DNA of 64,000 nt from Klebsiella phage FKP3. Position numbers and translations under genes: made by a program. The notes beneath the pieces are model-generated. The model saw only the letters and a program-made list of their open reading frames with translations. It was not told the DNA's origin and made no database searches. This document shows positions 1-64,000 of this stretch, piece after piece. How positions within the stretch are numbered: position 1 is the first letter of the stretch; each line of letters opens with the position of its first letter. The DNA lies in sequence record PP895363.1. The stretch is one strand, 5' to 3'.

Positions 1-317
1 GGCGCCCCCATTTTCAAATTTCCGCGAGTCCCAAATATCAATGAGAATCATTCTCATTATTATTATCATTCAATAACTTACGACACTTTTGGTCAAAGAT
101 TGACCGTATTCCATGCCCATCACGATAAACTGACAATAAATCCTTATAAATCAATGGTTTGGCAGTAATAAACATGTGTTTACAAGGTGCCAAATTGCCA
201 CAAAAGGCGACTGATAACGATTCTCATGACAAATCCACTGTATAAGTGAACAGTATCATGCTGCGCATAGCATCAAACGGCTCGAAAATCAAGATAATTC
301 CTAAAAATTTCTCTTTT
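1..317. repeat. direct repeat, copy 1 (identical to 501..817; may continue upstream of window start)
   Basis: bases 1-317 match 501-817 exactly; identity ends at 318/818. Confidence 0.9.
40..58. promoter_or_regulatory. 19-bp perfect palindrome AATGAGAAT-C-ATTCTCATT, operator-like
   Basis: 9-bp perfect inverted arms; same motif at 540-558 and 10867-10885. Confidence 0.5.
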
Positions 318-500
318 TATCTATCAATTAAACATTATTATTGGTGATTATTTTACATACAATTTACCACAAAAACTACAAAATTTCTCCTGTATACCCG
401 GAATTTTTAAGCCACCCCTATTTGGCAAAGAAATATCAATAATATCAATATGTTGGCGTCAATATGGCTCGCTTGCGAGAGGTGCTTAACGCGATTTTCG

Positions 501-817
501 GGCGCCCCCATTTTCAAATTTCCGCGAGTCCCAAATATCAATGAGAATCATTCTCATTATTATTATCATTCAATAACTTACGACACTTTTGGTCAAAGAT
601 TGACCGTATTCCATGCCCATCACGATAAACTGACAATAAATCCTTATAAATCAATGGTTTGGCAGTAATAAACATGTGTTTACAAGGTGCCAAATTGCCA
701 CAAAAGGCGACTGATAACGATTCTCATGACAAATCCACTGTATAAGTGAACAGTATCATGCTGCGCATAGCATCAAACGGCTCGAAAATCAAGATAATTC
801 CTAAAAATTTCTCTTTT
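501..817. repeat. direct repeat, copy 2 (exact 500-bp offset from copy 1)
   Basis: exact identity with 1-317. Confidence 0.9.
540..558. promoter_or_regulatory. 19-bp palindrome copy 2
   Basis: identical to 40-58 (inside the direct repeat). Confidence 0.5.
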
Positions 818-939
818 AAAAGAAGTGGCTCAACATTCCGTAGCTGTTCTAACGAACATCTAACGATGTTTTCCCCGCAAATAGTATTAGCTCTGTGCTC
901 AACAATAGCCCACTTCGTGGGCATTTGCTCGCCCGAATA

Positions 940-1700
940 ATATTAATTCTTATTCTCATTAGTGCTCAACATCCCACGCCTCAGCGTGGAATATTTCCGC
1001 CGACAATAGTTATTCTTTTCATTATTTGATTATTAATCGCTAGATTACATCTAACGATTAAATCATTACAATGCTAATCATTAGCTATAGAATTATTTTC
1101 GTTATTCACTCAATAATTCCTCCGCAAATAGATAGTGTGCTAATTGTTTCATAATGAATGATAATCCTATATAGTAATGATACCATTAGGATATCCTTTG
1201 TGTGCTAATAATACGATATGCTAATAATACCGCACGTAATGATTGTAAGCGGAAGCATTACGCTTGCAATTATTGCAAGCTACATAATAACACGAATTAC
1301 TATTAGGAATAGTAATGAGTGGGGTGGTGTAGTTGCGGTATTATTAGCAGCCTACGTTTCCCGCGTAGGCTTGCTAATACATTCTTTGCTAATTATTTCA
1401 TAGATTATTATTGTAAGAATGAATTGTAGATTAATAATACTTTCATTGCTTATTATTGATTAGTTTATTGTTTTATTGTGTTATTGTTAATTAATGAAAT
1501 GATATCAGGTAGATAGATTAGCAAGATAACTATTTATCTATTTATTATTTGATTGTTTATGATTGAATAAATTGTCAATTGTTACTTTGATTGTAAATGA
1601 TTCTCACTATCACACTATGCAATATTCTGCATAATTAAGCACAGATAGATGAGATTGATTATCATTATTGATTAGATTGTTAAATTGGTGGATTTATTGA
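940..1700. repeat. AT-rich non-coding region with repeated CTAATAATAC/ATTATT motifs and palindromes (e.g. gcttgcaat-t-attgcaagc at 1258-1276)
   Basis: no credible ORF; low-complexity repeats and hairpin-forming palindromes. Confidence 0.5.
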
Positions 1701-1867
1701 TCACTTAGATAGTGGCTATGCCTTTTAAAGCTCCTGTAAGCCATTCTAAGAGGCGCAAGCCTCACCCCTGGCACGTGGTCAACCTTGCTTAGAAAACCTC
1801 ATAACGCGATTTATTCACTTTTCTGCTGCGAGTGATTTCAATCGGTAAAAGCTATCATTAAATGATA

Positions 1868-1897
1868 GGCAAAAAGAAAGGGCGCTTTGTGCGCCCC
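1868..1897 (-). terminator. rho-independent terminator for minus-strand early operon
   Basis: gggcgc-tttgt-gcgccc hairpin followed on minus strand by a T-run (tttcttttt). Confidence 0.6.
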
Positions 1898-1911
1898 TTT
1901 GAAATGGTGTT

Positions 1912-2280
1912 TTATTTGTAGGCTGGATCGTTTGTAATGTCCACCCAATGAGATAAATCAATAGTTCCCTTTTCTTTCATCTTCTCTAACAAGCGTTCCG
2001 CGCGGTTAGTGCTATTGATATAATAATCAAAGGTTTCTCCGGTTTCTTCATCCTCTAATGTTTCGATTCGACCGATGATCACGCGATCCAGGGCGTAAAC
2101 TTTGCCAGTGTACCAGTTAGTTAAATGAATCTCACATTTATAATCATCTGACCCGCTGTCAATGGTTACAACGTCGATTAAATCACCTTTAAACACTGAC
2201 AGGCTCCACATAGGATCGTTATCTACTACGCGGCCAAAATCTTTACCTTTGATAGTAGTATTCAGATTGATGATAGTCAT
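1912..2280 (-). CDS. hypothetical protein (early region)
   Basis: ORF, 122 aa, terminator downstream. Confidence 0.5.
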   Translation of the reverse strand: MTIINLNTTIKGKDFGRVVDNDPMWSLSVFKGDLIDVVTIDSGSDDYKCEIHLTNWYTGKVYALDRVIIGRIETLEDEETGETFDYYINSTNRAERLLEKMKEKGTIDLSHWVDITNDPAYK

Positions 2281-2348
2281 TTTCGTTTATCCTATGCGAG
2301 TTTATTGTCGGGGCGCTTATCACGCCCTGGATTGTTAGTCTATTTTAA

Positions 2349-2717
2349 TTAGAATGTTGCACGTTTAATTTTTAATACTTCTACTGTATAACCTAAACTT
2401 AAATACAATGCTTTAACTTCTTTATAACGTCCTGGAAAATTACCACATTTCATTGCAAAATCTGGATTGTTAGTCAATTGCCACTCTTTTGATCCTGGTG
2501 CTGTGCGGATATCTGACACAAACAAACGTTTGTTGTTTTTAGTCACAATCACCAGATCTTCGCCTGTTGGTTCCTCTTCGATCTCTACTACAGAATAGAA
2601 ATTAACACGCGCACTATTAAGAATGCGGCAAGCCTCTTTTGCTTGCTCTTTTGTTGTAAAACGTGAATCTAAAATTGTTTCTTTAAAAGTTAAAGTAGTG
2701 CATTTAATAGCAAACAT
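2349..2717 (-). CDS. hypothetical protein
   Basis: ORF 122 aa. Confidence 0.5.
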   Translation of the reverse strand: MFAIKCTTLTFKETILDSRFTTKEQAKEACRILNSARVNFYSVVEIEEEPTGEDLVIVTKNNKRLFVSDIRTAPGSKEWQLTNNPDFAMKCGNFPGRYKEVKALYLSLGYTVEVLKIKRATF

Positions 2718-3181
2718 GTTAGTTACCTCGTTAAGTTAATTTCGTATTCCTGCCCTACGAGATAAATAATAGCATAACTGATATTTCATGCAAGAGTAGA
2801 TTTGTAAAGAACTGTAAAGAAAACAATTATATGCGAATAGCACACTATAAAATCTTTGTCAAATTTATTTTCATACCCTGTATAAACATACATACCTTTA
2901 AAACGCTCTAGAAACGATTTTAAGCGCTTTTTTGTCCGGGCAATACCCTAGCTCATAAACAAATAGATCTCACTAATAGGAATTTTTCTCATTTAGAAAT
3001 TAAAGTTGGCACGATGTTTGTTGCGAGTAATTCTCATTTGAAGGGAGGCGTCCAAGTTCGGTTAGCTTTCCTGAATGACAGGCAGGTTCGGTGTTTGTCT
3101 CCCCCTGCATCAGGTGCCATCGCATGGCATAAGGATACCAAAAAAGGGGCGATCAAGTCAACCCCTGTAAACACTGTGAAT

Positions 3182-3496
3182 TCATCCAACCTTTCGACCG
3201 TTTGCCCGTTCCCAGGCCCTGGCGATCCTGTGACCTGTTACCCGGTGCGGATCTCCCATCATGCGGAGTGATTCCAGGGTTAACTCAGACCGTTTACGGC
3301 GTAGACTGAGAATCGCTAAAGTGTTGCCCATGTTGCGGCTCGGCCCAGGATTGAACGGGACAGCCCCGGCATTAAGGTTTATGATCTCATGAATGGAGAT
3401 CCGGCGCTGTTTGCTTTCGGCATGTTTGAAGATAGCCAGCGGCGGCGCGATTTGCTGACGATACCAATCTAAAACGGTTGGCGTAATGGCAATCAT
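3182..3496 (-). CDS. hypothetical Arg-rich protein in an atypically GC-rich patch
   Basis: ORF abuts 3493..3687 with ATGA overlap; weak terminator-like hairpin downstream (3140-3170). Confidence 0.35.
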   Translation of the reverse strand: MIAITPTVLDWYRQQIAPPLAIFKHAESKQRRISIHEIINLNAGAVPFNPGPSRNMGNTLAILSLRRKRSELTLESLRMMGDPHRVTGHRIARAWERANGRKVG

Positions 3497-3687
3497 ATTT
3501 CACCCCCGATAAAATCCGATCTGTTGCTTTCGGTCATACGTTTATGCAACTCTGCTAACGATGATATACTGTCCAATGTATCCGCCTCGAATGTTGATCC
3601 TACATAATCAGGATCATTAATAACCTTCAAGCGGTTATGATAACGTAAAACAGCTATGGCTTTTCTAATTTCTTCGCTACTAGTCAT
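3493..3687 (-). CDS. hypothetical protein
   Basis: ORF 64 aa, translationally coupled. Confidence 0.45.
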   Translation of the reverse strand: MTSSEEIRKAIAVLRYHNRLKVINDPDYVGSTFEADTLDSISSLAELHKRMTESNRSDFIGGEI

Positions 3688-3733
3688 TTTTATTGTCCCA
3701 AAGCTGGGGAACCGTAGCGGCTCCCCTTATTGA

Positions 3734-3967
3734 TTAGATGGCTGTTTCCAGGAATTTAGCCAGATCACTAACTACACGATAAGGCTTGACAATTTCGAAT
3801 TTACCGGATTTAATGATCTCCGCTTTCATTTCGTCGTGTTCTGCCTTTGTTAAGGTGAAACGCCCCGCGCGATGATGCGCCCAATATTTACCGCTTACGC
3901 GCTCAAAAGATACGCTTTCAATGGTAATGATCTTGGATGCCATACTTTGCATCACCTGCTTTTTCAA
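3734..3967 (-). CDS. hypothetical protein (probably TTG or internal ATG start)
   Basis: ORF 77 aa downstream of promoter+hairpin. Confidence 0.45.
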   Translation of the reverse strand: MKKQVMQSMASKIITIESVSFERVSGKYWAHHRAGRFTLTKAEHDEMKAEIIKSGKFEIVKPYRVVSDLAKFLETAI

Positions 3968-4018
3968 TTGCTGCCGCTAATTTGTCTAAATCGAACATAA
4001 TGGAATCTCTCTCATTTA

Positions 4019-4037
4019 GCGGGGAACCACTCCCCGC
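4019..4037 (-). promoter_or_regulatory. conserved 5-prime-UTR stem-loop GCGGGGAAccaCTCCCCGC
   Basis: one of 5 related promoter-proximal hairpins in early region. Confidence 0.45.
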
Positions 4038-4049
4038 CTTATGTAATGG

Positions 4050-4078
4050 ATTATGCGCCCTTTCTTGGGTGCTGTCAA
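4050..4078 (-). promoter_or_regulatory. sigma70-like promoter (TTGACA-17-CATAAT) on minus strand
   Basis: read as reverse complement; followed by conserved hairpin 4019-4037. Confidence 0.45.
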
Positions 4079-4087
4079 CACTATTTT

Positions 4088-4543
4088 TTAGTAGTCTGCC
4101 AGGTTTTCAGGGTTAAGGAATGGGAAGTGATGATCCAACGTTAGGCCGTCCCATTGTGCTAAATTGTGCTCAGCGGTACGCTTCACTGCTAAGCCCTGCT
4201 CAATTTTAGCGGCGGCGTTGTCGATCCACTCTTGGCACATAGTACGCGCTTTCATCAGGAAAGCGGATTCACTAGGATAATTCCCTAAATGATCCATCTC
4301 TTCCAGTGCTGACATATAATCGCGAAATGCTTCGCTTGCTATATGTTGACCTTCACCAAATTTTGAATGATGATAAAAGAAATTAGTCGGATCTAAATAG
4401 TCAACTAAAATTTCAAAATCGCTTTCCATTGCTTCGCGGTTGGTATCGACTACGATCACGCCGTTACCACGTAAGGCGCTAACAATATGAGATTTACGGG
4501 TTAACACGTCGATCACTATTTGACCATAGCAGAATTTATTCAT
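4088..4543 (-). CDS. hypothetical protein
   Basis: ORF 151 aa. Confidence 0.5.
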   Translation of the reverse strand: MNKFCYGQIVIDVLTRKSHIVSALRGNGVIVVDTNREAMESDFEILVDYLDPTNFFYHHSKFGEGQHIASEAFRDYMSALEEMDHLGNYPSESAFLMKARTMCQEWIDNAAAKIEQGLAVKRTAEHNLAQWDGLTLDHHFPFLNPENLADY

Positions 4544-4654
4544 GATGCAATCCTTCGGATTTTGTGGCGCTGCATTATTGCCTCGCCCTATGGATAAATC
4601 ATAACAGATCGGGACGGGTAGTCAATAGCTAAAACGTAATTTTTACATTATTCA

Positions 4655-4930
4655 TTAGAAAACATCATTAACAATTGCAGCCACAAAAGCAGGCGCATAA
4701 TTTGCCGGGAAAGGCAAGGAAAAATCTTGGCTTGTTTCATCATCATTAGTAATGAAATGATAAGCAAGGGAGTAGTAACCTTTTGAAACTCTTTTCAAGC
4801 TAATGATTAGGATGCTTTCGGCGTTCTCTTTCAACGTGGCGATCATGGTGTCGCCGTCCTGGAATTGCTCAACCATTACGGCGGCGTTTTGCACTTCCTG
4901 AAACATCATTAAACTGTTAGCCTGAATCAT
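4655..4930 (-). CDS. hypothetical protein
   Basis: ORF 91 aa. Confidence 0.45.
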   Translation of the reverse strand: MIQANSLMMFQEVQNAAVMVEQFQDGDTMIATLKENAESILIISLKRVSKGYYSLAYHFITNDDETSQDFSLPFPANYAPAFVAAIVNDVF

Positions 4931-4985
4931 TTTTCTTTACCCTTTTGTTTGCCTGGCTTAAAGATAATCGATCAAGTGCTTCCTG

Positions 4986-5369
4986 TCAACCCTTTAAGTA
5001 ATAACAGCGCGCCATAGTATAAACAACCATTTTACCGATCATATTATCGATAGCCCTTGTCATAAGTGGGTTAACCTGGTAGGGCGCGTAATTCTGCCTC
5101 CCGTTTTCCGCGATCCGCGCTGCGATAAGCTCGCAGGATGCACCAGGGTCATTATTGAGAATAGGTATCATTTGAGAATCAAGCGCGTCCTCAAAGGTTT
5201 TTGATAAGGTGTAAGATCGTAGCGTTGCGTTATTATCACCTGATACAATTAACATTTTTTCAATGCTGGTGCGTAAATCACGGCTTGCGCTCATCACGTT
5301 GATCTCGGTGTCTGCTGCTGCGCTGGCGCTTACTGCTGCCAGCATAGCGGCGATGATAAATTTTTTCAT
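4986..5369 (-). CDS. secreted/periplasmic protein (N-terminal signal peptide MKKFIIAAMLAAVSASAAA)
   Basis: ORF 127 aa with canonical signal peptide. Confidence 0.5.
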   Translation of the reverse strand: MKKFIIAAMLAAVSASAAADTEINVMSASRDLRTSIEKMLIVSGDNNATLRSYTLSKTFEDALDSQMIPILNNDPGASCELIAARIAENGRQNYAPYQVNPLMTRAIDNMIGKMVVYTMARCYYLKG

Positions 5370-5460
5370 TTCGTTTCCTCCCCTAGCTGGCCTTTGACCC
5401 GCTTTATGTATTCATTATGTGCTATTATCGATGCAGTGTCTAATTGTTTAAATCTATCAA

Positions 5461-5643
5461 TCAAAGGTGTTTGATAGATATTACCATCTCCGGCTTCACT
5501 CGGTTTTTCAGGGTATCGATCAGCACGTCGCCGCCCTCGGTAGCCAGAATCACGCCGCTAATGATAAAGCCCCATTGATCACGGTAACGTGCTGAAAGTC
5601 TGCCGCCCTGGGCTAGTGCCTTTTGAATCTGTTCTAATGTCAT
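5461..5643 (-). CDS. hypothetical protein
   Basis: ORF 60 aa. Confidence 0.4.
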   Translation of the reverse strand: MTLEQIQKALAQGGRLSARYRDQWGFIISGVILATEGGDVLIDTLKNRVKPEMVISIKHL

Positions 5644-5925
5644 TGTCTAAGCTCCTGTAGTACGTTCTAAGCGGTTTTTATGGTGCTCCCTGGTGTTTGT
5701 ATGGCTCACTATAGAAAACGCTGTATAAAGCGAAAAGGACGCTATCTGCGCCCCTCCTTATTACTCCCAACGTCGTTTTTCACTCCGATCTCGTTTTGTT
5801 TTATTGCGCTTGTCTCCTTTGCGCCCGGTTTCATCGTCCCATGATTTTCGCTGTTTATCGCTTGCCATTTTTTCGACGTGGTGGCTGCCATTCATTTTTA
5901 AACCCTCATTTTATTTTCAAAGTGT

Positions 5926-5942
5926 GGCGGGAAGTTCCCGCC
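5926..5942 (-). promoter_or_regulatory. conserved stem-loop GGCGGGAAgTTCCCGCC
   Basis: member of GCGGGAA..TTCCCGC hairpin family. Confidence 0.4.
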
Positions 5943-6042
5943 GTTGTTGTGTATCTTATACCAGGTTGTAACCCTTCGCAAGGCTCATCAGTGAACCCGC
6001 CAGATAAAGCCAGTATTGATCACGCTCGCGGTCAATTGTTGC

Positions 6043-6327
6043 TTAGCGGCTAGTATGTTTCAGATAACCCCACTCAATCAAAAGAGAATCAATCTCATTA
6101 TAATAGAATGCAATGCCGATCTCACTCGGCAATCCCTGCAACCATGAGGCCATTGCTTTTGTCATGGTGCCGTAGCGCTGCTGATTTGCTGGATACCAAT
6201 ATTCACATTTAAAGCGGCGCATCAGTTCGGTGATCTTCTCTTCTTCGGTGGTAAACGTTTTGCCGTTCTCGCCTTCAAAGTTAATCGCCGCTAGGATGTA
6301 AGATTTTATTTTTTCTGCTGCTTTCAT
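6043..6327 (-). CDS. hypothetical protein
   Basis: ORF 94 aa. Confidence 0.5.
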   Translation of the reverse strand: MKAAEKIKSYILAAINFEGENGKTFTTEEEKITELMRRFKCEYWYPANQQRYGTMTKAMASWLQGLPSEIGIAFYYNEIDSLLIEWGYLKHTSR

Positions 6328-6351
6328 GGTGTTACCCTTATCTGATTTGGC

Positions 6352-6368
6352 GCGGGAACAACTCCCGC
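6352..6368 (-). promoter_or_regulatory. conserved stem-loop GCGGGAAcaaCTCCCGC downstream of minus-strand promoter
   Basis: hairpin family member; TTGACA-like -35 upstream on minus strand. Confidence 0.4.
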
Positions 6369-6423
6369 CGCCTTGAATACTAATCTACTTTAAACTGTTT
6401 ACCGTGTCAACCTGTTTTTAAAA

Positions 6424-6780
6424 TTATTCTTCGCTCTCTTCCAGATCTTCAATCTCACTTTCAAGGGCGCTTTCCTGCTCTTCCAACTCTTCCAGCTCTT
6501 CTGTCAGTGTAATATATTCCGGCACATCGTCAAGGTCTTTTTCACTGTCATAATCTGATTTGCCGCAACGGTACGCCGTAGGATCGAGATTCTTAAGAGC
6601 ATAAGAGGCGGTATAACTGCTGCCGCAAATGTCAATATCACCGTAGCATCCATCCAAATAAGAATCATACTCATCATCAGTTGACTCATAAGAGAAGTTG
6701 CGGATCTCTTTCTGTTTTGCATAGATAGCCTGTTTAACTTCCAGCAGTTCGGCGCGTTTCTCAATCAGGATGTTATTCAT
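6424..6780 (-). CDS. highly acidic small protein (Glu/Asp-rich C-terminus), possible DNA mimic
   Basis: 118 aa; C-terminal ELEELEEQESALESEIEDLEESEE. Confidence 0.5.
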   Translation of the reverse strand: MNNILIEKRAELLEVKQAIYAKQKEIRNFSYESTDDEYDSYLDGCYGDIDICGSSYTASYALKNLDPTAYRCGKSDYDSEKDLDDVPEYITLTEELEELEEQESALESEIEDLEESEE

Positions 6781-6940
6781 AATCTTATCTCTTATTTAGT
6801 GATATTTGATAAATCAGCGTAGGTAATAACAACACAAACTAAACCAATTGCAAGCGTTGCGAGGCATAAAACGAAAAATTTTCTTTTTTCTGTTTTATTG
6901 ATAAAAAGACTTGCTTCCATCATCATTTTATGCTTAGGAT

Positions 6941-7162
6941 TCATTTTTCTACTACCAATTGATACCAAGTTTCAACGTTGGTGAATACGATTTTCCCGTC
7001 CTCGCGTTCACTCATCAGCAAGCAAGGCGATAACATACGTTCGGCGGCTTTACAATCTGCATAAGCTGTGCTGATCTCGCCTGGCTTGCTATCATCTGCC
7101 GGGAAAGTATCATTAATAAACACGTTGCCAGCCACCAGGGAAATAATTGCAAATGTAACCAT
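6941..7162 (-). CDS. small secreted protein (signal peptide)
   Basis: ORF 73 aa, hydrophobic N-terminus. Confidence 0.4.
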   Translation of the reverse strand: MVTFAIISLVAGNVFINDTFPADDSKPGEISTAYADCKAAERMLSPCLLMSEREDGKIVFTNVETWYQLVVEK

Positions 7163-7495
7163 TTTACACCTCGTTAGATTGTTTGGTTTCTCTCTTCAAT
7201 GCCTCTTATTATAAAGAGGCATCACAGAAAGTCAACTTATTTTTTAACGATATTCATCCAAGGCAAGCTCGGCAAACGCTTTAAAAGCCTGCTCCGCCTC
7301 ATCATAATAATCGTAAGTTTCGGATTGTTCCCCATATGTTACGGTATATTGCAGATCCTCATAAGTCATAATAACCGGGTCGATACCTTTTATTTTAAGT
7401 TCTGCGATAATTTCCATTTGCTTACTCTCTTTGTTGGGCTAGTTTCTCTTCTCTATAGCGCCCATTATAGGACGCTATAACGAAAAGTCAACTGC

Positions 7496-7774
7496 TTATT
7501 TAACAGCGTGCCAGTAGTTTTTTGAACAGCCGATCACTGCAACGGCGTCGCCGCTTTCTGTGCGTACATGATGCATGATTTTACCGTCCTTAGTGGTGGA
7601 AGTTTCGGCGTAGATTGCCGCCACCTTATCGAACGGAATTTCAGCTCCACCCTTAACCATTTTGCCGTCGCCATTAGTGGCGAAACCAATGAATACAGAA
7701 TCACCGATACGCGGGGTTTTCAGCAGGTTAGTAGTAGTTGTCATGTGTATCTCCTTTATTGATGATATAGGCAT
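7496..7774 (-). CDS. hypothetical protein
   Basis: ORF 92 aa. Confidence 0.45.
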   Translation of the reverse strand: MPISSIKEIHMTTTTNLLKTPRIGDSVFIGFATNGDGKMVKGGAEIPFDKVAAIYAETSTTKDGKIMHHVRTESGDAVAVIGCSKNYWHAVK

Positions 7775-7852
7775 TATTGCCGGATGTTTCTTTTTCTCTA
7801 TGCCGTACAGGATAGCACGGCATAACGAAAAGTCAACTTATTTTTTCAGGCT

Positions 7853-8005
7853 CAAGGTGCCTTTGCCATCGTTATGAGACAAACCAGGGAAGATCCAACC
7901 GTTTTCGCCTTTCACTGGTGCTTTCAATTTAGCAGGTGCAACGGCGTTAACTTTACGGGCTACGTTGCGAGCGGCTTCGCGAGTATTCATGGCGATCATA
8001 ATTTT
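7853..8005 (-). CDS. small hypothetical protein (50 aa, not in ORF track)
   Basis: hand translation MIAMNTREAARNVARKVNAVAP...; preceded by promoter+hairpin. Confidence 0.35.
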
Positions 8006-8019
8006 TCTCTCTTTGTTGT

Positions 8020-8038
8020 GGCGGGAATCATTCCCGCC
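8020..8038 (-). promoter_or_regulatory. conserved stem-loop GGCGGGAAtcaTTCCCGCC
   Basis: hairpin family member. Confidence 0.45.
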
Positions 8039-8048
8039 TTGATTAACA

Positions 8049-8075
8049 GTTTACTTTATTTTAGAAGGTTGTCAA
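8049..8075 (-). promoter_or_regulatory. sigma70-like promoter TTGACA-17-TAAACT (minus strand)
   Basis: reverse-complement reading. Confidence 0.45.
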
Positions 8076-8101
8076 CCTTATTTTATAAGATTGACTATTT
8101 T

Positions 8102-8320
8102 CTACATTCCAACCATTGCAGCGCGGATCGTGGTCTTGCTATACGGTGCGCCGTCCGGCGTTTTCTTGCTCACGCTGCGTAACATTTTGGCGGCGGCTTC
8201 GTCGCGGTTGTCAGTGGATGCAATGCAATTCATTGCAAGGCGGTATAATCCCTCATCGTTATTAATCCACAATGAAACGTTCCAATGATTCCAGTTTTTG
8301 TGACCGTTATATTTTGCCAT
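8102..8320 (-). CDS. hypothetical protein
   Basis: ORF 72 aa. Confidence 0.45.
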   Translation of the reverse strand: MAKYNGHKNWNHWNVSLWINNDEGLYRLAMNCIASTDNRDEAAAKMLRSVSKKTPDGAPYSKTTIRAAMVGM

Positions 8321-8606
8321 AATGCTAACCTTTTCAGCTTAGGCGGTTCGCCTATCTCCCCGCCTTGATATGAATATTAGACCCTTTGGATCTGCCTGTC
8401 AACTACTTTTTTACGCTGCTTTCGATACTAACCACAAGGTAAAACCGATAACTACCCACAATGGAACCGAAAGGATTAGTGCATTGATAATACCAGTGAA
8501 AAAACAGTTTTCTTTCTTGATTAACATAATCTATCCTCTTTGGTGTCGGCATCATTGCCGCCCTATGTGGTACATTATGCGCCCTCCCTGGGCGCTTGTC
8601 AATCCC

Positions 8607-9155
8607 TTATTTAAAATAATTTCGTAGGGCTTGCGCTGCCTCTTCCGGTGTCGGATGATACGGCGTGATCGCGTCCTCTTCCAGGACTACCGGATCAAGC
8701 TCCGGCTCTTCCTCCGGCGCGTTCTCTTCCTCCAGGAGTACAGATCCCACCAGCTTATCGATCTTGCGCTGTGCCTTGTCTGCTTTCACGTCTAGGACGC
8801 GCAAGGCGCTACGATAAAGGTTCTCAGGCATCTTTCCCGCCTCATATGCTTTCGTAAGCGCTGCCACCTTGCCAGGGTACTCTAACAGCGTCTTAAACGC
8901 TGGATCTACCAGCAGTAGCGGATCACCTTTCGCATCATCTGCCGGATCTGCTGCCCCGGCAATGTCTGCGCGGCCATTAGGTAGCCAACCCGGCACCGTG
9001 GCGCGGATCGCCGTGTTCCCGTTGTTACGGGCTACACGTTGGCCCACTTGCTCGCCACTGTACCCGCTAGCAGTGTCCAGGAGGTGAGGAGGGATCACCC
9101 TCCAATCATCCTCATCATGTTTGACCCAAGATTGTACAACATGCTCGCGCCCCAT
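8607..9155 (-). CDS. hypothetical protein
   Basis: ORF 182 aa, RBS GAGGGGG upstream of ATG. Confidence 0.5.
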   Translation of the reverse strand: MGREHVVQSWVKHDEDDWRVIPPHLLDTASGYSGEQVGQRVARNNGNTAIRATVPGWLPNGRADIAGAADPADDAKGDPLLLVDPAFKTLLEYPGKVAALTKAYEAGKMPENLYRSALRVLDVKADKAQRKIDKLVGSVLLEEENAPEEEPELDPVVLEEDAITPYHPTPEEAAQALRNYFK

Positions 9156-9420
9156 AGGTTAACCCCCTCGTTACTAACTCACAAACACGGTATAGGCTCC
9201 CCGCGTCTCTGGACGGTAGCCACCCGATCCGGTACTTCCCTATTTCCACCTTTGTAACATCCTTTACCTCGGCATTACGATGATTAAAGATAGTGTATCC
9301 GCCGCCTATCCGTTTGTAAACGTTCTCTTTAAACGTCATTGCATACCGTGCCAGATCGTAGGCTGTTGAATCCATGAAGGCGATCACCTCGCCCTCACAG
9401 TTTAAAAACAGTGGCTTCAT
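9115..9420 (-). CDS. hypothetical protein
   Basis: ORF 101 aa (41-nt overlap with next gene). Confidence 0.4.
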   Translation of the reverse strand: MKPLFLNCEGEVIAFMDSTAYDLARYAMTFKENVYKRIGGGYTIFNHRNAEVKDVTKVEIGKYRIGWLPSRDAGSLYRVCELVTRGLTYGARACCTILGQT

Positions 9421-9596
9421 TACGTTATTATTTCCCCCATCTGGTAAACCCCGCGCCCTGGTTAGATTTTAACTCACGTTTCAAACGAGCGCAACGGCTT
9501 GCGATAGCGAAACGGGAGGGAGTTACAACGGTTGATCCGGTATTGGTGTGGATTTTCATTACACGTTGTTTCATAATCTTCTACCTTTGGTGAGGC

Positions 9597-9613
9597 GCGG
9601 GAACCATTCCCGC
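9597..9613 (-). promoter_or_regulatory. conserved stem-loop GCGGGAAccaTTCCCGC
   Basis: hairpin family member. Confidence 0.45.
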
Positions 9614-9627
9614 TGCCTATGAAGTGA

Positions 9628-9655
9628 ATTATACGTTACTGTGCGAATCTGTCAA
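9628..9655 (-). promoter_or_regulatory. sigma70-like promoter TTGACA-16-TATAAT (minus strand)
   Basis: reverse-complement reading; consensus -10. Confidence 0.5.
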
Positions 9656-9661
9656 GCGGTT

Positions 9662-9964
9662 TTATTCGATATCTAAAAGTTTTTTCAGGCGGTTGATCTT
9701 CGCTTCGCGCTGCTCATGAGTGATCACGCTCATTTCGACCAGGGAATCAAGGAAAGCACATACAACACAATAACCATTAAAATCACCTTCTCTTTCCATT
9801 TCACAAAAGCCATTAACAAGCACTTGGATTATATCGTCACCCGTTACAGCGTGCTTATAAACTACGACGTGTAATGTTGCCATTTTCTTTTCTTCCTGAT
9901 ACGCGCAGCGCCTATCGCCTCGCCTTGTGTAGGAAATAATAGTCCGGTGAGATCTTCCCGTCAA
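9662..9964 (-). CDS. hypothetical protein
   Basis: ORF 100 aa. Confidence 0.45.
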   Translation of the reverse strand: MTGRSHRTIISYTRRGDRRCAYQEEKKMATLHVVVYKHAVTGDDIIQVLVNGFCEMEREGDFNGYCVVCAFLDSLVEMSVITHEQREAKINRLKKLLDIE

Positions 9965-10070
9965 TACTTGGATGCAAATATTTTTCTAAATCTTTTCTCT
10001 TGCGTTTTCCCTTCATTAGTATATAGTAGTTATCAAGCCGCCACGGTGGAGGCATAACAAGGAAAGCAAC

Positions 10071-10247
10071 ATGATCACAACATCCGATACTATCGTAATG
10101 CTGTACACTTGGGAAACATCAGCTAACCATTGCCAGGCGCGATCTGTTCCCTTACCTCACGCGCTGCGTATGTTGGACGGTGGATTTTATCGGGTTAAAG
10201 TAGTGGCGGAAAACGGCGAAGTGTTAGCGGATACCCTGTATAATTAA
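10071..10247 (+). CDS. small hypothetical protein (58 aa)
   Basis: hand-found ORF with AAGGA RBS; GC hairpin + T-run downstream. Confidence 0.35.
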   Translation: MITTSDTIVMLYTWETSANHCQARSVPLPHALRMLDGGFYRVKVVAENGEVLADTLYN

Positions 10248-10314
10248 TTATCTTGGGGCTTGCAATCGGCGCGGCCCCGGTTTTACTCATTAGACATTCA
10301 CAGGAGATCAAACA

Positions 10315-10578
10315 ATGACCAATACAGAATTGTTAATGAAGGCGCTAGGTTGGAAAGGTGGCACCATTCACCAAGTAGCAAACGAAACCGGGCTAACAGT
10401 ATTAGAAGTCTTAAACCTGCATGATTTACCTGCAACCAGTTCGATAGCCTACGATCACGGATTAAAGGCGCTACAACGTGCCGTGGTATACATTTGCGGC
10501 GCTGTATATTGCTCATGCGCGCATAAACCGGATCGGATCTCCTTTTGGCGCGGTGTGCTGGACGCACAAAAGGCCTAA
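10315..10578 (+). CDS. hypothetical protein
   Basis: ORF 87 aa, AGGAGA RBS 7 nt upstream. Confidence 0.5.
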   Translation: MTNTELLMKALGWKGGTIHQVANETGLTVLEVLNLHDLPATSSIAYDHGLKALQRAVVYICGAVYCSCAHKPDRISFWRGVLDAQKA

Positions 10579-10586
10579 AAATAATG

Positions 10587-10615
10587 TTGACACGTCCCAG
10601 GGAATGGGGCATAAT
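10587..10615 (+). promoter_or_regulatory. strong sigma70-like promoter TTGACA-17-CATAAT
   Basis: read directly; transcribes into palindrome/iteron region with no clear ORF. Confidence 0.5.
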
Positions 10616-10866
10616 GTACCCATACAGGAGATGACACGCCTACCAACGGCGGTAAACTTGGGTGATGATAGCCGCAGGGCATCGACCGCTATAATCGCCG
10701 GTAGCTCGCCTTGAATAGTTTTGTAAAGAAATGTAAAGACCCTTGATCCTGTTGTTGGTTGTGTTATTATTTCTACATGGACAGGGGAACGGTGCTGGCG
10801 AGACAATCACCGCCCCTGCGCGTCATTCTGCAAATGCGAATGAGTATTATTTCGCTTTTAATTGAG

Positions 10867-10885
10867 AATGAGAATGATTCTCATT
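10867..10885. promoter_or_regulatory. 19-bp palindrome copy 3 (AATGAGAAT-G-ATTCTCATT) flanked by degenerate half sites
   Basis: perfect 9-bp arms; nearby gcattctcat and atgagaatagttctcatt partial copies. Confidence 0.5.
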
Positions 10886-10929
10886 TGCATTCTCATCTTA
10901 CATGAGAATAGTTCTCATTAACATCTGGA

Positions 10930-11170
10930 GATTTTTTGAGAATTCTAAATTTTGATCCTGAAAAAATCTAGATCGAAAAGTAAAAAAACTTTTAATAATT
11001 GGGGAATTTTTTGGAAATTTTAAATTTCAGTTTACGTTTTTTCTGTAGCAAGATGCAGAAAAAGTTTAAATAATTTAGGGAAATTCTAAATTTCAGTTTG
11101 CTATATTTTCAGCATAACTTCCACAAAAGTTTTAAATAATTTGAGCACTTTGTTAAAACTTTACTTGGGT
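10930..11170. repeat. iteron-like imperfect direct repeats (AAAAgTTTtAAATAATTtGGG..AATTcTAAATTTCAGTTTgC), 3-4 copies
   Basis: visible repeated units at about 10938, 10985, 11060 and 11125. Confidence 0.55.
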
Positions 11171-11373
11171 ATTGTTCAAGAGTCTATCGAAACAGCTTCT
11201 TAGTTTATTACAACAGCTTACGAAATTAGTCCACTGTTGTCTTAAGTATGGTGCGAGGGATATCAAACTATCTTTCTAAACTTATTGGAAGGGCTAAGGT
11301 GAGGCTCTGAAATATTTACCCCCCACCCCTTCATTCTAAAAAGAAAATTTTTAAAATATCAGATAATATCAGG

Positions 11374-12012
11374 TTAGCCTAACATTGGTAGGAAAAGTCT
11401 GTCGCCACTTAAAATTAGTTCTCTTTGAATTAACCCGTAGATAACGAACCCATGACCACACTTTTTGTCCTCAGCATGAATTACATCATAATAATCCATA
11501 CCTAACTCTTGGTAATGATAGCCGTCAAAGTCCAATAGTGCAATCTTTTCACCATCGTTAACCCGTTTCCACAGATCTTTGAACGTGTCTGTTTGCACCA
11601 CTGCACGAGCGTACATTGGAAAGTAGAGATTACGACGAGCGGAGATGTAGTCCAGTTTCTTGCCGTCCCAGAGGCTGTATAGAGGCTTTCTACCCTTACC
11701 CATAGGGTAGCGTTCTGCTCTCCAGTTGGCCCAACCAGCTCGCGCCCACGTATAATACGCTTCTGTTGGATCACCATTATCGTCTACATGCTCTTCATAC
11801 ACCTTGCTAAACTGCCAGGCGTTCTCCATGTTCTTTGCCACGATACCATCGTACATTGGTATGTCACGTAGATAGAATGGACTTAACTGCTGGCCGTAGC
11901 CTGTCTTATCACGACTTGTGGTATTGACCACTGTAAACCCTTCTGGCACTTTGTCCCGCATACCAACTACGATTAAGTTATCAAACTTCATGGTTATTCC
12001 CCTAATTGTCAT
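11374..12012 (-). CDS. NADAR-like (YbiA/DUF1768-like) protein, putative ADP-ribose/NAD-related hydrolase
   Basis: LSPFY..DIPMYDG..ENAWQFSKV and C-terminal HGFVIYGLIQRE resemble the YbiA/NADAR core (FSNF..DGxxY.S.EHYFQA.K, GHGKGKNRLGYLLMELRE); by memory only. Confidence 0.4.
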   Translation of the reverse strand: MTIRGITMKFDNLIVVGMRDKVPEGFTVVNTTSRDKTGYGQQLSPFYLRDIPMYDGIVAKNMENAWQFSKVYEEHVDDNGDPTEAYYTWARAGWANWRAERYPMGKGRKPLYSLWDGKKLDYISARRNLYFPMYARAVVQTDTFKDLWKRVNDGEKIALLDFDGYHYQELGMDYYDVIHAEDKKCGHGFVIYGLIQRELILSGDRLFLPMLG

Positions 12013-12205
12013 GGTAATATTGAATAGCTCGCTCTAGATCCATACCGAACATAGCTGTATCATTTACCGACACACTGTATTTGCAGTGATACCTCTCAAC
12101 TGCATTACCATTGGAATCATAACGTGTCCACCATCCTTCGTTTGGTCTTAGCGTTACTGTATTGGTCAGCATAAAATGAAACATCTGTTCTTTAGTTAGC
12201 TTCAC
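12002..12205 (-). CDS. hypothetical protein
   Basis: ORF 67 aa. Confidence 0.4.
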   Translation of the reverse strand: MKLTKEQMFHFMLTNTVTLRPNEGWWTRYDSNGNAVERYHCKYSVSVNDTAMFGMDLERAIQYYHDN

Positions 12206-12215
12206 CAGTGACCTC

Positions 12216-12968
12216 CTATGGCTCGTTAGATAAAATACGATCTTTAGCTATTTGATAATATGTATCATCTAACTCAATACCGATAAACTTCCTGTCAGTG
12301 TTCATACAAGCAACTCCTGTACTACCACTACCCATTGTGAAGTCTAGTACAGACTCACCCTCTTGTGTGTATGTTTTTATTAAATACTCCAGTAATGCTA
12401 CTGGCTTTTGTGTTGGGTGAAATTTACCTCCATCTGTCGTCCCGTCGTTGTTTACCACACTAAATTCGAGGACGCTTCTGGGTTTTCTTTTTGTTGTTCC
12501 TTTATTGTTAATAACAGACTTATGTTTACCATTAATATTATTCTGCTTATTCCTTGCATAATTCATAGGTTTATGACCTGAACTATCCTGTGAGTTGTAA
12601 TTACAGGGTTTGGAGTAAAATACTGAGATGTTCTCGTGATATTTCATAGGCATCCGTTTTGCATTTAGGTGTCCGCTACCTTTATTCTTATTCCAAATCC
12701 AATCATACTTAAACATCGTAATGTTACTAACTCTCAACATACTACTGAATGGTTCACTACCAAACAGCACAATAGCTCCATTTGGTTTAATTACACGTTT
12801 TAACTGCTCCCACATTGGTTCGAATGGGATGACAGTATCCCATTTACAAGCCGTGGTTCCGTAGGGAGGATCACACAAAATCATATCAACACTGCCATCT
12901 GGAATTTCTTTCATCCTTTCTAAGCAATCGCCTTTCATTAACCATAAGTTATCATCTAAATAGTTCAA
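12216..12968 (-). CDS. DNA methyltransferase, beta class (N6-adenine or N4-cytosine)
   Basis: DPPYG motif IV precedes FxGSGSTG motif I near the C-terminus (beta-class order); TTG start with AAGGAGGA RBS. Confidence 0.7.
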   Translation of the reverse strand: MNYLDDNLWLMKGDCLERMKEIPDGSVDMILCDPPYGTTACKWDTVIPFEPMWEQLKRVIKPNGAIVLFGSEPFSSMLRVSNITMFKYDWIWNKNKGSGHLNAKRMPMKYHENISVFYSKPCNYNSQDSSGHKPMNYARNKQNNINGKHKSVINNKGTTKRKPRSVLEFSVVNNDGTTDGGKFHPTQKPVALLEYLIKTYTQEGESVLDFTMGSGSTGVACMNTDRKFIGIELDDTYYQIAKDRILSNEP

Positions 12969-13028
12969 AGAACTCCTCCTTATCTCATAACAGTTGTGGT
13001 GACAACATCATATCTAAACATAAGTGTA

Positions 13029-13054
13029 CGATTAAATTCTATAAGAAAAGCCCC
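13029..13054 (-). terminator. rho-independent terminator after AAA ATPase gene
   Basis: agcccc-ttac-ggggct hairpin + T-run on minus strand. Confidence 0.5.
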
Positions 13055-13068
13055 TTACGGGGCTTATG

Positions 13069-14193
13069 TTAATAAAGCAGTGACAGGTTGGCTGAACGTG
13101 TCGTACTTGGTTCCAGAACAATTCGGAAACTATCACCTGGTTCATCGCTGTATACAACCAGTTTACCACCTGCAATCAGGTCTGTCTTCCATTTGGTTGC
13201 ATTCAAATGAATGCGTGGATCACCTTCATCATCAGTGATGATTGCGGAACATTCTTCGAATGCTTCCTGATTGTCCTGTGTTGCTGGACGCAGGTAAATG
13301 TCCAATGTTTTGCTTCCACTCAGGAAGGACATTGGATTGAAACCATGCCAGTTGGACACCCAGTTCACTTCAGCAACCTTACCGTTTACGGTGATGCTGC
13401 TCACATCCCATTTCGCTTCACCGCCAAGGGAAATACCCATCATGTTCAGGCATTCTTTGAAGCTCATGTCTTCGTAGAAATTGAGTTCCTCTACGATGCC
13501 TTGAATAACATCGAAGGAGAGTTCCAAACTCACATCCCATAGACGCTGGAAGCTTGCCTCATGCTCCTTATTATCGAGGTTCTTATCCAGATAATCGAGC
13601 ATTGTCTCCAGGGAGATCTTATCGTAGTTAAAACTGTAGAACACACGACTCGGACGGTTCAGGAAGAACTCGGAGATAAATCCACTATTCTTCGTGAGGA
13701 TAAATAGCTTATTGCCGCTACCCGTACCATCCAGAAGCGTTAACAGTGCTTCCTGATCTTGTTTCTTTTCGTACACTTTGTCGAACTCATCGAAGATGAC
13801 AATGGCTTTATCAGCAATCTTACTCATCAGTTCCAGGAAATTCGCATCGCTGTACGCTTGCGTTACCATAATCACTGGCAAACCTTCTGCTGCCAGCTTA
13901 CGGCTAATCACTTTAGCCAGCATGGTTTTACCACTACCCTTCGTGCCTGACAGGAGAACACCAGTGTTCTTGCCCTGCTCTGCGCGACGTTTATAGGTGG
14001 AGATGATGTGCGCTGCACGTTTCTCTGTCTCACCATACAGGACGCTTGGTACACCTGTCAAATCCCCACGACTCAGGAAGTAGTTACCGAGCGGATCACG
14101 GCTAACTGTCCAGAAACCCGCAGGGAGAGTCTCGCTCTTAACTCCTGCTTCTTTGTCCACTACTGCAATGTCGCCGTAAATTGTGTATGACAC
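13069..14193 (-). CDS. AAA-family ATPase (paralog of 30987..32147)
   Basis: Walker A GTKGSGKT, Walker B VIFDEFD; aligns along full length with the plus-strand paralog; GTG start. Confidence 0.65.
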   Translation of the reverse strand: MSYTIYGDIAVVDKEAGVKSETLPAGFWTVSRDPLGNYFLSRGDLTGVPSVLYGETEKRAAHIISTYKRRAEQGKNTGVLLSGTKGSGKTMLAKVISRKLAAEGLPVIMVTQAYSDANFLELMSKIADKAIVIFDEFDKVYEKKQDQEALLTLLDGTGSGNKLFILTKNSGFISEFFLNRPSRVFYSFNYDKISLETMLDYLDKNLDNKEHEASFQRLWDVSLELSFDVIQGIVEELNFYEDMSFKECLNMMGISLGGEAKWDVSSITVNGKVAEVNWVSNWHGFNPMSFLSGSKTLDIYLRPATQDNQEAFEECSAIITDDEGDPRIHLNATKWKTDLIAGGKLVVYSDEPGDSFRIVLEPSTTRSANLSLLY

Positions 14194-14202
14194 ATAACCC
14201 CC

Positions 14203-14406
14203 TTATGAAATTAAAAATAACACTGTATATACAATACCATAGATAGCACAAACTGCTCCAGCACTACATATAAAACCCCCAAGGAATGAAAGGATGAAAT
14301 CTTTTCTTATCACCCAATCTCCTTTAAACCAGAGCACGGTTGAAGTACACAACCAGCCAAGCAGAAACACCACCAGAGTTAGCTTTTGTAGGAAAATGCT
14401 TGTCAT
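14203..14406 (-). CDS. small membrane protein
   Basis: 67 aa, two hydrophobic helices. Confidence 0.45.
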   Translation of the reverse strand: MTSIFLQKLTLVVFLLGWLCTSTVLWFKGDWVIRKDFILSFLGGFICSAGAVCAIYGIVYTVLFLIS

Positions 14407-14828
14407 TTTTTGACCAATTCCGCTGCGTATTCAATCAGCCACACTTTAGGTGCAATCATGATGTATACTGCTTGCAGCAAGTTATACATAAACACCGTAC
14501 CGCCGAGTACCATTGCAATTACCCAACCCAGAATTTGTACAACCGTACCAAAGCCGTAGTCAGCTTCATTTAAAACTGGCTTCGCACGGTTAACAACGGT
14601 GCAAAGGAAGATGCTGAATACAGCCGCAACTACCACCCAGATGCTGGCTTTGAGTGCGTTCCACATGAGAAGTTGATGAATCACTTCGGGTATTTGCTGC
14701 TTACCAAACTCCACCACGTCACTGACGGATTGAACGGTAACGTCAATCATTTTGACGAGTAATTCGCTTGCTTTTGCTTCGAGTTGCTGATCCATGTTAA
14801 TCTCCTCTGTTAAAATTCTACCAAACAC
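14403..14828 (-). CDS. membrane protein
   Basis: 141 aa, hydrophobic segments, ATGA coupling. Confidence 0.5.
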   Translation of the reverse strand: MFGRILTEEINMDQQLEAKASELLVKMIDVTVQSVSDVVEFGKQQIPEVIHQLLMWNALKASIWVVVAAVFSIFLCTVVNRAKPVLNEADYGFGTVVQILGWVIAMVLGGTVFMYNLLQAVYIMIAPKVWLIEYAAELVKK

Positions 14829-15079
14829 TTATCAAAGTGTTCTGCTTTAACTTGCGATAATGTTACTAGTTTTACTAACCCTTTGTCAATACCTAACTTG
14901 ATTATTTTGTAATAATCTCCGAACAAATCTGTGGGGCAGATCTTATGTTCAGTGACAACCACTACCTCGTTACCAGCTACGTACTCACGCCAAATTTTAC
15001 CGCACAGATATAGATGATTTGCTGCATCTTCGGAGATCATTTTCTTTTTAACTTTAATCAAAATACCCTCATCGTCCAC
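14810..15079 (-). CDS. hypothetical protein
   Basis: ORF 89 aa. Confidence 0.4.
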   Translation of the reverse strand: MDDEGILIKVKKKMISEDAANHLYLCGKIWREYVAGNEVVVVTEHKICPTDLFGDYYKIIKLGIDKGLVKLVTLSQVKAEHFDKCLVEF

Positions 15080-15300
15080 TCTTTACCTGATGGATAGTTG
15101 CCTCGGCAAATCTTGCCCTCTGAATGCCAGTTTATGCTATCAGGGAACGTATGTCCAGCAATTTTTTCATGTGGAAGCCATTCTGTCGGCTTCTCATTAC
15201 CATTGATCCATTTGAAACCTGCATCTTCAAGCAGTTCCAGTGCAAAGATCATATCGTCTTCGCAATAAACCATTATCTTCTGACCTTTACCGAAATTCAT
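15058..15300 (-). CDS. hypothetical protein
   Basis: ORF 80 aa. Confidence 0.4.
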   Translation of the reverse strand: MNFGKGQKIMVYCEDDMIFALELLEDAGFKWINGNEKPTEWLPHEKIAGHTFPDSINWHSEGKICRGNYPSGKEWTMRVF

Positions 15301-15635
15301 TACAGATCTCCATAAGAGACAGTGATATCCAATTCTCTACAAAGTCTATTCCACGCATGATTACCAAAGCTACGACCACAGATGCAGAGGTAAGCGAAGC
15401 AGTAAGCAGCTTGGTAAAGGAGTGCTTCTGCATCTTCCTCACTAGAAACCTCTACCTGTCGGCCATAACGCATATCAAACACCACCTTACCATTTTGCTC
15501 AAAAACGTGCAAGTGGCTCTTAGCTAAGCTATGTAGATCAGCGTAGTAAATCCCATCTTCGCGTTTATGCAAAGACACGTCAATATCATTATCAACCAAG
15601 TGTTCAAACATTTCCAGTACGTTTGGGCTAAACAT
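15300..15635 (-). CDS. hypothetical protein
   Basis: ORF 111 aa. Confidence 0.45.
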   Translation of the reverse strand: MFSPNVLEMFEHLVDNDIDVSLHKREDGIYYADLHSLAKSHLHVFEQNGKVVFDMRYGRQVEVSSEEDAEALLYQAAYCFAYLCICGRSFGNHAWNRLCRELDITVSYGDL

Positions 15636-15644
15636 ATTTTCTCC

Positions 15645-16037
15645 TTAGTTATAGAGGCTGTTGAAGTATTTAGCAAAGAGTATACGCCCTTCTCGTTCAA
15701 TGTCAAGACGTTCTGTACGTTTTGCAACATAATAAGGGTCTGAATGATGAATGATGCCTTTGCTCTGATCAAATGCCTCAATCATGCGGTCAACAATCCG
15801 CAACCACTCTTTATCAGCCTGTTCGATTTGTTCTTCCGTGTGTTCACCTTGGGGGACACTTGGGAACATCTCTCGCAACAGCAGGCCAGGAACAGACCTC
15901 AGCGGATCATTCGCAATCACTACACGGAACTGACACAACCCCTGAAAAATGATGGTGGCGAGAGTAGTATCCAGATCCAACACATCTTCTTTCTCCAGGA
16001 TCACTTCGGTGATGGTATCGCCTTTCTCATTCTTCAT
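15645..16037 (-). CDS. hypothetical protein (first gene of minus-strand operon)
   Basis: ORF 130 aa. Confidence 0.5.
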   Translation of the reverse strand: MKNEKGDTITEVILEKEDVLDLDTTLATIIFQGLCQFRVVIANDPLRSVPGLLLREMFPSVPQGEHTEEQIEQADKEWLRIVDRMIEAFDQSKGIIHHSDPYYVAKRTERLDIEREGRILFAKYFNSLYN

Positions 16038-16082
16038 ATTCTTACTCCTCTCAGAATGCCAACACTTTCTTTGTTTTATGTT

Positions 16083-16111
16083 GACAAAGAATCCTGTTTT
16101 GTGTTATACTT
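16083..16111 (+). promoter_or_regulatory. sigma70-like promoter TTGACA-17-TATACT
   Basis: consensus -35, good -10, 20 nt upstream of 16133 gene; divergent from minus operon. Confidence 0.55.
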
Positions 16112-16132
16112 CACTCCTTTTAGTCACAAGGA

Positions 16133-17089
16133 GTGAACATGCTTTACAATCTAACTGAAACAGATATTATACCTAATGAGCACACAGGTCAAGCCTGTTT
16201 TGAAAATAGTTACATTCTAGGTCACATAATGGTGAAAAGAACTAAGAAATATGTAGTACATTGTCCAGAGTGCGCGAAGGATACGGAACTCTTTCCACAA
16301 CCTTTATTTACCACCTACCAGAAATACATAGATACGAATGTTGCACCTTGTGGTTGTAATCCACTGTATAGCTTCAGCCATGAACAAAGGCAGATAATTC
16401 TGGAGCGCCTTTATCCAGGTGGACATGTCCGTAGGGTATCACTTGAAGACTTAGGTGTACATACTAAGTATGAGGTAATTTGCAAACAAGGACACAGCCG
16501 TACAGGTAGTTTTACGAACATCCGAAGATCTCAAGGTTGCTTCAAGTGCGCTGTTCATCAACGTAGACAAGCTGCTAAAGTCAAGGTTGAAGCAGATATC
16601 TTAGAGTACCTAACAAAGAACTCCCTGCCTTACAAGTTTAAATATGTGGACGAAGCATTTCAAAATGTCAACTCTGAAATGGTTTTTGAGTGTCCTACTC
16701 ACGGAATTAAACGTCAGAAAATTAGTGCCTTTTTGTCTGGTCATTGGTGTAGAGATTGCAGTTGCCGACCGCGTCGTTATGCTTATGTTTTAAGCATTCA
16801 AGATCAAGGTTTACCTGTAGCGTTAAAGTTCGGGATAACTAAAAATGTACATTGCCGTGTTAAAGCCTTAAACAAGCGTAACCTATTCAAGGCCGACATC
16901 ATTTGTGTTTACGAGTTTGAGAACGACCACGATAGTATTGCGGCAGAAACAGAGTTAAAGTCCATACTTCCTATTTTACTATCTAAAAGGGAGATGAAGG
17001 ATGGTAGCTCTGAAACCACATCTATACAGTACCTAGATACAATTATTAAGGTCTACATTAAGCATGGTGGTAAATTGATCAACCTATAA
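16133..17089 (+). CDS. zinc-ribbon protein with C-terminal GIY-YIG/T5orf172-like domain (homing-endonuclease-like)
   Basis: four CxxC pairs (HCPEC, GCFKC, ECPTHG, WCRDC) and YAYVLS...KFGITKN..R motif resembling the T5orf172/GIY-YIG core. Confidence 0.4.
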   Translation: MNMLYNLTETDIIPNEHTGQACFENSYILGHIMVKRTKKYVVHCPECAKDTELFPQPLFTTYQKYIDTNVAPCGCNPLYSFSHEQRQIILERLYPGGHVRRVSLEDLGVHTKYEVICKQGHSRTGSFTNIRRSQGCFKCAVHQRRQAAKVKVEADILEYLTKNSLPYKFKYVDEAFQNVNSEMVFECPTHGIKRQKISAFLSGHWCRDCSCRPRRYAYVLSIQDQGLPVALKFGITKNVHCRVKALNKRNLFKADIICVYEFENDHDSIAAETELKSILPILLSKREMKDGSSETTSIQYLDTIIKVYIKHGGKLINL

Positions 17090-17383
17090 ATAAACCTTAA
17101 CATCTGATTTATCTTCTTTAAGACTTCGTTCGAATAGGTCGATCACAAAGTCAAGCATTTTTATTAATTCGTTTGTGACGCTCCACTCTTGATATGAACG
17201 CAAGCATGTCTTCTGCTCGCCAATTTGGTGCAGCACCTTGATTGGTGCATCCAGACGAATGTTGCGCTCTTCGTCCTCCTCAAAAGAAGCTAACCACTTC
17301 TCATTAACACCATGAATGGCAATAATGATGCCATACCCTTCTGCGGTTTCTGAGATGTTCTTAGTAGATGCAGTGATGTTCAT
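17084..17383 (-). CDS. hypothetical protein (minus-strand insert in plus block)
   Basis: ORF 99 aa. Confidence 0.4.
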   Translation of the reverse strand: MNITASTKNISETAEGYGIIIAIHGVNEKWLASFEEDEERNIRLDAPIKVLHQIGEQKTCLRSYQEWSVTNELIKMLDFVIDLFERSLKEDKSDVKVYL

Positions 17384-17385
17384 TA

Positions 17386-17616
17386 TTACTCCGAAATAGT
17401 TGTGGTGGATACCGTGCTTTTGTTTTCAGTGTATGATACACCAGTTGTGCTGTTAGGGCAACGTACAACATAAAGATCTTTGCCTCGCGAGGCAGTCATA
17501 CGATACACTTCACAATCTTTCAGACCTTTAGGCAGTTCATAACGACCACTTACATCATCAGTGTAAGCGTCACAACCAGCAAGCAGCAGTGCTGCAATCA
17601 GAATAAGTTTCTTCAT
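17386..17616 (-). CDS. small lipoprotein (LLAGC lipobox)
   Basis: MKKLILIAALLLAGCDA; own TTGACA-17-TAAGAT promoter upstream on minus strand. Confidence 0.5.
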   Translation of the reverse strand: MKKLILIAALLLAGCDAYTDDVSGRYELPKGLKDCEVYRMTASRGKDLYVVRCPNSTTGVSYTENKSTVSTTTISE

Positions 17617-17670
17617 GGGTTCCTCCTTTGTTAAGATAGCTTCATCTTATCTGAAATTTATTTTCTGTCA

Positions 17671-17699
17671 AGGGTTGACTTTCTTTTTTGGTTTGATAA
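17671..17699 (+). promoter_or_regulatory. sigma70-like promoter TTGACT-16-TAAGAT
   Basis: read directly. Confidence 0.4.
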
Positions 17700-17732
17700 G
17701 ATTGTTGCATACCAAACGAGAGGAGAAAAAAG

Positions 17733-18095
17733 ATGCCTATTTACCATGTAACTACTGAAGGTGATGATGAAGGTCGTAGCACTCGCGACCTGGGATATGT
17801 TGAAGCAAATAGCCCTGAACATGCTGTCAAATACTTGAAAAGTATCGGTATCCATGAATATTATGATTACTATGTGGACGTAGCACTGAATGTTGTTCGT
17901 AAAGCCGCCCCAGAAGAAACTCTGAATATGTGGGTAGCCGAACTATCCCTGCGGCCTTACAGCAAAGATTCTTACAAAGGTAAGGTAGTTGAAAACACAG
18001 AAGTACGTAAGCGTTGTCAACAAACTGTTCGAGAAGCAATGAAACGTGCAGGGCTTTCTTATGAAGACGTAGTTAACTTTGGTAAAGGAGAATAA
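17733..18095 (+). CDS. hypothetical protein
   Basis: ORF 120 aa, GAGGAGAA RBS. Confidence 0.5.
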   Translation: MPIYHVTTEGDDEGRSTRDLGYVEANSPEHAVKYLKSIGIHEYYDYYVDVALNVVRKAAPEETLNMWVAELSLRPYSKDSYKGKVVENTEVRKRCQQTVREAMKRAGLSYEDVVNFGKGE

Positions 18096-18097
18096 CA

Positions 18098-18544
18098 ATG
18101 TATAACCTCACCTGGACGCAAGCCCAAGAAGCAATGCGTGAAGGTAAACGTGTTCGTAACAGCAATTTTACTACTGCTGAGTGGTTTGCTTTTGATGGGC
18201 GTCATATTGTGGATGAAGAAGGATACTACATGGATAAGTGGTATAAAGGTTACGATTGGCAGAATGAAGGATGGATGATTCTTGATGAAACGCAACAATG
18301 TTTGGCTGAAGTCAAGGAGATTGTCAAGAAACATAATGTAGTGGTGGTTTGTGATAACTTCTCTGCGCTAGAGGATAGGGTTATTGCTTTGTTCACAGGA
18401 GGATGCTACACTGCTGATACTATGGACTACTGGGTAGGCATCACTCCACGATCTCCTAAGCTGCCTCGTGAGAAACAGAACTACAACTTACGTATCACGA
18501 AAGGTCGTGGTCACAACAAATTTAAAAAGAGGAAGAAGAAATGA
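18098..18544 (+). CDS. hypothetical protein (basic C-terminus)
   Basis: ORF 148 aa. Confidence 0.5.
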   Translation: MYNLTWTQAQEAMREGKRVRNSNFTTAEWFAFDGRHIVDEEGYYMDKWYKGYDWQNEGWMILDETQQCLAEVKEIVKKHNVVVVCDNFSALEDRVIALFTGGCYTADTMDYWVGITPRSPKLPREKQNYNLRITKGRGHNKFKKRKKK

Positions 18545-18720
18545 CTCTCTACAGAAACAAGTACAACCTGCGGTATTACAGGGTAAGAAGGGGCGGAGTG
18601 TCTTACAGTAAAGACGGAATAATTTGGTGGCCGTCTACGTTTACTGAGCGTAATCTTTCAGATAATCCAAATATCTTTGAGGTCGTAGAAGCTCCAACCG
18701 TTACATTGGAGAATAAGTAA
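18541..18720 (+). CDS. small protein, paralog A (MTLYRNKYNLRYY...)
   Basis: hand-found 59-aa ORF; similar N-terminus to next ORF. Confidence 0.35.
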   Translation: MTLYRNKYNLRYYRVRRGGVSYSKDGIIWWPSTFTERNLSDNPNIFEVVEAPTVTLENK

Positions 18721-18722
18721 TT

Positions 18723-18887
18723 ATGACTATCTATCAAAATCAGTTTCGTGTTATTATGCGTAAATACGTTGGCAACAAGGGCTACGCCTCTACAGACGGT
18801 GGAGCCACTTGGTCTGAAAGCGGTACACCGGAAGAGTTGATTAAGAAACTTCCATACTACAAAATTGTGAATAAAGAAGGAGAGTAA
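18723..18887 (+). CDS. small protein, paralog B (MTIYQNQFRVIMRKY...)
   Basis: hand-found 54-aa ORF. Confidence 0.35.
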   Translation: MTIYQNQFRVIMRKYVGNKGYASTDGGATWSESGTPEELIKKLPYYKIVNKEGE

Positions 18888-18888
18888 A

Positions 18889-19296
18889 ATGAAAAAACAA
18901 TCTATCTTCAACACCACTATTGGGTTACTTACGATTGCCTTAGCTACAGTGAGTCTCATTGGTTGTGAACAAGCTGCTGACGTTGCAAGCCGTAACATCG
19001 CCACCGCTGGCGATAACTTCGAAGTGCTGCGTTCCACCCACTTCATCAATACTCGTACAGACAAAGAGCTGATGCGTATTGAAGGTTACTGTGCGAAAGA
19101 TAACAGTAGCACTGATCGTACACTGATCATTACCTGTCGTGATAAGTCTAATGGTTCTGTGAAGAAACATTATATGGGATTGTCTACAGATACCACCTAT
19201 TTCATTGAGCAGATTGATGGTGCTCAGGTGAGTGTTGATCACACTCGTGTTATCTTTGCTCCGCAAACCTTAATTCCAAGCCTGGAAGTACGCTAA
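18889..19296 (+). CDS. lipoprotein
   Basis: signal peptide + lipobox (LIGC). Confidence 0.5.
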   Translation: MKKQSIFNTTIGLLTIALATVSLIGCEQAADVASRNIATAGDNFEVLRSTHFINTRTDKELMRIEGYCAKDNSSTDRTLIITCRDKSNGSVKKHYMGLSTDTTYFIEQIDGAQVSVDHTRVIFAPQTLIPSLEVR

Positions 19297-19622
19297 TGGC
19301 TGAATCTATGGCACGTGAAGAACTGTACAAAGAAATGTTGTTGAACATTGCACATGACCTCGGTTTGTATGATCCAGACTTCACAGAGGTCGTAAACAAG
19401 ATTTACAGTTTACAACATCCTTGGATTGATGTTGATGGTATCCACAACATGCCATTTGGCAATTGGGTTGTCATCATGGCTGATGGTGAATACGGTATTT
19501 GCCAAGTTGTACAGGGTGGTAGTGGTAAGTTTGCAGTGATCAATGGTCGTTTCTACTTTGACTGGGAGCCTGTAGTGGCATACATGCCTATGCCGCAATA
19601 CATTCCTAAAGGAGGGGCTTAG
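19296..19622 (+). CDS. hypothetical protein
   Basis: ORF 108 aa, TAATG coupling. Confidence 0.45.
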   Translation: MAESMAREELYKEMLLNIAHDLGLYDPDFTEVVNKIYSLQHPWIDVDGIHNMPFGNWVVIMADGEYGICQVVQGGSGKFAVINGRFYFDWEPVVAYMPMPQYIPKGGA

Positions 19623-19764
19623 TGTTATTTGGTTTGAACATTTTGTGCATGATTTTGATGAACATATGTCTTTATGCACTTGACAGCCACATTGCTGCTC
19701 TTGTATTCTTAGTGCTTCAACTGGTTTGCTTAATACTTCAATTAGTGGAAATGAGGAGATATTT

Positions 19765-20199
19765 ATGACTGACTTGATCCGTGCCAAATTTGAAGAACTT
19801 CACCCGAATGCACCAAGCATGAACCAGAGCCTCCGTAACTCACTGTATGCGATTTTTAAAGAAGGCTGGGAAAACGGTGCGGCTTCTGTTAAAAACCCGC
19901 CAGAAAGCGTTACAGAGCGTTATTATGGCTTCTGTATCCCTATTATCGAATGTGAAGCAGGCTGGGGTAGTAAACAGGATGGGTATATGGTAGGATTTAC
20001 CATTGAAGGCTTGAAAGAACGTCAGAAGGACTTTGAAAGGGGTAATACCCATTCTTATGGACTCTACTATGAGCGTCCAAATCGGTATACCCCTGTGGAA
20101 TTGACAGAAGAAGCATTTGATGCTTTAATGAAAGCCACTGAAAAACATTGTACCATCTGGTATGACCGTGCATCTGATTTTGTTAAGGAGATAAAATGA
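19765..20199 (+). CDS. hypothetical protein (start moved to ATG with GAGGAG RBS)
   Basis: ORF in frame with track 19726..20199. Confidence 0.5.
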   Translation: MTDLIRAKFEELHPNAPSMNQSLRNSLYAIFKEGWENGAASVKNPPESVTERYYGFCIPIIECEAGWGSKQDGYMVGFTIEGLKERQKDFERGNTHSYGLYYERPNRYTPVELTEEAFDALMKATEKHCTIWYDRASDFVKEIK

Positions 20200-20474
20200 C
20201 TGAACAATATACCCCACGCGAAAATATTGCAGATTACCTGGTTGAACTGGGTAATGGAGAACTGATTCTTCTCCCGTCTCCAGTTGACTGGAAAGAAGGT
20301 GAAGGGATGCGTAAGTCCGAGCAGCGTTGCGGTGGCATAGACATTAATAAACTGTGTGAAATGATTTGTGACGACACAGGTATAACCGAGATCACATACG
20401 GAGAGGTGTATGGTATGTGTGAACAGCTTCTGCAAATGGAAGAAGCTACCCCCGGTTCTGTGTTCCCTAAGTAA
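20196..20474 (+). CDS. hypothetical protein
   Basis: ORF 92 aa. Confidence 0.45.
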   Translation: MTEQYTPRENIADYLVELGNGELILLPSPVDWKEGEGMRKSEQRCGGIDINKLCEMICDDTGITEITYGEVYGMCEQLLQMEEATPGSVFPK

Positions 20475-20485
20475 GGAGTAAAATA

Positions 20486-20761
20486 ATGAACAAACATCCG
20501 TATTACCACCTGATGGCTGTACTGCGTAAACAGCGCAATAACGTCATTGAAGATTTCCGTCACTTCAAACGTGATCGTGTAAACCGTAAATGGGTGCCGC
20601 ATAGTGCATTCTCTCACACAGTAACACGGTTCCGTAAAGAGATTGCTGAAATGGACAAACTGATTGCAGGAGTTAAGCTGGCGCTACGTGTATCTCGTGA
20701 AACTGGAATACAATACTACTACGATTACGAGTCCAACACAATTTACTTTCCACTGCCTTAA
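20486..20761 (+). CDS. hypothetical basic protein
   Basis: ORF 91 aa. Confidence 0.45.
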   Translation: MNKHPYYHLMAVLRKQRNNVIEDFRHFKRDRVNRKWVPHSAFSHTVTRFRKEIAEMDKLIAGVKLALRVSRETGIQYYYDYESNTIYFPLP

Positions 20762-20781
20762 ATAAATGTCTCAGGGATATT

Positions 20782-20910
20782 GACTTTCGCTGAAAAATAT
20801 GCTACCCTAACCCTACAAGGTGCCGAGCGAAGCGAGGGGAGATTCTATAGCTATTCGTTCCTGACTATCGTTAGATAGGAAGGGACGGATAGCTTTTCTT
20901 TTATAGGAGG
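20782..20910 (+). ncRNA. possible small non-coding RNA (promoter-like TTGACT, GC-rich segment, T-run) in 240-nt ORF-free gap
   Basis: no ORF; TTGACT...TACCCT then gccgagcgaagcgagggg...ggacggatagcttttctttt. Confidence 0.2.
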
Positions 20911-21028
20911 TATTATGGATACTATGAATATAGTAATTATACAATTTACTATTATTTATTGATTATCCTACCTAGAGGAGTAACATACTGGATTCGTAAG
21001 TATGGTAATAAAGGAGAGGTGTATCGTT

Positions 21029-21241
21029 GTGAGTGGAAAACAAACTACATACCTAAGTACCCAATTAATTGATGATACTGAAACAGGTAACACCATAGAT
21101 GTTGAGTGGTACAATGGTGAACACTTAGATTTAACAGCAGAGTGGGCTGGGGAAATTTATGGTGAAGGACAGGTGACTTTATCTAGATCTCAAGCTAAGA
21201 TGTTACTTACTTTCCTATTAGAATGTGATTTAGGAGATTAA
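21029..21241 (+). CDS. hypothetical protein (probable GTG start after AAGGAGAGG)
   Basis: in frame with track ORF 21002..21241. Confidence 0.4.
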   Translation: MSGKQTTYLSTQLIDDTETGNTIDVEWYNGEHLDLTAEWAGEIYGEGQVTLSRSQAKMLLTFLLECDLGD

Positions 21242-21282
21242 CTATGAAAACTTATGATGTAAATATTGTATAAGGAGAAAAT

Positions 21283-21735
21283 ATGAAATTATTTGAAATG
21301 TTACAGAACACAGTGTTCCCACCTGATGTTAAGTTCGTCAGTCAGGACGCCGATGGGCTGATCAATATGTACCATTCTGATCCTGGTGAAAGATATACAA
21401 AACGTTACTGGACATGTGTATCTTTCATGGGTTACTTGCAAACCCCATTACATCAAAATTTATATCTTCCGCTGGCAGATGACCACCTTGAAGCTTTATT
21501 GGTAGTGTCTAACGGCACTGTAGTGGGTTTAGCTGATGGATGTAGAGTATATCCTTCTGCTAATGTTACTAAAGCTCCGATGGACTTCACAATTAGCTTG
21601 TGCCAAGAAGATTTTGATTATATGATGGATGACATGGAAATCGCTAAACTTACTGTTGGCATTGTGAACCAAATCTTGAAAGAGCATGGTGTGGAAATTG
21701 TCTTCTCAGTTGAAGACAGTTCTGATGAAGACTGA
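21283..21735 (+). CDS. hypothetical acidic protein
   Basis: ORF 150 aa. Confidence 0.5.
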   Translation: MKLFEMLQNTVFPPDVKFVSQDADGLINMYHSDPGERYTKRYWTCVSFMGYLQTPLHQNLYLPLADDHLEALLVVSNGTVVGLADGCRVYPSANVTKAPMDFTISLCQEDFDYMMDDMEIAKLTVGIVNQILKEHGVEIVFSVEDSSDED

Positions 21736-21752
21736 TTAATAAAGGAGATCCC

Positions 21753-23759
21753 ATGAACGTAGGCTTAATTTTTGGCAAATTTGCACCACTAACAGCAGGA
21801 CACGTCAACTTCATTCGTATGGCTGTAGACTCAGGTATTGATCGGCTATATCTGTTTCTGTCGTTTGACCAGAAGTTTAACGACACTCAAACACCTTGGA
21901 TGCAAGACCGCCTTGGTTTAACTCAGCGTTTATTGGATCTTAAATCTTTAATTCATGACTCAGGCTTACAACACAAAGTGATTGTAGATTATGTGGATGA
22001 GTCTGATATTCCTGGTTATCCAGAAGGTGGTAAGGCTTATGCCGAGTTGATTCGTGCTAAAATCCCAGAAGGTGAGATCCTCACTCATGCTTTCTCTTCT
22101 GAGCCGGAGTATACTGAGTACTTTTCCGAGCATTTCCCCGAGGTGGAGCACGTTGTGCTGGATGCAGAGCGTACAGGAGTGGATATCTCTGCAACACGTA
22201 TTCGTACTAATCTACGTGACAACTTCGAGTATTTGTCAAATCAAGCTCGTCCTCGTTTTGTTAAGCGGGTAGCTATCATTGGTGTTGAGAGTTGTGTAGA
22301 TAATTTAACCGAATACTTTGACGGTACAAACTGGAAAAAGATGGATGAGTACCGAGAAGGAGATAAAGTTCTACAATATAACCCTAATGGTTCTGCATCT
22401 CTTGTCCTACCTGAACGTTACATAGCGCAACCCTGTAATAAAATGTACCTGTTGGCTAATAGTTACCAAACTTGGGAACAAGCTTACACGGAAGATCACG
22501 ATATTGTGTATGTTACTTCCAAAGGGAAATTGAAGAAAACACCTTTTAAAAGAGTAAAAGAAGATATTCAGTTTAAACCACACGGTTTTCGGGGAAAGTT
22601 ACTAACCTCTTTTATCTACTCTGGGGAGTTGACACTTCCTGAAAACAACATTCGTTTAGCTGTTATGTTAAGCGCGGACGGAAGTAAACAGAAGAACGGA
22701 ACGTGGCGTGTAAGACTGCTAAAACAACGTAAAGTTCTCAGGGCTAGAGAGTTGATCTTGGCGAGTGGTTATCCTTTGGATGAACGTATTTATGAAGACG
22801 GTTCTCATAACTTCTATCTTCCTAGCGAAGCAGGTTTTAAACTTTTTCCTGATACCTGGTATGAGCTAACAAAAGAATGCAAAGAATATATTTGTGAAGA
22901 AGTTTTATACTGGGATGGTACTAAGAAGACTTCTACATACTTTACCACAGAGAAAAAGAATGCTGAATTTGTACAATACTGTTTCTCTTCAACAGGAAAA
23001 AAGACAAGGTATAGTATAGATAATCGGGAAAATAAACCTTTGACTTACTCTGTGCAATGGTGTAGAAATACAAAGTATCTAACACTAGATGTGAATTCAT
23101 TTAATGAGACACATCGAGAACAAATGGTAAGGGATTACGTGCCAACTGATGGAATGTGTTATTGTTTTACTGTGCCTAGTGGTATGCTAGTGTTGCGTAG
23201 AAATAATCATATCTTTATTACTGGGAACTGTGGAAAATCTACTATGACTGAGGTTCTAGCACAACACTACGGAACAACATCGACACCCGAAGTAGGACGG
23301 CATATTTGCGAACAGATGTACAACGGCAGCGAATTTTTAATGGATCGTGAAGCATATCTTAAGATTGCTATGATCCACCGTATCGAGGAGTTTAGTAACT
23401 CAAACCAGGCAAATGTTGTGCATATTTCAGATACAACTAATCTGATCACTCATTTTTCTGCGATTTGTGCTGGTAAAGTATCTGCTAATGATAAAATGTT
23501 TCGTATGTTATCGCATGAAGAGGCTAGCAAATTTTATGATTTAGTGTTATTCTTGTCCCCAGAGGTGGAGTGGGTAGAAGACCCTCTTCGACTTCAAAAT
23601 ACACCAAGAAAACGCCTTGACACGCATAACTTTCTTGATATGATGGTAACACAATACTACGATGGTCGTGTGCCTGTGGTTCATATTACGGGTGATGACT
23701 ACGAAGATCGTATTAACCAGGCAATAACTGCCATTGATTTACTCTTAGAGGAGAACTAA
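21753..23759 (+). CDS. NadR-like bifunctional NMN adenylyltransferase / ribosylnicotinamide kinase precursor containing an intein
   Basis: N-terminus GKFAPLTAGHVNFI and RTGVDISATRIR match E. coli NadR NMNAT (GKFYPLHTGHIYLI, RTFMSISGAQIR). The C-terminus from ...ITGN-CGKSTMTEVL to the end matches the NadR kinase domain. The two halves are split inside the P-loop by 312 aa. Confidence 0.7.
   Translation: MNVGLIFGKFAPLTAGHVNFIRMAVDSGIDRLYLFLSFDQKFNDTQTPWMQDRLGLTQRLLDLKSLIHDSGLQHKVIVDYVDESDIPGYPEGGKAYAELIRAKIPEGEILTHAFSSEPEYTEYFSEHFPEVEHVVLDAERTGVDISATRIRTNLRDNFEYLSNQARPRFVKRVAIIGVESCVDNLTEYFDGTNWKKMDEYREGDKVLQYNPNGSASLVLPERYIAQPCNKMYLLANSYQTWEQAYTEDHDIVYVTSKGKLKKTPFKRVKEDIQFKPHGFRGKLLTSFIYSGELTLPENNIRLAVMLSADGSKQKNGTWRVRLLKQRKVLRARELILASGYPLDERIYEDGSHNFYLPSEAGFKLFPDTWYELTKECKEYICEEVLYWDGTKKTSTYFTTEKKNAEFVQYCFSSTGKKTRYSIDNRENKPLTYSVQWCRNTKYLTLDVNSFNETHREQMVRDYVPTDGMCYCFTVPSGMLVLRRNNHIFITGNCGKSTMTEVLAQHYGTTSTPEVGRHICEQMYNGSEFLMDREAYLKIAMIHRIEEFSNSNQANVVHISDTTNLITHFSAICAGKVSANDKMFRMLSHEEASKFYDLVLFLSPEVEWVEDPLRLQNTPRKRLDTHNFLDMMVTQYYDGRVPVVHITGDDYEDRINQAITAIDLLLEEN
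22293..23228 (+). mobile_element. intein (312 aa) with LAGLIDADG-type homing endonuclease motif, inserted in the kinase P-loop
   Basis: begins with Cys (CVDNLTEY..GDKVL block A-like), has TEDH (TxxH block B-like) and LAVMLSADGSK (LAGLIDADG-like), ends ...FITGN with +1 Cys; excision restores GVES-CGKST Walker A. Confidence 0.6.
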
Positions 23760-23760
23760 T

Positions 23761-23976
23761 ATGAATAAAGGTGATGTTGTACGTTGTGTTAAGTCCCGCG
23801 CTGATTATATTACAGAAGACCGTTTGTACACTGTTGAGGCTGGATATGGCGACAATGATGTTGTTTGTGGTGGCACTGTGCTGGAACATGGTATGATTCT
23901 TACCAATGATCGTGGGCATAAGATTTATGCTTTGTATCCAGAATGCTTGTTTGGTGCTTGGGAAATCGTAGAATAA
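23761..23976 (+). CDS. small protein (paralog of 24170..24358)
   Basis: shared GD.V.C..S...Y.VE...FG.WE.VE pattern. Confidence 0.45.
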   Translation: MNKGDVVRCVKSRADYITEDRLYTVEAGYGDNDVVCGGTVLEHGMILTNDRGHKIYALYPECLFGAWEIVE

Positions 23977-24169
23977 GGGGTTGACAATGTTCGGAAAACG
24001 TCTTAAAGTGGTCGAAACCAAACGAGCAGTACCAAAACTGGAACTGCGTGAATATGAAATCGTGGCGCGCCACGGTAAAGAATGGATTGTTGACGGGTAC
24101 GGTGGGTTTGTTCCAGTTAAAGAACTCCACCTTGCCAAGGTGACATTTGAAAGACTCTGAGGAGGGTTT

Positions 24170-24358
24170 ATGAAAATTGGTGATCGTGTAAAATGTATTC
24201 GTAGTGAAAGGGAAAAGATTTACTCTGTAGGTACTATCTACGAAGTAGAAGGGCTGGCAGGTATTGGTGCTATGCTTTTACGTGACAATGATGGGGATCT
24301 TGATTCTATTCCCATCCCAATGAATGGGGCTTTTTGGGATTTTGAGCTAGTTGAATGA
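24170..24358 (+). CDS. small protein (paralog of 23761..23976)
   Basis: ORF 62 aa; TTGACA-17-TAAAGT promoter at 23981-24008. Confidence 0.45.
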   Translation: MKIGDRVKCIRSEREKIYSVGTIYEVEGLAGIGAMLLRDNDGDLDSIPIPMNGAFWDFELVE

Positions 24359-24582
24359 GTTATTTAACAATGGCGGTTAAACTCCACAAGGAAAACCCTG
24401 AGTTGAATTTATCTTTTGATAACCTCTCAGATTATTTCTGGTCATTTGATGGTGACAGCATACTTTACAGTGCTTTGGTTGTGGATATCCTAGAGGATAC
24501 AGGTAATGGTATGTGTCTGGAAGTTCGTTATGAAGTAGAGCAGGATGATCAGTTCATCAAGTTTTATGTTGACAACGGCTGA
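24355..24582 (+). CDS. hypothetical protein
   Basis: ORF 75 aa. Confidence 0.4.
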   Translation: MSYLTMAVKLHKENPELNLSFDNLSDYFWSFDGDSILYSALVVDILEDTGNGMCLEVRYEVEQDDQFIKFYVDNG

Positions 24583-24632
24583 GGAGAGAAATACGATGCA
24601 GTGTTTGACAAGAGTAAGCGGCTGGAGGTTGA

Positions 24633-24995
24633 ATGATTAAGTGGCTATTGGTGATTGCGCTGTTTATTTCTACAGGCGTGAATGCGCGGGAGGGATTCAA
24701 AGTGGTTGCCAATGGCACTAAATTCTTCACCTGGTATGGTGGTGTAGCTTTATACCAAGATGAAGGTAAGGACATTCGCTGTAAACTGGATAAGAGTATA
24801 AAGTCTGTAGACCAGTGGGGCGATGCCTTTAAAGCCACCGGATTCTCTTGCCGCAAAGACCTGTTCATTGTTGTGAAAGAATATCTCGATATTAATCGTG
24901 TTCTTTTTATTGTTCTTGACCCAAATAAATTTGATCAGAGACACACATATGAGGTAGACTTATTCTTGGAATATAAGGAGGATGAAAAGAAATGA
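24633..24995 (+). CDS. secreted protein (signal peptide)
   Basis: MIKWLLVIALFISTGVNA. Confidence 0.5.
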   Translation: MIKWLLVIALFISTGVNAREGFKVVANGTKFFTWYGGVALYQDEGKDIRCKLDKSIKSVDQWGDAFKATGFSCRKDLFIVVKEYLDINRVLFIVLDPNKFDQRHTYEVDLFLEYKEDEKK

Positions 24996-25366
24996 AAGTT
25001 TTAAATTTCTACCACCTTGGAAAAGTTATTCCTCCTGATGCAGAGTATATCGGACGGGCAATGCCTCATTATGGTCTGAAGGCTTCTAAGTTTGCTAATC
25101 CATTTAAGCTAACCGAGGATGAGCCTCGTGGTGCTACTATACAACGGTATAAAGAATGGTTGTGGGAGCAGATTCGCTCTGGTAAGATAACATTGGAAGA
25201 CTTATTAGCATTAGAAGGAAAAGACTTAGTTTGCTTTTGTAAACAACCTAATAAAGAGGTTGCTTGTCATGGGGATGTTCTCGTTGCTGCCGTAGAATGG
25301 GCTAGGAAAGAATATAACAGGAGAAATTATAAAGACGATTACTGGAACTGGGAGGAAAATTTTTAA
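24992..25366 (+). CDS. hypothetical protein, possibly DUF4326-like
   Basis: weak recollection of DUF4326 pattern (LVCFCKQP..CHGDVL). Confidence 0.3.
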   Translation: MKVLNFYHLGKVIPPDAEYIGRAMPHYGLKASKFANPFKLTEDEPRGATIQRYKEWLWEQIRSGKITLEDLLALEGKDLVCFCKQPNKEVACHGDVLVAAVEWARKEYNRRNYKDDYWNWEENF

Positions 25367-25617
25367 TGGGGTTTCGCTTTAGAAAGAGAATTAAAATTAT
25401 ACCTGGAGTGTATATTAATCTCGGTAAAAAGGGAATAAATTCAACAAGTGTAAAAGCTGGGTGGTTTACTTCCAACATCAATAGTAAGGGTGTTAAGCAC
25501 ACGGTCGGCGCTCATGGTACTGGCTTAAGCTATGAAACAAAACGTAGTAGGCACACAGGTAAAGGCTTAGTTCTTACTTTTATCGCTTGCGTAGTTATTT
25601 ATTTTATTTTCAGGTAA
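25366..25617 (+). CDS. small membrane-anchored protein
   Basis: C-terminal hydrophobic helix. Confidence 0.4.
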   Translation: MGFRFRKRIKIIPGVYINLGKKGINSTSVKAGWFTSNINSKGVKHTVGAHGTGLSYETKRSRHTGKGLVLTFIACVVIYFIFR

Positions 25618-25627
25618 GGAGTGTATC

Positions 25628-25999
25628 ATGAAAACAGTAGAAGACTTTGACATTTTCTCTCTATCCATTATTCAGGATAAACCAGCAACATTGTATAACC
25701 AACTAAAAGATAATAGCACATTCATTTACATTGGGTCAGATAAATATATTATTCCACCGGGCGCTATGGCTATTTCTCTTCCGAAAGAAAATGAGCTAGA
25801 TTGTAACTTTGCTGGCTTTCAGTTCAAACAGGATGTAAGATTAGACGGTTATATTAAAGTTATTCAAATAGATGAACATTATTTAGTAACTTTTGCAACT
25901 GAAAAATTTTCAAATTTTCCTGGTGGAGAAGAAGCTTTAAATGATATTATTTTACTTAAAGTAGGCAATGCTCTACTTGATATTGAATCTTTAAATTAA
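25628..25999 (+). CDS. hypothetical protein
   Basis: ORF 123 aa. Confidence 0.45.
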   Translation: MKTVEDFDIFSLSIIQDKPATLYNQLKDNSTFIYIGSDKYIIPPGAMAISLPKENELDCNFAGFQFKQDVRLDGYIKVIQIDEHYLVTFATEKFSNFPGGEEALNDIILLKVGNALLDIESLN

Positions 26000-26008
26000 G
26001 GAGGTAAA

Positions 26009-26518
26009 ATGTTTTTTGATGTCTTTTCCCCTTTAGTGGACTCTTCAAGTCAATCTGTAATTTATCCAGAATGGGACGAACGTGAAGAATGGATTGAGAA
26101 CCACAACTATGATCCAGATAATGTTAACTGGTGTAGTTTGGATGTGCATAATTTCAAACGGGATACAGGCATCTTAAAATATTATGCTTTCTACACTGTA
26201 GATAATGTCTACGAATATTATGTATTTCGTAGCTTAATCATCCACTTAAATAAACTGGGTGGTCTAGAAGGTAAGCGTAGCTTCACTCTAGGCCATTACA
26301 TGCCTTTCAAAAAGGGTGGTGTTCATTTCCCTTCTAATTGGATTATTCAAACTCAACGGGATAATACAAAAGCTGGGGATAATATCCCAGAAAATCCAAA
26401 CAAATGGTCGTGGAAGGAGCAGGAAGCTTATATCTTTAAGCATCTACCAGAAGTTCTGAATGGTGAGTATGCGGAGATTACACTAAAACGAATGCTACAA
26501 GTGATGGACTTTTATTGA
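26009..26518 (+). CDS. hypothetical protein
   Basis: ORF 169 aa, AGGAGG RBS. Confidence 0.5.
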   Translation: MFFDVFSPLVDSSSQSVIYPEWDEREEWIENHNYDPDNVNWCSLDVHNFKRDTGILKYYAFYTVDNVYEYYVFRSLIIHLNKLGGLEGKRSFTLGHYMPFKKGGVHFPSNWIIQTQRDNTKAGDNIPENPNKWSWKEQEAYIFKHLPEVLNGEYAEITLKRMLQVMDFY

Positions 26519-26527
26519 GGATAGATA

Positions 26528-28369
26528 ATGAGTACAAGAAAACTAAGTTTTACACCTACGGATGAACAACTTGCAATTGAAGGTGCATTCAAAGAAAACC
26601 GTTTTACTACTATTCAAGCCAAATCTGGTAGTGGTAAAACATCAACACTCTATATGTTGGCTAATGGTACAGAGGATAAGATTCTGTATCTTGCATTCAA
26701 CAAGAGCATGGCAGAGGAAGCCCGCCGCAAGATGCCGGATAATGTGGAGTGTCGTACTCTTCACTCTATTTGCTATCAACAACTTGATCAATCTCTGCGT
26801 CACAAGTTGACACGTCCAGAGGGTGCATATGTGAATGTGGCAGGCACTGGTAACGAGATTGCCAAGAAGTTCAAAATCAATAACTTGATTGATAAGAATG
26901 GCAAAACTTTACTCACTCGTGCGATGATTGGGCTGATGGTTAAACAAACTGTAGGCAAGTTTGAATTTTCAGATGATGCTCATCTGGGGCGTAAGCATTT
27001 TCCTACAGTTTATCTCCCAGATCTCAAGCGTAAGAACATTAATGAGAATAAACTGATCACTGAAGTAGTGACATATGCTAAACAGCTTTGGCGTGAGCGT
27101 ATTGACCCTAAATCTGAGACGATCATGACACACGATACTTATGTCAAGTTGTTTGAATTGTCCGGTAAAGACTTGGGATATGATGTTATCTTTGGTGATG
27201 AGTTCCAGGACGTTAACCCTGCTTTCTTATCCATTCTGCGTAATGCCAAGGCAGCTAAACGAATTGTGGTTGTTGGTGATGAATTCCAGAGTATCTATCA
27301 ATTCCGTGGTAGCCAGAATATGATGAAAGAAACTTCCACCTACGGTGTGGAACTTCCTCTTACAGCTTGTTTCCGTTTTGGCCCAAAAGTGGCAGATGTG
27401 GCTAACATGATCTTAGAAGATAAACAACCTCTGACACATCCTTTAGTTGGTAAGGGTTATGATACGACTGTAGGCAGCTATGTATCAGATATAGTAGATT
27501 ATACTAAGCCATATACAATTATCTTCCGTAAAAATCTAACTTTGCTTATGGAAGCAATGGATCGCATCGCAGATGGTGAAGATATTATCATTAACGTTGA
27601 CACCAAAGATTTTATTTCAATGGTAGATAGCGTGAATGCTTTACGTCGAGGGGATATTGAAAAAGTAAAACATGAAACTGTACTGCCCTATGCCACTTGG
27701 GAAGAATTTGTAGACTGTGCAGAAAGTGATCCTGATGCTAAACGTTTGTTAAACGTTGTTGTAAGCGGTAAAGCTAATACAATCGCACATACTTTACGGA
27801 CACACCGAAATTCACCAACTGCAAAAGTAACTCTTACAACAGCGCATAAATCAAAAGGTTTAGAGTGGGATCAAGTTGTTGTTGCAAATGACTTCCCTTC
27901 TAACTATAATAAAGAAAGGGAGTGGGTAGGGCTTGAAGAAGCAGAGCGTAATCTGCTCTATGTAGCACATACACGATGCATAAAATGTCTACAATGGAAT
28001 AGTACTGTCCAGGAAATTATAGACATTAAGCGTGTAGAAGGAGAGAAACACACTGCCCCAAAGGAGAAGCCGCTTAACGGCGGCATCCCCATTGAAAATG
28101 TTCGCTTAGGTGTTTTTGGTGCTGGGTATACAACACCAGACCAAATAAAACAGTTTATAGCTGACAGTTTCGATGGTAATGACAACCATATCCAAGCCTA
28201 CGAAAGTTGGCTAGAAGATGGTGAAGGGGATTTCTTTGGTGAAATAAATATGATGCCTAATTTGTCTCGACTAAAAACCGAGCTTAGTGGATCATCTGGA
28301 GACTGTCATCTCTTAGAAATTCTCGAACGTAAGATAGACCAAGATAACTTCATGGGAGATGATTATTGA
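26528..28369 (+). CDS. UvrD/Rep-type superfamily 1 DNA helicase
   Basis: motif I AKSGSGKTSTL, motif II GDEFQDVNP, motif III VVVGDEFQSIYQFRG. Confidence 0.7.
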   Translation: MSTRKLSFTPTDEQLAIEGAFKENRFTTIQAKSGSGKTSTLYMLANGTEDKILYLAFNKSMAEEARRKMPDNVECRTLHSICYQQLDQSLRHKLTRPEGAYVNVAGTGNEIAKKFKINNLIDKNGKTLLTRAMIGLMVKQTVGKFEFSDDAHLGRKHFPTVYLPDLKRKNINENKLITEVVTYAKQLWRERIDPKSETIMTHDTYVKLFELSGKDLGYDVIFGDEFQDVNPAFLSILRNAKAAKRIVVVGDEFQSIYQFRGSQNMMKETSTYGVELPLTACFRFGPKVADVANMILEDKQPLTHPLVGKGYDTTVGSYVSDIVDYTKPYTIIFRKNLTLLMEAMDRIADGEDIIINVDTKDFISMVDSVNALRRGDIEKVKHETVLPYATWEEFVDCAESDPDAKRLLNVVVSGKANTIAHTLRTHRNSPTAKVTLTTAHKSKGLEWDQVVVANDFPSNYNKEREWVGLEEAERNLLYVAHTRCIKCLQWNSTVQEIIDIKRVEGEKHTAPKEKPLNGGIPIENVRLGVFGAGYTTPDQIKQFIADSFDGNDNHIQAYESWLEDGEGDFFGEINMMPNLSRLKTELSGSSGDCHLLEILERKIDQDNFMGDDY

Positions 28370-28557
28370 TGGACGGTAATGCAATTTTACATAAAGTGTT
28401 AACCTGGATTGAACAAGAAGTAGAAAAAGGCTTGCATGATCCCTCAGTGGATGCTAAAGTAGAGTCACTTTTGAAACTTGGCTGGACAAAGACCAAAGAA
28501 CAACTCATCGAACTTGTTGAGAAGTGGGATGGTACTGAGGACAGTTTGAAGAAATAA
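28366..28557 (+). CDS. hypothetical protein
   Basis: ORF 63 aa. Confidence 0.4.
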   Translation: MMDGNAILHKVLTWIEQEVEKGLHDPSVDAKVESLLKLGWTKTKEQLIELVEKWDGTEDSLKK

Positions 28558-28560
28558 TAC

Positions 28561-28578
28561 ATGCCCCTTCGGGGGCAT
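28561..28578 (+). terminator. UUCG-tetraloop hairpin (atgcccc-ttcg-ggggcat)
   Basis: 7-bp GC-rich stem with UUCG loop right after stop of 28366..28557; weak U-tract. Confidence 0.4.
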
Positions 28579-28593
28579 TCTACAGGAGGTATT

Positions 28594-28950
28594 ATGTTAG
28601 AAGCCAAACTTAATCGACTAAACGCCCTGAACAAAGAAGCACAAGCACTCCGTGCTGAAATTATTGAAGATCTGAAAACCTTTGGCGTGCAAGCTGTATT
28701 TATTGACGTACCACAGAGTGAAGTATGTGACTGGCGTGACTTGCGTGAAGGTGATACCCTGTACGTAGACATTACCAGCGGCCCTCGTTTCAAAGGGACT
28801 GCTACGGTAGCTTATGTAGAGCCTGCCGAGTACCGTGGGGATTGCCCTGTAAAAATCCAATACAAAGGTGCTTATGGTCTCATGGTGTGGGATTGGATCG
28901 ATGTAACCGAAGATGACTGGTCTTTCGTATCTCGTAACCCCGAGGTATAA
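28594..28950 (+). CDS. hypothetical protein (start after AGGAGG RBS)
   Basis: in frame with track ORF 28561..28950. Confidence 0.5.
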   Translation: MLEAKLNRLNALNKEAQALRAEIIEDLKTFGVQAVFIDVPQSEVCDWRDLREGDTLYVDITSGPRFKGTATVAYVEPAEYRGDCPVKIQYKGAYGLMVWDWIDVTEDDWSFVSRNPEV

Positions 28951-28961
28951 AGGAGAAAATA

Positions 28962-29267
28962 ATGTCCAAAACTATTGAAGTTGGCGAAGTTGTTTTCTTC
29001 ATGGGTAAAGTTAGTCCGTGGTTCTGGCATAAGGGCGAAGTCAGCAAAATTGACGAAAATAAAGGTTGCAAGATTGGTAAAGTCTGGTATGATAAAAGCT
29101 GTATCTTGAAAGATGCCCCTAACTTAGCAGCACATCTACTCGCACAGAACATTGAAAAGAGCATGATGATGTGTAAAGGGCAAGTACAGCATGAAGGTGA
29201 ACACCTCGAAACGTACCTGACACGCATCCGAGCACAAAAGGCTGAATTAGAAGGAGAGAAAGAATGA
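28962..29267 (+). CDS. hypothetical protein
   Basis: ORF 101 aa. Confidence 0.45.
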   Translation: MSKTIEVGEVVFFMGKVSPWFWHKGEVSKIDENKGCKIGKVWYDKSCILKDAPNLAAHLLAQNIEKSMMMCKGQVQHEGEHLETYLTRIRAQKAELEGEKE

Positions 29268-29698
29268 GTATTGTAACTCAAATGAAAGCAGATCGTATTC
29301 TGGCACGCACCACAGATAAAGGTGCATTTGCCTTGTTAACTAACATTATCGGTGAGTTTGATCTCGCTCGTACTCAGAAAGCAAATCTGGGTAAATCTGA
29401 AGACGACATTATGATTGGTATCGTTAAACTAGGTATTGCTCATGCAAAAGAAGAACTTGAATCCCTGAAAGTTGTGTCGGCACCGCAAGTTCGTATTGAA
29501 CGTGCAGAGCGCGATATTATTGTACTGGAAAATTACCTGCCGGAAATGCTGGACGAAGAAACATTGCGTGAAATTGCTGAAGCAATGCGTGTGCAGGGTC
29601 GTAAGATGCCAGATATGATGAAACACTTACGTACTGTCTTCCCTAATCAGTATGATGGTAAACTGGCATCTAGTATTGCTAAGGAGATCTTAGGATGA
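29264..29698 (+). CDS. GatB/YqeY-domain protein
   Basis: IVLENYLPEMLDEETLREIAEAMRVQGRKMPDMMKHL resembles the YqeY core (ILEVYLPEQLSEEELR...KADMGKVMG). Confidence 0.6.
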   Translation: MSIVTQMKADRILARTTDKGAFALLTNIIGEFDLARTQKANLGKSEDDIMIGIVKLGIAHAKEELESLKVVSAPQVRIERAERDIIVLENYLPEMLDEETLREIAEAMRVQGRKMPDMMKHLRTVFPNQYDGKLASSIAKEILG

Positions 29699-29988
29699 AT
29701 ATTTTTAAAATCTGTTTTTCCGACGAGAGCATAGAAGAAGATAAAATTCAGGAAGTTATTGACGAATTGCATCTTCTGGGTTCAACTTTCTGGGATGATG
29801 CTGAAGACTACATGTTCTTTGCCGGATTGGGTGGTTATAGTTGGCTTGAAATGGATGGGGATAAATTTGATTTAAATGGTAATGGTTTGAAACCAGGCGG
29901 CAGAGAAGTAGTTGACTTTGATGTTTGGTACGAAGAAGCCATGAAAACACTAAAAGGAGAACATAATGACCATTCCAGTAAGTATTAA
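29695..29988 (+). CDS. hypothetical protein
   Basis: ORF 97 aa. Confidence 0.4.
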   Translation: MNIFKICFSDESIEEDKIQEVIDELHLLGSTFWDDAEDYMFFAGLGGYSWLEMDGDKFDLNGNGLKPGGREVVDFDVWYEEAMKTLKGEHNDHSSKY

Positions 29989-30919
29989 TGCCTCGAAGAT
30001 TGATGTGCTGGCATATGCCCGTAGTGTAAATAAAGAAGACGCTTTTTTCGAAGCTTTGGCTAAAGTTTTTTCTGGTAATGGGGAGGACTTGTACAGCGTA
30101 GCAGATGTTCGTTCTATGTTCATTACCAACGATAATGGACGAGAGCCTCCATTTTCTCATATCTTCTTTGATAGTAAAGGTATTATGGATGGTGCAGACT
30201 TAGGAACTATTCAGAAATGGGATATGCAAACAAAAACTATTACAGGACAGGAGATGTTTGAAGTTATTATGAATAAAGTAAAACCAACAATTCACAATGC
30301 GGCTTTCTTGACAAAAAATGTAGACATTGCTAAAATCCAAGCTTTGATTGATGTCTGCCATAAACACGGTAAGACTTTCTGGGGGAGCGCAGAATATTTT
30401 ATGCGTTTTATTCTTAACCATGAGGATAAACACGTCACCTTCTTCTCTGATGAGTGTGGTCTTAATGGAGACAGCGCTGGACTTACTGGAAATCAAGTGT
30501 TAGTGAGCTATGAGGAATTTTTAAAATTGCTTAAAGAACACTATGATGTTACAGAGCAGGCTACTGCAAAAAACCCGCGCCCACGTTATCGTAAACGTAA
30601 TCGTCAAAAACCTACTGTTGCTAAGACAATTGTACGGGTGCTGTACACCACACAGCAGGTTTATACGTTCAAGAATGTTCGTAGTGTGCAGATCATTGAT
30701 GATAAGGTGTATATCCAATATGAGCGGGATATCACAGAAGGCATCAAAGAGAGCATTGAGTCGGAAATCAACTCCGATCTGGTGATGGCAGTGGTGATCC
30801 ACGAAGTGGGTAATCGCTCCAACTTCTTCCGCAACATTGACGGTACTTGGGACTTCCAAGCCGAAGATGGTACGGTGATCAACAGCGGTAAACAACTCGG
30901 TCGTGTTTTTAAAAAATAA
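29966..30919 (+). CDS. hypothetical protein
   Basis: ORF 317 aa, AAGGAGAA RBS. Confidence 0.5.
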   Translation: MTIPVSINASKIDVLAYARSVNKEDAFFEALAKVFSGNGEDLYSVADVRSMFITNDNGREPPFSHIFFDSKGIMDGADLGTIQKWDMQTKTITGQEMFEVIMNKVKPTIHNAAFLTKNVDIAKIQALIDVCHKHGKTFWGSAEYFMRFILNHEDKHVTFFSDECGLNGDSAGLTGNQVLVSYEEFLKLLKEHYDVTEQATAKNPRPRYRKRNRQKPTVAKTIVRVLYTTQQVYTFKNVRSVQIIDDKVYIQYERDITEGIKESIESEINSDLVMAVVIHEVGNRSNFFRNIDGTWDFQAEDGTVINSGKQLGRVFKK

Positions 30920-30986
30920 GGGTTGATTTTCATAGGAGAGGTTGATATACTTCTCCTACACTTTAAAGAGAAAGAAGGAGAAATAC

Positions 30987-32147
30987 ATGTTCACACAATT
31001 TGGTAGTCAAATCTTCCTGCGTCAGAAGTCTGGTATTGATATCGACGTAATCCCAGCGGGTACTTATGGTATTGGTGTTACCCAGCATGGCGAGTGGTTC
31101 CTTTACCCTAAAAACGATATGGAAGTACCAAGTGTAACCTACGGTGATACCGACGATAAATCTGATCGTATTATCAAAACGTTCCTGAGCCGTCAAGGTA
31201 AGAACACTGGTATCCTTCTTGAAGGTACTAAAGGCAGCGGTAAAACTCTGCAAGCAAAAATGCTCTCTGTAGCGCTGCGTAAGATCGGTATCCCTACCAT
31301 CTCCATCGGTAGCCCGTTCAACGGTGAAGATTTTATCAACTTCATGTCTAAGATCAAGCAACCAGTTATGGTGATGGTTGATGAATTTGATAAGCTGTAT
31401 GCCGAGAAAGAGCATCAGGACGGTCTGCTTACTCTGTTGGATGGTGTAGGTGGCTATAACAAACTGTTCGTTCTGACTAAGAACGATGGTTATGTGTCTG
31501 AATTTCTGCGTAACCGACCAAGCCGTATCTTCTATAGCTTCAGCTATAAGAAACTGCCTAAGTCCACGCTGGATGATTACTTAGCTAAAAACTTGGAAAA
31601 CAAAGCGTTCGTGGGTGACTTTGAAACCCTGTACAACCTGTCCTCTGATCTGAACTTCGACGTTGTTCAGTCCCTGGTTGAAGAACTGAATCGTTATCCT
31701 GACGATAAATTTACCGATGCACTGAACCTGATGGGTATTACCATCAATGATGGCGGTACTCGTTCTGCGAAGGAAATTGTAACCTTCAAGGTGAACGGTG
31801 TTGAGCGTAAGGATGACATTACGGACGAGTACGAACTTTACGAGCTGGCTCCGCAGCGTCTGTTCGCTGGCCGCACGTTTGACTTCCGTGTTAAACACCA
31901 CAAAGGTAAGGCGCGTCTGCCGGAAATGGAAAACATTACTCTCGATATCTACGATGACGAGACGGAAGATTGGCACTGGGATTCTGACCTGTTCACCATC
32001 TCTTACAACGAGCAAAATGTTAAGAGCATGGGCGTAGATGGCTTCCACTTCATGTTCAAAGAAGGTGAGAATGTCATCGAACTGGTTATTAAAACAAAAG
32101 AGCAGAAAAGCTACACTGACTACGCTTTTCAGGGTCGTAGCTACTAA
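30987..32147 (+). CDS. AAA-family ATPase (paralog of 13069..14193)
   Basis: GTKGSGKT Walker A, MVDEFD Walker B; colinear similarity to minus-strand paralog; start moved to ATG after AAGGAG. Confidence 0.65.
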   Translation: MFTQFGSQIFLRQKSGIDIDVIPAGTYGIGVTQHGEWFLYPKNDMEVPSVTYGDTDDKSDRIIKTFLSRQGKNTGILLEGTKGSGKTLQAKMLSVALRKIGIPTISIGSPFNGEDFINFMSKIKQPVMVMVDEFDKLYAEKEHQDGLLTLLDGVGGYNKLFVLTKNDGYVSEFLRNRPSRIFYSFSYKKLPKSTLDDYLAKNLENKAFVGDFETLYNLSSDLNFDVVQSLVEELNRYPDDKFTDALNLMGITINDGGTRSAKEIVTFKVNGVERKDDITDEYELYELAPQRLFAGRTFDFRVKHHKGKARLPEMENITLDIYDDETEDWHWDSDLFTISYNEQNVKSMGVDGFHFMFKEGENVIELVIKTKEQKSYTDYAFQGRSY

Positions 32148-32164
32148 GCTGAAGTAATTGACAA

Positions 32165-32186
32165 GGGGCGAAAGCCCCTTTGTTGT
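32165..32186 (+). terminator. GGGGC-GAAA-GCCCC hairpin + T-run
   Basis: GNRA tetraloop hairpin followed by tttgttgttt. Confidence 0.55.
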
Positions 32187-32197
32187 TTGGAGGATTT

Positions 32198-32389
32198 ATG
32201 ATTCAATTTTATTTTTATAAAGACCAGATTGATAGCGCAAAAGGTTTGGTAGAAAGCAGTGATCGAGATACTCGTGAAATGCTTGGTACACTAGTAGAAA
32301 TTCTACAAAGAAAGGAGTTGCTTTCTGATAGAGATATCGCTAATATTGTTGGTATTGAACCAGACGAATTAGAACGCTCACCTTTTTAA
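32198..32389 (+). CDS. hypothetical protein
   Basis: ORF with GGAGG RBS. Confidence 0.4.
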   Translation: MIQFYFYKDQIDSAKGLVESSDRDTREMLGTLVEILQRKELLSDRDIANIVGIEPDELERSPF

Positions 32390-32399
32390 GGAGAAAACA

Positions 32400-33005
32400 A
32401 TGCAACATAGACTGATCGCAAACCTACCACGAGCCAACGATGAACCTCTTGGTGTTCCTGTGGATAAAGTATGGAAAGCACATTTTCATCTTACATTAGC
32501 AGACGTAAGTAGTGAGCAACTCACGGAAGCAGCAAAACTGATTGGTGCAAAATGTACTACAATTGATCTGCACCGTGATACACAATCACAGCGTGACCGT
32601 ATGCTAACTAAGTACCAGGCAGGTATCGAAACAGGTCTTATGTTGGATTGTGTAGCAAAACTGCAAGCCGCTGGATTCAAAGTTGTACGCTATAAACTGG
32701 AACAGATGTTCCGACACATTGCTTGTGTAATGTTCATGGATTTGAGCAAAGAGCATTATGGAGAAGTTCATATCAAGACACCTGCAAGTGCGCCGGAGAT
32801 TGACACTGGCTTCTTCCGTGTATCTTCCAATGCCGAAGAGGTGGATTATCGCTTCTATAATGCTCGTCTATATTCCGCAGAAGATAAGTTGCGTTTCAAT
32901 GAGGCGTATGGTATGCTTCTGGAAAGTGGAATTGAAATGAAAAGCTATCACGTAGAACAAGTGATAGTGGACAGCAACTTAAACCTTGACGCATGGTGGG
33001 CTTAA
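32400..33005 (+). CDS. hypothetical protein
   Basis: ORF 201 aa. Confidence 0.5.
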   Translation: MQHRLIANLPRANDEPLGVPVDKVWKAHFHLTLADVSSEQLTEAAKLIGAKCTTIDLHRDTQSQRDRMLTKYQAGIETGLMLDCVAKLQAAGFKVVRYKLEQMFRHIACVMFMDLSKEHYGEVHIKTPASAPEIDTGFFRVSSNAEEVDYRFYNARLYSAEDKLRFNEAYGMLLESGIEMKSYHVEQVIVDSNLNLDAWWA

Positions 33006-33006
33006 T

Positions 33007-33666
33007 ATGACAATCAAACACATCTCTTTTGACGTATGGAATACTTTGATTACTGCAAATCCTTGGTACAGTGAAATTCGTACTGAAATAATTGCAAAAT
33101 ATGCAAATGTAACTGATCGTGAAGCAGGTACAATGTATAGGAAAGTAAAGAAATATTTAGACCAAAACGCAGAAAAAGGTATTTGTAGTTCTACCTCTAC
33201 TGCTTGGCATGTTTTAGGTAAAACTTTAAACATGGAACTAAAAGCAATTGCTGAGATGCAATATATGTGTGAACAGGCTTTTATTGCTAATCCACCAGAT
33301 TTAAATGGAGACTTAATTGCTCAATTGATGTATCTGAGTTTTAACTATGAATTAAGTATTAAAAGCAATACTAACTTTATCTCAGGTAGAATCTTATCTC
33401 AGACTGTAGACTTTGATAGAATGCCTTGGTGGAGTTTTATGCATTTCTCGGACGAACATCTACTTTGTAAGCCTGACATTTTATTCTTTGCTAAAACTCT
33501 GCTTTCTAGTAAGCTATCTAGCCTAGCAAACTATGAAATTTTGCATATTGGAGACAGTGAAATTTATGATGGGAAGTGTGTTGATTTAGGGTTTAAGTTT
33601 TGTCATATTAAAAACCCACAAGACTTATTAGAGAAACTTGAAAAAGGAGAAATCATTAATGCGTAA
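33007..33666 (+). CDS. HAD-superfamily hydrolase-like protein
   Basis: N-terminal hhhFDVWNTL (motif I with Asp nucleophile, as in DxYGTL haloacid dehalogenases) and IGDSEIYDG (motif IV). Confidence 0.45.
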   Translation: MTIKHISFDVWNTLITANPWYSEIRTEIIAKYANVTDREAGTMYRKVKKYLDQNAEKGICSSTSTAWHVLGKTLNMELKAIAEMQYMCEQAFIANPPDLNGDLIAQLMYLSFNYELSIKSNTNFISGRILSQTVDFDRMPWWSFMHFSDEHLLCKPDILFFAKTLLSSKLSSLANYEILHIGDSEIYDGKCVDLGFKFCHIKNPQDLLEKLEKGEIINA

Positions 33667-34495
33667 TCAAACTCAACACTTTGCCCATACTTTCTCTACC
33701 TTAGAGAATGCCGGTTTCAATGTAGCAGATTATTCGCGGCTGAAATTCGGTAGTAATCAAGCAGCGAAGCGTATGGGGCGCATTCTTGCAGAAAGCTTCT
33801 TTAAAGCCCACTGGAGCCGTCTACTACATAACCAGTTTGTGGTAATACCTTCACCATATAACTACGTTAAAAACGCTGCTACGTTGCTCTCAGAGCATTT
33901 TGTAGATCATCTTAACCATTTGGTAGCTGTGAACAGTAATCATGGCAAAGCTGTGGAGTGGGATATCATTCATCGTAAGGTGAGTTATATCAATGATTAT
34001 GGCTTCCTCAGTAAGGAAGACCGCAAAGCCCTGATTGACGGGGATACTTTCTCGATCAACAAAGATTTCTGGGGAAACAAAAACCTGATCTTCATCGATG
34101 ATGTGAATATTACGGGAACACACGAAGATAAACTTATTGAAATTCTCAATGAAGAAGGAATTACTAATGACACATTCTTCCTCTACTTCGCCAAGTATAA
34201 TGGTACTGAGGCCAACACAGAAGCGGCACTGAATTTCAGTGACATTAACACTATTTCTGCTTTCGTGCAGATGATTAAAGATGAGCCTGATGCTGAGTGT
34301 TTGGTTCGTCCAATCAAATACCTAATGAGCCAGCCAGAAGTGACCTTTAAGGTAGCACTGAGCCAACTTCCACTCTCTTACGTTGAAGCGTTATATTTTG
34401 GTTGTTTGGCTGAGGGTTATAACGGTATCGGGAAGTATGAAGAGAATTTTGAATTCCTAAAACATTTCTTTGAAAGCAACATCTTGAATAAGTAA
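33659..34495 (+). CDS. type I phosphoribosyltransferase (PRTase)-fold protein
   Basis: PRPP-binding signature LIFIDDVNITGTHEDK; overlaps HAD gene end by 8 nt. Confidence 0.6.
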   Translation: MRNQTQHFAHTFSTLENAGFNVADYSRLKFGSNQAAKRMGRILAESFFKAHWSRLLHNQFVVIPSPYNYVKNAATLLSEHFVDHLNHLVAVNSNHGKAVEWDIIHRKVSYINDYGFLSKEDRKALIDGDTFSINKDFWGNKNLIFIDDVNITGTHEDKLIEILNEEGITNDTFFLYFAKYNGTEANTEAALNFSDINTISAFVQMIKDEPDAECLVRPIKYLMSQPEVTFKVALSQLPLSYVEALYFGCLAEGYNGIGKYEENFEFLKHFFESNILNK

Positions 34496-34515
34496 GGAGA
34501 GGTAACGAAAATTAA

Positions 34516-35169
34516 ATGATAAAGGTACATGGCGTAGGTGTTAATGATAGTTTAACGCCTGTCACTAAGAATGCATTTATAGCAGGTAAGTGGAAGCAGG
34601 TGTGGGCTTGCCCCTACTATATGCGATGGAAAGATTTATTACGTAGATGTTATAGTTTACCCGATAATCATAAACATTTTATGGTTTATAAGGACTGCTC
34701 TGTAACACAAGAGTGGCTTATTTTCTCTAATTTCAAGGCTTGGATGAGTGACAAGGATTTAACATTATGCTTAGATAAAGATATTCTTGTGCTAGGAAAT
34801 AAAATTTACTCCCCTACGACTTGTGTTATGATCCCCAATTACGTAAACTGTTTATTAACAGACAGTAGAAAACGTCGTGGCACTTATCCGTTAGGTGTAT
34901 CTTTAAAAAAGAAAAAGAAATCTACAAATACTGACAGGTATCAAGCATATTGCCATACATTAGATAAAGTGGTATACTTGGGCTACCATGATTCTCCTAT
35001 AGAAGCTCATAAAGCTTGGCAAAAACAAAAGATTCTCTCAATAGAGAAGACTATAGAGCAATATGAAAAAGAATCTTATTGTGATAGTAGAGTTGTTGCG
35101 GCATTACAAAGAAGAATTGAAATATTAAACAATGATATTTTGAATGGAAATGAGACAATTAGGATTTAG
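34516..35169 (+). CDS. HNH-type homing endonuclease with AP2-like DNA-binding domain
   Basis: N-terminal Y..W..M..RC motif, LDKDI..GN..P..C nuclease-like region, C-terminal AP2-like GVS..YQAYCH..VYLGYHD. Confidence 0.4.
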   Translation: MIKVHGVGVNDSLTPVTKNAFIAGKWKQVWACPYYMRWKDLLRRCYSLPDNHKHFMVYKDCSVTQEWLIFSNFKAWMSDKDLTLCLDKDILVLGNKIYSPTTCVMIPNYVNCLLTDSRKRRGTYPLGVSLKKKKKSTNTDRYQAYCHTLDKVVYLGYHDSPIEAHKAWQKQKILSIEKTIEQYEKESYCDSRVVAALQRRIEILNNDILNGNETIRI

Positions 35170-35177
35170 GAGGTAGT

Positions 35178-35651
35178 GTGATAAAATACAAAATAGGTGA
35201 CCTATTGTTGGCACATGAGAAAGGGGAAGTGGACACTATAGCACACTGCGCCAACTGCTTTTGTACCTTCGGTGCTGGCATTGCACCAAAAATTAAAGCC
35301 AAATGGCCTGAAGTGTATGCCGCTGATTGTGCAACACAAAAGGGTGATCGCAAGAAACTGGGAACCTTTACTAAAGCTGTCGTGGAAGATGGGGAGTTTA
35401 CTATCTATAACTTATACGGACAGTATGGTTATAGTAAACGTGACTCTGGTATTCGTGACTTAGACTATGACGCTATCTTTGATGCATTGGACGCAATGGG
35501 TGATGATGTAATTGCATGTGGTGGGAAGACAGTAGGACTTCCTCTCATTGGTTGTGGATTAGCTGGCGGAAAGTGGTCTGTAGTTGAAGCTATGATTCAG
35601 GAGACACTCGTCGCCAAAGGTCTAGAAGTTACTATTTTTAAATTAAATTAG
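35178..35651 (+). CDS. macrodomain protein, TARG1/OARD1-like (ADP-ribose removal)
   Basis: GDLL...VDTIAHCANCFCTFGAGIA and GLPLIGCGLAGGKW..VEAMIQE align with the TARG1 motifs (GDLF..DSLAHCISEDCRMGAGIA; LSMPRIGCGLDRLQWENV); GTG start after GGAGG. Confidence 0.65.
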   Translation: MIKYKIGDLLLAHEKGEVDTIAHCANCFCTFGAGIAPKIKAKWPEVYAADCATQKGDRKKLGTFTKAVVEDGEFTIYNLYGQYGYSKRDSGIRDLDYDAIFDALDAMGDDVIACGGKTVGLPLIGCGLAGGKWSVVEAMIQETLVAKGLEVTIFKLN

Positions 35652-35659
35652 GAGAAATT

Positions 35660-35878
35660 ATGGAAATTATTGCTGGGGTTGTAATGTTCTTAGCTATGGT
35701 GGTAGTAGCGTTCTTAATCTGCCTGATACCAACGTGGCTGGTGATGTTGGCGTACAACTATGTTGTCTCGCTCATGGGACATGTTAATTGGGAAGTTCCT
35801 GTAACGTTTTGGAGTGTGGTGTGTGTAGCAGTGATCTTTATCTCTCTTCGCCATATATTTGGAGGAACTCGTAAATGA
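35660..35878 (+). CDS. small membrane protein
   Basis: two TM helices. Confidence 0.45.
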   Translation: MEIIAGVVMFLAMVVVAFLICLIPTWLVMLAYNYVVSLMGHVNWEVPVTFWSVVCVAVIFISLRHIFGGTRK

Positions 35879-36117
35879 AACATATTAAAATCCGTGTTTT
35901 AAAAAGAAATTATGCATCTTTTCGAGATGTTACTGTAGGGAAAGTGTATGCAGCCTTCGTCTTAGACCCTTATGAAAATGTTCCTGAAGCTTATTGGGGT
36001 TATCCTGGGCAAAGAAACGATGATACGGCATCTCTGTGTTTTCGAGATGATGAGGAATATCCTTGTGCGTGTGGATACGATGCCACTGTAAACGAATGTT
36101 TTGAAATAGTAGAATAA
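35875..36117 (+). CDS. hypothetical protein
   Basis: ORF 80 aa. Confidence 0.4.
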   Translation: MKHIKIRVLKRNYASFRDVTVGKVYAAFVLDPYENVPEAYWGYPGQRNDDTASLCFRDDEEYPCACGYDATVNECFEIVE

Positions 36118-36198
36118 AAGCTTGCATTTTATAAAAAAGAGCGTATAGTTAGTTGCATAGAGGGAGAGACTGTCTCTCCCTTCAATAAAGGAGAAAAT

Positions 36199-37251
36199 AT
36201 GAATACTTTCAGCAAATTTTATAAGTGGCCTTCCATCTTTTTTGGAATAGCTTTGATTGCAGGTGCATGGATCGGATATGCAGAAGCGGGGATTACTGGT
36301 TTGATTAACGGGATGGTAGCAGTTGGTATTCTGTGTATTCTTGAAATCTCCCTGTCGTTTGATAACGCTGTACTTAATGCAAAGAAACTCCAAGATATGG
36401 AGCCTAAATGGCGAGACTGGTTTGTTAAGTGGGGTATGCTCATTGCAGTATTTGGTATGCGCTTAGTGTTGCCTATCCTTATTGTGTCTGTTCTAGGCGG
36501 GATGACACCGTGGAAAGCAGTGGATTTAGGTTTACATAATCCGGCAGAATACGCTTCTGTTCTACAAAGTAGTCATCATATTGTAGCAAGTTTCGGTGGT
36601 GCGTTCCTGATGATGGTTGCTCTTGAGTTCTTTTTAGACCATGAGAAAGACAACCACTGGTTCAAATGGATTGAATATCCAATCTCCCACATCGGTAAGA
36701 TTGGTATTGCAGCCGAAGCGGGTATTACAGCAGTTCTGATTCTTCTTGCAAGTCTGGGTGCGCATGACCACGAACGTGTAGTGTTCTGGATCTCTGGTGC
36801 AGCAGGTATTGGTTTGTTCGTAGCAATCCACTTCCTGAAAGAATACCTGGAGTCACATGATGAGAAAGCCTCTGCGGCAGCAGGTGCGGTAGTGAAGTCT
36901 GGTTTAGCTGGTGTGCTCTACCTTGAAGTTCTGGATGCATCCATGTCCTTCGACGGTCTGATTGCAGCATTCGCTATCACTCAATACTTCATCGTGATTA
37001 TGCTTGGTCTGGGCGTTGGTGCGTTCTTTGTGCGAGAAATGACTCTTCATGTTCTGGATTCAGGACATCTGGCAGAGTTCCGCTACTTGGAACACGGTGC
37101 GTTTTACGCAATCTTTGCCCTGGCAAGCATTATGCTCCTAAACTTCTTCTTTGAAGTTCCAGAGGTGGTAACTGGTTTGATGGGTGTAGCATTCTTAGGC
37201 TCTGCGGTGTATCACAGCCACATCCTGAATAAACGTGAAGCGACAGCTTAA
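36199..37251 (+). CDS. TerC-family / DUF475 integral membrane protein
   Basis: two internal repeats each with E(I/V)SLSFDN / LDASMSFDG motifs typical of TerC/DUF475; multiple TM helices. Confidence 0.6.
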   Translation: MNTFSKFYKWPSIFFGIALIAGAWIGYAEAGITGLINGMVAVGILCILEISLSFDNAVLNAKKLQDMEPKWRDWFVKWGMLIAVFGMRLVLPILIVSVLGGMTPWKAVDLGLHNPAEYASVLQSSHHIVASFGGAFLMMVALEFFLDHEKDNHWFKWIEYPISHIGKIGIAAEAGITAVLILLASLGAHDHERVVFWISGAAGIGLFVAIHFLKEYLESHDEKASAAAGAVVKSGLAGVLYLEVLDASMSFDGLIAAFAITQYFIVIMLGLGVGAFFVREMTLHVLDSGHLAEFRYLEHGAFYAIFALASIMLLNFFFEVPEVVTGLMGVAFLGSAVYHSHILNKREATA

Positions 37252-37258
37252 TCAAAAG

Positions 37259-37276
37259 AGCCTCCTTCGGGAGGCT
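37259..37276 (+). terminator. UUCG-tetraloop hairpin (agcctcc-ttcg-ggaggct) + ttctat
   Basis: read directly after stop of TerC-like gene. Confidence 0.45.
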
Positions 37277-37293
37277 TTCTATAGGAGAGAAAC

Positions 37294-37473
37294 ATGTATA
37301 CTTTGATTCTGATTTGGAGCATTGCAGCCAACTCAAACGGAGGTACGGAACATTTAACTGTCCCACACCTCACTTACCAAGAGTGTACGCAGCAAATTCG
37401 TAATTTTGAGGCAGGTAATGATAATCTATATCTGCGCTATAGTCAGTGCATTAATGAAGGAGCACAGCAGTGA
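37294..37473 (+). CDS. small hypothetical protein (59 aa)
   Basis: hand-found, AGGAGAGA RBS. Confidence 0.3.
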   Translation: MYTLILIWSIAANSNGGTEHLTVPHLTYQECTQQIRNFEAGNDNLYLRYSQCINEGAQQ

Positions 37474-37676
37474 AAATCCTGAAAGCAGTGTGGTTTGTGT
37501 TCGAAAGTATTTGTTTCGGTGTAGGTTTATTTATTTTAATTGTAGCATTGACAGCGGTAGTAAGTGGTGGTAGTATTAGCATCAGTAAAGACGAGAAGCC
37601 AGTTTTTTGCTACTCGTTAGATAACAATCAATGTATTAACACTTTAAGCGAGGAAACAAAACATGAACAAAACTAA
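37470..37676 (+). CDS. small membrane protein
   Basis: ORF 68 aa hydrophobic. Confidence 0.4.
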   Translation: MKILKAVWFVFESICFGVGLFILIVALTAVVSGGSISISKDEKPVFCYSLDNNQCINTLSEETKHEQN

Positions 37677-38226
37677 ACTGGTGATCGGTGCAATCATTAT
37701 CGGCCTAGGTGTTACAATGCTGAGCGCATGTGATGACGATGTTCCAGCACAAACCCAATACATCCCTGCGCCGCAGCAACAACAAGTGGATGAGCAGTAT
37801 GTTAACCAACAACCTCCACAAGTGATTCAGTCTGCTCCTGCGCCTGTTATCGTGCAGAGTGGCAGTCATGATTCCGGTGTTGGAGACTTTGCAACAGGTA
37901 TGATTTTAGGTCACATGATGTCTGGTGGTGGTAACAATGGCGGTGGTTATAGCAATAACTCTAGCCGTACCACGATCATCAATAACAACACTGTGGCTCA
38001 ACCACGCAGTAGCTACTCCTCAAATAGCCGTAGCTCTTATTCAACAAATAAGCAGGTGTATCAAAGCCAACCACGTTCAACGAGCACCCAAACGTATTCA
38101 CGTCCTACTATGAATACTAACAGTAGTTATACTACTAAAAAATCCTACTCTAGCCCACTAAGTTCTTCTCGTAGCTACAGTAGTTCTTCTAGCCGTAAAA
38201 GTTATAGCTCTAGTCGTCGTCGCTAA
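37663..38226 (+). CDS. lipoprotein with Ser/Tyr/Asn-rich low-complexity C-terminal half
   Basis: lipobox LSAC; repeats SYSSNSRSSYS..RSYSSSSSRKSYSSSRRR. Confidence 0.5.
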   Translation: MNKTKLVIGAIIIGLGVTMLSACDDDVPAQTQYIPAPQQQQVDEQYVNQQPPQVIQSAPAPVIVQSGSHDSGVGDFATGMILGHMMSGGGNNGGGYSNNSSRTTIINNNTVAQPRSSYSSNSRSSYSTNKQVYQSQPRSTSTQTYSRPTMNTNSSYTTKKSYSSPLSSSRSYSSSSSRKSYSSSRRR

Positions 38227-38238
38227 TAAGGAGGAAAC

Positions 38239-38478
38239 ATGTTTAATAATGCAAAGAAAGGTGATATCGCGGTAATGGTAGATACGGACTTTTCAGCACA
38301 CGGAGATAAAGATCAACTGGAGATTGTCCTAGTTGACGAAGAGGGTATCTACGTCTACGATCCGAATGACAGACTCCTTTTCGAACATGCCAGTGGTGTT
38401 GAATACAGCTTCTGTATTGACTTCAACGGTAAGTTGGCAGGACGTGAGCCAGCAATTAAAGAAATCATTCCGCAGTAA
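38239..38478 (+). CDS. hypothetical protein
   Basis: ORF 79 aa. Confidence 0.45.
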   Translation: MFNNAKKGDIAVMVDTDFSAHGDKDQLEIVLVDEEGIYVYDPNDRLLFEHASGVEYSFCIDFNGKLAGREPAIKEIIPQ

Positions 38479-39445
38479 GGTTGACTTTTGCTTAGGGATA
38501 CTTCATAGTGTCCCTTGTCAAGAGAAATAAATAAATGAAGGAGAAAGTATGAAACTTATTTTAGGTCGTGTGTACAATCTGAGCGGTTCCAGTTTTTCTA
38601 CACAAGTTTTAGAAGATAATAATAATCTGTTCTGGCTGGATCACATTGATCAGAGGATGAACGAGTGGCGTTTTAAAGGTTTGACTACAGGGGATTTTCA
38701 GTGGTCAAGCGCGGCTATGATCCGTGCTGGTGAAGCAGAAATTTTCTTGGTAGATGATAAACCGAAACGTGGTAAGCGTAAGAAAGGCCCATCTCGTAAA
38801 GCACCAAGTGTGAATAAGGCGACTATTCTGTTCATGAGCGGGGAAACCTACACTGTAAAAGGCTTTGTGTCCCTTGAAGCCACTGCTGAAAAAACTGTGT
38901 TTATTATGGAAGACACTTGGAAGGATACAGTAAATAGCCGTAATGGCGACTATTCTGTTCATGAGCGGGGAAACCTACACTGTAAAAGGCTTTGTGTCCC
39001 TTGAAGCCACTGCTGAAAAAACTGTGTTTATTATGGAAGACACTTGGAAGGATACAGTAAATAGCCGTAATGCAATCACTGTGTACAATGAGGATATTGC
39101 GCAGATAGATGTTCGTGGAATTAAGCATCAAGTGGTATTAGATATGGCTTTGAAAGATGAAGGCACGTTAGTGCTTCATTCTAAAGATATGCTAATATTT
39201 TTATCAGATCTAACTATTGCGGAATAAATAACAAAAGATGCATAGTACAAGAGATATTCTAAATTTATGGAAAACTACATTATGTAAATTTAAAGAAGAC
39301 TTTCCTGAATACGATGCCCTGCTAAAGGCCAACGGATGGCGAGCAGGTGTTAGAGAAAAAAGAAATAAATCTTTTGGTTGGGCAGATAATAGAAGTAAGT
39401 TAGTTATTATCAATTGGCATCTGCATAAAAACTCGGAAGAGCATA
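38446..39445. repeat. tandem duplication unit 1 (exactly 1000 bp)
   Basis: 38446-39445 identical to 39446-40445. Confidence 0.9.
38549..39227 (+). pseudogene. gene disrupted by internal 127-bp tandem duplication (two ORF fragments 38549..39004 and 38943..39227)
   Basis: 127-bp unit 38819-38945 repeated at 38946-39072 shifts frame; junction creates a new in-frame ATG for the C-terminal fragment. Confidence 0.6.
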
Positions 39446-39459
39446 GAGCCAGCAATTAA
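39238..39459 (+). pseudogene. truncated copy of SprT-like gene (N-terminal 70 codons) ending at duplication junction
   Basis: identical to first 208 nt of 40238..40816, then diverges at the 1000-bp repeat boundary. Confidence 0.6.
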
Positions 39460-40445
39460 AGAAATCATTCCGCAGTAAGGTTGACTTTTGCTTAGGGATA
39501 CTTCATAGTGTCCCTTGTCAAGAGAAATAAATAAATGAAGGAGAAAGTATGAAACTTATTTTAGGTCGTGTGTACAATCTGAGCGGTTCCAGTTTTTCTA
39601 CACAAGTTTTAGAAGATAATAATAATCTGTTCTGGCTGGATCACATTGATCAGAGGATGAACGAGTGGCGTTTTAAAGGTTTGACTACAGGGGATTTTCA
39701 GTGGTCAAGCGCGGCTATGATCCGTGCTGGTGAAGCAGAAATTTTCTTGGTAGATGATAAACCGAAACGTGGTAAGCGTAAGAAAGGCCCATCTCGTAAA
39801 GCACCAAGTGTGAATAAGGCGACTATTCTGTTCATGAGCGGGGAAACCTACACTGTAAAAGGCTTTGTGTCCCTTGAAGCCACTGCTGAAAAAACTGTGT
39901 TTATTATGGAAGACACTTGGAAGGATACAGTAAATAGCCGTAATGGCGACTATTCTGTTCATGAGCGGGGAAACCTACACTGTAAAAGGCTTTGTGTCCC
40001 TTGAAGCCACTGCTGAAAAAACTGTGTTTATTATGGAAGACACTTGGAAGGATACAGTAAATAGCCGTAATGCAATCACTGTGTACAATGAGGATATTGC
40101 GCAGATAGATGTTCGTGGAATTAAGCATCAAGTGGTATTAGATATGGCTTTGAAAGATGAAGGCACGTTAGTGCTTCATTCTAAAGATATGCTAATATTT
40201 TTATCAGATCTAACTATTGCGGAATAAATAACAAAAGATGCATAGTACAAGAGATATTCTAAATTTATGGAAAACTACATTATGTAAATTTAAAGAAGAC
40301 TTTCCTGAATACGATGCCCTGCTAAAGGCCAACGGATGGCGAGCAGGTGTTAGAGAAAAAAGAAATAAATCTTTTGGTTGGGCAGATAATAGAAGTAAGT
40401 TAGTTATTATCAATTGGCATCTGCATAAAAACTCGGAAGAGCATA
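39446..40445. repeat. tandem duplication unit 2 (exactly 1000 bp)
   Basis: exact copy of the preceding 1000 bp. Confidence 0.9.
39549..40227 (+). pseudogene. second copy of the 127-bp-duplication-disrupted gene
   Basis: identical to 38549..39227. Confidence 0.6.
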
Positions 40446-40816
40446 ACATTGTTGATACTATGCTACATGAGATAGCCCATGCAATAGATTTTTGTAAAAG
40501 AGGTAGATCTGATCATGGCGCTGCATGGAAAGCAATAGCGCAGGAAATAGGAGCTATTCCTAAAGCTGTATCAAAGCGTTCTGTTAAAACAGAATATCCT
40601 TGGGTAATGGCTCTCGTATCAGATGGCGAATTAAGATTTATCAGAGGGTATAATCGCCGTCCTTCTAGGCAAAAACCTAATAGTATAATGTGGGGAACCT
40701 ACCTTAGTAAAGATAAGGAAGGAACCATTGATAAAATTTGGTTATTGTCTTGGGAAGAATGGCTTAAGAAGTGTGATGCTATGGGGATCTCTCCCTACTA
40801 TGAAGACAGAAAATAA
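40238..40816 (+). CDS. SprT-like zinc metallopeptidase-domain protein
   Basis: HEIAH (HExxH) motif in TMLHEIAHAIDF context, about 190 aa. Confidence 0.5.
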   Translation: MHSTRDILNLWKTTLCKFKEDFPEYDALLKANGWRAGVREKRNKSFGWADNRSKLVIINWHLHKNSEEHNIVDTMLHEIAHAIDFCKRGRSDHGAAWKAIAQEIGAIPKAVSKRSVKTEYPWVMALVSDGELRFIRGYNRRPSRQKPNSIMWGTYLSKDKEGTIDKIWLLSWEEWLKKCDAMGISPYYEDRK

Positions 40817-40825
40817 GGAGGCAAC

Positions 40826-41923
40826 ATGTCTAGTCCATTTTTAACTGCTGTTAAAACAACTCCAAGCAAGAGTGCATTGGCTGCAAAAGAAGATACACGG
40901 TCGGCATTAGCCCCAACTGTCTTTGATTCTAGCCCTGTGTATGCGCCTGCTGTAGTAAAACCTGTTCCAGACCTCCCTGCAATGACTCGTAAAGAGATTG
41001 ATAATGTAGGTGCAGAGGCTGGATTAACTCTACGTAGTTTAAACAATGAAGTGCTGAAACATCAGCGTGGTAATCAGGGTGGAGAGATGAATGAACGTCT
41101 CACCGCTCTTATTAAACAAGCTAAACAATTAGACCCCAGCGCGATTAAACAATCGAAGGGTGTTGGCAAGTTCATCAAAAAGTTGATGGGTATGAAAGAA
41201 GACCTGTTTGCAGAGTATGATACTATTAATAATCGTATTGATGTTCTTGTCAAAGAACTGGAGGGCGATGTTAGAAAAGAAGAAGATTCTCTTGTTTATC
41301 TCGAAAAACTTAAAATGGCTATTGGACAATATGCATTAAGTTTAAATCGGGATGTAGAACTTTTGACAGATACCTATGAGAAAGAAGAAGCACGTTTCAA
41401 TATGCTACCAGAGGATCAGGTCGAAGAACGCCAAGCTGTGCGTGATACTTTAGACATTCTGGAGATCCGTATTGCCGACTTAAAAGCGCTGCGTCTTCTT
41501 TGTGTCCAAATGGGGCCACGTGTTAATAGTATGATCAAAGTAAGCGAAATGCTTATGCGATCTGCACGTAACATCGTGAACAATGTTATTCCAGCGTACT
41601 CTGCCAACTTCTCAATGTATATTGAGAGTTTGCGTCAGGCAGAAGCTGGTCAAACCCAAGCTAATGTATTGGATGAATTCCAAGTAGCGCTAAAAATGGG
41701 TAGTGATTTAGCAGCACAAAATATTATTACTGCAACTGAACTCTCTAATCGTCAAGTGCTGGATATTGAAACACTCCGTCACGATCAAGAAAATCTGGTA
41801 CGTATGCTGGAAGAAACAAACCGAATCAATACTGAAGCACGTGCTGCCCGTATTGAGTACATCAATGAAGTACAATCCCTAGAGGATGGGATGGTACAGA
41901 AAGTCAAAGCTGGTTTAGTCTAA
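40826..41923 (+). CDS. TelA-like (toxic anion resistance family) coiled-coil protein
   Basis: length, Ala/Pro/Ser-rich N-terminus followed by long helical Glu/Leu/Arg-rich region resembling TelA/YceH; context next to TerC/TerD genes; no motif check possible. Confidence 0.45.
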   Translation: MSSPFLTAVKTTPSKSALAAKEDTRSALAPTVFDSSPVYAPAVVKPVPDLPAMTRKEIDNVGAEAGLTLRSLNNEVLKHQRGNQGGEMNERLTALIKQAKQLDPSAIKQSKGVGKFIKKLMGMKEDLFAEYDTINNRIDVLVKELEGDVRKEEDSLVYLEKLKMAIGQYALSLNRDVELLTDTYEKEEARFNMLPEDQVEERQAVRDTLDILEIRIADLKALRLLCVQMGPRVNSMIKVSEMLMRSARNIVNNVIPAYSANFSMYIESLRQAEAGQTQANVLDEFQVALKMGSDLAAQNIITATELSNRQVLDIETLRHDQENLVRMLEETNRINTEARAARIEYINEVQSLEDGMVQKVKAGLV

Positions 41924-41932
41924 GGAGAAATT

Positions 41933-42133
41933 ATGCTTATTCGTGTATACAAAGGCAAAGACGCAATTTTAGTGAGATATGATGGGGAACTACGTGTAGC
42001 ACCTATGGGAGTATCTTGGTTAGGTAGGGGTTTTATCTCAATGGTCACAGATTTGAGACATTTATATTCTTATGACCCTATCACTGAAAAGCAGTTAGCA
42101 GGTCTAGAAATCCTCCTAGAGGAGGTGTGCTAA
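41933..42133 (+). CDS. hypothetical protein
   Basis: ORF 66 aa. Confidence 0.4.
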   Translation: MLIRVYKGKDAILVRYDGELRVAPMGVSWLGRGFISMVTDLRHLYSYDPITEKQLAGLEILLEEVC

Positions 42134-42348
42134 TGAAAGTAGCTATTCTTATTGAAGATTGTGGAGATGGGAGTTCTTGTCTTCGTTGGTTTAAAGACCT
42201 TGACTTAGCCGAGGCACTGGCGTATAGTGATGATTATTGCGAAGAATTCGGTGGTAGTGAAGGTACAACAGTGATTGAAGTTGGTGACGACTTTATCCCA
42301 CCTGGTGGTTTCGATGACAACTGTGAATGGGATATCACCGATGAATGA
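42127..42348 (+). CDS. small highly acidic protein
   Basis: about 30% Asp/Glu. Confidence 0.45.
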   Translation: MLMKVAILIEDCGDGSSCLRWFKDLDLAEALAYSDDYCEEFGGSEGTTVIEVGDDFIPPGGFDDNCEWDITDE

Positions 42349-42532
42349 TAAAATTGTCTTGACACGCCTTGAGTTAAAGACTATCATCGAAGACGCTTTC
42401 ATAGATGGTTGGAATACACAAGATAACGATTGGGCCTCTGCGGAGGCATATCTTGAACATCACAATGACTATGGTGATGAGTGTGAAACAACTATTGCAC
42501 TTAAAAACTTAATGGAGGGCAATAATGAGTGA
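42341..42532 (+). CDS. hypothetical protein (internal ATG start)
   Basis: in frame with track ORF 42275..42532. Confidence 0.35.
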   Translation: MNDKIVLTRLELKTIIEDAFIDGWNTQDNDWASAEAYLEHHNDYGDECETTIALKNLMEGNNE

Positions 42533-42687
42533 AGAATTTTTGACTTGGTTTGAACGATTTTATGAAAGTAAACCTTACTTTACAAAGGAAGAAAAAGAAG
42601 AGCTTAAGTTTCACACATGGTTTGCATGGCGCGATTCACGCCGTGCAGATGACTTAAAAGAAGTTGAAAAAGGAGATAAAGAATGAG
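42526..42687 (+). CDS. small hypothetical protein
   Basis: hand-found 53-aa ORF. Confidence 0.3.
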
Positions 42688-43477
42688 CGAAAAAATTAGT
42701 CTGGTTAAACGCCAAGAGAAACTCGTAATCAGCCTCAAAAAGAAAAAGATCGCACAGATCACCCTGCGTGTAGCATCTGCGCTGGATATCTCAGGTAGTA
42801 TGGGTAGTCTGTATCGTAATGGTACTGTAAGTGATTTTGTAGGTAAACTCTTACCGTTTGGTATGCAATTTGACGATAATGCTCAGATTGATATGTGGGC
42901 GTTTGACCACGGCTGTCGTGAGCTGCCTCCTGCAACAGCGTCTGTCTATGATGATTATGTAGGCAAGTGTATGCGTGGTATTTCAATCTCCGGTGGTACA
43001 GCCTATGCTCCAGTGATGCAAGAGATTTATGATGAGTATTTTGGTAAAGTACCTATGAAAACCGTCTCTCGTGAGATCGATATACAGGAAAAACGTCCTG
43101 TGAGTGGTTTCTTTGCTAAGCTGACAGGCAAAACCGAAACTGTAACTGTGAAGAAAACTATCACTGAACAAGTACCAGATACTTCTGTGCCAGTCGATAC
43201 AACCCCCGCTATGGTGTTCTTCCAGACAGATGGCGACAACTCTGATAAAGAAGCCGTGCGTAGCCTGCTTTCTCGTAACCGTGGCAAACCTATTTATTGG
43301 TTTATGGTGGGCGTAGGTCAGGAAAGCTTTAGCTTCCTGAAAGAACTCGCTCGTGATTACGATAACGTCGATTTTATTGGCGTAGATGACCTTGACCTTT
43401 CAGATGAAGAACTGTATGATAAGCTTCTGTCTGACGAATTTGGTCAGTGGGTTGAGAAAGTTGGTGCAAAAAGCTAA
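42683..43477 (+). CDS. von Willebrand factor A (vWA) domain protein, TerY-like
   Basis: MIDAS motif LDISGSMGS near N-terminus. Confidence 0.55.
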   Translation: MSEKISLVKRQEKLVISLKKKKIAQITLRVASALDISGSMGSLYRNGTVSDFVGKLLPFGMQFDDNAQIDMWAFDHGCRELPPATASVYDDYVGKCMRGISISGGTAYAPVMQEIYDEYFGKVPMKTVSREIDIQEKRPVSGFFAKLTGKTETVTVKKTITEQVPDTSVPVDTTPAMVFFQTDGDNSDKEAVRSLLSRNRGKPIYWFMVGVGQESFSFLKELARDYDNVDFIGVDDLDLSDEELYDKLLSDEFGQWVEKVGAKS

Positions 43478-43571
43478 AATATTTCTTGACACTTAGAAAG
43501 AAAAGAGTAGAATAAGTTTCACAAAGGGGAGAGATGGCTCTCCCCAGTAAACAAAATAAAGGAGAATATAC

Positions 43572-44174
43572 ATGTCTGAGAAAATTTCCCTCAAAAAAGG
43601 TTCTAGCGAAAAGATTTCCCTGAAGAAAATTGCTCCGCTGCTTAAAGAAATCCGTCTGGAGTTTAGCTGGAAATCTGGTGGTAAACTTGATCTGGACGTT
43701 AGTGCGCTGATTTGCCGTCATAACGCTGCTGGCAACCCAGAGATGCTTTCTGCACGTCATTTAGTGTGCTATGGTAATAAGTTCGACCCAGAGCGTTCTA
43801 CTTTTGCAGGTGCAGATGTTCGTGATGGTACTGGGGAAATGGAACAAATCGACATTACTCTGGATAAAATCTCTGCAAATGCTAATGAGGTAGCTTTTGT
43901 GATTACTATCGACGACGATACTGGTCGTGCTCGCTTAGGTAATGCTACCGAAGGTATGCTGAAAATCTTCGACGCAGAACGTAACGTTGAGATCCTGGAC
44001 TTTGACTTCCTTGCACCGGAAGTTGCTGGTAATACTATCTGCCACGTAGCATCTCTTGTTCGTGAAGACGGTGAATGGAAACTGAAAGCATATGGGGTTG
44101 GTAAAGCTGGTATGGATATTTGCGATGTAGTTGCTGCCTTTGGTGGCGATCCTGCCTGGTACGAATGCCCGTAA
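43572..44174 (+). CDS. terD: TerD-family protein
   Basis: colinear with E. coli TerD: MSxxISLKKG, LDLDxSAL, GTGEMEQIDITLDKIS...VAFVITIDD, GEWKLKAYGVGKAG. Confidence 0.8.
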   Translation: MSEKISLKKGSSEKISLKKIAPLLKEIRLEFSWKSGGKLDLDVSALICRHNAAGNPEMLSARHLVCYGNKFDPERSTFAGADVRDGTGEMEQIDITLDKISANANEVAFVITIDDDTGRARLGNATEGMLKIFDAERNVEILDFDFLAPEVAGNTICHVASLVREDGEWKLKAYGVGKAGMDICDVVAAFGGDPAWYECP

Positions 44175-44235
44175 TCACTATCTATATCGGAGGGTGAAAA
44201 CCCTCCATTTGTAATAAAGAAAAGAGGAGAATAAG

Positions 44236-44850
44236 ATGAGCGCAATTTCTAAACTACAAGATTTGTTCAACAGCAATTTTGCAGTTGATGTAGATTATAA
44301 CGAAGCAAATAGCCGAAAAGTTATTGACCTATTTAAAGTAGTACGGGATCTGGGAGTCGATTACCGCATTGACGAAGCATTTAAAGATACCTGGATGACC
44401 GACGAAGCAAACGATGCTTATTGTATTAATAACTGGCAATATTTTGGTATTCTTAACGGTAATACCTTCCTCAGCGATTGTGCTTGGAGCGATGATAAAC
44501 CCCTGACAGTAAAAGAGTTTGAGGATATTGTTGTTGCAGCGCAAGGTGTCACTTCAGTTTTATCAGCAAAGGATACACTAGGTGGAGATCTGGTGATCAG
44601 TGGTGGTGTAGTTGTTGTTAATTATAAGGATGGTAGTAGTTATCATCTTGAACACGACGGTAAAGCTACACTCAATGTAGCAAGTCGTGTAGTTACCACT
44701 GAGCGTACCTTTCTTAAAGACGGTCAGCCAGCTTACGAGCGCGTGATTGTTAAACTGGAAAGTTTGGAAAGTGTTCAGAGTGATAATCTTAAACTTACTG
44801 TCAACGAAGACGGAACTAAAGTGGATTTCACTACTACTTTCACACTGTAG
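44236..44850 (+). CDS. hypothetical protein
   Basis: ORF 204 aa. Confidence 0.5.
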   Translation: MSAISKLQDLFNSNFAVDVDYNEANSRKVIDLFKVVRDLGVDYRIDEAFKDTWMTDEANDAYCINNWQYFGILNGNTFLSDCAWSDDKPLTVKEFEDIVVAAQGVTSVLSAKDTLGGDLVISGGVVVVNYKDGSSYHLEHDGKATLNVASRVVTTERTFLKDGQPAYERVIVKLESLESVQSDNLKLTVNEDGTKVDFTTTFTL

Positions 44851-44856
44851 TATCAG

Positions 44857-44879
44857 AGGGGCGAAAGCCCCTTTTCTTG
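44857..44879 (+). terminator. GGGGC-GAAA-GCCCC hairpin + ttttctt
   Basis: read directly. Confidence 0.6.
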
Positions 44880-44935
44880 CAAAAAAGTCCTTCTTATGCT
44901 AGAATAATAGTTCGTAAAATAAAAAGGAGGCAAAT

Positions 44936-45451
44936 TTGCTAATACGAAACTTTGTAACAATTGCGTTACTATCATTAACTGCTTTTACATTTACACCTGT
45001 AATCGGCATTGCCGAAGCTGCAAACGTAAAGACCGCTAAAGTAGTTCACAAATGTACAAAGCGAGATACGAAAGAAAATCTTTTAGCTTGTGCGATGTAT
45101 GCCGAAAGCCGAGGGCAAGGTAAAAAAGGAATGGCGGCGGTTGGCAATGTGGTCTTGAATCGCGTTAATGACCCACAATTCCCTAAAACTGTAAAAGATG
45201 TTCTGTTCCAACCCGGACAGTTTTCTTATACCAATAAAGGGGCTTTCAATGTAGTAGAAAAAGATAAATGGCAAGAAGCAAAACATATTGCAGACCGTTT
45301 ACTTTACTTAAATCGTAATTTCCCTGAAGCTAGAGATGCTACGGACTTTACTAAAGGAGCAAAATACTTTAAGAAAAAAAGTATTCGTGTCCATTGGGAA
45401 AAAGATATGACTTTAGTGTACAGATATAAAGAACATCAATTTTACCGGTAG
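44936..45451 (+). CDS. SleB-like cell-wall hydrolase (Hydrolase_2 family) with signal peptide
   Basis: LLACAMYAESRGQGKKGMAAVGNVVLNRVNDPQFPKTVKDVLFQPGQFS is the SleB catalytic-domain signature; TTG start after AAAGGAGG. Confidence 0.6.
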   Translation: MLIRNFVTIALLSLTAFTFTPVIGIAEAANVKTAKVVHKCTKRDTKENLLACAMYAESRGQGKKGMAAVGNVVLNRVNDPQFPKTVKDVLFQPGQFSYTNKGAFNVVEKDKWQEAKHIADRLLYLNRNFPEARDATDFTKGAKYFKKKSIRVHWEKDMTLVYRYKEHQFYR

Positions 45452-45459
45452 GAGGTTAT

Positions 45460-45741
45460 ATGGAAGATGATGCAATTGTTGTTGCCAGTTATCTGATGAT
45501 TGGTTTAACAGAAGAGGATTTACATAATGTAAGAAAACATTTGGAAAGATTTGCAACGTTATTCATCACAGATGAGGAATCTGCGGACTGCTTTTCAATT
45601 GTTGTAATGAGTGATAGTATTTATCCTTGTCTTACCTTACAAGTTAAAACTGAGGTTTGGGAAAGATTCAGTAGAACTCATGATCTGGTGGAGTTCTCTT
45701 GTGTTGTAGCTCAGGATAACATCTTAGGAGCATTACATTAA
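45460..45741 (+). CDS. hypothetical protein
   Basis: ORF 93 aa. Confidence 0.4.
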   Translation: MEDDAIVVASYLMIGLTEEDLHNVRKHLERFATLFITDEESADCFSIVVMSDSIYPCLTLQVKTEVWERFSRTHDLVEFSCVVAQDNILGALH

Positions 45742-45965
45742 TGGGCGATATTATTGAAGTAAATTTCAAAAAGAAAGAAAAAGTTCAAAAATATGTTCTA
45801 ACTAAACACATTTGCATTATCTGTTTCAATTCTGTATTATATGATTCTAGAAGGGAAGATAATGAGCCTTTTATTGAGCTAAATAAAAGTAAAGGGCAAT
45901 GTATTTGTAAAGAATGTTCAGTAGAGATTAAGGGGATTGTAGATGAAAACAAATGGGACGTATGA
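45741..45965 (+). CDS. small zinc-ribbon protein
   Basis: CIICF...CICKEC. Confidence 0.4.
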   Translation: MGDIIEVNFKKKEKVQKYVLTKHICIICFNSVLYDSRREDNEPFIELNKSKGQCICKECSVEIKGIVDENKWDV

Positions 45966-46140
45966 TGTAGAACACTTTGTTGACCTTACTGCGGTAACAG
46001 ATGAGAAGTTGCTAAAGTTGCGTGATGTAGCTGGTGATCATCTCCGAGATACATTCACAGAATATATGGCAGCACGTGATCGTAGTATTGCAATTCAATT
46101 AGAACTACAGAATCGTGGGATCATTAAACCTAAAGATTGA
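45943..46140 (+). CDS. hypothetical protein
   Basis: ORF 65 aa. Confidence 0.35.
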   Translation: MKTNGTYDVEHFVDLTAVTDEKLLKLRDVAGDHLRDTFTEYMAARDRSIAIQLELQNRGIIKPKD

Positions 46141-46203
46141 TAGGCAATACCGATTGGACATTCGCTCTGATCGGTGATACATTAACATTACAGGAGAGGG
46201 AGA

Positions 46204-46773
46204 ATGATTTATCACATCACTCCCTATCTCACTGGTGACATTGGTAAAGGTATCAATGATACTATACGGGTGTTACCAGAAGATAGTTGGATTTGTTTAA
46301 GGGATATCGATACGATGTTCCTACTACCTGAACAACCAATGTGGATTGAAACATTAGTTCGTTCTAATCCGCAGTATGATGTAATTGGGGCATCATGTAA
46401 TAGGCTAGGATCAACATACCAATTATTTGATGGAGAGCGTAGCGAAGACCCAAATATAGAGAATCATATCCAAAAGGCCAGAGTAGCTCGTTTGGTATTT
46501 GGTGGTGATATAGAAGAAGTTCCTTATGGTGTACCATTAGCAGGTTTCTTCCTTTTATTCAGAAAATCACTCTGGCAAGAAATACCTTTCGAAGAAAGGT
46601 CTATTCAGTTCGATCTAATATTCTCAAATAAATTACATTCAGAGGGGAAACGTTTAGGTATCATGCGAGGGATGTATCTTTTTCATACCTATCGTTTAGG
46701 ATCACAAAATCCTCAAATGTCAATTTCACATCTAATACATTGCCAAGATATGGAAAAGGTAATCAAATATTAA
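46204..46773 (+). CDS. hypothetical protein (possibly glycosyltransferase-related)
   Basis: ORF 189 aa; adjacency to GT gene only. Confidence 0.35.
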   Translation: MIYHITPYLTGDIGKGINDTIRVLPEDSWICLRDIDTMFLLPEQPMWIETLVRSNPQYDVIGASCNRLGSTYQLFDGERSEDPNIENHIQKARVARLVFGGDIEEVPYGVPLAGFFLLFRKSLWQEIPFEERSIQFDLIFSNKLHSEGKRLGIMRGMYLFHTYRLGSQNPQMSISHLIHCQDMEKVIKY

Positions 46774-46783
46774 GGAGGGCTTT

Positions 46784-47746
46784 TTGCAAGAACCACAGTT
46801 GTATTTTGATAACAAATTTGGTAGTGGTTGTGATTACCATAGAATAGTTCTGCCCTATACTAATAGTAATTTTAAACCAAAAGAAAATGTACTGGTTTTT
46901 AATAGAGTTTTTTTCTCTTGGTGCCGAGGAAGTAAAAATAGCTAAGTTAAAGGGCTATAAAATAATTGTGGATTTGGATGACTATTATGAGTTAAATAAA
47001 GAACACTATTTAGCCAAGCATTTTACAGAACATGCTAAAGTAATTGAAGAGATGGTTAAGTTGGCAGATGTTGTTACTGTTACAACAGAATACTTAGCAT
47101 ACAAACTTCGTCATTTAAATAGAAATATTGTGGTGATTAAAAATGCATTACCTTTTGATCAACTACAATTCACTTTAAGTGAAGACACTACATCAAACAC
47201 ACCTATCGTTTGGGCGGGAGGTGCTAGTCATGAACGGGATTTGAGTTTAGTTGTAAATTCTTTTCCAGCAGGACTATTTACTATTGCCGGGTATGATATT
47301 TATCCAACCGCAAAGCCAGGGTCAATTGAATGTTTAGTACACTCTGCATGGGCTAAAATAATGACTAAATTTCCAGCAAGCAATTACGTAAAAGCCATTA
47401 AAGATTTAAATACGTATATGAATGTGTATAATGGTCATCAAATAGCAATCGCGCCTTTGGTAGAGAATGAGTTCAATGCTTGTAAAAGTAATCTTAAAAT
47501 CTTAGAAGCTGGCGCTAAAGGTCTGCCTATTGTTTGCTCTAAAGTGTTACCCTATTACAATCCTATAGATGAAAAGTAGTAATTTACGCTGAAAATACTT
47601 TTGAATGGAAACAAGAGGTTGACAAATTACTAAAAAATCCAAACTATAGAAAAGATAAAGGTGAGGCTCTAGCAGAACATGTCCGTTTACACTATGCACT
47701 AGAAGATGCTAATGAATTACGTCGCCAAGTGGTTGAAAGTTTATAA
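46784..47746 (+). pseudogene. GT-B-like glycosyltransferase interrupted by two homopolymer frameshifts (T7 at 46908-46914; A4 at 47572-47575)
   Basis: three consecutive frames each encode a credible GT segment: TTG-start FDNKFGSGCDYHRIVLPY.., then ..KIIVDLDD..PIVWAGGASHERD..AKGLPIV.., then IYAENTFEWKQEVDKLLKNP..AEHVRLHY. Confidence 0.5.
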
Positions 47747-47757
47747 TTAGGAGCAAT

Positions 47758-48021
47758 ATGAATACGTTTGATTTTTTATATAACATGGACGGAATGTCTC
47801 TTACAATTGAGGTAGATTTTTATTATACAGAACCAGACCCATATGCAGACAATGATTGGGACTACTCTGGGGGTTTATATATTGATGCTGTAAGAGTTTT
47901 CCATAAACAGAAAGAGGTTTTTAATATTGATCTTCCAATTAAAGAAATTGAATATCAATTTAAAAAGTATCTAGAAGAAAAAGAAATTGAATTTGTAATG
48001 GAGCACAATGCATCCTTTTAA
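47758..48021 (+). CDS. hypothetical protein
   Basis: ORF 87 aa. Confidence 0.45.
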   Translation: MNTFDFLYNMDGMSLTIEVDFYYTEPDPYADNDWDYSGGLYIDAVRVFHKQKEVFNIDLPIKEIEYQFKKYLEEKEIEFVMEHNASF

Positions 48022-48033
48022 TGGAGATTTTAA

Positions 48034-49803
48034 GTGTCTGAAAACTTAATCACAAGATTTGGTATAACAATAGATTTAAGCCGAGAAGGTCATACAGGTT
48101 GCCCACGATGCATAAGTAATGGTAATGACAGGTCACGTAATAACCTGATGGTGTATGGTCTAGACCAAAATCTGGAACACAGAGGAGCTAAGTGTTTTGC
48201 TTGTCATTACACGATACCTAGCGTAGAGTGGCTAAGAGAAAACGGGGAAGAGCTTGAGGAAGAGGAGGAAATAGTGGGATCAGAGTTTAATCCTGAAATT
48301 CGTAAACTTATTGTGGAGAGTACAGGAACTGACTCCAGAAATTATCGTGGTATAAAAACAGAATACTCTAAGTTTTATGCTGTTCGTTATGAATACGATA
48401 ATGAAAGAAATGTTGTTTCTGTATTATATCCTACAACTATCGATGGAAGTTTAGTAGGTTTTAAAAAACGTATTCATCCTAAAGATTTTAGTAAGCCAAT
48501 TGGACAAGTAGGAAAAGACGTAGAGTTGTTTGGGCAAGTAAAATTTAAGGAGAGGAATCATACCATTCTTATTACAGGCGGCGAACATGACGTACTAGCC
48601 GCTTACCAAATGCTTTCCGAGAACATGGATAAAAAATACGAGGTGCCTGCTGTTGTATGTGGTACTACTGGTGAAATTAGTGCATACAAACAGATTCAAG
48701 CACAATACCATTTTCTTAGTCAGTTTAAGAAAATCATTATTTGTATGGATAATGACAAAGCTGGCGAAGAAGCATTTCAGAACATTCTAAAAGTATTACC
48801 TCGTAACAAAGTTTATCTAATGAAGATGGAACTGAAGGATGCTAATAAATATCTTGAAGAAGGTAGAGAAAAAGACTTTGTTAAAGCTTTTTGGGGAGCT
48901 AAACTGTACACCCCGGCTGGGGTATATGCCTCAAACGTCCTGTATGAGGCTGCACTGGAATGCCTAGAAGCAAAGGTTATCACCCTACCTAGCTTCATGC
49001 GCGTGGCTGCTAACATGCTTGGTGGCGGTTTAGTTGAGGAAGAGATTACTGTTATTTTAGCTAAAACAAGTATCGGTAAAACTCTCCTAGTGAATGAGAT
49101 CACTAAACATATAATCACAGCCCATCCAGAGCATACGTTAGGCATATTATCTTTGGAAGCAACGTATAAAAAGTATTCCAGAAACCTTCTTTCTGCATAC
49201 TTGCATGTTCCTTTACATAGAAAAACAGCGGAAGAAAAGCAACACATTCTCGAAGAAAATAAAGATAAGATTGTTAGATTTTATGAACGTCCTGACGGTA
49301 GTCCTCGTTTCTATGTTTGTGATGACCGTGGTGCTAATGTTGAAAGCATCCAAGAAAAAGTACTGGAAATGATCATCCACTATGGTGTTACAATTCTTGT
49401 AATTGACCCTTATTCCGATCTACTTTCAGGGATGTCTGTACAAGAGCAGGAAGAGCTAGCTACTTGGTTGAAACGTATTATGAAAGAATATGGTATAACT
49501 ATCATAGTAATTTCTCACGTTAAGAAATCTTCAAATAATAGTGATGAGCATATCACTGAAGACGATGCAATGGGGAGTAGCTTCCTTGCTAAAGGTGCAG
49601 GTATTACTATTGCCTTGGAGCGCGATAAACAAGCAGAAGACCCTATGGAACGTAATCGTACATACTGCTATATCTTGAAGAATCGGGAATTCTCTGAGAC
49701 TGGTAAAGCTGGAAGTTTCTTTTATGAAATTAAAACAGCCACCCTGTATGACTACGATCAATACACAAGTAATCCAAACAATATCCCGGAAGGGAGTTAC
49801 TAA
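48034..49803 (+). CDS. T7 gp4-like bifunctional DNA primase/helicase
   Basis: zinc finger CPRC..CFAC, TOPRIM (ITGGEHD, CMDNDKAGEEA), DnaB-type Walker A AKTSIGKT. Confidence 0.8.
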   Translation: MSENLITRFGITIDLSREGHTGCPRCISNGNDRSRNNLMVYGLDQNLEHRGAKCFACHYTIPSVEWLRENGEELEEEEEIVGSEFNPEIRKLIVESTGTDSRNYRGIKTEYSKFYAVRYEYDNERNVVSVLYPTTIDGSLVGFKKRIHPKDFSKPIGQVGKDVELFGQVKFKERNHTILITGGEHDVLAAYQMLSENMDKKYEVPAVVCGTTGEISAYKQIQAQYHFLSQFKKIIICMDNDKAGEEAFQNILKVLPRNKVYLMKMELKDANKYLEEGREKDFVKAFWGAKLYTPAGVYASNVLYEAALECLEAKVITLPSFMRVAANMLGGGLVEEEITVILAKTSIGKTLLVNEITKHIITAHPEHTLGILSLEATYKKYSRNLLSAYLHVPLHRKTAEEKQHILEENKDKIVRFYERPDGSPRFYVCDDRGANVESIQEKVLEMIIHYGVTILVIDPYSDLLSGMSVQEQEELATWLKRIMKEYGITIIVISHVKKSSNNSDEHITEDDAMGSSFLAKGAGITIALERDKQAEDPMERNRTYCYILKNREFSETGKAGSFFYEIKTATLYDYDQYTSNPNNIPEGSY

Positions 49804-49806
49804 GAC

Positions 49807-49820
49807 AGGGGCGAAAGCCC
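49807..49820 (+). terminator. GGGGC-GAAA-GCCCC hairpin (weak U-tract; TTGACA follows)
   Basis: read directly. Confidence 0.4.
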
Positions 49821-49841
49821 CTTGACATAGAGGAGAAAATT

Positions 49842-50159
49842 ATGATAAAGTTAAAAGGTTCTGTTACTACAGTAGAAGAAATGGATGTAGAAATAACTCC
49901 GAAAGAACTCTCAGCTCAAACACAGAAAAATTTTTCAGCATTTGAAATTGTACAAATGGCTTATCTTAAGTGGTTAGGTAGTAAAGGTCTTGGTTCAGAC
50001 ATTAAACTCTGCCATAACTCCCACGCAGGGTATTATTTTACAGAGTATGAAAATCATGGAAGCCATTATTCAGGATACTATGAAGTTCGTGGGGCGTATG
50101 AAGAAGGCGATGAAATAATTTATAATCAATTCCAAGAATTAATGGCTATTCTTAAATAA
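49842..50159 (+). CDS. hypothetical protein
   Basis: ORF 105 aa. Confidence 0.45.
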   Translation: MIKLKGSVTTVEEMDVEITPKELSAQTQKNFSAFEIVQMAYLKWLGSKGLGSDIKLCHNSHAGYYFTEYENHGSHYSGYYEVRGAYEEGDEIIYNQFQELMAILK

Positions 50160-50172
50160 TAAGGAGGAAGAC

Positions 50173-50859
50173 TTGAAACGTACTGAACATTATCTATACA
50201 ATACTTGGAATTGCATGACACAACGTTGTGAAAATCCAAACAATTCCAACTATACTCAATATGGTTTGAAAGGTATTGATGTTTGTGAACGTTGGTCTTC
50301 CTTTAATCCAGAAGGTTTTAATAACTTTATTCACGACATGGGTGATCGTCCAGAAGGTATGACTTTAGATAGGATAGACACATATAAAGGGTATTCTGTA
50401 GATAACTGTCGATGGGCATCAAAAAGAACTCAACAAAATAATAGACGCATTAATAAGAATAATACCAGTACTGTGCCAGGTGTTCAATGGTCGTCAAATT
50501 CCTCTTGTTGGGTAGCTTCTATATTTCTAAATGGTAAAAATGTTGTTATAGGTAGGTATTCAAATCTAAAAACAGCAGAAAAGTATTATCAACGATCTCT
50601 TGCAATCAAACAAAAATATACAGATAATCTTGCCCTCCTTTGGATAAAAAGGCAAACAGTAAGAACACCCAAAGATAAAAGACTTAATGTACATAAAACT
50701 TCTAAGTATTATGGTGTGTCTTGGGACAAATCACGTAATAAGTGGAAAGCACAAGTAAGTGAAAGACGAGAAGGAAGGCTCGTATCCGTTTTTATTGGTA
50801 GATATAACAGAGAAGAAGAGGCACGAGATGCTGTTTTAAAATATTTGGAGGTGAAATGA
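50173..50859 (+). CDS. HNH homing endonuclease with two AP2 DNA-binding domains
   Basis: YNTWNCMTQRC..YGLKGIDVCERW, LDRIDTYKGYSVDNCRWAS..QQNNRR, then two GVxW..W.A.I..GR.. AP2-like repeats; sits between primase-helicase and DNA polymerase. Confidence 0.6.
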   Translation: MKRTEHYLYNTWNCMTQRCENPNNSNYTQYGLKGIDVCERWSSFNPEGFNNFIHDMGDRPEGMTLDRIDTYKGYSVDNCRWASKRTQQNNRRINKNNTSTVPGVQWSSNSSCWVASIFLNGKNVVIGRYSNLKTAEKYYQRSLAIKQKYTDNLALLWIKRQTVRTPKDKRLNVHKTSKYYGVSWDKSRNKWKAQVSERREGRLVSVFIGRYNREEEARDAVLKYLEVK

Positions 50860-53435
50860 GTAGTTTTACTTGGGATATCGAAGCAAGTAACCTTTTAAAC
50901 GACTCTTCGATAGATTACTTAAAAAGCCCATATAGACTAAAAGATTCTTTCAATATGCACTGCATTGTTCTTGAGAATCACGAGACACAAGAAATTATTG
51001 CTTTCTATAACGGGCCAACGTATATTTTTGATGGAAGACCGTATGAAGAAGACGATGGCAAATATTTATACGAATTAAAAGAATATGTACATCAAGAATA
51101 TACACATTTTCAACTGGACGAATTTCCAGATTTTGTCAATCATACTGGCAGGTTTGCAAATAAAGAAGAATATCGTATTGAGAAAGCTGTAGCCCATAAT
51201 GGTATTAACTATGACTGGTTAGCTGTCAAGCTATATTTTGGGCTTAACTATAGTATTAAATACGGTACATGGGGTAACAATAAAGTTGAACTTATTGACT
51301 CTATGATTTTAAGTAAGGTGTTAAACCCTGATCGATTTGGTGGTCATAGTCTTGCTGAATTATCCAGTAAAGCAGGCGGTGATGTTAAAATTGATTTTCG
51401 TAAGAATATTCCTGAACAGGATAGGTTTAAAACATTTGCAGCAGACATGCTTTACTACTGTATTTACGATAACAAATCTAACACCGCAGTATATAAATAT
51501 CTTATGGATGAATGGGGAGACTATGATAAATGGGCTGAGCCTTTCGCACTAGAACAACGTGTTGCAGACATTATTACTCGTCAGGAACACCGTGGATTTG
51601 CTTTTAACAAGAAACAGGCTGAAGAAAATATTGCAGACTTAGATCAGAAGATGGAAGAACGTAGGCTCCAGGCAGAACCAATTCTTCCACCAAAACCTGC
51701 AACGAAAGGTTATTTGAAAGCTTTTATTCCACCTAAACTTCAGTTTAAGAAGAATGGTGAACCCACTAGTAATATTCTTAAGTTTGCAGAAAAACATGGT
51801 GGGGAAATTGTTAAGAGAGAAGAGGATTATTATCTTATTGCATTAGGTAAAGAGTTTTTACTCCCTATCTCAAGTGAAGATCCTATTTGTGATCCTACTG
51901 TTCCGGCAACACTGGATGATACTACCCATATTAAAGATTGGTTAGTAGGGTTAGGATGGAGTCCATCTGAGTACAAAGATAAAGATTTAACCCTTAAATC
52001 TGGTACTAAGATTAAGAAAACACCTGAACAATTAGAAAAAGGTATCAAAGATTATGTAGAACAAACCTTAGCATCTAATTTTTGTGCTGATCGTTGTGAA
52101 CATTTGGACTGTACCCCGGAAACCTTAGAATGGAAGATCCGAGATCGTATAGAGAAAGGTAAAGGGCGTGGTCTTAAGGTACTAACCAATCCATCCTTTA
52201 CTAAAGGACAGGAAAAAGATATTTGCCCTAACTTGGTTGAATTAGGGGAGAAATTCCCATATGCTACTCAAATCGTAGAATACCTGACATTTAAACACCG
52301 TAGGAACTCTATCCTTGGAGGCGGTGCGGAATGGGATGAAGACGAGGAAGATTACGAGAAAGGTTATCTTGCTGCGGTGCGCTCTGATGGGCGTATTCCT
52401 ACTCCTGCTGCGACATGTGATGCTGCTACAAGTCGTATGAAACATAGACTCGTTGCCAACATTCCTCGTGTAACCTCTTTATACGGTCATGAAATGCGCA
52501 ACTTGTTTGGTGTAGAAGTACCTTATTATTTCCAGATTGGTTACGATTTTGATTCGTTAGAAGCAAAAATAGAAAGCCATTATTGTTGGAGATATGAGTC
52601 TGAACCACATGAGTATTGTAACGCTCTCTTGTTAGAGAAACCACATGATGTTCACTCTATGATGGCAAGACGCATTACAGAGACAATTGGACGTAAGTTT
52701 GAACGTTCTCCGGCTAAATCTGTTAAATACGGTATTACATATGGTGCGCAAGCTCCTAAAGTTGCCAAAACAATTGGTAGCGACATGTACACTGGACAAC
52801 TGGTTTACGATGCATTTTGGGAAGCTGCTAAACCTCTTGCATTGTTGAAAGAACGTCTGCATGATTTTTGGGTGAAAACAGGTAAGAAATACATTCTGGG
52901 TATTGATGGACGTAAAGTTCCAACTCGTTCACCACATGCTATTCTGAATTCACTATTTCAAAGTGGCGGGGTTATTTGCGCTAAACGTGCAATGGTGATT
53001 TACGATGACCTTATTGAAGAAGAAGGTTTAGCTGTTGACTTCTTCGTTGATGACTGGAAAAATAAATCGTTCGTGCAACAAATGATTGCTTATCATGATG
53101 AAGCCCAACTGGAAGTCACTCGTGATCTTGTTGAGTTTAAATGGTTCTCTAAAGAATCCCTTGGATGGACTCAAGTGGATGATGAAAAAGAACAGGAAAA
53201 AATAGACAAAGAGTGTGTGGCTAAGGTTAACGCATGGAAAGCAGAAGAAGAGGCGCGTACAGGAAAAATTTGGGCGAACGTTCATGAATCTCCTAAAGGA
53301 GGTTGGTTCACCGCTTATAGTCGTCCTGGAGAATTAGCATCCCTCGCTGTTAAGAAAGCTGGAGAATTTTATAATTTGAACGTTGAATTAACCGCAGGCT
53401 ATGATGTTGGTAACTCTTGGTCGAGCTGTCATTAA
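50856..53435 (+). CDS. family A DNA polymerase, T7 gp5-like
   Basis: exo motif WDIEASNLL, pol motif B KSVKYGITYG, motif C YHDE, DGRKVPTRSPHAILNSLFQS and C-terminal ...NSWSSCH parallel T7 gp5 (...PNWAICH). Confidence 0.85.
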   Translation: MSSFTWDIEASNLLNDSSIDYLKSPYRLKDSFNMHCIVLENHETQEIIAFYNGPTYIFDGRPYEEDDGKYLYELKEYVHQEYTHFQLDEFPDFVNHTGRFANKEEYRIEKAVAHNGINYDWLAVKLYFGLNYSIKYGTWGNNKVELIDSMILSKVLNPDRFGGHSLAELSSKAGGDVKIDFRKNIPEQDRFKTFAADMLYYCIYDNKSNTAVYKYLMDEWGDYDKWAEPFALEQRVADIITRQEHRGFAFNKKQAEENIADLDQKMEERRLQAEPILPPKPATKGYLKAFIPPKLQFKKNGEPTSNILKFAEKHGGEIVKREEDYYLIALGKEFLLPISSEDPICDPTVPATLDDTTHIKDWLVGLGWSPSEYKDKDLTLKSGTKIKKTPEQLEKGIKDYVEQTLASNFCADRCEHLDCTPETLEWKIRDRIEKGKGRGLKVLTNPSFTKGQEKDICPNLVELGEKFPYATQIVEYLTFKHRRNSILGGGAEWDEDEEDYEKGYLAAVRSDGRIPTPAATCDAATSRMKHRLVANIPRVTSLYGHEMRNLFGVEVPYYFQIGYDFDSLEAKIESHYCWRYESEPHEYCNALLLEKPHDVHSMMARRITETIGRKFERSPAKSVKYGITYGAQAPKVAKTIGSDMYTGQLVYDAFWEAAKPLALLKERLHDFWVKTGKKYILGIDGRKVPTRSPHAILNSLFQSGGVICAKRAMVIYDDLIEEEGLAVDFFVDDWKNKSFVQQMIAYHDEAQLEVTRDLVEFKWFSKESLGWTQVDDEKEQEKIDKECVAKVNAWKAEEEARTGKIWANVHESPKGGWFTAYSRPGELASLAVKKAGEFYNLNVELTAGYDVGNSWSSCH

Positions 53436-53439
53436 AAAA

Positions 53440-53453
53440 GGGGCAAAAGCCCC
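53440..53453 (+). terminator. GGGGC-AAAA-GCCCC hairpin
   Basis: variant of the recurrent hairpin, 4 nt after DNAP stop. Confidence 0.4.
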
Positions 53454-53471
53454 TTGTGAGAGGAGAAGAGA

Positions 53472-53648
53472 ATGGGTGATATGATTTTTAAAGTGGATTT
53501 TATTCGTTATGACGAAGACATGATCTCTGCTATTTCTGGGTATACGAGATACTTCAAAGACCCAGTGAAAGCAAACGAAGAAGCTGGAAAGTGGATAAGT
53601 AAATCCAATCGTAACGAAGTAATTACAAATGTTGTGGAGGTAGAATAA
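53472..53648 (+). CDS. small hypothetical protein (58 aa)
   Basis: hand-found, GGAGAAGAG RBS. Confidence 0.35.
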   Translation: MGDMIFKVDFIRYDEDMISAISGYTRYFKDPVKANEEAGKWISKSNRNEVITNVVEVE

Positions 53649-54307
53649 TGGGATTTATTATGGATGTTGCAGATCAAAAACGTGAAGCTACCGAGCTTCT
53701 CTCCAAACTACGCATGGTCGATCCATTTGCAATGATTGCAGGTGGTGCTCCTCGCGATTGGTATTTTAATAAATCCGCTAAGGATTTAGATGTATATATG
53801 CGTCTACCTAATCATAATACTGTGGCGCTAGTTTCAGATTTAGCACGTCTGGTAGGTATTACACATCTCAGTAAAATTGATAAAGTTAAAGAATCCACAT
53901 ATGCTGAACTACCCAACCTTAAATGGGTGTTTATCGGGGAATATAACGGCTTACCTGTCAATCTTATGGTAATGGAGAAAGGTGTACGTGAAGAGATTAT
54001 TAAAGACTTCGACGTAGCTATCTGCCGTGCGTGGTTTGACGGTGAACAGTGTCATTATATGGAAGAATTTGAGTTTTGCGTTAAAACTCGTATCTGCCTC
54101 GTTCATGAAAAGTATACTGGGAAAGAAGCGCACCTGCGGAAGATGGCTAAACGTTTCCCACAATTTATGTTCTATAAGAAAGTTGAGATTGAAGAAGAAC
54201 CTTATGTATCCTTTGACATTCCGAGTAGTAGTCCTCCATGTGCATCCCTCCCCATACCTCGTCGGAAGAAGTCATTAGATGATGCCTGGGATGATGATAA
54301 AATTTGA
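53648..54307 (+). CDS. minimal class II (CCA-adding/poly(A) polymerase-like) nucleotidyltransferase head domain
   Basis: GGAPRDWYFNKSAKDLDVYM matches GGAVRD..KDxD head motif of CCA enzymes; only 219 aa. Confidence 0.45.
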   Translation: MGFIMDVADQKREATELLSKLRMVDPFAMIAGGAPRDWYFNKSAKDLDVYMRLPNHNTVALVSDLARLVGITHLSKIDKVKESTYAELPNLKWVFIGEYNGLPVNLMVMEKGVREEIIKDFDVAICRAWFDGEQCHYMEEFEFCVKTRICLVHEKYTGKEAHLRKMAKRFPQFMFYKKVEIEEEPYVSFDIPSSSPPCASLPIPRRKKSLDDAWDDDKI

Positions 54308-54317
54308 TAATTTGGGG

Positions 54318-54348
54318 TTGACAAACCCCGTTATTTTGTGTTACTATG
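54318..54348 (+). promoter_or_regulatory. sigma70-like promoter TTGACA-N17-TTACTA/TACTAT
   Basis: read directly. Confidence 0.45.
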
Positions 54349-54357
54349 AGGACTTGA

Positions 54358-54756
54358 ATGGCGAATACAAAAAGTAAAGTACTTGTTGAAACATCATATA
54401 GCAGAGAGATTAACTCTCTCATTTTGACAGAAAAGGATGTTCAACCTCAAGATAATTCTTTTTACATTCAAGTATTAGTTTTGTTAGGTGGTTTTATAAG
54501 AGTGACTACTAGAGTTGATGGTGGAGAAATTTATACCACAGACATGACTAAGAAAGAATTTCAATTGCTCCAAGATAGTATCCGAGAAACAATAGACACT
54601 GAAAATAAAGCTAAACTTCTTACTCTAGGCAAGAGTAGAATAACAATGCTTCATTCCTCAAAAGGTGAAATTGGATTTGGGATCGGCAATAAAAAATATT
54701 TAATTGATGAAACAGACGTAACTCTTTTACGAGAGTTCTGCGTTAAAGTAATGTAA
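54358..54756 (+). CDS. hypothetical protein
   Basis: ORF 132 aa. Confidence 0.45.
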   Translation: MANTKSKVLVETSYSREINSLILTEKDVQPQDNSFYIQVLVLLGGFIRVTTRVDGGEIYTTDMTKKEFQLLQDSIRETIDTENKAKLLTLGKSRITMLHSSKGEIGFGIGNKKYLIDETDVTLLREFCVKVM

Positions 54757-54771
54757 TGAAGAGGAGAATTT

Positions 54772-55650
54772 ATGTCCGTAATTAAAACTGAAACTGATCG
54801 TAAAGGAAAAACTGTAACCTACGCAACAGGTATTGTAGATTTTGTTAAACTTGATAAGTTTGATGAACCAAAAACATTCCATTGGGATGGTAAAGCGATT
54901 GTTTCTACCCATAGAGCATCTTTAGCAATCAAAGCAAAAGACGCTAAACCAGAAGACAAAGGTATTTGGATTGGTCTTGGTGATATTGAAATTAAAGAAG
55001 GTTTTGATGATCTTCGTGTGAAGAATGGTGACGATTGGGTTACTATTGAAAAAGGTGTTGAAGTTAGTATTGATATTGATAAAGTTGATCAGCGTGGTGA
55101 TAAAACTTATTACAATACTAAAAAATCCCGAATCACGGTTATTTCTACTGATGGTGTAAAAGCCTCTGCTCCTAAAGCTGGAAAAGGCTCTGAAAGCGCT
55201 CCTGCTAAAGCACCTTTCAAGAAACGTGATACTGTCGGTATTGAAACAGGACACGCTGTAAATGGTGCTCTGGAGCTTATCCGTGGTGGTGTTAAGGGAG
55301 ATGCTTTTGAACTTGCAGGTGTTGTGCAATCAGCTACTGTAACACTGAAAGCAGAAGTAGCTAAGGAACGTGGAGTGGATGTTTCTGATTACGATCTCGG
55401 TGCTTCTGTAGGCCATGCAATTCTCAATGCTTGTCGAGATCATTCTCGTAGTGATGTGACTGTTGATGAGCTAATCGAAGCAGCTCGTGAAGTTCTACTC
55501 CTGTCTGATAAAGTGGCTTCGGCTATTCGTAGTGGCGGAGCTGTTCCCCCTGAAGTAGAGAAACCTAAAACGACAGGTAAACCTAAACAATCTAATCCAG
55601 CTCCGGCTCCAGAGCCTGCTGTAGATTTTGACGACGATATTCCTTTTTGA
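54772..55650 (+). CDS. single-stranded DNA-binding protein
   Basis: C-terminal acidic tail DFDDDIPF identical to E. coli SSB tip; located in replication module. Confidence 0.55.
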   Translation: MSVIKTETDRKGKTVTYATGIVDFVKLDKFDEPKTFHWDGKAIVSTHRASLAIKAKDAKPEDKGIWIGLGDIEIKEGFDDLRVKNGDDWVTIEKGVEVSIDIDKVDQRGDKTYYNTKKSRITVISTDGVKASAPKAGKGSESAPAKAPFKKRDTVGIETGHAVNGALELIRGGVKGDAFELAGVVQSATVTLKAEVAKERGVDVSDYDLGASVGHAILNACRDHSRSDVTVDELIEAAREVLLLSDKVASAIRSGGAVPPEVEKPKTTGKPKQSNPAPAPEPAVDFDDDIPF

Positions 55651-55704
55651 TATTCAGTGAATATTAGTTATTAACCACATTTTTAGCAAAAGTAAATAAA
55701 TAAA

Positions 55705-55727
55705 GGGAGCCAGATGGCTCCCTTTTT
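55705..55727. terminator. bidirectional rho-independent terminator
   Basis: gggagcc-agat-ggctccc flanked by A-run upstream and T-run downstream; separates plus block from minus tail block. Confidence 0.6.
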
Positions 55728-55729
55728 AC

Positions 55730-55882
55730 TTAGTCGAGTTCATTTTTAGCTAATTCGATCTGTTCTTCATGTGTTACAATGTTTCCATTGTCGTCTTTTT
55801 CTTGCACATGAAGACTTTTTGCAGCCAAAGTAGTAAATCTGACTTCAAATCTATTATTAAAAATATCTTGTAGCTCTTCCAT
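55730..55882 (-). CDS. small hypothetical protein (50 aa)
   Basis: hand-found, GAGG RBS. Confidence 0.3.
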   Translation of the reverse strand: MEELQDIFNNRFEVRFTTLAAKSLHVQEKDDNGNIVTHEEQIELAKNELD

Positions 55883-55888
55883 AAAACC

Positions 55889-57862
55889 TCATAAATTTAT
55901 TTTAACAGCTTTAGTAGATACATCATAATATAGTTGACCAGTTGAACCTGGTGTACTTGCCATATCTGGTGTAACTAAGGCTGTAGTATTTATTTGTTTT
56001 CTGTTCAGTGTTCTGAACCCCAGCACTGGATTTGTCACAGCATCTGATCTATATTCATAAGAACTTCCCTTTGAAAACAACTGGTATACACTACCAGTTG
56101 GATCTGTATATTTATAATTATTATCAAAAGATCTTTGGTCAGAATAAGAAAAAGCTACATTATATGTATCATAAATAGCTTCATAATTATTATTTGTACC
56201 CATACCTAATGAAAAAATATAATCAAAGCCCTTACCATTAACTTTAACACTACAGAATTGACCACCATTAAATTTTATTGCTGATTGTCTTCCTGTACCT
56301 ACTAGGAAATAGTCTCCATGTATTGCAGTAATATCAACACTACAATGTTGGATATAAGCATTATTCGCGGCTGTGGCATAAAAAACTACACCGTCTGTGA
56401 CATTATATCCAGATCCTGTCACTGTACAACCTATTACAGGGGTAGTCGCTGAATTTCCAATGAAAGCAGATACATACTGTGCATTATAGGCGGTTACTTT
56501 TCCAGAACAAGCTTGACATCCATAACCTATTATAACACCACCACCTTCTACAATATCCGTAGCAGATACATCAAAGGTTATATTTTTACAAGCATTCCAT
56601 AAATGTAGACCTGCATGATAGGCTTTGTTAGTTACTAATTTTATATTACCATTAACGTTATTACTTTCAGATTCTATCCCTGCATATGCACTGTCATTTG
56701 CAATAACATCAAAAATAAAATCTGAACATGCATCTAATTTAAAACAACTTCCAAGGGCTAAATCTGAACTTGCCGATGTTGGTTGTGGATAGATTTGACC
56801 TGATTTTTTTGCCGTACAATAGACTTTCATATTTTTAGATCCATTATTAGCAAAAAATGGGAAAACTGCATTAGATAATATTACAGATTTATCTATATAT
56901 AGTCCATCTACTCCATTAACCCAAAGACTTAATGTATTTGCTAAAGGGGACGTAAATATTTGTCTACTATCTATTAATGTGCTACTTTGGTATGCATATA
57001 AAGGTTTATTAGTCGGATCTTCTGATGTTATTGTAATCTTACCAATCAATGAACTATTAGACCCTGTTATTTTTAAAGTTGTGAATCCTGAATAACTTGC
57101 ATTAGGTGGTGTTTTCCTGGTAAGTGTGGAATCAGCCCCCTCTAAAGAAATTTTATTTTTAGCAATAACCCAACCATCTAAAGATTGAGAGTTATTTGGA
57201 AAGTCATTATAATAAGTAGCATTAGGCATTAATTTAATATAATCACCATCTATCAAACTAGAAAGCATTTTAGCAAATGGTACTGTATCTGGTATTGAAA
57301 TACCCATACCTCTGCAACCATACCATTCAGGTTTTACTACTTTATTACTATAATACTCCAAACGAACAAAAACAAAACTAGGATCAATTGAACTAACGAC
57401 TTTGCCGCCATCTGCTATGAAATTTGTAGAATTTTGGACAATAAATTCTCCACCACCAACAACATAACCTACAGCATATTCTGTTAAATAAATTCTCTGT
57501 CCCACTTTTGTAGGTTTAATCAGTTGTAAATTGGCAACATCTGTAACACTGCCAAGATAAAGTAAACCACTTGGAGAAGATAAATCTGATAATGAAGAAG
57601 CTTTAGTAATTATAAAAGTTCCACTATTTGTAACTAGTGTTAATGTATTACCAGAAATACTCCAAGATATAGGTGTGCCAATTGCAGAACCTCTATACCA
57701 ACAGGTTTGTGTATCTTCATCATATAAAATTGTATATGAATCTACTGCTGTTGAAGTTGATAAATAACCAACTTGTCTCTTTTTAAGCCCGAATACTCGA
57801 GCTATTGCTTCCTTATTGGTCTCCTTAGAGACGATACCTTTTGGTTGTGTTAGTTGTACCAT
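55889..57862 (-). CDS. tailspike/tail fiber with right-handed beta-helix (pectate-lyase-like) domain
   Basis: KPEWYGCRGMG..DTVPFAKML..GDYIKLMPNATY resembles Pectate_lyase_3 N-terminal signature; G/N/T-rich repeats. Confidence 0.55.
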   Translation of the reverse strand: MVQLTQPKGIVSKETNKEAIARVFGLKKRQVGYLSTSTAVDSYTILYDEDTQTCWYRGSAIGTPISWSISGNTLTLVTNSGTFIITKASSLSDLSSPSGLLYLGSVTDVANLQLIKPTKVGQRIYLTEYAVGYVVGGGEFIVQNSTNFIADGGKVVSSIDPSFVFVRLEYYSNKVVKPEWYGCRGMGISIPDTVPFAKMLSSLIDGDYIKLMPNATYYNDFPNNSQSLDGWVIAKNKISLEGADSTLTRKTPPNASYSGFTTLKITGSNSSLIGKITITSEDPTNKPLYAYQSSTLIDSRQIFTSPLANTLSLWVNGVDGLYIDKSVILSNAVFPFFANNGSKNMKVYCTAKKSGQIYPQPTSASSDLALGSCFKLDACSDFIFDVIANDSAYAGIESESNNVNGNIKLVTNKAYHAGLHLWNACKNITFDVSATDIVEGGGVIIGYGCQACSGKVTAYNAQYVSAFIGNSATTPVIGCTVTGSGYNVTDGVVFYATAANNAYIQHCSVDITAIHGDYFLVGTGRQSAIKFNGGQFCSVKVNGKGFDYIFSLGMGTNNNYEAIYDTYNVAFSYSDQRSFDNNYKYTDPTGSVYQLFSKGSSYEYRSDAVTNPVLGFRTLNRKQINTTALVTPDMASTPGSTGQLYYDVSTKAVKINL

Positions 57863-58206
57863 TATTTCTCCAATATAACTATAACTTTATCCAACCCATA
57901 GCGAACCAGTTAAATGTAGCCTTGTTATTAACCTTTAGGAATTAGTTTATATCTATTCACTAGAATAAGAACATACATTAAAAAGAAAATGCACTGAGTT
58001 AGGTGCGTTTTATTTGATACTATTCAATTAGGATATGACGAACTACTCAAACAATACTTTTGCAACAGGGGTTGACCTATCACCTCTGTTAATTTGCTAG
58101 CGCTAAAATACCGGATTAGCAGTTGATAGTTGAGAACGCTGTCACTATTTTAATGTACCCGTCAGCGCACAACTGGCGGGGTTTTAAGTTATTGTTTTAA
58201 TGTAAC

Positions 58207-58488
58207 TTACTGATAATTTGCGGTTGTTCGTACATACTCCTCCGCCTCTTCCTGAGATGTTACAGAAGTATCTTCGATATTGATGTTCTCAAAGAATTGG
58301 TATGTTTCTCCACCGTCAGCACTCACCATTACCACAGCGGTTTTCGTTGATGTATCCCCTGGTCCGAATACTGTCAACACGCTTGAAACTTTGAACGTCA
58401 GACTTATCTCTACGCTCTCCGGGCTTAGCAGAATTCCAGAATCCGTAGTTCGTGTAACGGTAACAGTTCGATTAATAGAAAATGACAT
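58207..58488 (-). CDS. hypothetical protein
   Basis: ORF 93 aa. Confidence 0.35.
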   Translation of the reverse strand: MSFSINRTVTVTRTTDSGILLSPESVEISLTFKVSSVLTVFGPGDTSTKTAVVMVSADGGETYQFFENINIEDTSVTSQEEAEEYVRTTANYQ

Positions 58489-58499
58489 TTTAACTCTCC

Positions 58500-60890
58500 T
58501 TATAGATCGGCAAACATTACAAAACTGAACTGGATCTCTCCAGTAAGCGACAGCGGGTTAATGTATGCCCCGGTTGCTGCATTAAAGAAAACAATACCTA
58601 CAATTGTACCTGTGTTATCAGTTTGTATAGATACGTTAACTGCCGTCCCGGTAGTATTTCGGTTAATAGAGGGCATTCCAACGAACGAGAATTTTTTACC
58701 CCCACCAAAAATTAGGCTGATGCCGGAGTTCTGGGTGGTAGCAGAGATTGCAGAGTTTCCACTACCGACTGAAACAGGCGTTGTGTCTAAGACGGCTGTA
58801 CTGACTGAGTTATCATACAGACCCCCAATCCCAAATCTTGGCGCGTTACCTGAAGCGTAAGACACTAAATTCTGGAATGTAAAACCTGACGCACCATTGA
58901 ACGCGAATTTAAATTTCAGAGCCTGTAATTTTAGCGTTGAACTTCTGGTCGTATTATTCAGCAGCAAGGAAACAATTGGGCTAACATTACTATATGTCTG
59001 GTTTGATACTATGCCTGGATGTGCGACAAGATTTCCATCGACTGAACCATCCTGACCTTCTGTGACCCCAGAAAAACGCCCATTGATAAAGGTCTTACCG
59101 TTAGAGCTAGTAAAAATTTTCTGTCCACCAGAAGATGGAGCGAGTGACCATCCGTCAAAGTTAATGAACGCACCGTAGTTATAAATCGAGTAATTAGTGG
59201 CCCACTCGAAACGACAAGCGCGCGCATAAACGTGAGTTTCACCCATCCCTGAGACGTTAGCACTCATGTCTACGTACAGGTTAGAGCCATTGTGGTCGAG
59301 CAGGGTTTGGACGAGATGAATGTCCATTGAGTCCGCCGGAGCACCCTTCACGTAAATACCATACCCACAGTTAAAAATTTTGCTCTGCGATACTGTACTG
59401 AATACGCCAGTGGCCAGGTAGGAGGTGTTGGCGTTATCTACAATGATACCGTACCCGTTGCCGAGATAGTTCCAGATGTAGGTGTTCCGTAAATGCACGT
59501 CGAACGTGGTATTTTTTATCATAATACCATCACCGGACACTTTCCCCGCACCAGCTAAGTTTGTACCATCAATTAGCGTAGTATCGAAGATAACGTTGCT
59601 GAGCATAGTGTTAGCTGAATCTGGGTCCCACAGGTTAAAGTGGCACTGCTTAAACCACAGGCCTTTAAACTCCTGGCTAATAACTGCGTTCGCACCGGCA
59701 CGCAGGTAAACGGTAGCGCCAAGTAATCCACGCGTGCGTCCAGCCCCAACGAGAGATACCCCCGGCTTCACGTAAATAGTTCCACATGCATAAAATCCAG
59801 ATGATTGCGGAAATTTTACGCTTGCCAGACCAGCACTTGCTGCGGCGTCAATGGCTTTCTGAATAGCCGTTGTATTTGTTGCGGTATTAGTAGTGTTTGA
59901 ATCTCCAATTGCGCCGAACCAGGTTACATCGAAATCGACGACACCAACCCGCTGCCAGTACCACGTGGATGAGCCAGTCGGTACGCAGATAGTACCTCCG
60001 TCATCTGTCGCTGTACCAGCACGAGCCACGAACTCACCTCCGCCAGTAGTGCCATTGGCATAGTAGGATGCCAGCAAAATGCGTTGACCAGCACTATCAG
60101 GAATGATGTTTTTTAGAGCTGCATAACTGGCAACCTGCCCGATGTATTTAAAGCCTTCGCCTGAACCCAGTTTTTGCTGTTTGACTGTCTTATCTAACTC
60201 GTCTTGGACAGTTTCCCCAGAACTAGTACCTATAATATTTGCAGCAGTATTCGCAGCCAGCCCTATATAAGTTACATAGTTAGTATCAGGATTACCTTCC
60301 TCAACTTTACCAATATAGCAAAATAATATATCTGGAACCTCTGCATCCGGCTCTGGTACAAGCGCTGGTGTAAAGCTAATGGTATTATTAGCAATTGTAT
60401 AATCTTTACCTGGTACTAATACTGCGCTATTATATGTAACAATAGCAGTATCAAATTCATACGGAGGAACAATAGAACTTGTTACTTGAGTAATCTCTGT
60501 TGACCAAGGGTGTACTTGTGCCGGAATTGATTGCGTAGCAGTCTGGTATAATCTCCAATTATCATCATCTGAAGGTGTACTTCCCATAGCTATAGGGTTA
60601 TCTAGAGTAGCTTGAGGAGCATAATACCATCCAGAAGTTGCCAGAGTACCGTCAAAGTAGTATAACTGATTAAAAACAGTAGATGATTCTCCTTCTACCC
60701 AGTTAATAGGTGTCTTAAAATAAAAATTATCTACGAGAGCTTTACGTAGAGTAGGAATGTCTCCATTCTCTGTTTCTACTGTTGTCAACGCATCCCCATT
60801 AATGACATCATGCAATTGGTTAGATGCAAAAATTGTTAACTCAACTGCTTGAGTAAACGTTGTTGCCGGGTAGACAGGATAAGTAGCCAT
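58500..60890 (-). CDS. tailspike with pectate-lyase-3-type beta-helix depolymerase domain
   Basis: VDFDVTWFGAIGDSNTTNTATNTTAIQKAIDAAASAGLASVKFPQSSGFYACGTIYV is the classic tailspike beta-helix opening. Confidence 0.65.
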   Translation of the reverse strand: MATYPVYPATTFTQAVELTIFASNQLHDVINGDALTTVETENGDIPTLRKALVDNFYFKTPINWVEGESSTVFNQLYYFDGTLATSGWYYAPQATLDNPIAMGSTPSDDDNWRLYQTATQSIPAQVHPWSTEITQVTSSIVPPYEFDTAIVTYNSAVLVPGKDYTIANNTISFTPALVPEPDAEVPDILFCYIGKVEEGNPDTNYVTYIGLAANTAANIIGTSSGETVQDELDKTVKQQKLGSGEGFKYIGQVASYAALKNIIPDSAGQRILLASYYANGTTGGGEFVARAGTATDDGGTICVPTGSSTWYWQRVGVVDFDVTWFGAIGDSNTTNTATNTTAIQKAIDAAASAGLASVKFPQSSGFYACGTIYVKPGVSLVGAGRTRGLLGATVYLRAGANAVISQEFKGLWFKQCHFNLWDPDSANTMLSNVIFDTTLIDGTNLAGAGKVSGDGIMIKNTTFDVHLRNTYIWNYLGNGYGIIVDNANTSYLATGVFSTVSQSKIFNCGYGIYVKGAPADSMDIHLVQTLLDHNGSNLYVDMSANVSGMGETHVYARACRFEWATNYSIYNYGAFINFDGWSLAPSSGGQKIFTSSNGKTFINGRFSGVTEGQDGSVDGNLVAHPGIVSNQTYSNVSPIVSLLLNNTTRSSTLKLQALKFKFAFNGASGFTFQNLVSYASGNAPRFGIGGLYDNSVSTAVLDTTPVSVGSGNSAISATTQNSGISLIFGGGKKFSFVGMPSINRNTTGTAVNVSIQTDNTGTIVGIVFFNAATGAYINPLSLTGEIQFSFVMFADL

Positions 60891-61234
60891 TAGTCATCCT
60901 TCTTAGTTATTTGTGTTTTCTTGTACAGATCTTCTAACATTACTTGAATAGTAGCATTTTTTAGATCCATAATTTTTTCAATTTTTTGTTCTAGGGCATT
61001 ATTATTGGCAAGTAATGTTGTATTAATTTGGTTTAACATTTGAGCCATTTCAGCTTTTGTAGCATAAGTAGATTCAACAAAAACAAGTTTCTTTTCTAAA
61101 TCACGATATTGTGTGCTTAGATCTGTAACTTCTTTTTCCATACCATCCATTTTCTGTTTAAAAAACATTCCAATAAAACCTATTAAAGGGATTATGGCTT
61201 CCTTTGCCACACTCCAAAGATCTGCTAACTCCAT
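60890..61234 (-). CDS. membrane-anchored coiled-coil protein
   Basis: TM helix then coiled coil. Confidence 0.4.
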   Translation of the reverse strand: MELADLWSVAKEAIIPLIGFIGMFFKQKMDGMEKEVTDLSTQYRDLEKKLVFVESTYATKAEMAQMLNQINTTLLANNNALEQKIEKIMDLKNATIQVMLEDLYKKTQITKKDD

Positions 61235-61252
61235 AAATAATCCTTAATTATT

Positions 61253-61726
61253 TTATTCTTCTAGAACAGGAAGATCTCCAGCCCCATCTGTTTTTAAATA
61301 TGCACGTAATGCAACTCTATAATCTGCTGCTTTACTCTTAAGATCTAAAACTTCTTCTTCTGTGTATGTACTGAAGTCTTTATCTTCTAGTACGTATTGA
61401 TATTCAGAAATTTGGGTAGAGATAGCTTCATATTGTTTTTGAGCTTTCAGTAAGCGAATAGAGCTTTTTTCTTTCTGTTCGGCTTCCACTTGCTCAGCCG
61501 TTTGAATCCAAGCTTTAGTTTCTGTATCAAAGGTATGGAATGCGCTAGGTCGCTGTACATCTGAGGAAGTTAATGCATCACCTTCTACATAAAGATAAAA
61601 TCCAGAGTTTATCTTATCTAAGCCACTTAACCATTGATCATTAGTTATAATGATTACATCTTCTGGTAATGAGGGGTATACTAAACTCTCATCATAAAAA
61701 GCTTGTGTTTTTTCGCTAAATAACAT
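61253..61726 (-). CDS. tail fiber assembly (Tfa-like) chaperone
   Basis: immediately downstream of tail fiber gene; N-terminal FYDESLVYPSLPEDVIIITNDQW resembles Tfa conserved N-domain. Confidence 0.45.
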   Translation of the reverse strand: MLFSEKTQAFYDESLVYPSLPEDVIIITNDQWLSGLDKINSGFYLYVEGDALTSSDVQRPSAFHTFDTETKAWIQTAEQVEAEQKEKSSIRLLKAQKQYEAISTQISEYQYVLEDKDFSTYTEEEVLDLKSKAADYRVALRAYLKTDGAGDLPVLEE

Positions 61727-61727
61727 A

Positions 61728-62768
61728 TTATCTCCCTATTGCAATCCAATAGCACGGCTGTGCAATACTAAAATCTTGTCCAGAGTTGCTATCACCAACT
61801 AAACTAAAACCAGTTGTTGTTCCCTTTACGCAAGCTAGCACTGTAATATTCCCTGTGGAAGTATTCATTTGACTAAGTTTAGGATTAGCACTAATAGAAT
61901 ATACAGCATTAGGGAAGGTAATAGGGAAAGTAACGCCAACGCTTGTTTGAGCATCACCAGATGTAGTAGGTAAGGTTGCAGTTCCCCATTGGATAATAGT
62001 TCCAGTATTTACATCTTTCCAATAGCCATTAGCTGCAAATGACGCAGTACTTTTAGAGTCAATATACGATCTTAGTGTGCTATTTAATGTGCTAATGTTA
62101 CTGCTGATTTGGCTATCTACATAATCCTTTCGCGTAAGATCTGCACTATTCGTACCCTGGGTGCTTATTGAACGAGGGGAGGTTAGTTCAACTCTTCCAT
62201 CATATAAAATAACTTCAGCGGTTTTTGCAGTTGAAGTCCCTTTGTAAACAGTAATAACGCCCGCTGAACGATCCCAAGCGAAAGAACCTTTTTGCACATT
62301 ACTATTTGCTTGGTCATATATACGATAATCAAAATTCTGACCTGCGGGCGCATATCCATAAAAGTTCTGTAGTGCGCCAAACCCTCCTCCGCTATCCCTT
62401 TTAACTAGAGTATTCACTGTAGGATTAGATGTTGCAGCATTTAGAGTTGCAGATTGTAATACCACAGAAGTAGTGTTATTTCCTGTCCAAGTAGCTGTTC
62501 CTGTTATATCTCCAGTAAAGGATAACTGTGTTCCATTTTTTGGAAGATAAGTTAAAGGGATAGTATCAAGATATTCATCAGCCAGATATCTTACCCACTG
62601 CCCTGTATTATTAAAAAGCCAGTTAGTTTCTTCTGCTGTTAATAGCTGACCATAATCTACCCCAACTTCCCGGAGAACTTGCTTAGGTCGTACTTTATTT
62701 GTGTTTCCCGTAGAGGGCAATGTTGTGTCTGTTGTAGCCCAATCTGGATAAAATTCTGGTTTAGCCAC
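61728..62768 (-). CDS. tail fiber protein
   Basis: Thr/Ser/Gly/Asn-rich; C-terminal FPITFPNAVYSISANP... typical of fiber tip domains paired with Tfa. Confidence 0.55.
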   Translation of the reverse strand: MAKPEFYPDWATTDTTLPSTGNTNKVRPKQVLREVGVDYGQLLTAEETNWLFNNTGQWVRYLADEYLDTIPLTYLPKNGTQLSFTGDITGTATWTGNNTTSVVLQSATLNAATSNPTVNTLVKRDSGGGFGALQNFYGYAPAGQNFDYRIYDQANSNVQKGSFAWDRSAGVITVYKGTSTAKTAEVILYDGRVELTSPRSISTQGTNSADLTRKDYVDSQISSNISTLNSTLRSYIDSKSTASFAANGYWKDVNTGTIIQWGTATLPTTSGDAQTSVGVTFPITFPNAVYSISANPKLSQMNTSTGNITVLACVKGTTTGFSLVGDSNSGQDFSIAQPCYWIAIGR

Positions 62769-62777
62769 ATATACTCC

Positions 62778-63404
62778 TTAAGGTATTTGAACTAACATAG
62801 TTGGCATTCTTCCCTCTGTCCCATTAGAGTTAACATACAGTGAACCAAAGCCTCCCAACCCATCTGGAGTATCTGTCTTTACTGTAGAATTAAAACCAAA
62901 AGAAATCCCTGTTTTGCCACCTAAACGATAACTGGATAGGATTGGGAAAATGTTTGTAAGCTCCTCTATAGCATTGTCAGAGTCTAAACAATAATTATAA
63001 AAGAATACATCCACAGATTTTTTTAGTCCAACATATGTGTTTATGTCTGTTTCTTGAGACCCAGTAAATCTTGAAAAAATATCGATAATGTCTGGTCTAG
63101 TCCCCGCAGAAGCTACTCTATAAGATCTTATTTTTAAAATAACTCTATATTCTTCGTCGGTTGACCCATTCCTTTCCACACCGAGTTCCTCACCTATCTC
63201 ATCTAAGTAAGCTCCTGTTGCCGTGGATATCAATCTATTTTTTGCAAGATAAATCATAGCCTGGTCTATTTTTTTCTTTTCATTTGTAATAATATACAAG
63301 AGTTTTACAATATTTACAGAAGATTTGAAGTCCTCTATAAGAAGACTTCGTACATCCTCATTAATAGTGTCCCACTCTGTTACATGGTCAACACTAACTG
63401 TCAT
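62778..63404 (-). CDS. putative baseplate/tail protein
   Basis: position in tail module only. Confidence 0.35.
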   Translation of the reverse strand: MTVSVDHVTEWDTINEDVRSLLIEDFKSSVNIVKLLYIITNEKKKIDQAMIYLAKNRLISTATGAYLDEIGEELGVERNGSTDEEYRVILKIRSYRVASAGTRPDIIDIFSRFTGSQETDINTYVGLKKSVDVFFYNYCLDSDNAIEELTNIFPILSSYRLGGKTGISFGFNSTVKTDTPDGLGGFGSLYVNSNGTEGRMPTMLVQIP

Positions 63405-63407
63405 ATG

Positions 63408-63959
63408 TTAATCTCCTACAACATATGCTATGTTATCAGTATCAATTGCAGGCAGCTCATTGTAATCTGGAGTTAAATCTGTTTCTGCAAAAGATGAGTC
63501 TGGTTCACTACTTAGTTTAACATAAACACGTAGAGAAGTCAAGCGCCCGAAATCTAAGGCAGAATAAATAACCCCTTTTATTTGATCATTTGTAACTAAA
63601 GAACCTATTTCAAAGTACGCTTGTAGATTTTTAAGAGCTGTGATAATATTGCTTTGTTCGGTAATGCTTAGTTGTCTACCGTTCGCAGACGTATAAACAA
63701 TACGTACATTATAAGTTACGGTAGAGCCTCTACTAAATTTGATAACCTCTAGACCATTATCTTCGGTTGTAACTGTGACTGCTGTGCTTCCATAAGTTAA
63801 TGTGTTAATTGGTTTAGACTCATATAATGCTTGTGCAATTTCTGAATCTTGTCCACCATATACAATTGTTTGGAAACTACATGCTGGAGCATACGCTTCA
63901 TCTATAAGTGTAGGATTGTCATAAATCTTAACTTTAGAGACACCATTTAAATTTAACAA
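63408..63959 (-). CDS. putative baseplate/tail protein
   Basis: position in tail module only. Confidence 0.35.
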   Translation of the reverse strand: MLNLNGVSKVKIYDNPTLIDEAYAPACSFQTIVYGGQDSEIAQALYESKPINTLTYGSTAVTVTTEDNGLEVIKFSRGSTVTYNVRIVYTSANGRQLSITEQSNIITALKNLQAYFEIGSLVTNDQIKGVIYSALDFGRLTSLRVYVKLSSEPDSSFAETDLTPDYNELPAIDTDNIAYVVGD

Positions 63960-64000
63960 AGCTCTTAGGATAGCTGGACGGGTAGCTGCACTTGCTTCAT

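Follow-up and report, generated by a model that had tools for sequence, protein, structure and literature searches.

A large Klebsiella phage of the Stephanstirmvirinae (phAPEC8-like) carries repeated cassettes in its early, highly variable region, one before nearly each small gene of unknown function. The window, by which we mean the whole stretch of 64,000 nucleotides that was analysed, contains at least 12 of these, including 2 on the plus strand, and the same architecture was found in Klebsiella relatives, in E. coli Phapecoctavirus nieznany, and in rV5. With moderate confidence, we interpret them as repeated "strong sigma70 promoter plus GC-rich stem-loop" cassettes, akin to the promoter-early stem-loop (PeSL) cassettes of T4-like phages, in which the stem-loop may protect the 5' end of the early mRNA. 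Five leader hairpins described in a first-pass annotation are the stem-loop half of a subset of these cassettes.

Anatomy of the cassettes

The five GC-rich hairpins, reported at 4019-4037, 5926-5942, 6352-6368, 8020-8038 and 9597-9613 on the minus strand, are all present. The pattern given for them, GCGGGAA-N3-TTCCCGC, holds for three within 2 mismatches (3 found versus 0.09 expected; 0/100 shuffles), and the remaining two are variant forms of this hairpin. Promoters TTGACA-17-CATAAT (4050-4078) and TTGACA-16-TATAAT (9628-9655) were borne out as reported; a third is present as well, but with a spacer of 16 rather than 17 nt and starting at 8048 rather than 8049. Promoters also precede the two hairpins previously left without one, at 6382-6410 and, weaker, at 5953-5981. 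The hairpins had been placed 5-15 nt past the promoter, and we measured 9-14 nt from the -10 box; the 15-25 nt claimed between hairpin and start codon describes four of them (20-24 nt), whereas the hairpin at 5926 lies at 30 nt. None of the five is followed by a U-tract, in agreement with their description as non-terminators, and their 3' flanks are A/C-rich. Predicted RNA folding ranged from -13.7 to -17.2 kcal/mol (z -2.95 to -4.4). Distances below run from the -10 box to the perfect stem core, and from the stem to the start codon.

9628..9655, minus strand: promoter TTGACA-16-TATAAT (12/12)
9594..9617, minus strand: leader hairpin GGCaGCGGGAA-tgg-TTCCCGCGCC, with core GCGGGAA-tgg-TTCCCGC (9597-9613) an exact consensus match; 14 nt and 22 nt (start codon 9574); covariance model 33.6 bits; -17.2 kcal/mol, z -3.08
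8048..8075, minus strand: promoter TTGACA-16-TAAACT
8020..8038, minus strand: leader hairpin GGCGGGAA-tga-TTCCCGCC, exact consensus match; 9 nt and 20 nt (start codon 7999); covariance model 47.7 bits; -14.6 kcal/mol, z -4.25
6382..6410, minus strand: promoter TTGACA-17-TAGATT
6349..6372, minus strand: leader hairpin GGCGgCGGGA-gttgt-TCCCGCGCC, with core GCGGGA-gttgt-TCCCGC (6352-6368) having one consensus mismatch, effectively 6 bp and a 5-nt loop; 13 nt and 24 nt (start codon 6327); -16.4 kcal/mol, z -2.95
5953..5981, minus strand: weaker promoter TTGCGA-17-TAAGAT (8/12); TTGCAA-17-TAAGAT in the phi1_175008 orthologue
5926..5942, minus strand: leader hairpin GGCGGGA-act-TCCCGCC; 10 nt and 30 nt (start codon 5895); -13.7 kcal/mol, z -4.40
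4050..4078, minus strand: promoter TTGACA-17-CATAAT
4018..4038, minus strand: leader hairpin (G)GCGGGGA-gtggt-TCCCCGC(T), core 4019-4037; 12 nt and 21 nt (start codon 3997); covariance model 27.6 bits; -16.9 kcal/mol, z -3.95

An additional inverted repeat, imperfect, occupies 4055-4072 within the spacer of the promoter at 4050-4078. Further cassettes in the window, on both strands, include a sister class with an inverted repeat around the -10 box:

9903..9964, minus strand: promoter TTGACG-17-TATTAT (9936-9964) and imperfect hairpin GCGaGGCG-atagg-CGCtgCGC (9903-9923), which is weak (-10.2 kcal/mol, z -1.26)
8542..8602, minus strand: promoter TTGACA-17-CATAAT with spacer hairpin GCGCCC-aggga-GGGCGC (8579-8595) and leader hairpin GGGCGGCA-atga-TGCCGaCaCC (8542-8563); -9.8 kcal/mol, z -3.35
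8341..8402, minus strand: promoter TTGACA-17-TAATAT and leader hairpin AGGCGG...CCGCCT, alternatively TAGGCG-aac-CGCCTA; -10.7 kcal/mol, z -1.33
4566..4625, minus strand: promoter TTGACT-16-TATGAT and leader hairpin GGCGagGCA-ataa-TGCagCGCC (4566-4587); -11.4 kcal/mol, z -2.16
5385..5442, minus strand: weak cassette, TAGACA-17-CATAAT and AGCgGGtC-aaa-GgCCaGCT; -7.4 kcal/mol, z -1.73
43486..43545, plus strand: TTGACA-16-TAGAAT, 12 nt, GGGGAGAG-atgg-CTCTCCCC, start codon 43572; geometry of the five hairpins with a different stem; 22.9 bits; -16.1 kcal/mol, z -4.51
36121..36181, plus strand: TTGCAT-17-TATAGT, 11 nt, AGGGAGAGA-ctg-TCTCTCCCT, start codon 36199 of a gene matching a membrane-protein PHROG; covariance model 19.8 bits
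7199..7235, minus strand: sister class, TTGACT-16-TATAAT, inverted repeat ATGCCTCTT/AAGAGGCAT around the -10 box
7454..7491, minus strand: sister class, TTGACT-16-TATAAT, inverted repeat TATAGCGtCC/GGgCGCTATA around the -10 box
7799..7836, minus strand: sister class, TTGACT-16-TATCCT, inverted repeat TATGCCGT/ACGGCATA around the -10 box

In sister cassettes of the same gene array, the stem-loop lies across the -10 box or within the promoter spacer, and therefore cannot be part of the cassette's own transcript. The promoter at 9936-9964 is the first of the minus-strand array; it has no co-directional gene upstream, and carries a hairpin nonetheless. Canonical U-tract terminators occur elsewhere in the array, at 1877-1899 and at 3138-3166, the latter overlapping a promoter.

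Enrichment, pairing and orientation of the stem-loops

Perfect GC-rich hairpins are enriched in the window, with 37 found versus 8.7 in Markov simulations. Five of these begin 6-16 nt past a promoter scoring at least 10/12, where random placement gave 0.28, with a maximum of 4 promoter-linked hairpins in 2000 trials. A position census was also taken over eight sources, covering 114 unique strong promoters close to genes. At 31 of them a strong hairpin starts 8-14 nt past the -10 box, compared with 1.3 expected from shuffles (~24-fold), while 15 hairpins span the -10 box, 9 lie in the spacer, and only 2 lie farther downstream; this narrow range partly reflects the limited room between transcription start and Shine-Dalgarno sequence.

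The stem sequence differs among cassettes, with complementarity kept: pairs include GGCGGGAA/TTCCCGCC, GCGGGGA/TCCCCGC, GGCGGCA/TGCCGCC and GGGGGA/TCCCCC, as well as AGCGGTAA/TTATCGCT, GGGGAGAG/CTCTCCCC and GGGAGAGA/TCTCTCCC. The covariance-model check suggested in the first-pass annotation was carried out, and cassettes of the five-hairpin type scored up to 47.7 bits. In the alignment, 95.4% of cells are paired, double changes occur at 7 of 8 pairs, and the covariation score is 0.366 versus 0.136 when shuffled (0/500 as high; slid controls at most 0.098), a signal that comes largely from paralogous copies, picked partly for folding, in an alignment fitted to the model. When only the 28 unique promoter-linked copies are considered, compensatory pair types are seen at 5 of 8 positions. 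The earlier view of a shared non-terminator element, with a sigma70-type promoter on one side and the ribosome-binding site on the other, is supported; the hairpins are also kept by compensatory change and recur across related phages. Partial conservation is seen in the GCGG/CCGC stem core and in the AAT-rich top of the stem. Conservation of the core exceeds the need of pure structure, which could be explained by shared descent or gene conversion. The loops vary in both sequence and length (tga, tgg, gttgt, act and gtggt in the five hairpins), ranging across copies from 3 to 13 nt, with bulges.

The two strands are not equivalent. The purine-rich arm comes first on the sense strand in 36 of 36 unique hairpins located after the -10 box (G 163 vs C 44), an orientation that holds for both plus-strand cassettes, and covariance-model scores on the sense strand are about double those on the antisense strand. 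In spacer-class hairpins the orientation is reversed, suggesting class-specific constraints linked to transcription start. No clear excess of G.U over A.C mismatches was seen on the sense strand of the 28 promoter-linked copies (7 vs 6), and such mismatches are few and mixed among the 36 unique hairpins, so they provide no independent RNA-level signature.

One recombination junction was observed. Synteny with relatives breaks inside the hairpin at 9597-9613 (breakpoint 9594-9613): the window matches the relatives' upstream cassette up to GCGGGAATGGTTCCCGCGCC, and from there on a cassette ~1 kb downstream. Other synteny breakpoints fall mostly at cassette edges.

Candidate roles of the hairpin

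The most likely role, in which we place about even confidence, is that of a 5'-terminal RNA hairpin hindering 5'-end-dependent decay, and possibly also acting as a read-through barrier. The predicted transcription start for host RNA polymerase is a conserved CA ~7-8 nt past the -10 box. With this start, the first stem base would lie ~1-6 nt into the transcript, and the hairpin, if it folds in vivo, would form the extreme 5' end of the mRNA; an unstructured leader rich in A and C comes next, and then the Shine-Dalgarno sequence. The pyrophosphohydrolase RppH and 5'-end-dependent RNase E would both act poorly on such a base-paired terminus, which may give each short early mRNA a longer life. In read-through RNA from upstream cassettes, the same hairpin could be a 3' barrier or mild attenuator that would insulate neighbouring genes. 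As a by-product, near-identical cassettes would act as homologous exchange sites at which genes are added, deleted or swapped.

The stem position, the pairing without fixed sequence, the purine-first orientation and the missing U-tract all count for 5'-end protection, as do the hairpin on the first promoter of the array and the recurrence in Klebsiella relatives, nieznany and rV5. In E. coli, 5' secondary structure stabilises mRNAs because RppH and RNase E require single-stranded 5' ends (review PMC3997798, citing Emory 1992, Bouvet and Belasco 1992, Arnold 1998). Among E. coli mRNAs, RppH loss affects only some 10%, and direct entry is open to RNase E (PMC3997798), so the benefit of a 5' hairpin may be modest. 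Of the functions named in the first-pass annotation, mRNA stabilisation or processing appears the most plausible for the subclass located after the -10 box, a reading that depends on the predicted start; if RNA polymerase starts inside or past the stem, a 5'-cap-like role fails. As 15 stem-loops spanning the -10 box and 9 in the spacer occur in the same arrays, a single position-independent role, in read-through RNA or DNA, would be more economical for all placement classes.

It is possible, though unlikely, that the hairpin is an attenuator, terminator or 3'-end barrier directed solely against transcription from upstream cassettes so as to insulate neighbouring genes, its place in its own leader being incidental; this was the original interpretation of PeSLs. 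The three placements are interchangeable in one array, at sites of unconstrained promoter sequence, and the PeSLs of RB49 look like those here, likewise without U-tracts. In a reporter assay, the PeSL211/210 stem-loop lowered downstream lacZ to a similar extent as rrnB T1 (PMC2839356). The hairpins here also resemble terminator stems, and many other phages use the identical palindrome as a terminator stem. However, the U-tract is absent, whereas real U-tract terminators operate in the same array, and a strong terminator at +3 to +25 would abort transcripts from the cassette's own near-consensus promoter. Upstream insulation also fits poorly with the hairpin on the first array promoter, and with a strict purine-first orientation that is limited to the downstream class.

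The suggestion that the hairpins are recognised by an N-type antiterminator, or by some other regulator specific to the loop, was not supported, as the loops vary, no boxA-like sequence was found in the leaders, and an Rfam search gave no match even at E<=1. More broadly, it is improbable that the RNA is a site at which a phage or host regulator co-controls early genes by translational repression, targeted processing or antitermination: the element is common to many early leaders across the phage subfamily and its core and stem top are partly conserved, but certain cassettes have wholly different stems, and no candidate regulator was found, the adjacent genes all being of unknown function. A DNA-level element, either an operator for a dimeric early-promoter repressor or a cruciform tuning promoter activity with supercoiling, seems quite improbable. 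Perfect 17-19 bp palindromes at +3 to +25 of strong promoters do occupy a classic roadblock position, and the sister-class repeats around the -10 box or in the spacer lie inside the polymerase footprint; yet half-site sequence and spacing are unfixed, the arms change in compensation, the loops vary and bulge, and a symmetric operator does not need the purine-first orientation. Antitermination-site and DNA-operator readings are both poorly supported. Finally, we think it very improbable that the hairpin is itself functionless, for example a decayed terminator carried as a passenger of a promoter cassette that duplication and recombination have spread. Homology among the cassettes is clear, they recombine, some copies are degraded (orthologues of 8542-8563 have stem-breaking changes, and 5385-5403 is weak), and hairpinless promoters exist, among them 4961-4989 and, in relatives, the CATAAT...ACACCAACAAAAGAG type, but compensatory changes keep the pairing across divergent copies and subfamilies, and the ~24-fold enrichment over shuffles also speaks against a passenger.

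Comparison with known systems

An early-leader RNA hairpin past a strong early promoter is also found in lambda-type nut sites (boxA plus boxB) and HK022 put RNAs. Unlike nut sites, the hairpins here have no conserved loop or boxA; HK022 put is a two-hairpin element of about 70 nt, whereas here there is one short hairpin. Both nut and put occur once per operon, rather than before nearly each gene. With intrinsic terminators, the hairpins share a GC-rich stem of 7-9 bp, a loop of 3-5 nt and a G-rich 5' arm, and in 82 of 116 IMG/VR sites the GGCGGGAA-N3-TTCCCGCC palindrome is followed by a T-tract, terminator-like. The hairpins here, however, lie without a U-tract just past a promoter, 20-30 nt before a start codon, and in IMG/VR the promoter-linked, T-less palindrome occurs only in contigs of 137-153 kb.

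The leaders of T7 gene 10 and T4 gene 32 contain 5'-terminal stabiliser stem-loops of coliphage mRNAs. As in the 5' stabilisers of ompA (5' UTR hairpin) and papA (review PMC3997798 and references 92-95 therein), a stable hairpin that lacks a U-tract would lie within a few nucleotides of the predicted 5' end, and the leader between it and the ribosome-binding site would be unstructured. Unlike these, the element here has a 5' end that is predicted and is repeated before dozens of genes in a mobile-looking cassette.

By sequence arrangement, the closest known kind is the PeSL cassette of RB49/phi1, T4/PST and KVP40/nt-1 (Arbiol et al. 2010, PMC2839356; Comeau et al. 2014, PMC4122927), which the present cassettes closely resemble, making them a solid yet fairly ordinary regulatory feature. 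PeSLs are known from Straboviridae, the present cassettes from Stephanstirmvirinae and rV5-like phages. The stem consensus differs, and the commonest placement here is after the -10 box, within the predicted transcript, while in RB49 it is in the spacer or across the -10 box; all three placements occur in both. In both, a near-consensus sigma70 promoter directly follows the upstream stop codon in an AT-rich stretch, the cassette encloses a stable stem-loop of a G-run and a C-run, and a Shine-Dalgarno sequence and start codon come within ~100 bp. Both are present in many copies in a variable region rich in ORFans, and, as in T4-like phages, copies here coincide with junctions at which close relatives differ by an indel or a replacement, and a recombination junction inside one hairpin is part of the match.

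Leader hairpins and their promoters in the early gene array

The region 3800-9900 of the window is about 93% identical to Klebsiella phages KP2025 and KP13-26, with patchier matches to phi1_175008, FBKp34 and others. These relatives are myoviruses of roughly 140-150 kb, whose subfamily, where given in the records, is Stephanstirmvirinae (phAPEC8-like). Densely packed small ORFs occupy the minus strand between 3.8 and 10 kb, along with about 13 cassettes, each consisting of a strong sigma70-type promoter and a GC-rich stem-loop and named here by its promoter coordinate.

All five minus-strand hairpins listed in the first-pass annotation (4019-4037, 5926-5942, 6352-6368, 8020-8038, and 9597-9613) were found in the sequence. 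The pattern ascribed to them, GCGGGAA-N3-TTCCCGC, is exact at 8020-8038 and 9597-9613 and has one mismatch at 6352-6368, while the other two hairpins are close variants; the strict pattern gave 3 matches, against 0.09 expected. A sigma70-type promoter precedes every hairpin (5/5), as had been described, although the spacer of the TTGACA-TAAACT promoter at 8075-8048 (minus strand), ahead of the hairpin at 8020-8038, is 16 nt long instead of 17.

Variant hairpins, promoters, and further cassettes in the window
5926-5942, minus strand: hairpin variant, GGCGGGA-act-TCCCGCC
4019-4037, minus strand: hairpin variant, GCGGGGA-gtggt-TCCCCGC
9655-9628, minus strand: promoter TTGACA-16-TATAAT, ahead of hairpin 9597-9613
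6410-6382, minus strand: promoter TTGACA-17-TAGATT, ahead of hairpin 6352-6368
5981-5953, minus strand: promoter TTGCGA-17-TAAGAT, weak; kept in phi1_175008 as TTGCAA-17-TAAGAT
4078-4050, minus strand: promoter TTGACA-17-CATAAT, ahead of hairpin 4019-4037
43486-43545, plus strand: cassette with stem GGGGAGAG/CTCTCCCC, unrelated sequence, same geometry
36121-36181, plus strand: cassette with stem GGGAGAGA/TCTCTCCC, unrelated sequence, same geometry
Promoters 7836, 7491, and 7235, minus strand: inverted repeats flanking the -10 box, TATGCCGT/ACGGCATA, TATAGCGtCC/GGgCGCTATA, and ATGCCTCTT/AAGAGGCAT

For promoters 9655, 8075, 6410, 5981, and 4078, the perfect stem core lies 14, 9, 13, 10, and 12 nt from the -10 box, and the start codon 22, 20, 24, 30, and 21 nt from the stem, respectively. 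None of the five hairpins is followed by a U-tract, as first noted; their 3' flanks read gcctcaccaaag, acaacaaagaga, gccaaatcag, acactttgaaaa, and taaatgagag. Predicted RNA folding energies range from -13.7 to -17.2 kcal/mol (z-scores -2.95 to -4.4). Perfect GC-rich hairpins are themselves in excess in the window (37 versus about 8.7 expected), and 5 of the 37 begin 6-16 nt past a promoter scoring at least 10/12, where random placement gives 0.28. The hairpin feature is genuine and conserved, and its enrichment is statistically robust.

The placement originally assigned to the hairpins was correct, but that account covers only part of the set, since the cassette family exceeds five. When the sequence past each strong promoter was read for further leader hairpins, imperfect ones appeared after promoters 9964, 8602, 8402, and 4625, and a weak one after 5442. 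The arms of the repeats flanking the -10 box at 7836, 7491, and 7235 differ in sequence, with complementarity always kept, and an inverted repeat lies in the spacer of promoters 8602 and 4078. Reading around the strong promoters revealed no stem-loop or inverted repeat at promoter 4989. By placement, the window holds at least 10 copies after the -10 box (the leader class), 3 spanning the -10 box, and 2 in the spacer, the last two being referred to below as sister classes. Ten promoters scoring 10-12/12 (9655, 8602, 8402, 8075, 7836, 7491, 7235, 6410, 4625, and 4078) are each preceded by taa/aaaa-rich sequence.

Several other elements were observed outside the array. At 10587-10700 (plus strand), a strong TTGACA-17-CATAAT promoter with a spacer inverted repeat precedes some 100 nt of structured, GC-rich sequence that lacks an obvious ORF, making this stretch a candidate small RNA; a similar unit occurs in phage 05F01 (stretch L006, 1672, minus strand). 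At 16081-16140 (plus strand), a TTGACA-18-TATACT promoter is followed directly by a 10-bp hairpin, TTCACTCCTT...AAGGAGTGAA, whose 3' arm holds the Shine-Dalgarno sequence of an ORF starting at 16133 (HNH/endonuclease PHROG), and which may act by translational occlusion. The ORF-poor stretch at 10840-10920 (plus strand) contains clustered GAGAAT-based palindromes (TGAGAATGAGAATGATTCTCATT, TGAGAATAGTTCTCATT) that resemble Fur boxes with a T-to-G change in each hexamer, and the equivalent place in KP13-26 (stretch L003, about 12836) carries GCAAATGATAATCATTCTCATT; the cluster may be an operator, either iron-responsive or for a phage repressor. At 10930-11110, in an AT-rich, ORF-poor region between the divergent gene arrays, units of about 20 nt recur (…gaaattctaaatttcagttt…), and such iteron-like repeats may mark a replication origin.

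Conservation of pairing and occurrence in relatives

The same cassettes were found in KP2025, KP13-26, phi1_175008, FBKp34, and Klebsiella phage 05F01, as well as in rV5 (Vequintavirinae) and the E. coli phage nieznany (Phapecoctavirus), which has more than 12. Among 114 unique gene-proximal strong promoters from eight sources (the window and relatives), 31 had a strong hairpin starting 8-14 nt past the -10 box, where shuffles expect 1.3. A hairpin spanned the -10 box in 15 (0.4 expected) and lay in the spacer in 9 (0 expected); 2 had one farther downstream, 3 at another position, and 54 had none. We also scanned 2.9 million viral contigs of IMG/VR for GGCGGGAA-N3-TTCCCGCC. A T-tract follows 82 of the 116 sites found, so that these look like ordinary terminators; only 4 of the 116 are promoter-linked and T-less as in the window, and three of the contigs carrying them measure 137-153 kb.

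Copies of the hairpin, both orthologous and paralogous, differ through paired changes. Between GGCGGGAA/TTCCCGCC in the window and AGCGGTAA/TTATCGCT in FBKp34 there are two double changes and one G.U; the KP2025 orthologue of the hairpin at 6352-6368 reads GGGGGA/TCCCCC, and the 4625 group shows GGCG/CGCC replaced by AGCG/CGCT. Stem-breaking changes occur in some copies, for example, in orthologues of 8542-8563.

A MAFFT alignment of 20 cassettes had its 3' arms misaligned because loop lengths differ; it was discarded and replaced by a fixed-geometry seed alignment and a covariance model built from eight cassettes. Searching with this model, a check proposed in the first-pass annotation, recovered all five of its hairpins and both plus-strand cassettes, and scored the sense strand about twice as high as the antisense strand. 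In the resulting alignment, 95.4% of cells pair, both-sided changes occur at 7 of 8 pairs, and the covariation score is 0.366; slid controls reached at most 0.098, and shuffles gave 0.136, with 0/500 scoring as high. Because this alignment was fitted to the model and some of its rows are antisense hits or unrelated hairpins, we recounted on 28 unique promoter-linked rows, which retained compensatory types at 5 of 8 pairs and a nearly invariant GCGG/CCGC core. Counts of G.U versus A.C on the sense strand, compared as a possible RNA-level signature, were balanced, with few cases. The purine-rich arm comes first on the sense strand in 36/36 unique leader hairpins (G 163, C 44), whereas spacer-class hairpins have the opposite arm orientation.

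Gene content and recombination at the cassettes

Close relatives differ in the gene content of the cassette region, and the FBKp34 record annotates a promoter before many of the equivalent genes. Ten proteins encoded downstream of cassettes were tested: in 9, every match was to a PHROG family of unknown function, and the tenth (4986-5369) matched no PHROG. The ORF after promoter 4078 (3917-3997, minus strand) is only 26 codons long, while its FBKp34 counterpart, with the same MFDLD start, is annotated at 74 aa; FKP3 may carry a frameshift or truncation here.

One junction falls within a hairpin. Up to the hairpin, the sequence of the 9655 cassette is that of the upstream cassette in the relatives; from the hairpin on, it is identical to their cassette about 1 kb farther. 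The breakpoint (9594-9613) lies inside the hairpin, in the shared segment GCGGGAATGGTTCCCGCGCC, of which the relatives have two copies about 1 kb apart with two extra genes in between. Further synteny breakpoints lie at promoter-cassette edges (8076-8103, 7837, 7440-7442, 7243-7248, and 4628-4657), but as nearly all intergenic DNA here is cassette, the junction within the hairpin is the only strong evidence for recombination. Another breakpoint, at 6939-6946, is at a gene overlap, away from any cassette.

Elsewhere in the window, 38446-39445 and 39446-40445 form an exact 1000-bp tandem duplication (100% identity), so that a 151-aa ORF and a promoter-like site are each present twice. With a query of 2.9 kb covering this region, alignments to the closest relatives spanned about 1.74 kb only, indicating a single copy there; the duplication may be of recent origin, or else an artefact of the assembly or the data.

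Possible roles of the hairpin and comparison with known systems

Transcription is predicted to start on a conserved CA, 7-8 nt past the -10 box. A 5'-terminal stabiliser stem-loop should begin within a few unpaired nucleotides of the primary 5' end, and removing or weakening it should shorten mRNA half-life. Leader stems start 8-14 nt past the -10 box, so that the predicted start would leave about 0-7 unpaired nt; in the subclass of the five hairpins, the stem would lie about 1-6 nt from the 5' end. We gave the narrow position range less weight as proof of a 5'-end role because the space from start to Shine-Dalgarno is only about 35-45 nt. In E. coli, mRNAs are stabilised by 5' secondary structure because both RppH and RNase E act on 5' ends that are single-stranded (PMC3997798). 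The reading we prefer, with middling confidence, is that the leader hairpin would protect the mRNA 5' end and possibly serve as a barrier besides. The literature searched offered no usable transcriptome and no usable map of transcription starts for Stephanstirmvirinae or Phapecoctavirus.

A purely attenuating stem-loop, acting on read-through RNA, seems rather unlikely for the leader class, even though such a role, as attenuator or 3' barrier, has been proposed for PeSLs (the promoter-early stem-loop cassettes of T4-like phages such as RB49 and phi1). The absence of a U-tract, the canonical terminators elsewhere in the array, the hairpin at the array's first promoter, and the strict purine-first orientation all favour a role in the cassette's own transcript. 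Against such a role, the sister-class stem-loops cannot enter their own transcripts, which suggests that they act in read-through RNA, as attenuator or 3' barrier, either as well or instead. We rejected a terminator reading of the leader subclass: an intrinsic terminator should have a U-tract directly after its GC-rich hairpin, and true terminators lie nearby. Among the five hairpins, a terminator scan called only 5924-5944, on the opposite strand; canonical U-tract terminators in the same array are found at 1877-1899 and, overlapping a promoter, at 3138-3166. The latter (minus strand) is a composite terminator-promoter: a T-tract follows the hairpin AGGGG...CCCCT, and the hairpin's loop holds TTGACT, which serves the next promoter as its -35 box. 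In FBKp34, a public "terminator" (L001 9166-9209, record 22365-22408) is a leader hairpin, CATAGGGAGAG-atagc-CTCTCCC, directly before a start codon.

It is improbable that the hairpin is an RNA site bound by a regulator. The antitermination target suggested in the first-pass annotation did not hold up: a lambda N nut site combines boxA with a boxB of conserved loop, whereas the FKP3 loops differ in every copy, no boxA-like match was found in any leader (the count is below chance), and Rfam gave no match at gathering score in the 64 kb and none at E<=1 in 3800-10100. A DNA operator or cruciform is very improbable, given that a palindromic operator has fixed half-sites and spacing, while the FKP3 arms vary by paired substitutions, the loops measure 3-13 nt, bulges occur, and orientation relative to transcription is strictly kept in the leader hairpins. 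That the hairpin is a functionless passenger is hardly credible. The hairpin of the CRISPR type I-E repeat has the form CCCCGC...GCGGGG; mimicry of this repeat was set aside, as the arm order is reversed in the FKP3 hairpins.

More speculatively, and with only a slim chance of being right, the cassettes might form a subfamily-wide signal of a post-transcriptional regulon, in which a putative phage factor would recognise the 5' hairpin with its G-rich first arm and act on all host-takeover transcripts at once, either stabilising them or shutting them off, and might double as recombination modules moving ORFans between rV5-like and phAPEC8-like phages.

Myoviruses of these two groups are widely isolated for E. 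coli and Klebsiella therapy. Recognition of the cassettes would improve annotation, as several such hairpins are now labelled terminators or left unannotated, and would explain where genes are gained and lost in these genomes. They also offer compact natural promoter-leader modules for expression design and a clean way to test whether phages in general guard their early mRNAs with a 5'-terminal hairpin; one relative, nieznany, grows on E. coli K-12 MG1655.

Leader hairpins go unmentioned in the genome paper of rV5, which does list promoters and terminators. In PeSLs, a sigma70 promoter close to consensus is combined with a G-run/C-run stem-loop, which may overlap the -35 or -10 box or lie in the spacer, upstream of the -35, or after the -10; PeSLs are concentrated in ORFan-rich variable regions at indel junctions (PMC2839356, PMC4122927). 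One PeSL stem-loop attenuates a reporter (PMC2839356). Attenuation or termination of upstream transcription and cassette recombination yielding mini-circles are traits of the PeSL system. Read directly from the sequence, most PeSLs of RB49 have the stem-loop in the spacer or across the -10 box, and they likewise have no U-tract. The FKP3 promoters are near-consensus, and each follows the upstream stop codon directly, within AT-rich sequence; their G-run/C-run stem-loops take several positions relative to the -35 and -10 boxes, many copies populate a variable, ORFan-rich region, and cassettes sit at insertion, deletion, and replacement junctions between close relatives. PeSLs were described in T4-like myoviruses, whereas the nearest relatives of the window are Stephanstirmvirinae. 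As all sequence-level features are shared and the lineage is not, this is a PeSL-like system in another myovirus group. PeSL-type cassettes are not peculiar to T4-like phages, but also organise the variable early regions of phAPEC8-like and rV5-like phages. Judged by their sequence, the FKP3 cassettes are of a kind already known among phage regulatory cassettes, the PeSL being the nearest described.

Follow-up and report, generated by a model that had tools for sequence, protein, structure and literature searches.

A conserved non-coding region of rV5/phAPEC8-type phages combines tandem promoters, Fur-like boxes and A+T-rich repeats

Results

Architecture and conservation of an ORF-free gap in phage FKP3

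The DNA analysed here, a 64,000-nt stretch of the Klebsiella phage FKP3 record PP895363.1 (the window), belongs to a member of the Stephanstirmvirinae (phAPEC8/rV5-type) whose nearest relative is Klebsiella phage KP13-26. Positions 10579-11373 constitute an ORF-free gap of ~800 bases, hereafter the hub, between convergently transcribed genes. Two small plus-strand genes, 10071..10247 and 10315..10578, sit directly upstream, on the same strand as the hub promoters P1 and P2, which point against the flanking leftward genes; neighbouring genes encode a DUF6939 protein, a DNA methylase, an AAA ATPase and unknowns. The hub holds the following features, with the strand given where one applies:

10587-10615, plus: promoter P1, TTGACA-17-CATAAT with a G+C-rich dyad spacer (11/12 match; −35 and −10 kept in relatives)
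10622-10715 (ends approximate), plus: RNA1, a predicted conserved non-coding P1 transcript (alignment and covariation)
10721-10739, plus: CpxR-consensus direct repeat TTGTAAAGAAATGTAAAGA, 10-bp-phased, equal to GTAAA-N5-GTAAA and ending 3 nt before the P2 −35
10743-10770, plus: promoter P2, TTGATC-16-(TG)TATTAT, followed by a CATGG start motif (conserved in all genera sampled)
10776-10832, plus: P2 leader, a G+C-rich hairpin (CAGGGG..CGGTG / CACCG..CCCCTG) enclosing the conserved GAGACAATCACC (10800-10811) and followed by the conserved GTCATTCTG (10822-10830)
10833-10851: Fur-like box 1, degenerate, AATGCGAATGAGTATTATT (in relatives AATGAGAATGATTATCATT, 18/19 to the Fur consensus)
10864-10885: Fur-like box 2, GAGAAT GAGAAT G ATTCTC ATT, holding the perfect 19-bp palindrome AATGAGAATGATTCTCATT at 10867-10885
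10901-10919: Fur-like box 3, CATGAGAATAGTTCTCATT, whose GAATAGTTCTCATT core is the tandem repeat unit of the T5-like phage Gostya9
10929-11005, 11004-11079 and 11070-11145: three imperfect direct repeats of ~75 bp, 23.5% G+C, with start spacings of 75 and 66
11353-11373, plus: tandem AAATATC(A) motif, AAAATATCAG ATAATATCAGG, directly next to the stop codon of gene 11374..12012 on the minus strand

The initial annotation had called this stretch a regulatory hub, a description borne out by comparison with relatives: the gap consists of cis-acting sequence that is conserved and densely packed, with matches in ~300 phage records. Its module order, that is, P1, a conserved RNA of ~100 nt, GTAAA-N5-GTAAA, P2, the leader hairpin, the palindrome cluster, three genus-specific ~70-bp repeats and the AAATATC repeats, is kept in every genus sampled from the Stephanstirmvirinae (KP13-26, phAPEC8, tuntematon, Justusliebigvirus and KKP_3264) and the Vequintavirinae (rV5, PVP-SE1, K45PH128C2, CR8, F5M1E, Hena1 and ABPH49). 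The AAATATC motif is present in 2-4 copies at the right gap edge in all genera sampled and resembles the rV5 'late' motif TggTAaAAtA (PMC3606486). Relatives are annotated over the hub with 'hypothetical protein', 'repeat_region' and predicted promoters and terminators, with no origin or operator among them, and the rV5 genome paper draws a 'non-coding' box there whose function is not given (PMC3606486). We regard the hub as probably a host-tuned control region and perhaps a replication origin.

P1 and a conserved, putatively non-coding RNA

The TTGACA-17-CATAAT promoter that had been proposed, along with the absence of a good ribosome binding site or ORF behind it, stands on both counts: the sequence is exact and kept in relatives, and nothing of either kind is conserved downstream. 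A 27-aa ORF whose ATG (10631) directly abuts GGAG was rejected because the ATG is missing in relatives. Two further phage promoters, on the minus strand at 8602-8574 and 4078-4050, are near-identical to P1 and likewise have a G+C-rich dyad as spacer, which makes P1 one of a family.

RNA1 combines a CGCC/GGCG hairpin, a second, variable hairpin, an invariant ATCGCCGGTAG and a possible pseudoknot between loop and downstream sequence, which reads CCAA/TTGG here and CCCC/GGGG in relatives. In an alignment of 21 sequences (mean column identity 80%), 94% of cells are paired and covariation amounts to 0.133 against 0.051 in shuffles, a value reached by 0/500 shuffles, with few independent events underlying the signal. 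Folded as a single sequence, RNA1 is no more stable than shuffled sequence (z = −0.21). With cmscan, no Rfam family reached the gathering threshold anywhere in the window or E <= 1 in any of four relatives, and in the hub at E <= 10 the sole matches were chance miRNA and snoRNA ones on the palindromes. The homologous stretch of OY978796 is annotated with tRNA-Ile and tRNA-Met, but a tRNA remnant was rejected: ARAGORN and cmscan detected no tRNA there or in the window, which leaves those annotations unsupported. A search of 185,579 bacterial genomes with the RNA1 core yielded one match, on a 4-kb MAG contig, and the core is therefore not a host element. Thus, the non-coding RNA initially suggested as a further option is plausible for the P1 transcript, judging from its conserved sequence and modest covariation, although it matches no Rfam family.

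P2, a CpxR-consensus repeat and a leader hairpin

The exact GTAAA-N5-GTAAA upstream of P2 (10723-10737, ending 3 nt short of TTGATC) equals the CpxR consensus (PMC9600279). In IMG/VR, this motif was followed by a sigma70-like promoter at the fixed 3-nt gap in 18/88 distinct contexts, as against 1/88 on the other side and 0/88 when shuffled. The cpxP promoter of K-12 carries the same box 6 nt upstream of its −35, that is, likewise just upstream of a sigma70 −35, whereas the repeat in the hub has the opposite orientation relative to the promoter and its conserved motif TTGTAAAGAnnTGTAAAGA is longer than the CpxR consensus of cpxP-type promoters. The consensus match suggests that CpxR may bind upstream of P2; given the orientation and the longer motif, other factors are possible at this repeat, and the extra length would also admit an UP-like element. 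The CpxR-box/P2 segment had no blastn match in E. coli genomes.

Downstream, the hand-drawn outer stem of the P2 leader is 90.5% paired in 16 sequences, a figure that relies on G-U pairs; covariation of this stem was not significant in the same sequences, RNAalifold gave no consensus structure for the leader, and a terminator scan revealed nothing in the hub.

Palindromes cluster in the first 11 kb of the window

According to the initial annotation, a palindrome with degenerate half sites occupies 10860-10920 as the third copy of a sequence also found at 40 and 540. The first part is correct, with an exact palindrome at 10867-10885 and degenerate boxes at 10833-10851 and 10901-10919; additional half-sites lie at 10863, 10889 (ATTCTCA, 10889-10895) and 10937. 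Matches do exist at 40 and 540, but they represent one locus, since window positions 1-317 exactly repeat 501-817, a sequence that the closest relative has once; the copy at 40-58 is part of an artefactual duplicate. The hub palindrome is therefore the second independent perfect copy rather than the third. Related elements elsewhere in the window are:

540-558: the other perfect palindrome copy, AATGAGAATCATTCTCATT, inside a second ORF-free A+T-rich region of ~1.9 kb
2801-3161: a second, smaller hub-like gap, with a CpxR-consensus repeat (2801-2821) and a promoter (3161-3132, minus)
3104-3067, minus: a second P2-leader-type GAGACAAACACCGaaCCTGCctGTCATTC element in the smaller gap (sequence copy)
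3020-3038 and 2975-2993: Fur-like boxes in the smaller gap (sequence match)

That the palindrome might occur at random frequency, a doubt raised at the outset, is countered by eight matches with <=3 mismatches in the window against 0.13 expected. Sites with <=4 mismatches all fall within 1-11 kb, with none in 11.4-64 kb, and the 13 Fur-like sites of the window (11 of them independent) are likewise confined to its first 11 kb.

The palindrome resembles host Fur operators

We compared these sites with the Fur consensus taken from PMC3788343. The palindrome agrees with AATGATAATnATTATCATT, the 9-1-9 form of the Fur box, at 17/19 positions (18/19 in relatives), and GAGAATGAGAATGATTCTC agrees with the classical box GATAATGATAATCATTATC at 15/19. 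Under the definition applied, namely the 19-bp dyad GATAATGATAATCATTATC or at least three NAT(A/T)AT hexamers, the hub sites qualify as Fur boxes. Across 11 hubs, every one contained at least one site with <=2 mismatches, adding up to 15 sites against 0.003 expected. The resulting phage box logo, AATGA[G/T]AAT[C/G]ATT[C/A]TCATT, indicates that the G variant and the canonical T interchange. G takes position 6 in 48% of phage boxes, presumably more often than in E. coli Fur sites, so the binder may instead be a different host protein, or a shared phage protein, that prefers TGAGAATnATTCTCA.

When 5,426 E. coli genomes were searched blind by blastn with 10858-10922, a single locus emerged, present in 1,907 of them. 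In the one match examined (CFT073), this locus is the intergenic region of the Fur-regulated heme-uptake genes chuT and chuA, and its boxes are also built of GAGAAT/ATTCTC hexamers. Tblastn with E. coli Fur uncovered no Fur homologue encoded in these phage groups. The motif further recurs in unrelated phages: T5-like phages carry the same palindrome and arrays of ~10 Fur-like boxes (at least 10 per terminal repeat) in the untranslated region of the LTR, RaK2 has near-consensus Fur boxes with 1 mismatch, an unrelated contig holds three tandem copies of the exact palindrome, and IMG/VR contains it in >120 stretches. Because of the consensus match, the chuT-chuA match, this recurrence and the lack of a phage Fur homologue, the palindrome is most likely a host Fur operator rather than the operator of a phage repressor. 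The open-access literature searched yielded no relevant report on Fur boxes in such phages, on the TGTAAAGA motif or on a transcriptome of this phage group.

An operator set for a phage repressor had been the original proposal, which thus appears right as to the kind of element and probably wrong as to the binder. In its full form it would have the palindromes switch early versus late transcription, with the products of 10071..10247 and 10315..10578 as candidate binders. The restriction of the palindromes to the early small-gene region, the position of both genes immediately upstream on the strand of P1 and P2, the all-helical, low-confidence model of the 87-aa product and the frequent GAGAAT variant, which could betray a non-Fur protein, fit such a switch. 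Yet the motif is within 1-2 bases of the Fur consensus and resembles a genuine E. coli Fur-regulated promoter, neither small protein matches any DNA-binding family, and both are distributed too narrowly for a palindrome common to all these groups, RaK2 and other contigs. The 87-aa protein has 8 homologues only among 5.8 billion proteins, and 56 phage records contain the 58-aa DUF7170 protein; neither the matches listed nor the genus tally include an rV5-, phAPEC8- or T5-type phage. Both were rejected as binders, the former also for want of a Pfam or PDB match; its AlphaFold model (pLDDT 62.7) was too poor for a fold search. We therefore deem a phage-encoded switch unlikely.

Position of the boxes

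As in enterobacterial Fur operators, the hub boxes are 19-bp dyads of GA(T/G)AAT hexamers, clustered and overlapping as at strongly regulated promoters. They differ in residing in a virulent phage, in the unusual frequency of the GAGAAT variant and in location: usual Fur operators overlap the −35/−10, whereas the hub boxes are found ~57-145 nt downstream from the closest promoter start, at ~+57 to +145 counted from the predicted start of P2. No conserved promoter was found whose −35/−10 the boxes would overlap, there being only weak, non-conserved promoter-like matches.

Such placement outside the classical promoter-occluding position would suit a sponge, in which boxes on amplified phage genomes titrate host Fur and derepress iron uptake, for instance for the phage ribonucleotide reductase, with no phage promoter being regulated. 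A cell contains thousands of Fur molecules, which would confine titration to a late stage of infection, and the boxes keep the same position behind P2 and its hairpin in all genera sampled, as well as in RaK2, which speaks for a role in cis at the site itself. The number of sites, 11 independent ones in 11 kb of FKP3 and at least 10 per T5-like terminal repeat, does accord with a sponge, as does the titration of Fur by multicopy Fur boxes, which is the basis of the Fur titration assay (PMC3788343). On balance, we hold titration as the sole function to be distinctly improbable.

Alternatively, the hub could be a pure RNA locus, with small regulatory RNAs made from P1 and P2, palindromes that act as A/U-rich 3' hairpins, be it weak terminators or protein-binding hairpins, and repeats that serve as a spacer or terminator zone between convergent units. 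Both promoters are indeed conserved and each is followed by conserved non-coding sequence; RNA1 displays some compensatory changes, the outer stem of the P2 leader leans on G-U pairs, the first box comes 54-62 nt after the −10 behind a G+C-rich hairpin in rV5-type hubs and RaK2, and the flanking genes converge on the hub. However, the palindrome stem has just 2 G-C pairs and lacks a clean U-tract behind it, the terminator scan of the hub is empty, and a terminator role is ill suited to the 5-10 tandem boxes of T5-like phages or to the 3 boxes upstream of a promoter in L031. No Rfam family matches either, and the strict conservation of three ~70-bp repeats would be left unexplained, which makes this account improbable to us.

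The T5 boxes also bring to mind a cis site for DNA entry, packaging or genome-end processing akin to the T5 'injection stop signal' repeats, with Fur-like boxes in an architectural or anchoring role. In a paper that makes no mention of Fur, the T5 LTR untranslated region is portrayed as conserved and mazelike, full of palindromes and repeats, and close to the injection stop site (Davison, bioRxiv 10.1101/866236). Like the hub, Untranslated Repeat Region 3 of the left terminal repeat (the 'iss' region) is large, ORF-free and packed with palindromes and direct repeats; the palindrome AAATGAGAATGATTCTCATTT is identical in the two, and the iss region contains arrays of hub-type boxes, the GAATAGTTCTCATT variant among them; it also has TTGTAAAGAAATGTAAAGA and GCTAAT-ATTAGC motifs, as does the phage that carries the hub. 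Unlike the hub, it contains paired DnaA boxes and TGTGCAAATCCGAC repeats, whereas the hub belongs to an unrelated phage family and has no terminal-repeat context. The T5 DnaA-box pairs are not conserved in hubs, the function of the T5 region is itself hypothetical, and we know of no two-step injection in rV5-type phages. Several GenBank records of relatives do start 0.1-3 kb from the hub (e.g., PP357458 and LC739538), but the start of a record is mostly chosen arbitrarily or taken over from a reference, and the hub is internal in most records. We consider a role in DNA entry or packaging very unlikely.

Three A+T-rich repeats as a candidate replication origin

Beyond the boxes, 3-4 imperfect direct repeats of ~45 bp had been described. 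The repeats are real and significant, with 42/60 identical positions at offset 66 against 31.5 ± 1.6 (maximum 37) in 300 dinucleotide shuffles, but they consist of three units of ~75 bp. An A+T-rich inverted repeat lies within each unit, whose end reads AAAA(C/G)TTT(T/A)AATAATT; two units have the motif AAATT(C/T)TAAATTTCAGTTT in full, and the first unit has part of it. At the same place, rV5, CR8, Hena1, ABPH49 and Justusliebigvirus also carry three repeats, spaced 63-78 bp apart and genus-specific in sequence; phAPEC8 is a partial exception with two clear units 138 bp apart and a degenerate middle one (spacings of 90 and 48). Since number and spacing are kept while the sequence changes from genus to genus, the repeats are likely binding sites of a phage-encoded protein.

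The origin with iterons that had been put forward may hold in part: the repeats exist and their number and spacing are conserved, but units of ~70 bp are not iterons of 17-22 bp, and DnaA boxes are not conserved. Iteron origins (lambda ori, P1 oriR, theta plasmids) similarly place direct repeats beside A+T-rich DNA, and divergence of repeat sequence between relatives, as observed here, is expected of their co-evolution with an initiator. They carry 17-22-bp repeats in 4-7 copies, however, whereas the hub has three units of 65-79 bp, no DnaA boxes and no identified adjacent initiator gene. Indeed, none of the genes adjoining the hub is recognisable as an initiator, and among the hubs only that of ABPH49 has a perfect DnaA box. 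GATC is neither enriched in FKP3 nor a conserved feature across hubs. GC skew of the window follows gene orientation, without an origin signal, as was likewise stated for rV5 (PMC3606486).

Other properties point towards origins activated by transcription. The primary origin of T7 consists of two tandem promoters followed by an A+T-rich stretch, and oriF and oriG of T4 pair a promoter with an unwinding element. The hub likewise aims tandem promoters at DNA that is very A+T-rich and devoid of ORFs: the plus-strand promoters P1 and P2 precede 600 bp without an ORF and the A+T-rich repeats, an arrangement conserved across genera, and the G+C content of 10929-11145 (23.5% against 39.9% for the window) fits an A+T-rich unwinding region. 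The hub departs from the T7 and T4 origins in its host sigma70 promoters and in the interposed Fur boxes and three ~75-bp repeats. A further likeness to T7 is the T7-gp4-like primase-helicase encoded by rV5-type phages (PMC3606486). Judged by this architecture, the hub may act as an origin. Of the candidates now available for where replication begins in these phages, the best is the set of three genus-specific ~70-bp repeats that lie behind the tandem promoters.

Discussion

The reading that we favour, with a confidence approaching but not attaining an even balance, sees in 10579-11373 a cis-acting module, non-coding and conserved among rV5/phAPEC8-type phages, that is tied to host factors, with the palindrome as a Fur operator and gated transcription into the repeats serving as the origin. 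Its grounds are the anatomy of the hub, its conservation, the Fur and CpxR consensus matches and the recurrence in unrelated phages, from which we infer binding by Fur and CpxR, the existence of the transcripts and origin function. In such a module, two host sigma70 promoters in tandem would fire rightward. P1 would yield the conserved non-coding RNA of ~100 nt, while P2, preceded by the CpxR-consensus repeat, would transcribe through the 5' hairpin into 3-4 Fur boxes and then into the three very A+T-rich ~75-bp repeats. By occupying +57 to +145 of the P2 transcript, Fur-Fe may gate or organise the transcription entering these repeats, which would operate as an origin of replication that transcription activates, comparable to the primary origin of T7 or to oriF/oriG of T4.

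A broader proposition, to which we attach appreciable doubt, is that host Fur boxes are arrayed in the untranslated control regions of large virulent enterobacterial phages from at least three unrelated lineages (rV5/phAPEC8-type myoviruses, T5-like siphoviruses and the jumbo phage RaK2), with CpxR-consensus boxes before some promoters. These phages might thereby read the iron and envelope-stress state of the host, or else titrate Fur, and so set the timing of early non-coding transcription and perhaps of the initiation of replication. Control of virulent-phage development by host global regulators is, to our knowledge, little documented. If the proposition were true, the palindromes of the T5 'injection stop' region would be Fur sites, and both the 'non-coding' box of rV5 and the untranslated palindromes of the T5 terminal repeat would acquire a concrete identity. 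If Fur, and perhaps CpxR, bind the hub, then for an entire class of therapeutic candidates, among them the rV5/phAPEC8-type and T5-type phages that infect E. coli, Klebsiella and Salmonella, infection would be contingent on the iron status of the host and on its envelope stress, two conditions that differ sharply between broth culture and the infected animal.

A conserved ORF-free module in two phage subfamilies

The initial annotation had described a promoter firing into an ORF-poor region, and both elements were borne out: P1 (TTGACA-17-CATAAT) lies at 10587-10615 (+), and the gap around it is devoid of ORFs over its whole length. The phage belongs to the subfamily Stephanstirmvirinae, with Klebsiella phage KP13-26 as the nearest record to 10300-11700 (86% identity). 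All genes left of ~10000 and right of 11374 run leftward, and on the right the gap extends to the stop codon of a DUF6939 gene, also leftward. Up to 16 kb, only two genes run rightward; both are small and lie directly 5' of the gap, and the first also lies just upstream of it in PVP-SE1 and KP13-26.

10071-10247, +, 58-aa DUF7170 protein (56 phage records), homologous to PVP-SE1 gp201
10315-10578, +, 87-aa protein, predicted helical, with 8 homologues only
10579-11373, ORF-free gap of 795 bp

By sensitive blastn, the leftmost 340 bp of this gap match ~300 phage records of the Stephanstirmvirinae and Vequintavirinae. Twelve records from at least seven genera were read for module order; in each, the gap is ORF-free, measures 0.8-1.4 kb and has its parts arranged identically:

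Part 1: promoter P1
Part 2: conserved transcript of ~100 nt, with CGCC/GGCG and invariant ATCGCCGGTAG
Part 3: TTGTAAAGAnnTGTAAAGA, a motif of the CpxR-consensus type
Part 4: promoter P2, CTTGMN-17-TATWWT, with a CAT(A/G)G start
Part 5: G+C-rich hairpin around GAGACAAWCACC and GYYATTCTG
Part 6: one to six palindromic boxes
Part 7: three direct repeats of 65-79 bp, spaced 63-78 bp, genus-dependent in sequence
Part 8: AAATATC(A) in 2-4 copies at the right gap edge

The gap was previously noted as a 'non-coding' box in the rV5 genome paper, and skew analysis of that phage did not locate its origin (PMC3606486). No function is annotated for it in the relatives' records inspected. A search of the open-access literature turned up no description of its modules and no report of Fur or CpxR consensus sites, either in this group or in T5-like phages. 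The AAATATC(A) tandem (11353-11373), which adjoins the DUF6939 stop codon, occurs in every genus sampled (right gap edges of comparison loci L006, L113 and L115-L118) and resembles TggTAaAAtA, the 'late' motif proposed for rV5.

P1 and its predicted, conserved transcript

P1 has near-identical relatives in the window at 8602-8574 (-) and 4078-4050 (-), and others in comparison loci L002, L003, L117 and L118. The spacers of this early promoter family are G+C-rich inverted repeats (e.g., ACCCAGCgcaaGCTGGGT in ABPH49), and a CATA/CATG start is followed by a 5' stem-loop; the 'PHIRE' promoters annotated for phAPEC8 in GenBank correspond to these stem-loops.

The predicted P1 transcript (RNA1, 10622-10715) shows 80% column identity across 21 sequences, and its hairpin, pseudoknot and second hairpin are 94% paired, as compared with 26-50% in slid controls. 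Covariation reached 0.133 versus 0.051 after shuffling (0/500 shuffles attained the former value), mainly through exchange of CCCC/GGGG for CCAA/TTGG and, in the second helix, of AU for GC. Few independent events underlie this signal. With a z-score of −0.21 for the single sequence and an alifold covariation term of ~0, evidence for a conserved RNA1 structure is modest. RNA1 matches no Rfam family, and a bacterial-genome search ruled it out as a host element. Downstream, the window's P2 leader has a stable predicted fold (z = −3.96), a score that the palindromes inflate, and no significant consensus structure was found for this leader. A pure RNA locus is an improbable rival reading.

In Klebsiella phage K45PH128C2 (OY978796, locus L004), tRNA-Lys, tRNA-Ile and tRNA-Met are annotated at 990-1685, the latter two overlying the homologous gap; neither ARAGORN nor Rfam finds these tRNAs, so the annotated coordinates appear wrong.

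A CpxR-like motif precedes P2

P2 (10743-10770, +) is preceded by TTGTAAAGAAATGTAAAGA (10721-10739), an exact GTAAA-N5-GTAAA that ends 3 nt before the −35 hexamer and equals the CpxR consensus (PMC9600279). In the E. coli cpxP promoter the same motif stands 6 nt before −35, in the opposite orientation to the phage box. Blastn of the P2 segment against E. coli gave no match. The motif recurs in many unrelated phages (IMG/VR), and in 18 of 88 distinct contexts a sigma70-like promoter with a CATRG start follows it at a fixed 3-nt gap, versus 1/88 on its other side and 0/88 after shuffling. Recognition of the P2 motif by CpxR is a lead drawn from this sequence match.

The palindromic boxes resemble Fur sites

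Of the three palindromes that the initial annotation had listed, the perfect copy at 10867-10885 is real, and those at 40 and 540 are a single locus, since 1-317 duplicates 501-817. Occurrence of the palindrome in the window is non-random, with 8 matches at ≤3 mismatches versus 0.13 expected; sites with ≤4 mismatches fall in the first 11 kb (13/13) and none in the remaining 53 kb of the window. Degenerate boxes at 10833 and 10901, plus extra half-sites, flank the perfect copy.

AATGAGAATcATTCTCATT shows two symmetric differences from the gamma-proteobacterial Fur consensus AATGATAATnATTATCATT, and the classical Fur box, GATAATGATAATCATTATC (PMC3788343), agrees with GAGAAT-GAGAAT-G-ATTCTC at 15/19 positions; the first box of the relatives, AATGAGAATGATTATCATT, reaches 18/19. 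At least one site with ≤2 mismatches exists in 11/11 homologous gaps (15 sites versus 0.003 expected). Canonical and variant hexamers interchange, as the variable position of the box logo is G in 48% and T in 40%. Blind blastn of the box region matched a single E. coli locus, in 1,907 of 5,426 complete genomes; the one match examined (CFT073) is the chuT-chuA heme-uptake intergenic region, whose boxes ATTGAGAATGATCATGATTATCATTT and GATAATAATTCTCATTATC have the same hexamers as the phage boxes. The chuT-chuA promoters are under Fur regulation.

An operator for a phage repressor, as the initial annotation had proposed, would agree with the clustered palindromes, yet the small genes at 10071-10247 and 10315-10578 are too narrowly distributed to be likely sources of the binder, and the palindrome extends far beyond this phage group. 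The operator notion survives in the Fur consensus match; a phage repressor is unlikely as binder, and the repressor-operator reading of the whole gap has little probability. The best candidate is therefore a host protein that is itself conserved, and Fur is the simplest choice; no homologue of Fur is encoded in Stephanstirm-, Vequinta- or Tequintavirus records. By sequence resemblance, the palindrome is probably a Fur site, with the caveats that the boxes sit downstream of P2 and over no promoter, and that their G variant is commoner than expected for Fur. A Fur sponge, which likewise takes the boxes as Fur sites, is a still weaker contender.

Similar boxes in other phages

The exact palindrome occurs in at least 120 IMG/VR stretches. 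In the terminal repeat of T5-like phages Gostya9 (L119) and KS_S14 (L120), the untranslated stretch (L119, 500-1300; L120, 700-1300) carries AAATGAGAATGATTCTCATTT and ~10 tandem Fur-like boxes beside DnaA boxes. This untranslated region of T5 has been described as containing palindromes PalC-J and repeats DRC/DRD, with Fur unmentioned (Davison, bioRxiv 10.1101/866236). In the T5-like 'injection stop signal' region, both the palindromes and the DRC-type repeats are near-consensus Fur boxes. This likeness speaks for an entry or packaging site of that kind in FKP3, a reading to which we nonetheless assign a very low probability.

The viral genome L028 (IMGVR_UViG_2595698293_000001), which we take to be Klebsiella phage RaK2, packs three units into 1.1 kb. 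Each runs from a sigma70 promoter through a ~55-60 nt leader ending in cagtactgt to AAATGAGAATCATTATCATT, one mismatch from the Fur consensus; one of the three has a CpxR-consensus repeat upstream. An unrelated viral contig (L031, 1810-1888) bears three exact copies of ctgAATGAGAATCATTCTCATTTgg with a 30-bp period; a G+C-rich hairpin precedes them, and TTGACA-N17-TATAAT follows ~22 nt downstream. A CpxR-consensus repeat precedes another promoter of this contig.

A candidate transcription-activated origin

The direct repeats noticed initially are real, but instead of 3-4 units of ~45 bp they form three of ~75 bp (10929-11145), sharing 42/60 positions at offset 66 versus 31.5 ± 1.6 in shuffles, in a block of 23.5% GC. 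Promoters and Fur-like and CpxR-like boxes are constant across genera, whereas the three 70-bp repeats keep number and spacing and change in sequence, as expected if conserved host proteins read the former and a co-evolving phage protein the latter. Tandem promoters pointing into such A+T-rich repeats recall the layout of T4 oriF/oriG and of the primary origin of T7. A T7-gp4-like primase-helicase is present in this phage group (PMC3606486).

On the best reading of these comparisons, the gap may be a transcription-activated origin or, failing that, a non-coding control locus. P2 transcription would enter the A+T-rich repeats, Fur at the box cluster would gate or organise it, and CpxR-P would possibly boost P2. 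That the region is a replication origin is less likely than not; the combined statement, a Fur-gated control locus/transcription-activated origin, stands somewhat better, just short of even. Fur operators are known, as are origins made of a promoter plus A+T-rich DNA, and the gap would be a variant of these rather than a new category. The proposal is cheap to test and concerns phages used for therapy.

Other gaps and duplications in the window

A second gap of this type (2718-3181) has a homologous site in IMG/VR locus L084 and contains:

3161-3132, -, promoter
3104-3067, -, second GAGACAAACACC...GTCATTC element, copy of GAGACAAACACCGaaCCTGCctGTCATTC
3020 and 2975, Fur-like boxes
2801-2821, second copy of the CpxR-consensus repeat, 25 nt from a −10-like TATAAA as in P2 and, on the other strand, 9 nt upstream of CTTGCA-17-TATTAT

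Exact duplications with round offsets (1-317 = 501-817, 500 bp; 38446-38983 = 39446-39983 and 39034-39445 = 40034-40445, 1000 bp each) and a 127-bp exact tandem repeat (38818-39072 and 39818-40072) look like assembly artefacts with k = 127; the 1-317/501-817 sequence is single-copy in KP13-26.

A second ORF-free A+T-rich region (~26-1990, non-duplicated part 318-1990; ~1.9 kb, 34% GC) is conserved in KP13-26 as 1.96 kb without CDS. In the window this region contains the second perfect palindrome, at 540, and four Fur-like boxes (710, 936, 1590 and 1648). GCTAAT half-sites are numerous there, among them the palindrome GCTAATCATTAGC at 1073-1085. Arrays of GCTAATGATTAG and GCAAATGATTAGC occur in the T5-like untranslated region as well.

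Follow-up and report, generated by a model that had tools for sequence, protein, structure and literature searches.

A probable intein with a nested LAGLIDADG endonuclease in the P-loop of a NadR-like enzyme of Klebsiella phage FKP3

NadR-like enzymes have recently been identified as the catalytic half of NARP3, with which phages rebuild NAD+ in counter-defence; NARP3 requires ribosylnicotinamide kinase (RNK) as well as NMNAT activity (PMC13464706). The classic P-loop inteins (DnaB site b, MCM site a, RadA and TerL1-a; PMC4760082, Kelley et al. 2016) are inserted in Walker A and use a Walker A residue as the +1 nucleophile. Mycobacteriophages of cluster A1 carry inteins in Bethlehem gp51/52 (RDF) and Switzer gp56 (TOPRIM/primase). 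Splicing is complete in the Bethlehem RDF intein, which shows endonuclease toxicity and is slowed by the G316H substitution, Gly being better than His for its splicing (PMC5050341). The AceL NrdHF split intein (PDB 6ZGQ; Hoffmann et al. 2020, PMC7891396) has a proven class 3 mechanism. The origin of class 3 inteins is debated, divergence from a phage class 1 intein being set against convergence.

Here we analysed a window of Klebsiella phage FKP3 (the whole stretch of DNA under study, 64,000 nucleotides of record PP895363.1) and found an insert in the RNK Walker A of a NadR-like enzyme. This insert is very probably a true intein, composed of a Hint-fold splicing domain and a nested two-motif LAGLIDADG homing endonuclease. 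A literature search on inteins with NadR or nicotinamide found no published NadR intein.

The split NadR-like gene

The precursor gene and its predicted parts are as follows.

21742..21747, + strand: Shine-Dalgarno-like AAGGAG, 5 nt before the ATG, read from the sequence
21753..23759, + strand: precursor ORF, NadR-like NMNAT/RNK with intein, 668 aa, 77.4 kDa
21753..22292, + strand: N-extein, aa 1-180 (PHROG 3462, E 7.6e-107; TIGR01526; 9X6F alignment), with the NMNAT domain (GKFAPLTAGH, ISATRIR) and the first half of the RNK Walker A (IIGVES)
22293..23228, + strand: probable intein, 312 aa, 36.7 kDa, Cys1 to Asn312 (precursor aa 181-492)
22293..22607, + strand: Hint N-lobe, intein aa 1 to ~105, approximate boundary from the secondary structure of the model
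22293-22331, + strand: block A, CVDNLTEYFDGTN, the first 13 intein residues, within the Hint N-lobe
22488-22499, + strand: block B, TEDH, intein aa 66-69, with His69 at 22497-22499
22608..23117, + strand: LAGLIDADG homing-endonuclease domain, intein aa ~106-275
22656-22685, + strand: LAGLIDADG motif 1, LAVMLSADGS, intein aa 122-131, with Asp129
22890-22922, + strand: LAGLIDADG motif 2, ICEEVLYWDGT, intein aa 200-210, with Asp208
23118..23228, + strand: Hint C-lobe, containing blocks F and G
23157-23201, + strand: block F, CYCFTVPSGMLVLRR, with Cys291 (precursor 471) at F:4, 23163-23165
23208-23228, + strand: block G, HIFITGN, with Thr310, Gly311 and Asn312
23229..23231, + strand: +1 Cys codon TGT (Cys493), predicted C-extein nucleophile, Walker A position x4
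23229..23759, + strand: C-extein, aa 493-668 and stop codon, remainder of the RNK domain (CGKST...)

The insertion lies between Walker A positions x3 and x4 of the RNK domain (G-V-E-S | C-G-K-S-T). When the insert was excised in silico, a 356-aa protein with GVESCGKST was obtained, and the splice-junction peptide expected from intein removal is ...IIGVESCGKSTMTE.... An earlier sequence-only reading had placed a 312-aa insert at 22293..23228 of the 668-aa ORF and had described the Walker A as split GVES|C…TGN|CGKST and restored by excision; both statements proved right, the first to the base. Using 20 family inteins as tblastn queries we detected no second intein copy in the window, and a tRNA scan of the window found no tRNA.

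From end to end, the spliced sequence aligned with the phage NadR-like protein Bas30_86 (crystal structure 9X6F; E 1.5e-55, residues 3-353 against 10-349), in which a Ser aligns with the +1 Cys of the FKP3 protein, and with H. influenzae NadR (1LW7; E 5e-36). The TIGR01526 alignment spans profile positions 1-324 of 325, with a score of 181.5 bits that lies below the curated 341-bit cutoff. The domain order is NMNAT followed by RNK without an N-terminal HTH, colinear with the characterised NARP3 members of the Bas30_86 type. These matches bear out the NadR-like NMNAT/RNK identity that had been proposed from the letters alone. Our best joint explanation, which we hold to be highly probable, is that a true intein with a nested LAGLIDADG domain resides in the NadR component of NARP3, a phage NadR-like enzyme for NAD+ reconstitution. 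Purifying selection on the exteins is strong (dN/dS 0.04-0.10), and the last 93 C-extein codons (23478-23756) form a diverged recombinant patch. A gene for a PnuC-type transporter, the partner in the two-gene NARP3 module, gave no tblastn match anywhere within the 64-kb window, and the pnuC-syntenic segment of phages KP2025 and L007 is deleted there; the role of the host enzyme in FKP3 is therefore uncertain.

Intein-free alleles and the intein family

Klebsiella phages KP2025, KP13-16, KP13-26 and phi1_175008 carry the same gene, at ~90-95% DNA identity, without the 936 bases. Alignment to these four alleles was exactly colinear, and the intein-free insertion site in KP2025 reads ...ATCATTGGTGTTGAGAGCACTGGCAAATCCACTATG.... 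Comparison with intein-free NadR homologues, which the sequence-only reading had suggested as a check, thus returned four alleles lacking exactly aa 181-492; together with full-length homologues and conserved motifs, they uphold its proposal of an intein with a LAGLIDADG endonuclease. The +1 codon is TGT with the intein and ACT or ACC (Thr) in the intein-free alleles. Likewise, the +1 residue is Cys in all 23 further intein-bearing NadR-like proteins and Thr or Ser in intein-free NadRs. Five substitutions in a 13-nt stretch around the site relative to KP2025 were considered as a co-conversion tract, which was rejected because only the +1 codon differs consistently when two more intein-bearing alleles are included.

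The canonical intein ends (Cys1, Asn312 and the +1 Cys) and the TxxH of block B (TEDH) are present. The predicted structure has a Hint fold with high confidence, and its helices at intein residues 117-129 and 194-208 correspond to both LAGLIDADG helices, each ending in the catalytic Asp; by fold or sequence model, the domain qualifies as a LAGLIDADG homing endonuclease. Of the motifs named beforehand, TEDH and LAVMLSADGS stood, GDKVL was found to lie not in block A but in the next conserved strand, and the second LAGLIDADG-type motif, ICEEVLYWDGT, had been overlooked. The absence of a Hint-domain hit had been named in advance as a result that would speak against an intein. Pfam and NCBIfam indeed returned no family at E <= 1 within the insert, neither Hint nor LAGLIDADG, and a single-sequence PDB search with the insert gave no match. 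Among 20 relatives, LAGLIDADG_3 matched 8, Intein_splicing 2 (E 0.009) and Hint 1 (E 0.065). The missing Pfam and NCBIfam matches reflect weak models, not an absent domain.

In unrelated proteins we found full-length homologues of the insert that share its ends (best E-value 3e-71). Together with the four colinear alleles that lack the 936 bases, these homologues put the insertion far outside what chance could produce. The family, with 154 phage records and hundreds of proteins, has the ends C[VL]D...TGN|[C/S/T] throughout and is always found at one sub-site of Walker A, Gxxx|xGK[ST], in phage ATPases and kinases of many unrelated kinds. Besides that of FKP3, at least 23 NadR-like proteins carry an intein at the same site, all with a +1 Cys, and the 24 NadR inteins form a single clade in a neighbour-joining tree. 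The view that FKP3 has the only recorded NadR intein was abandoned, as a full-length query found 91% identical NadR alleles, which an intein-only query of a 5.8-billion-protein database had missed. Across a sample of 62 inteins, His69, Cys291 and Arg302 are invariant and the LAGLIDADG Asp residues are kept in 60 and 61 members, and the conserved endonuclease Lys residues are also retained. Cys occupies position 1 in every family member retrieved, including all 19 full-length matches of one search, a universality that is partly by construction, given that the family extraction pattern demanded a starting Cys.

Several residues typical of class 1 inteins are missing: Gly311 replaces the penultimate His (G:6), Cys291 the Asp at F:4 and Val300 the His at F:13, and the same substitutions were seen in all 62 inteins sampled. 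The penultimate Gly had been called atypical at first reading, and so had the NAD-salvage host. Neither is peculiar to FKP3, the Gly being invariant among the family members retrieved, and related inteins being carried by the further NadR-like proteins and by a Staphylococcus phage NAMPT. The penultimate His, the block F Asp and the block F His are typical of inteins and not obligatory, because the Bethlehem RDF intein, which has a penultimate Gly, splices (PMC5050341). Their joint absence does leave the chemistry of Asn cyclisation unexplained here. The insert is a genuine member, though a fairly ordinary one, of a phage intein family that is large and poorly annotated.

Splicing route and mobility

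We infer the following steps for splicing and homing. Translation would give a 77-kDa precursor with an intact NMNAT domain and a split P-loop, in which the kinase would be unable to bind ATP. Cys181 (intein Cys1) would form a thioester at the Ser180-Cys181 bond, assisted by Thr66 and His69 of block B, and the N-extein would be transferred to Cys493 (+1). Cyclisation of Asn492 would release the 36.7-kDa intein, and an S-to-N shift would yield a 40.7-kDa enzyme with GVESCGKST. The absence of the penultimate His, F Asp and F His, which is a family trait, would presumably be offset by the invariant Cys291 (F:4), Thr310 (G:5) and Arg302. The freed intein or the precursor may act as a site-specific endonuclease that cuts the Walker-A-coding DNA of intein-free nadR alleles in co-infecting relatives, and recombinational repair of the cut allele would copy the intein in. 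Both the activity and the target of the endonuclease are putative, and the signs of cleavage and homing are indirect (low dN/dS, discordant intein and extein divergence, patchy distribution).

That the insert does not splice, being either a permanent domain or the sign of a nadR inactivated in FKP3, would fit the empty Pfam search, the missing canonical penultimate His and the loss of the PnuC partner gene from the window, as the pathway could be decaying. We consider this very improbable, since the reading frame is unbroken, the exteins are strongly purified (dN/dS 0.04-0.10), the residues at the splice junctions do not vary, the +1 Cys strictly co-varies with intein presence, the Hint fold is modelled with high confidence and a Walker A left split could not bind ATP. 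A splicing intein might, however, use a class-3-like or hybrid route, in which Cys291, activated by His69 and Thr310, attacks the N-terminal junction first or carries the branched intermediate, leaving Cys1 dispensable or auxiliary. Cys(F:4), His(B:10) and Thr(G:5), invariant in the family, are the proposed class 3 catalytic triad (PMC7664689), and the spacing of 21 residues from Cys291 to Asn312 is that of the class 3 inteins MP-Be DnaB and Msm DnaBi1. AceL NrdHF, like the FKP3 family, lacks Trp B:12, His F:13 and the penultimate His (PMC7891396), and the main text of PMC5050341 reports no C1A substitution in the related RDF intein of Bethlehem. On the other hand, class 3 inteins have no N-terminal nucleophile, and Cys1 is present here, as in every family member extracted with a pattern that required Cys. 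Position 1 of class 3 inteins usually drifts to Ala or Pro. In addition, block B has Thr or Ser at position 7, like class 1 inteins; the +1 residue of the family is mostly Cys, whereas class 3 inteins favour Ser or Thr; and B:12 is Ile in FKP3 and V/I/L/F/M across the family, never Trp. In the WCT triplet (Trp B:12, Cys F:4, Thr G:5), Cys291 and Thr310 are invariant and B:12 is Ile; the proven class 3 AceL NrdHF also lacks the Trp. Related phage inteins were placed in class 1 by Kelley et al. Taken together, we regard a class-3-like route as possible but rather unlikely. Only tentatively do we suggest that the family stands between classes 1 and 3 as a natural intermediate, based on Cys1 together with the F:4/B:10/G:5 triad, the lost penultimate and F His, and the closest solved relative being class 3.

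Another reading is an intein that still splices but has lost its mobility, its endonuclease being inactive and the element being kept in vertical descent since imprecise loss would destroy the P-loop. Decayed endonucleases are common among inteins, and the +1 codon of intein-free relatives differs from that of intein-bearing alleles, so these relatives might be poor homing targets. Against this, neither the pair of catalytic Asp residues nor the conserved Lys residues have been lost. Judged from the codons of the window and the P0024 allele, the endonuclease domain is under purifying selection, with dN/dS 0.074 for this domain and for the whole intein alike, values that are approximate as a dS of ~1.6 is near saturation. 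Furthermore, between these two close phages the intein dS is 7-fold that of the flanking N-extein (1.64 vs 0.22), a disagreement that indicates horizontal exchange. The intein was more conserved than the extein in 95% of 276 NadR pairs, with extreme pairs such as 34% vs 74%; distant NadRs have inteins that are much more alike than their exteins. The distribution of the intein among close relatives is patchy. These comparisons suggest that the intein is probably still mobile, and we consider the immobile state improbable.

Consequences and comparison with known inteins

The precursor is 100% identical to UniRef A0AAU8HZW6 of Klebsiella phage FKP3, where the UniProt name 'RNA ligase' is a mis-annotation of the NadR-like intein precursor. 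As standard domain models miss the intein, annotation is largely lacking for the whole family, with its hundreds of members in ATPases and kinases of phages, and wrong names spread through homology transfer. The kinase half of the enzyme in FKP3, as in no fewer than 23 other lineages, would be functional only after protein splicing, so that NAD+ counter-defence would include an additional post-translational step that may also serve as a point of control. The three clustered thiols (Cys1, Cys291 and Cys+1) could make maturation of the NARP3 kinase redox- or metal-sensitive during infection. The mixed class 1/class 3 catalytic signature offers a testable handle on the origin of class 3 splicing, and should Cys291 act as a nucleophile (a dual-thiol or relay mechanism), that debate would find its missing link in the family. 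A compact intein that tolerates Gxxx|CGK without a penultimate His could serve protein engineering, and its endonuclease, which probably targets P-loop-coding DNA, could serve genome engineering.

The nearest characterised relative of the FKP3 intein is only ~21% identical. The cluster A1 inteins are likewise phage-borne, of ~312-317 aa, with Cys1 and LAGLIDADG (PMC5050341), and share the block F pattern ...[YW]C.[RT]VP... and the TGN C-terminus with penultimate Gly; the Bethlehem RDF intein carries the same ...C..V...TGN| signature. Switzer gp56 aligns over its full length (E 5e-19) and the Bethlehem RDF intein over 226 aa (E 0.001), but identity is only 21-24%, the hosts are actinophages, the insertion sites are a metallophosphoesterase motif and a TOPRIM active site instead of a P-loop, and the RDF intein has a +1 Ser. 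The closest solved relative of the family is a class 3 intein. AceL NrdHF shares Cys F:4 and Thr G:5 with the FKP3 family, as well as the lack of Trp B:12, His F:13 and penultimate His, and is probably of phage origin. However, it has Ala1, is naturally split with a free-standing GIY-YIG endonuclease where FKP3 has an inserted LAGLIDADG domain, and resides in a ribonucleotide reductase.

The intein of the Staphylococcus phage Stab23 NAMPT (g198, LR215720) is 27.7% identical over its full length and occupies another NAD-salvage host. It shares Cys1 and the penultimate Gly, with VHCVSVP as block F, but interrupts the IPA|TEHS motif of the NAMPT active site and not a P-loop, and has Ser at G:5 and a +1 Thr. 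The GenBank record of Stab23 already mentions a Hint domain. The endonuclease-bearing class 1 inteins PI-SceI, TliVMA/PhoVMA, PI-PfuI and PI-PkoII, from archaeal or yeast hosts, are 10-15% identical to the FKP3 intein, keep the penultimate His and block F Asp, and are larger, with extra DNA-recognition regions. Like the classic P-loop inteins, that of FKP3 is inserted in Walker A and has a Walker A residue as its predicted +1 nucleophile. The TerL1-a site lies between the invariant Lys and Thr/Ser (GK|T), whereas the insertion point of the FKP3 family is upstream of it by two residues (Gxxx|xGK) and makes the variable x4 position the +1 residue, which hence must be Cys, Ser or Thr.

The insert in the NadR Walker A motif

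In Klebsiella phage FKP3 the NadR-like NMNAT/RNK is encoded as a precursor whose kinase Walker A motif is interrupted. The following features were read from the sequence:

21742-21747, + strand: Shine-Dalgarno AAGGAG, a good match, ahead of ORF 21753..23759
21753..23759, + strand: precursor ORF, 668 aa
22293..23228, + strand: insert, 312 aa, Cys181 to Asn492
Asp129 of the intein, + strand: LAGLIDADG helix 1, LAVMLSADGS
Asp208 of the intein, + strand: LAGLIDADG helix 2, ICEEVLYWDGT

The split claimed by the sequence-only reading proved exact: the N-extein ends in GVES at aa 180 and, after the 312 aa, the C-extein opens with Cys493-Gly-Lys-Ser-Thr. The alignment it proposed with intein-free NadR homologues was colinear for four Klebsiella phages (KP2025, KP13-16, KP13-26 and phi1_175008; ~90-95% DNA identity), whose gene lacks the 936 bases and reads GVES-TGKST against GVES-[312 aa]-CGKST in FKP3. 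G+C content is 37.1% in the insert, 41.8% in the exteins and 39.9% in the window.

The other suggested check, for Hint/intein and LAGLIDADG profiles, drew a blank on the insert itself in Pfam and NCBIfam, as did a single-sequence PDB search. In PHROGs, two intein-bearing families, "PhoH-like" and ribonucleotide-reductase, matched the insert in their central part. We also found full-length relatives by tblastn (25-35% identity) in 154 phage records, hosted by helicases, primase-helicases, PhoH, RtcB, terminases and one NAMPT. Pfam LAGLIDADG_3 was matched by 8/20 relatives (best E 4e-6) and Intein_splicing by 2/20. An AlphaFold model derived from these 20 relatives scored pLDDT 94.2 and pTM 0.90; its top Foldseek matches were TliVMA (7qsu, E 5.8e-14), PhoVMA, PI-SceI and PI-PfuI, followed by I-DmoI. 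From these matches, and from its absence in the four relatives, we conclude that the insert is an intein, for which splicing, cleavage and homing are predicted; the noted LAGLIDADG-like motif is one of its two LAGLIDADG helices.

No intein was found in any of the four other likely P-loop proteins of the window, two of which are ATPases (PHROG 2376). Helicases and primase-helicases of other phages do harbour relatives of the NadR intein. The window (1-64000) spans the replication module, with helicases, primase/helicase and DNA polymerase (50856-53435), and a tRNA scan of the 64 kb detected no tRNA genes. Other features are:

13069-14193, - strand; 26528-28369, 30942-32147 and 48034-49803, + strand: intein-free genes for two ATPases (PHROG 2376), a DNA helicase (PHROG 1967) and a primase/helicase (PHROG 239)
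55889-57862 and 58500-60890, - strand: two tail-fibre or depolymerase-like genes

Selection and exchange among nadR alleles

Compared with the P0024 allele, carried on a 143.8-kb metagenomic phage contig (L007), the window gave a dS of 0.22 for the N-extein and 1.64 for the intein. The dN/dS was 0.074 for both the whole intein and the endonuclease domain, and 0.05-0.10 for the exteins, ratios that are approximate because intein dS is near saturation. Against the P0023 allele, DNA identity was 97% in the endonuclease part and 89% in the N-terminal Hint part, and the intein itself is therefore mosaic. In 95% of 276 NadR-intein protein pairs, conservation was higher in the intein than in the extein (mean identity over all pairs 52.5% and 38.2%, respectively; extreme pairs at 34% against 74%). 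Furthermore, the intein is absent from NadRs 55-57% identical to the FKP3 protein and present in NadRs 28-42% identical to it. Taken together, these comparisons show that both domains are under purifying selection and that nadR alleles have repeatedly undergone horizontal exchange, a pattern expected of homing.

The last 93 nadR codons (23478-23756, ORF aa 576-668) share ~64% DNA identity with the KP2025, P0023 and P0024 alleles, compared with 90-94% in the remaining extein; this looks like a recombinant patch independent of the intein. The KP13-16 homologue (OP617741, CDS 85755-87356), annotated as 533 aa, is NadR-like through ...LRLQDTDSK and unrelated beyond, which looks like a C-terminal fusion or rearrangement.

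The interrupted enzyme and its public record

Without the insert, the remaining 356 aa matched the Bas30_86 crystal structure (9X6F/9X6H; E 1.5e-55, residues 3-353 to 10-349), H. influenzae NadR (1LW7; E 5e-36), E. coli NadR (8X7F) and PHROG 3462 (E 7.6e-107), and covered positions 1-324 of 325 in TIGR01526 and 1-164 of 164 in Pfam AAA_28. Bas30_86 supplies the NadR-like half of NARP3. Encoded by two phage genes, for a PnuC transporter and a NadR-like NMNAT/RNK, this pathway restores NAD+ drained by Sir2-HerA defence and requires the NMNAT and RNK domains alike; the NARP3 paper is silent on inteins (PMC13464706). The Ser of Bas30_86 (IIGTESSGKTT) aligns with the +1 Cys of FKP3 NadR. The nicotinamide riboside transporter gene, pnuC, lies ~750 nt 3' of nadR in KP2025 and L007 (compare 4672-5848 and 5757-6449, respectively) and is deleted from FKP3 at 24333-24354. 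No PnuC homologue was found anywhere within the 64-kb window, and the NARP3 module is therefore incomplete in FKP3, at least within these 64 kb.

The precursor is 100% identical to UniRef A0AAU8HZW6 (Klebsiella phage FKP3), labelled "RNA ligase", probably by transfer through similarity of its intein to RtcB-borne inteins. FKP3 (142 kb) belongs to Stephanstirmvirinae, and its paper leaves the intein unmentioned and reports an 'RDF' gene (PMC11663894), a name that could have a similar origin because mycobacteriophage RDFs contain a related intein. Of the genomes in the phage collection, KP2025 comes closest (91.8% identity across 77% of a 24-kb stretch). We found no report of a NadR intein in the searchable literature, but public sequence data already contain the element many times, unannotated or mis-named.

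Family, splicing signature and insertion site

Searching at full length gave 711 proteins at E <= 1e-20, a count from a word-indexed search known to miss members. At least 23 NadR-like proteins (648-722 aa) have the intein at the identical site, G[VTS]ES/C...TGN/C[GS]K (slashes mark intein boundaries), all 23 with +1 Cys. Where NadR is intein-free, the aligned residue is Thr (P0044, P0045 and P0047 as well as the four Klebsiella phages) or Ser (Bas30_86). In the FKP3 phage group, the sole consistent flanking difference is this codon, TGT in three intein-bearing versus ACT/ACC in four intein-free alleles. Further hosts are RecD-like helicases, DnaB, primase-helicases, DnaC/IstB-like loaders, TerL, an AAA+ ATPase, a clamp-loader-like protein, a polynucleotide kinase, a protein whose source calls it guanylate kinase and VirE-like proteins, and in all of these the intein lies at Gxxx/[C/S/T]GK[S/T/D]. 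A few members lie outside P-loops, in RtcB, methyltransferase motif I, MetK and NAMPT. In a neighbour-joining tree drawn without support values, inteins cluster chiefly by host protein, and the 24 NadR inteins form one clade adjoining AAA_33/PNK kinase and RecD inteins.

The NAD-salvage host had been considered atypical. Besides the 23 NadR-like proteins, the family occurs in Staphylococcus phage Stab23 g198 (784-3222), a nicotinamide phosphoribosyltransferase, at IPA/CYDKDTE...VHCVSVP...VSGN/TEHS; this adds a second kind of NAD-salvage enzyme to the phage proteins split by it. The metagenomic methyltransferase-like P0122 (1046 aa) contains two family inteins, ending ...FITGN/CGAGIG and ...FITGN/CGFGGR, and the CG.G after each looks like SAM-binding motif I.

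The penultimate Gly, also thought atypical, is the family rule: Cys1 and Thr310-Gly311-Asn312 occur in 62/62 inteins sampled, partly by construction since the extraction pattern demanded them, but 19/19 full-length hits fit that pattern. His69 (B:10), Cys291 and Arg302, which the pattern did not demand, are unchanged in 62/62. B:7 is Ser/Thr, B:12 a variable hydrophobic (Ile in FKP3) and F:13 Val/Ile; the penultimate His, block F Asp and block F His typical of class 1 inteins are therefore all missing from the family. It has the Cys(F:4)-His(B:10)-Thr(G:5) triad known from class 3 inteins (PMC2807308, PMC7664689), with 21 residues from F:4 to Asn as in MP-Be DnaB (Cys320-Asn341) and Msm DnaBi1 (Cys118-Asn139). 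In our view, class 1-type initiation via Cys1 is the more likely because Cys1 and the B:7 Ser/Thr are conserved; that Cys291 acts in a class-3-like or relay manner is rather unlikely. The signature, as read from the alignments, is mixed class 1/class 3.

Among known systems, the mycobacteriophage Bethlehem RDF intein (...VWCLRVPNG...HLTGN/S) is distantly related (E 0.001 over 226 aa) and the cluster A1 primase intein (...VYCVSVP...SVTGN/C) is related over its full length (E 5e-19). The RDF intein splices completely, is slowed by G316H and has an endonuclease toxic in E. coli; the main text of that report contains no Cys1 mutant (PMC5050341). That phage P-loop proteins can carry inteins with LAGLIDADG endonucleases is well known (PMC4760082, PMC5050341), and in FKP3 NadR the host protein and insertion site are new while the intein type is not. 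What goes beyond routine is that the intein interrupts a newly recognised counter-defence enzyme and that its family shows the mixed signature. Its Gxxx/xGK sub-site lies two residues upstream of the "classic" GK/T P-loop insertion (PMC5050341).
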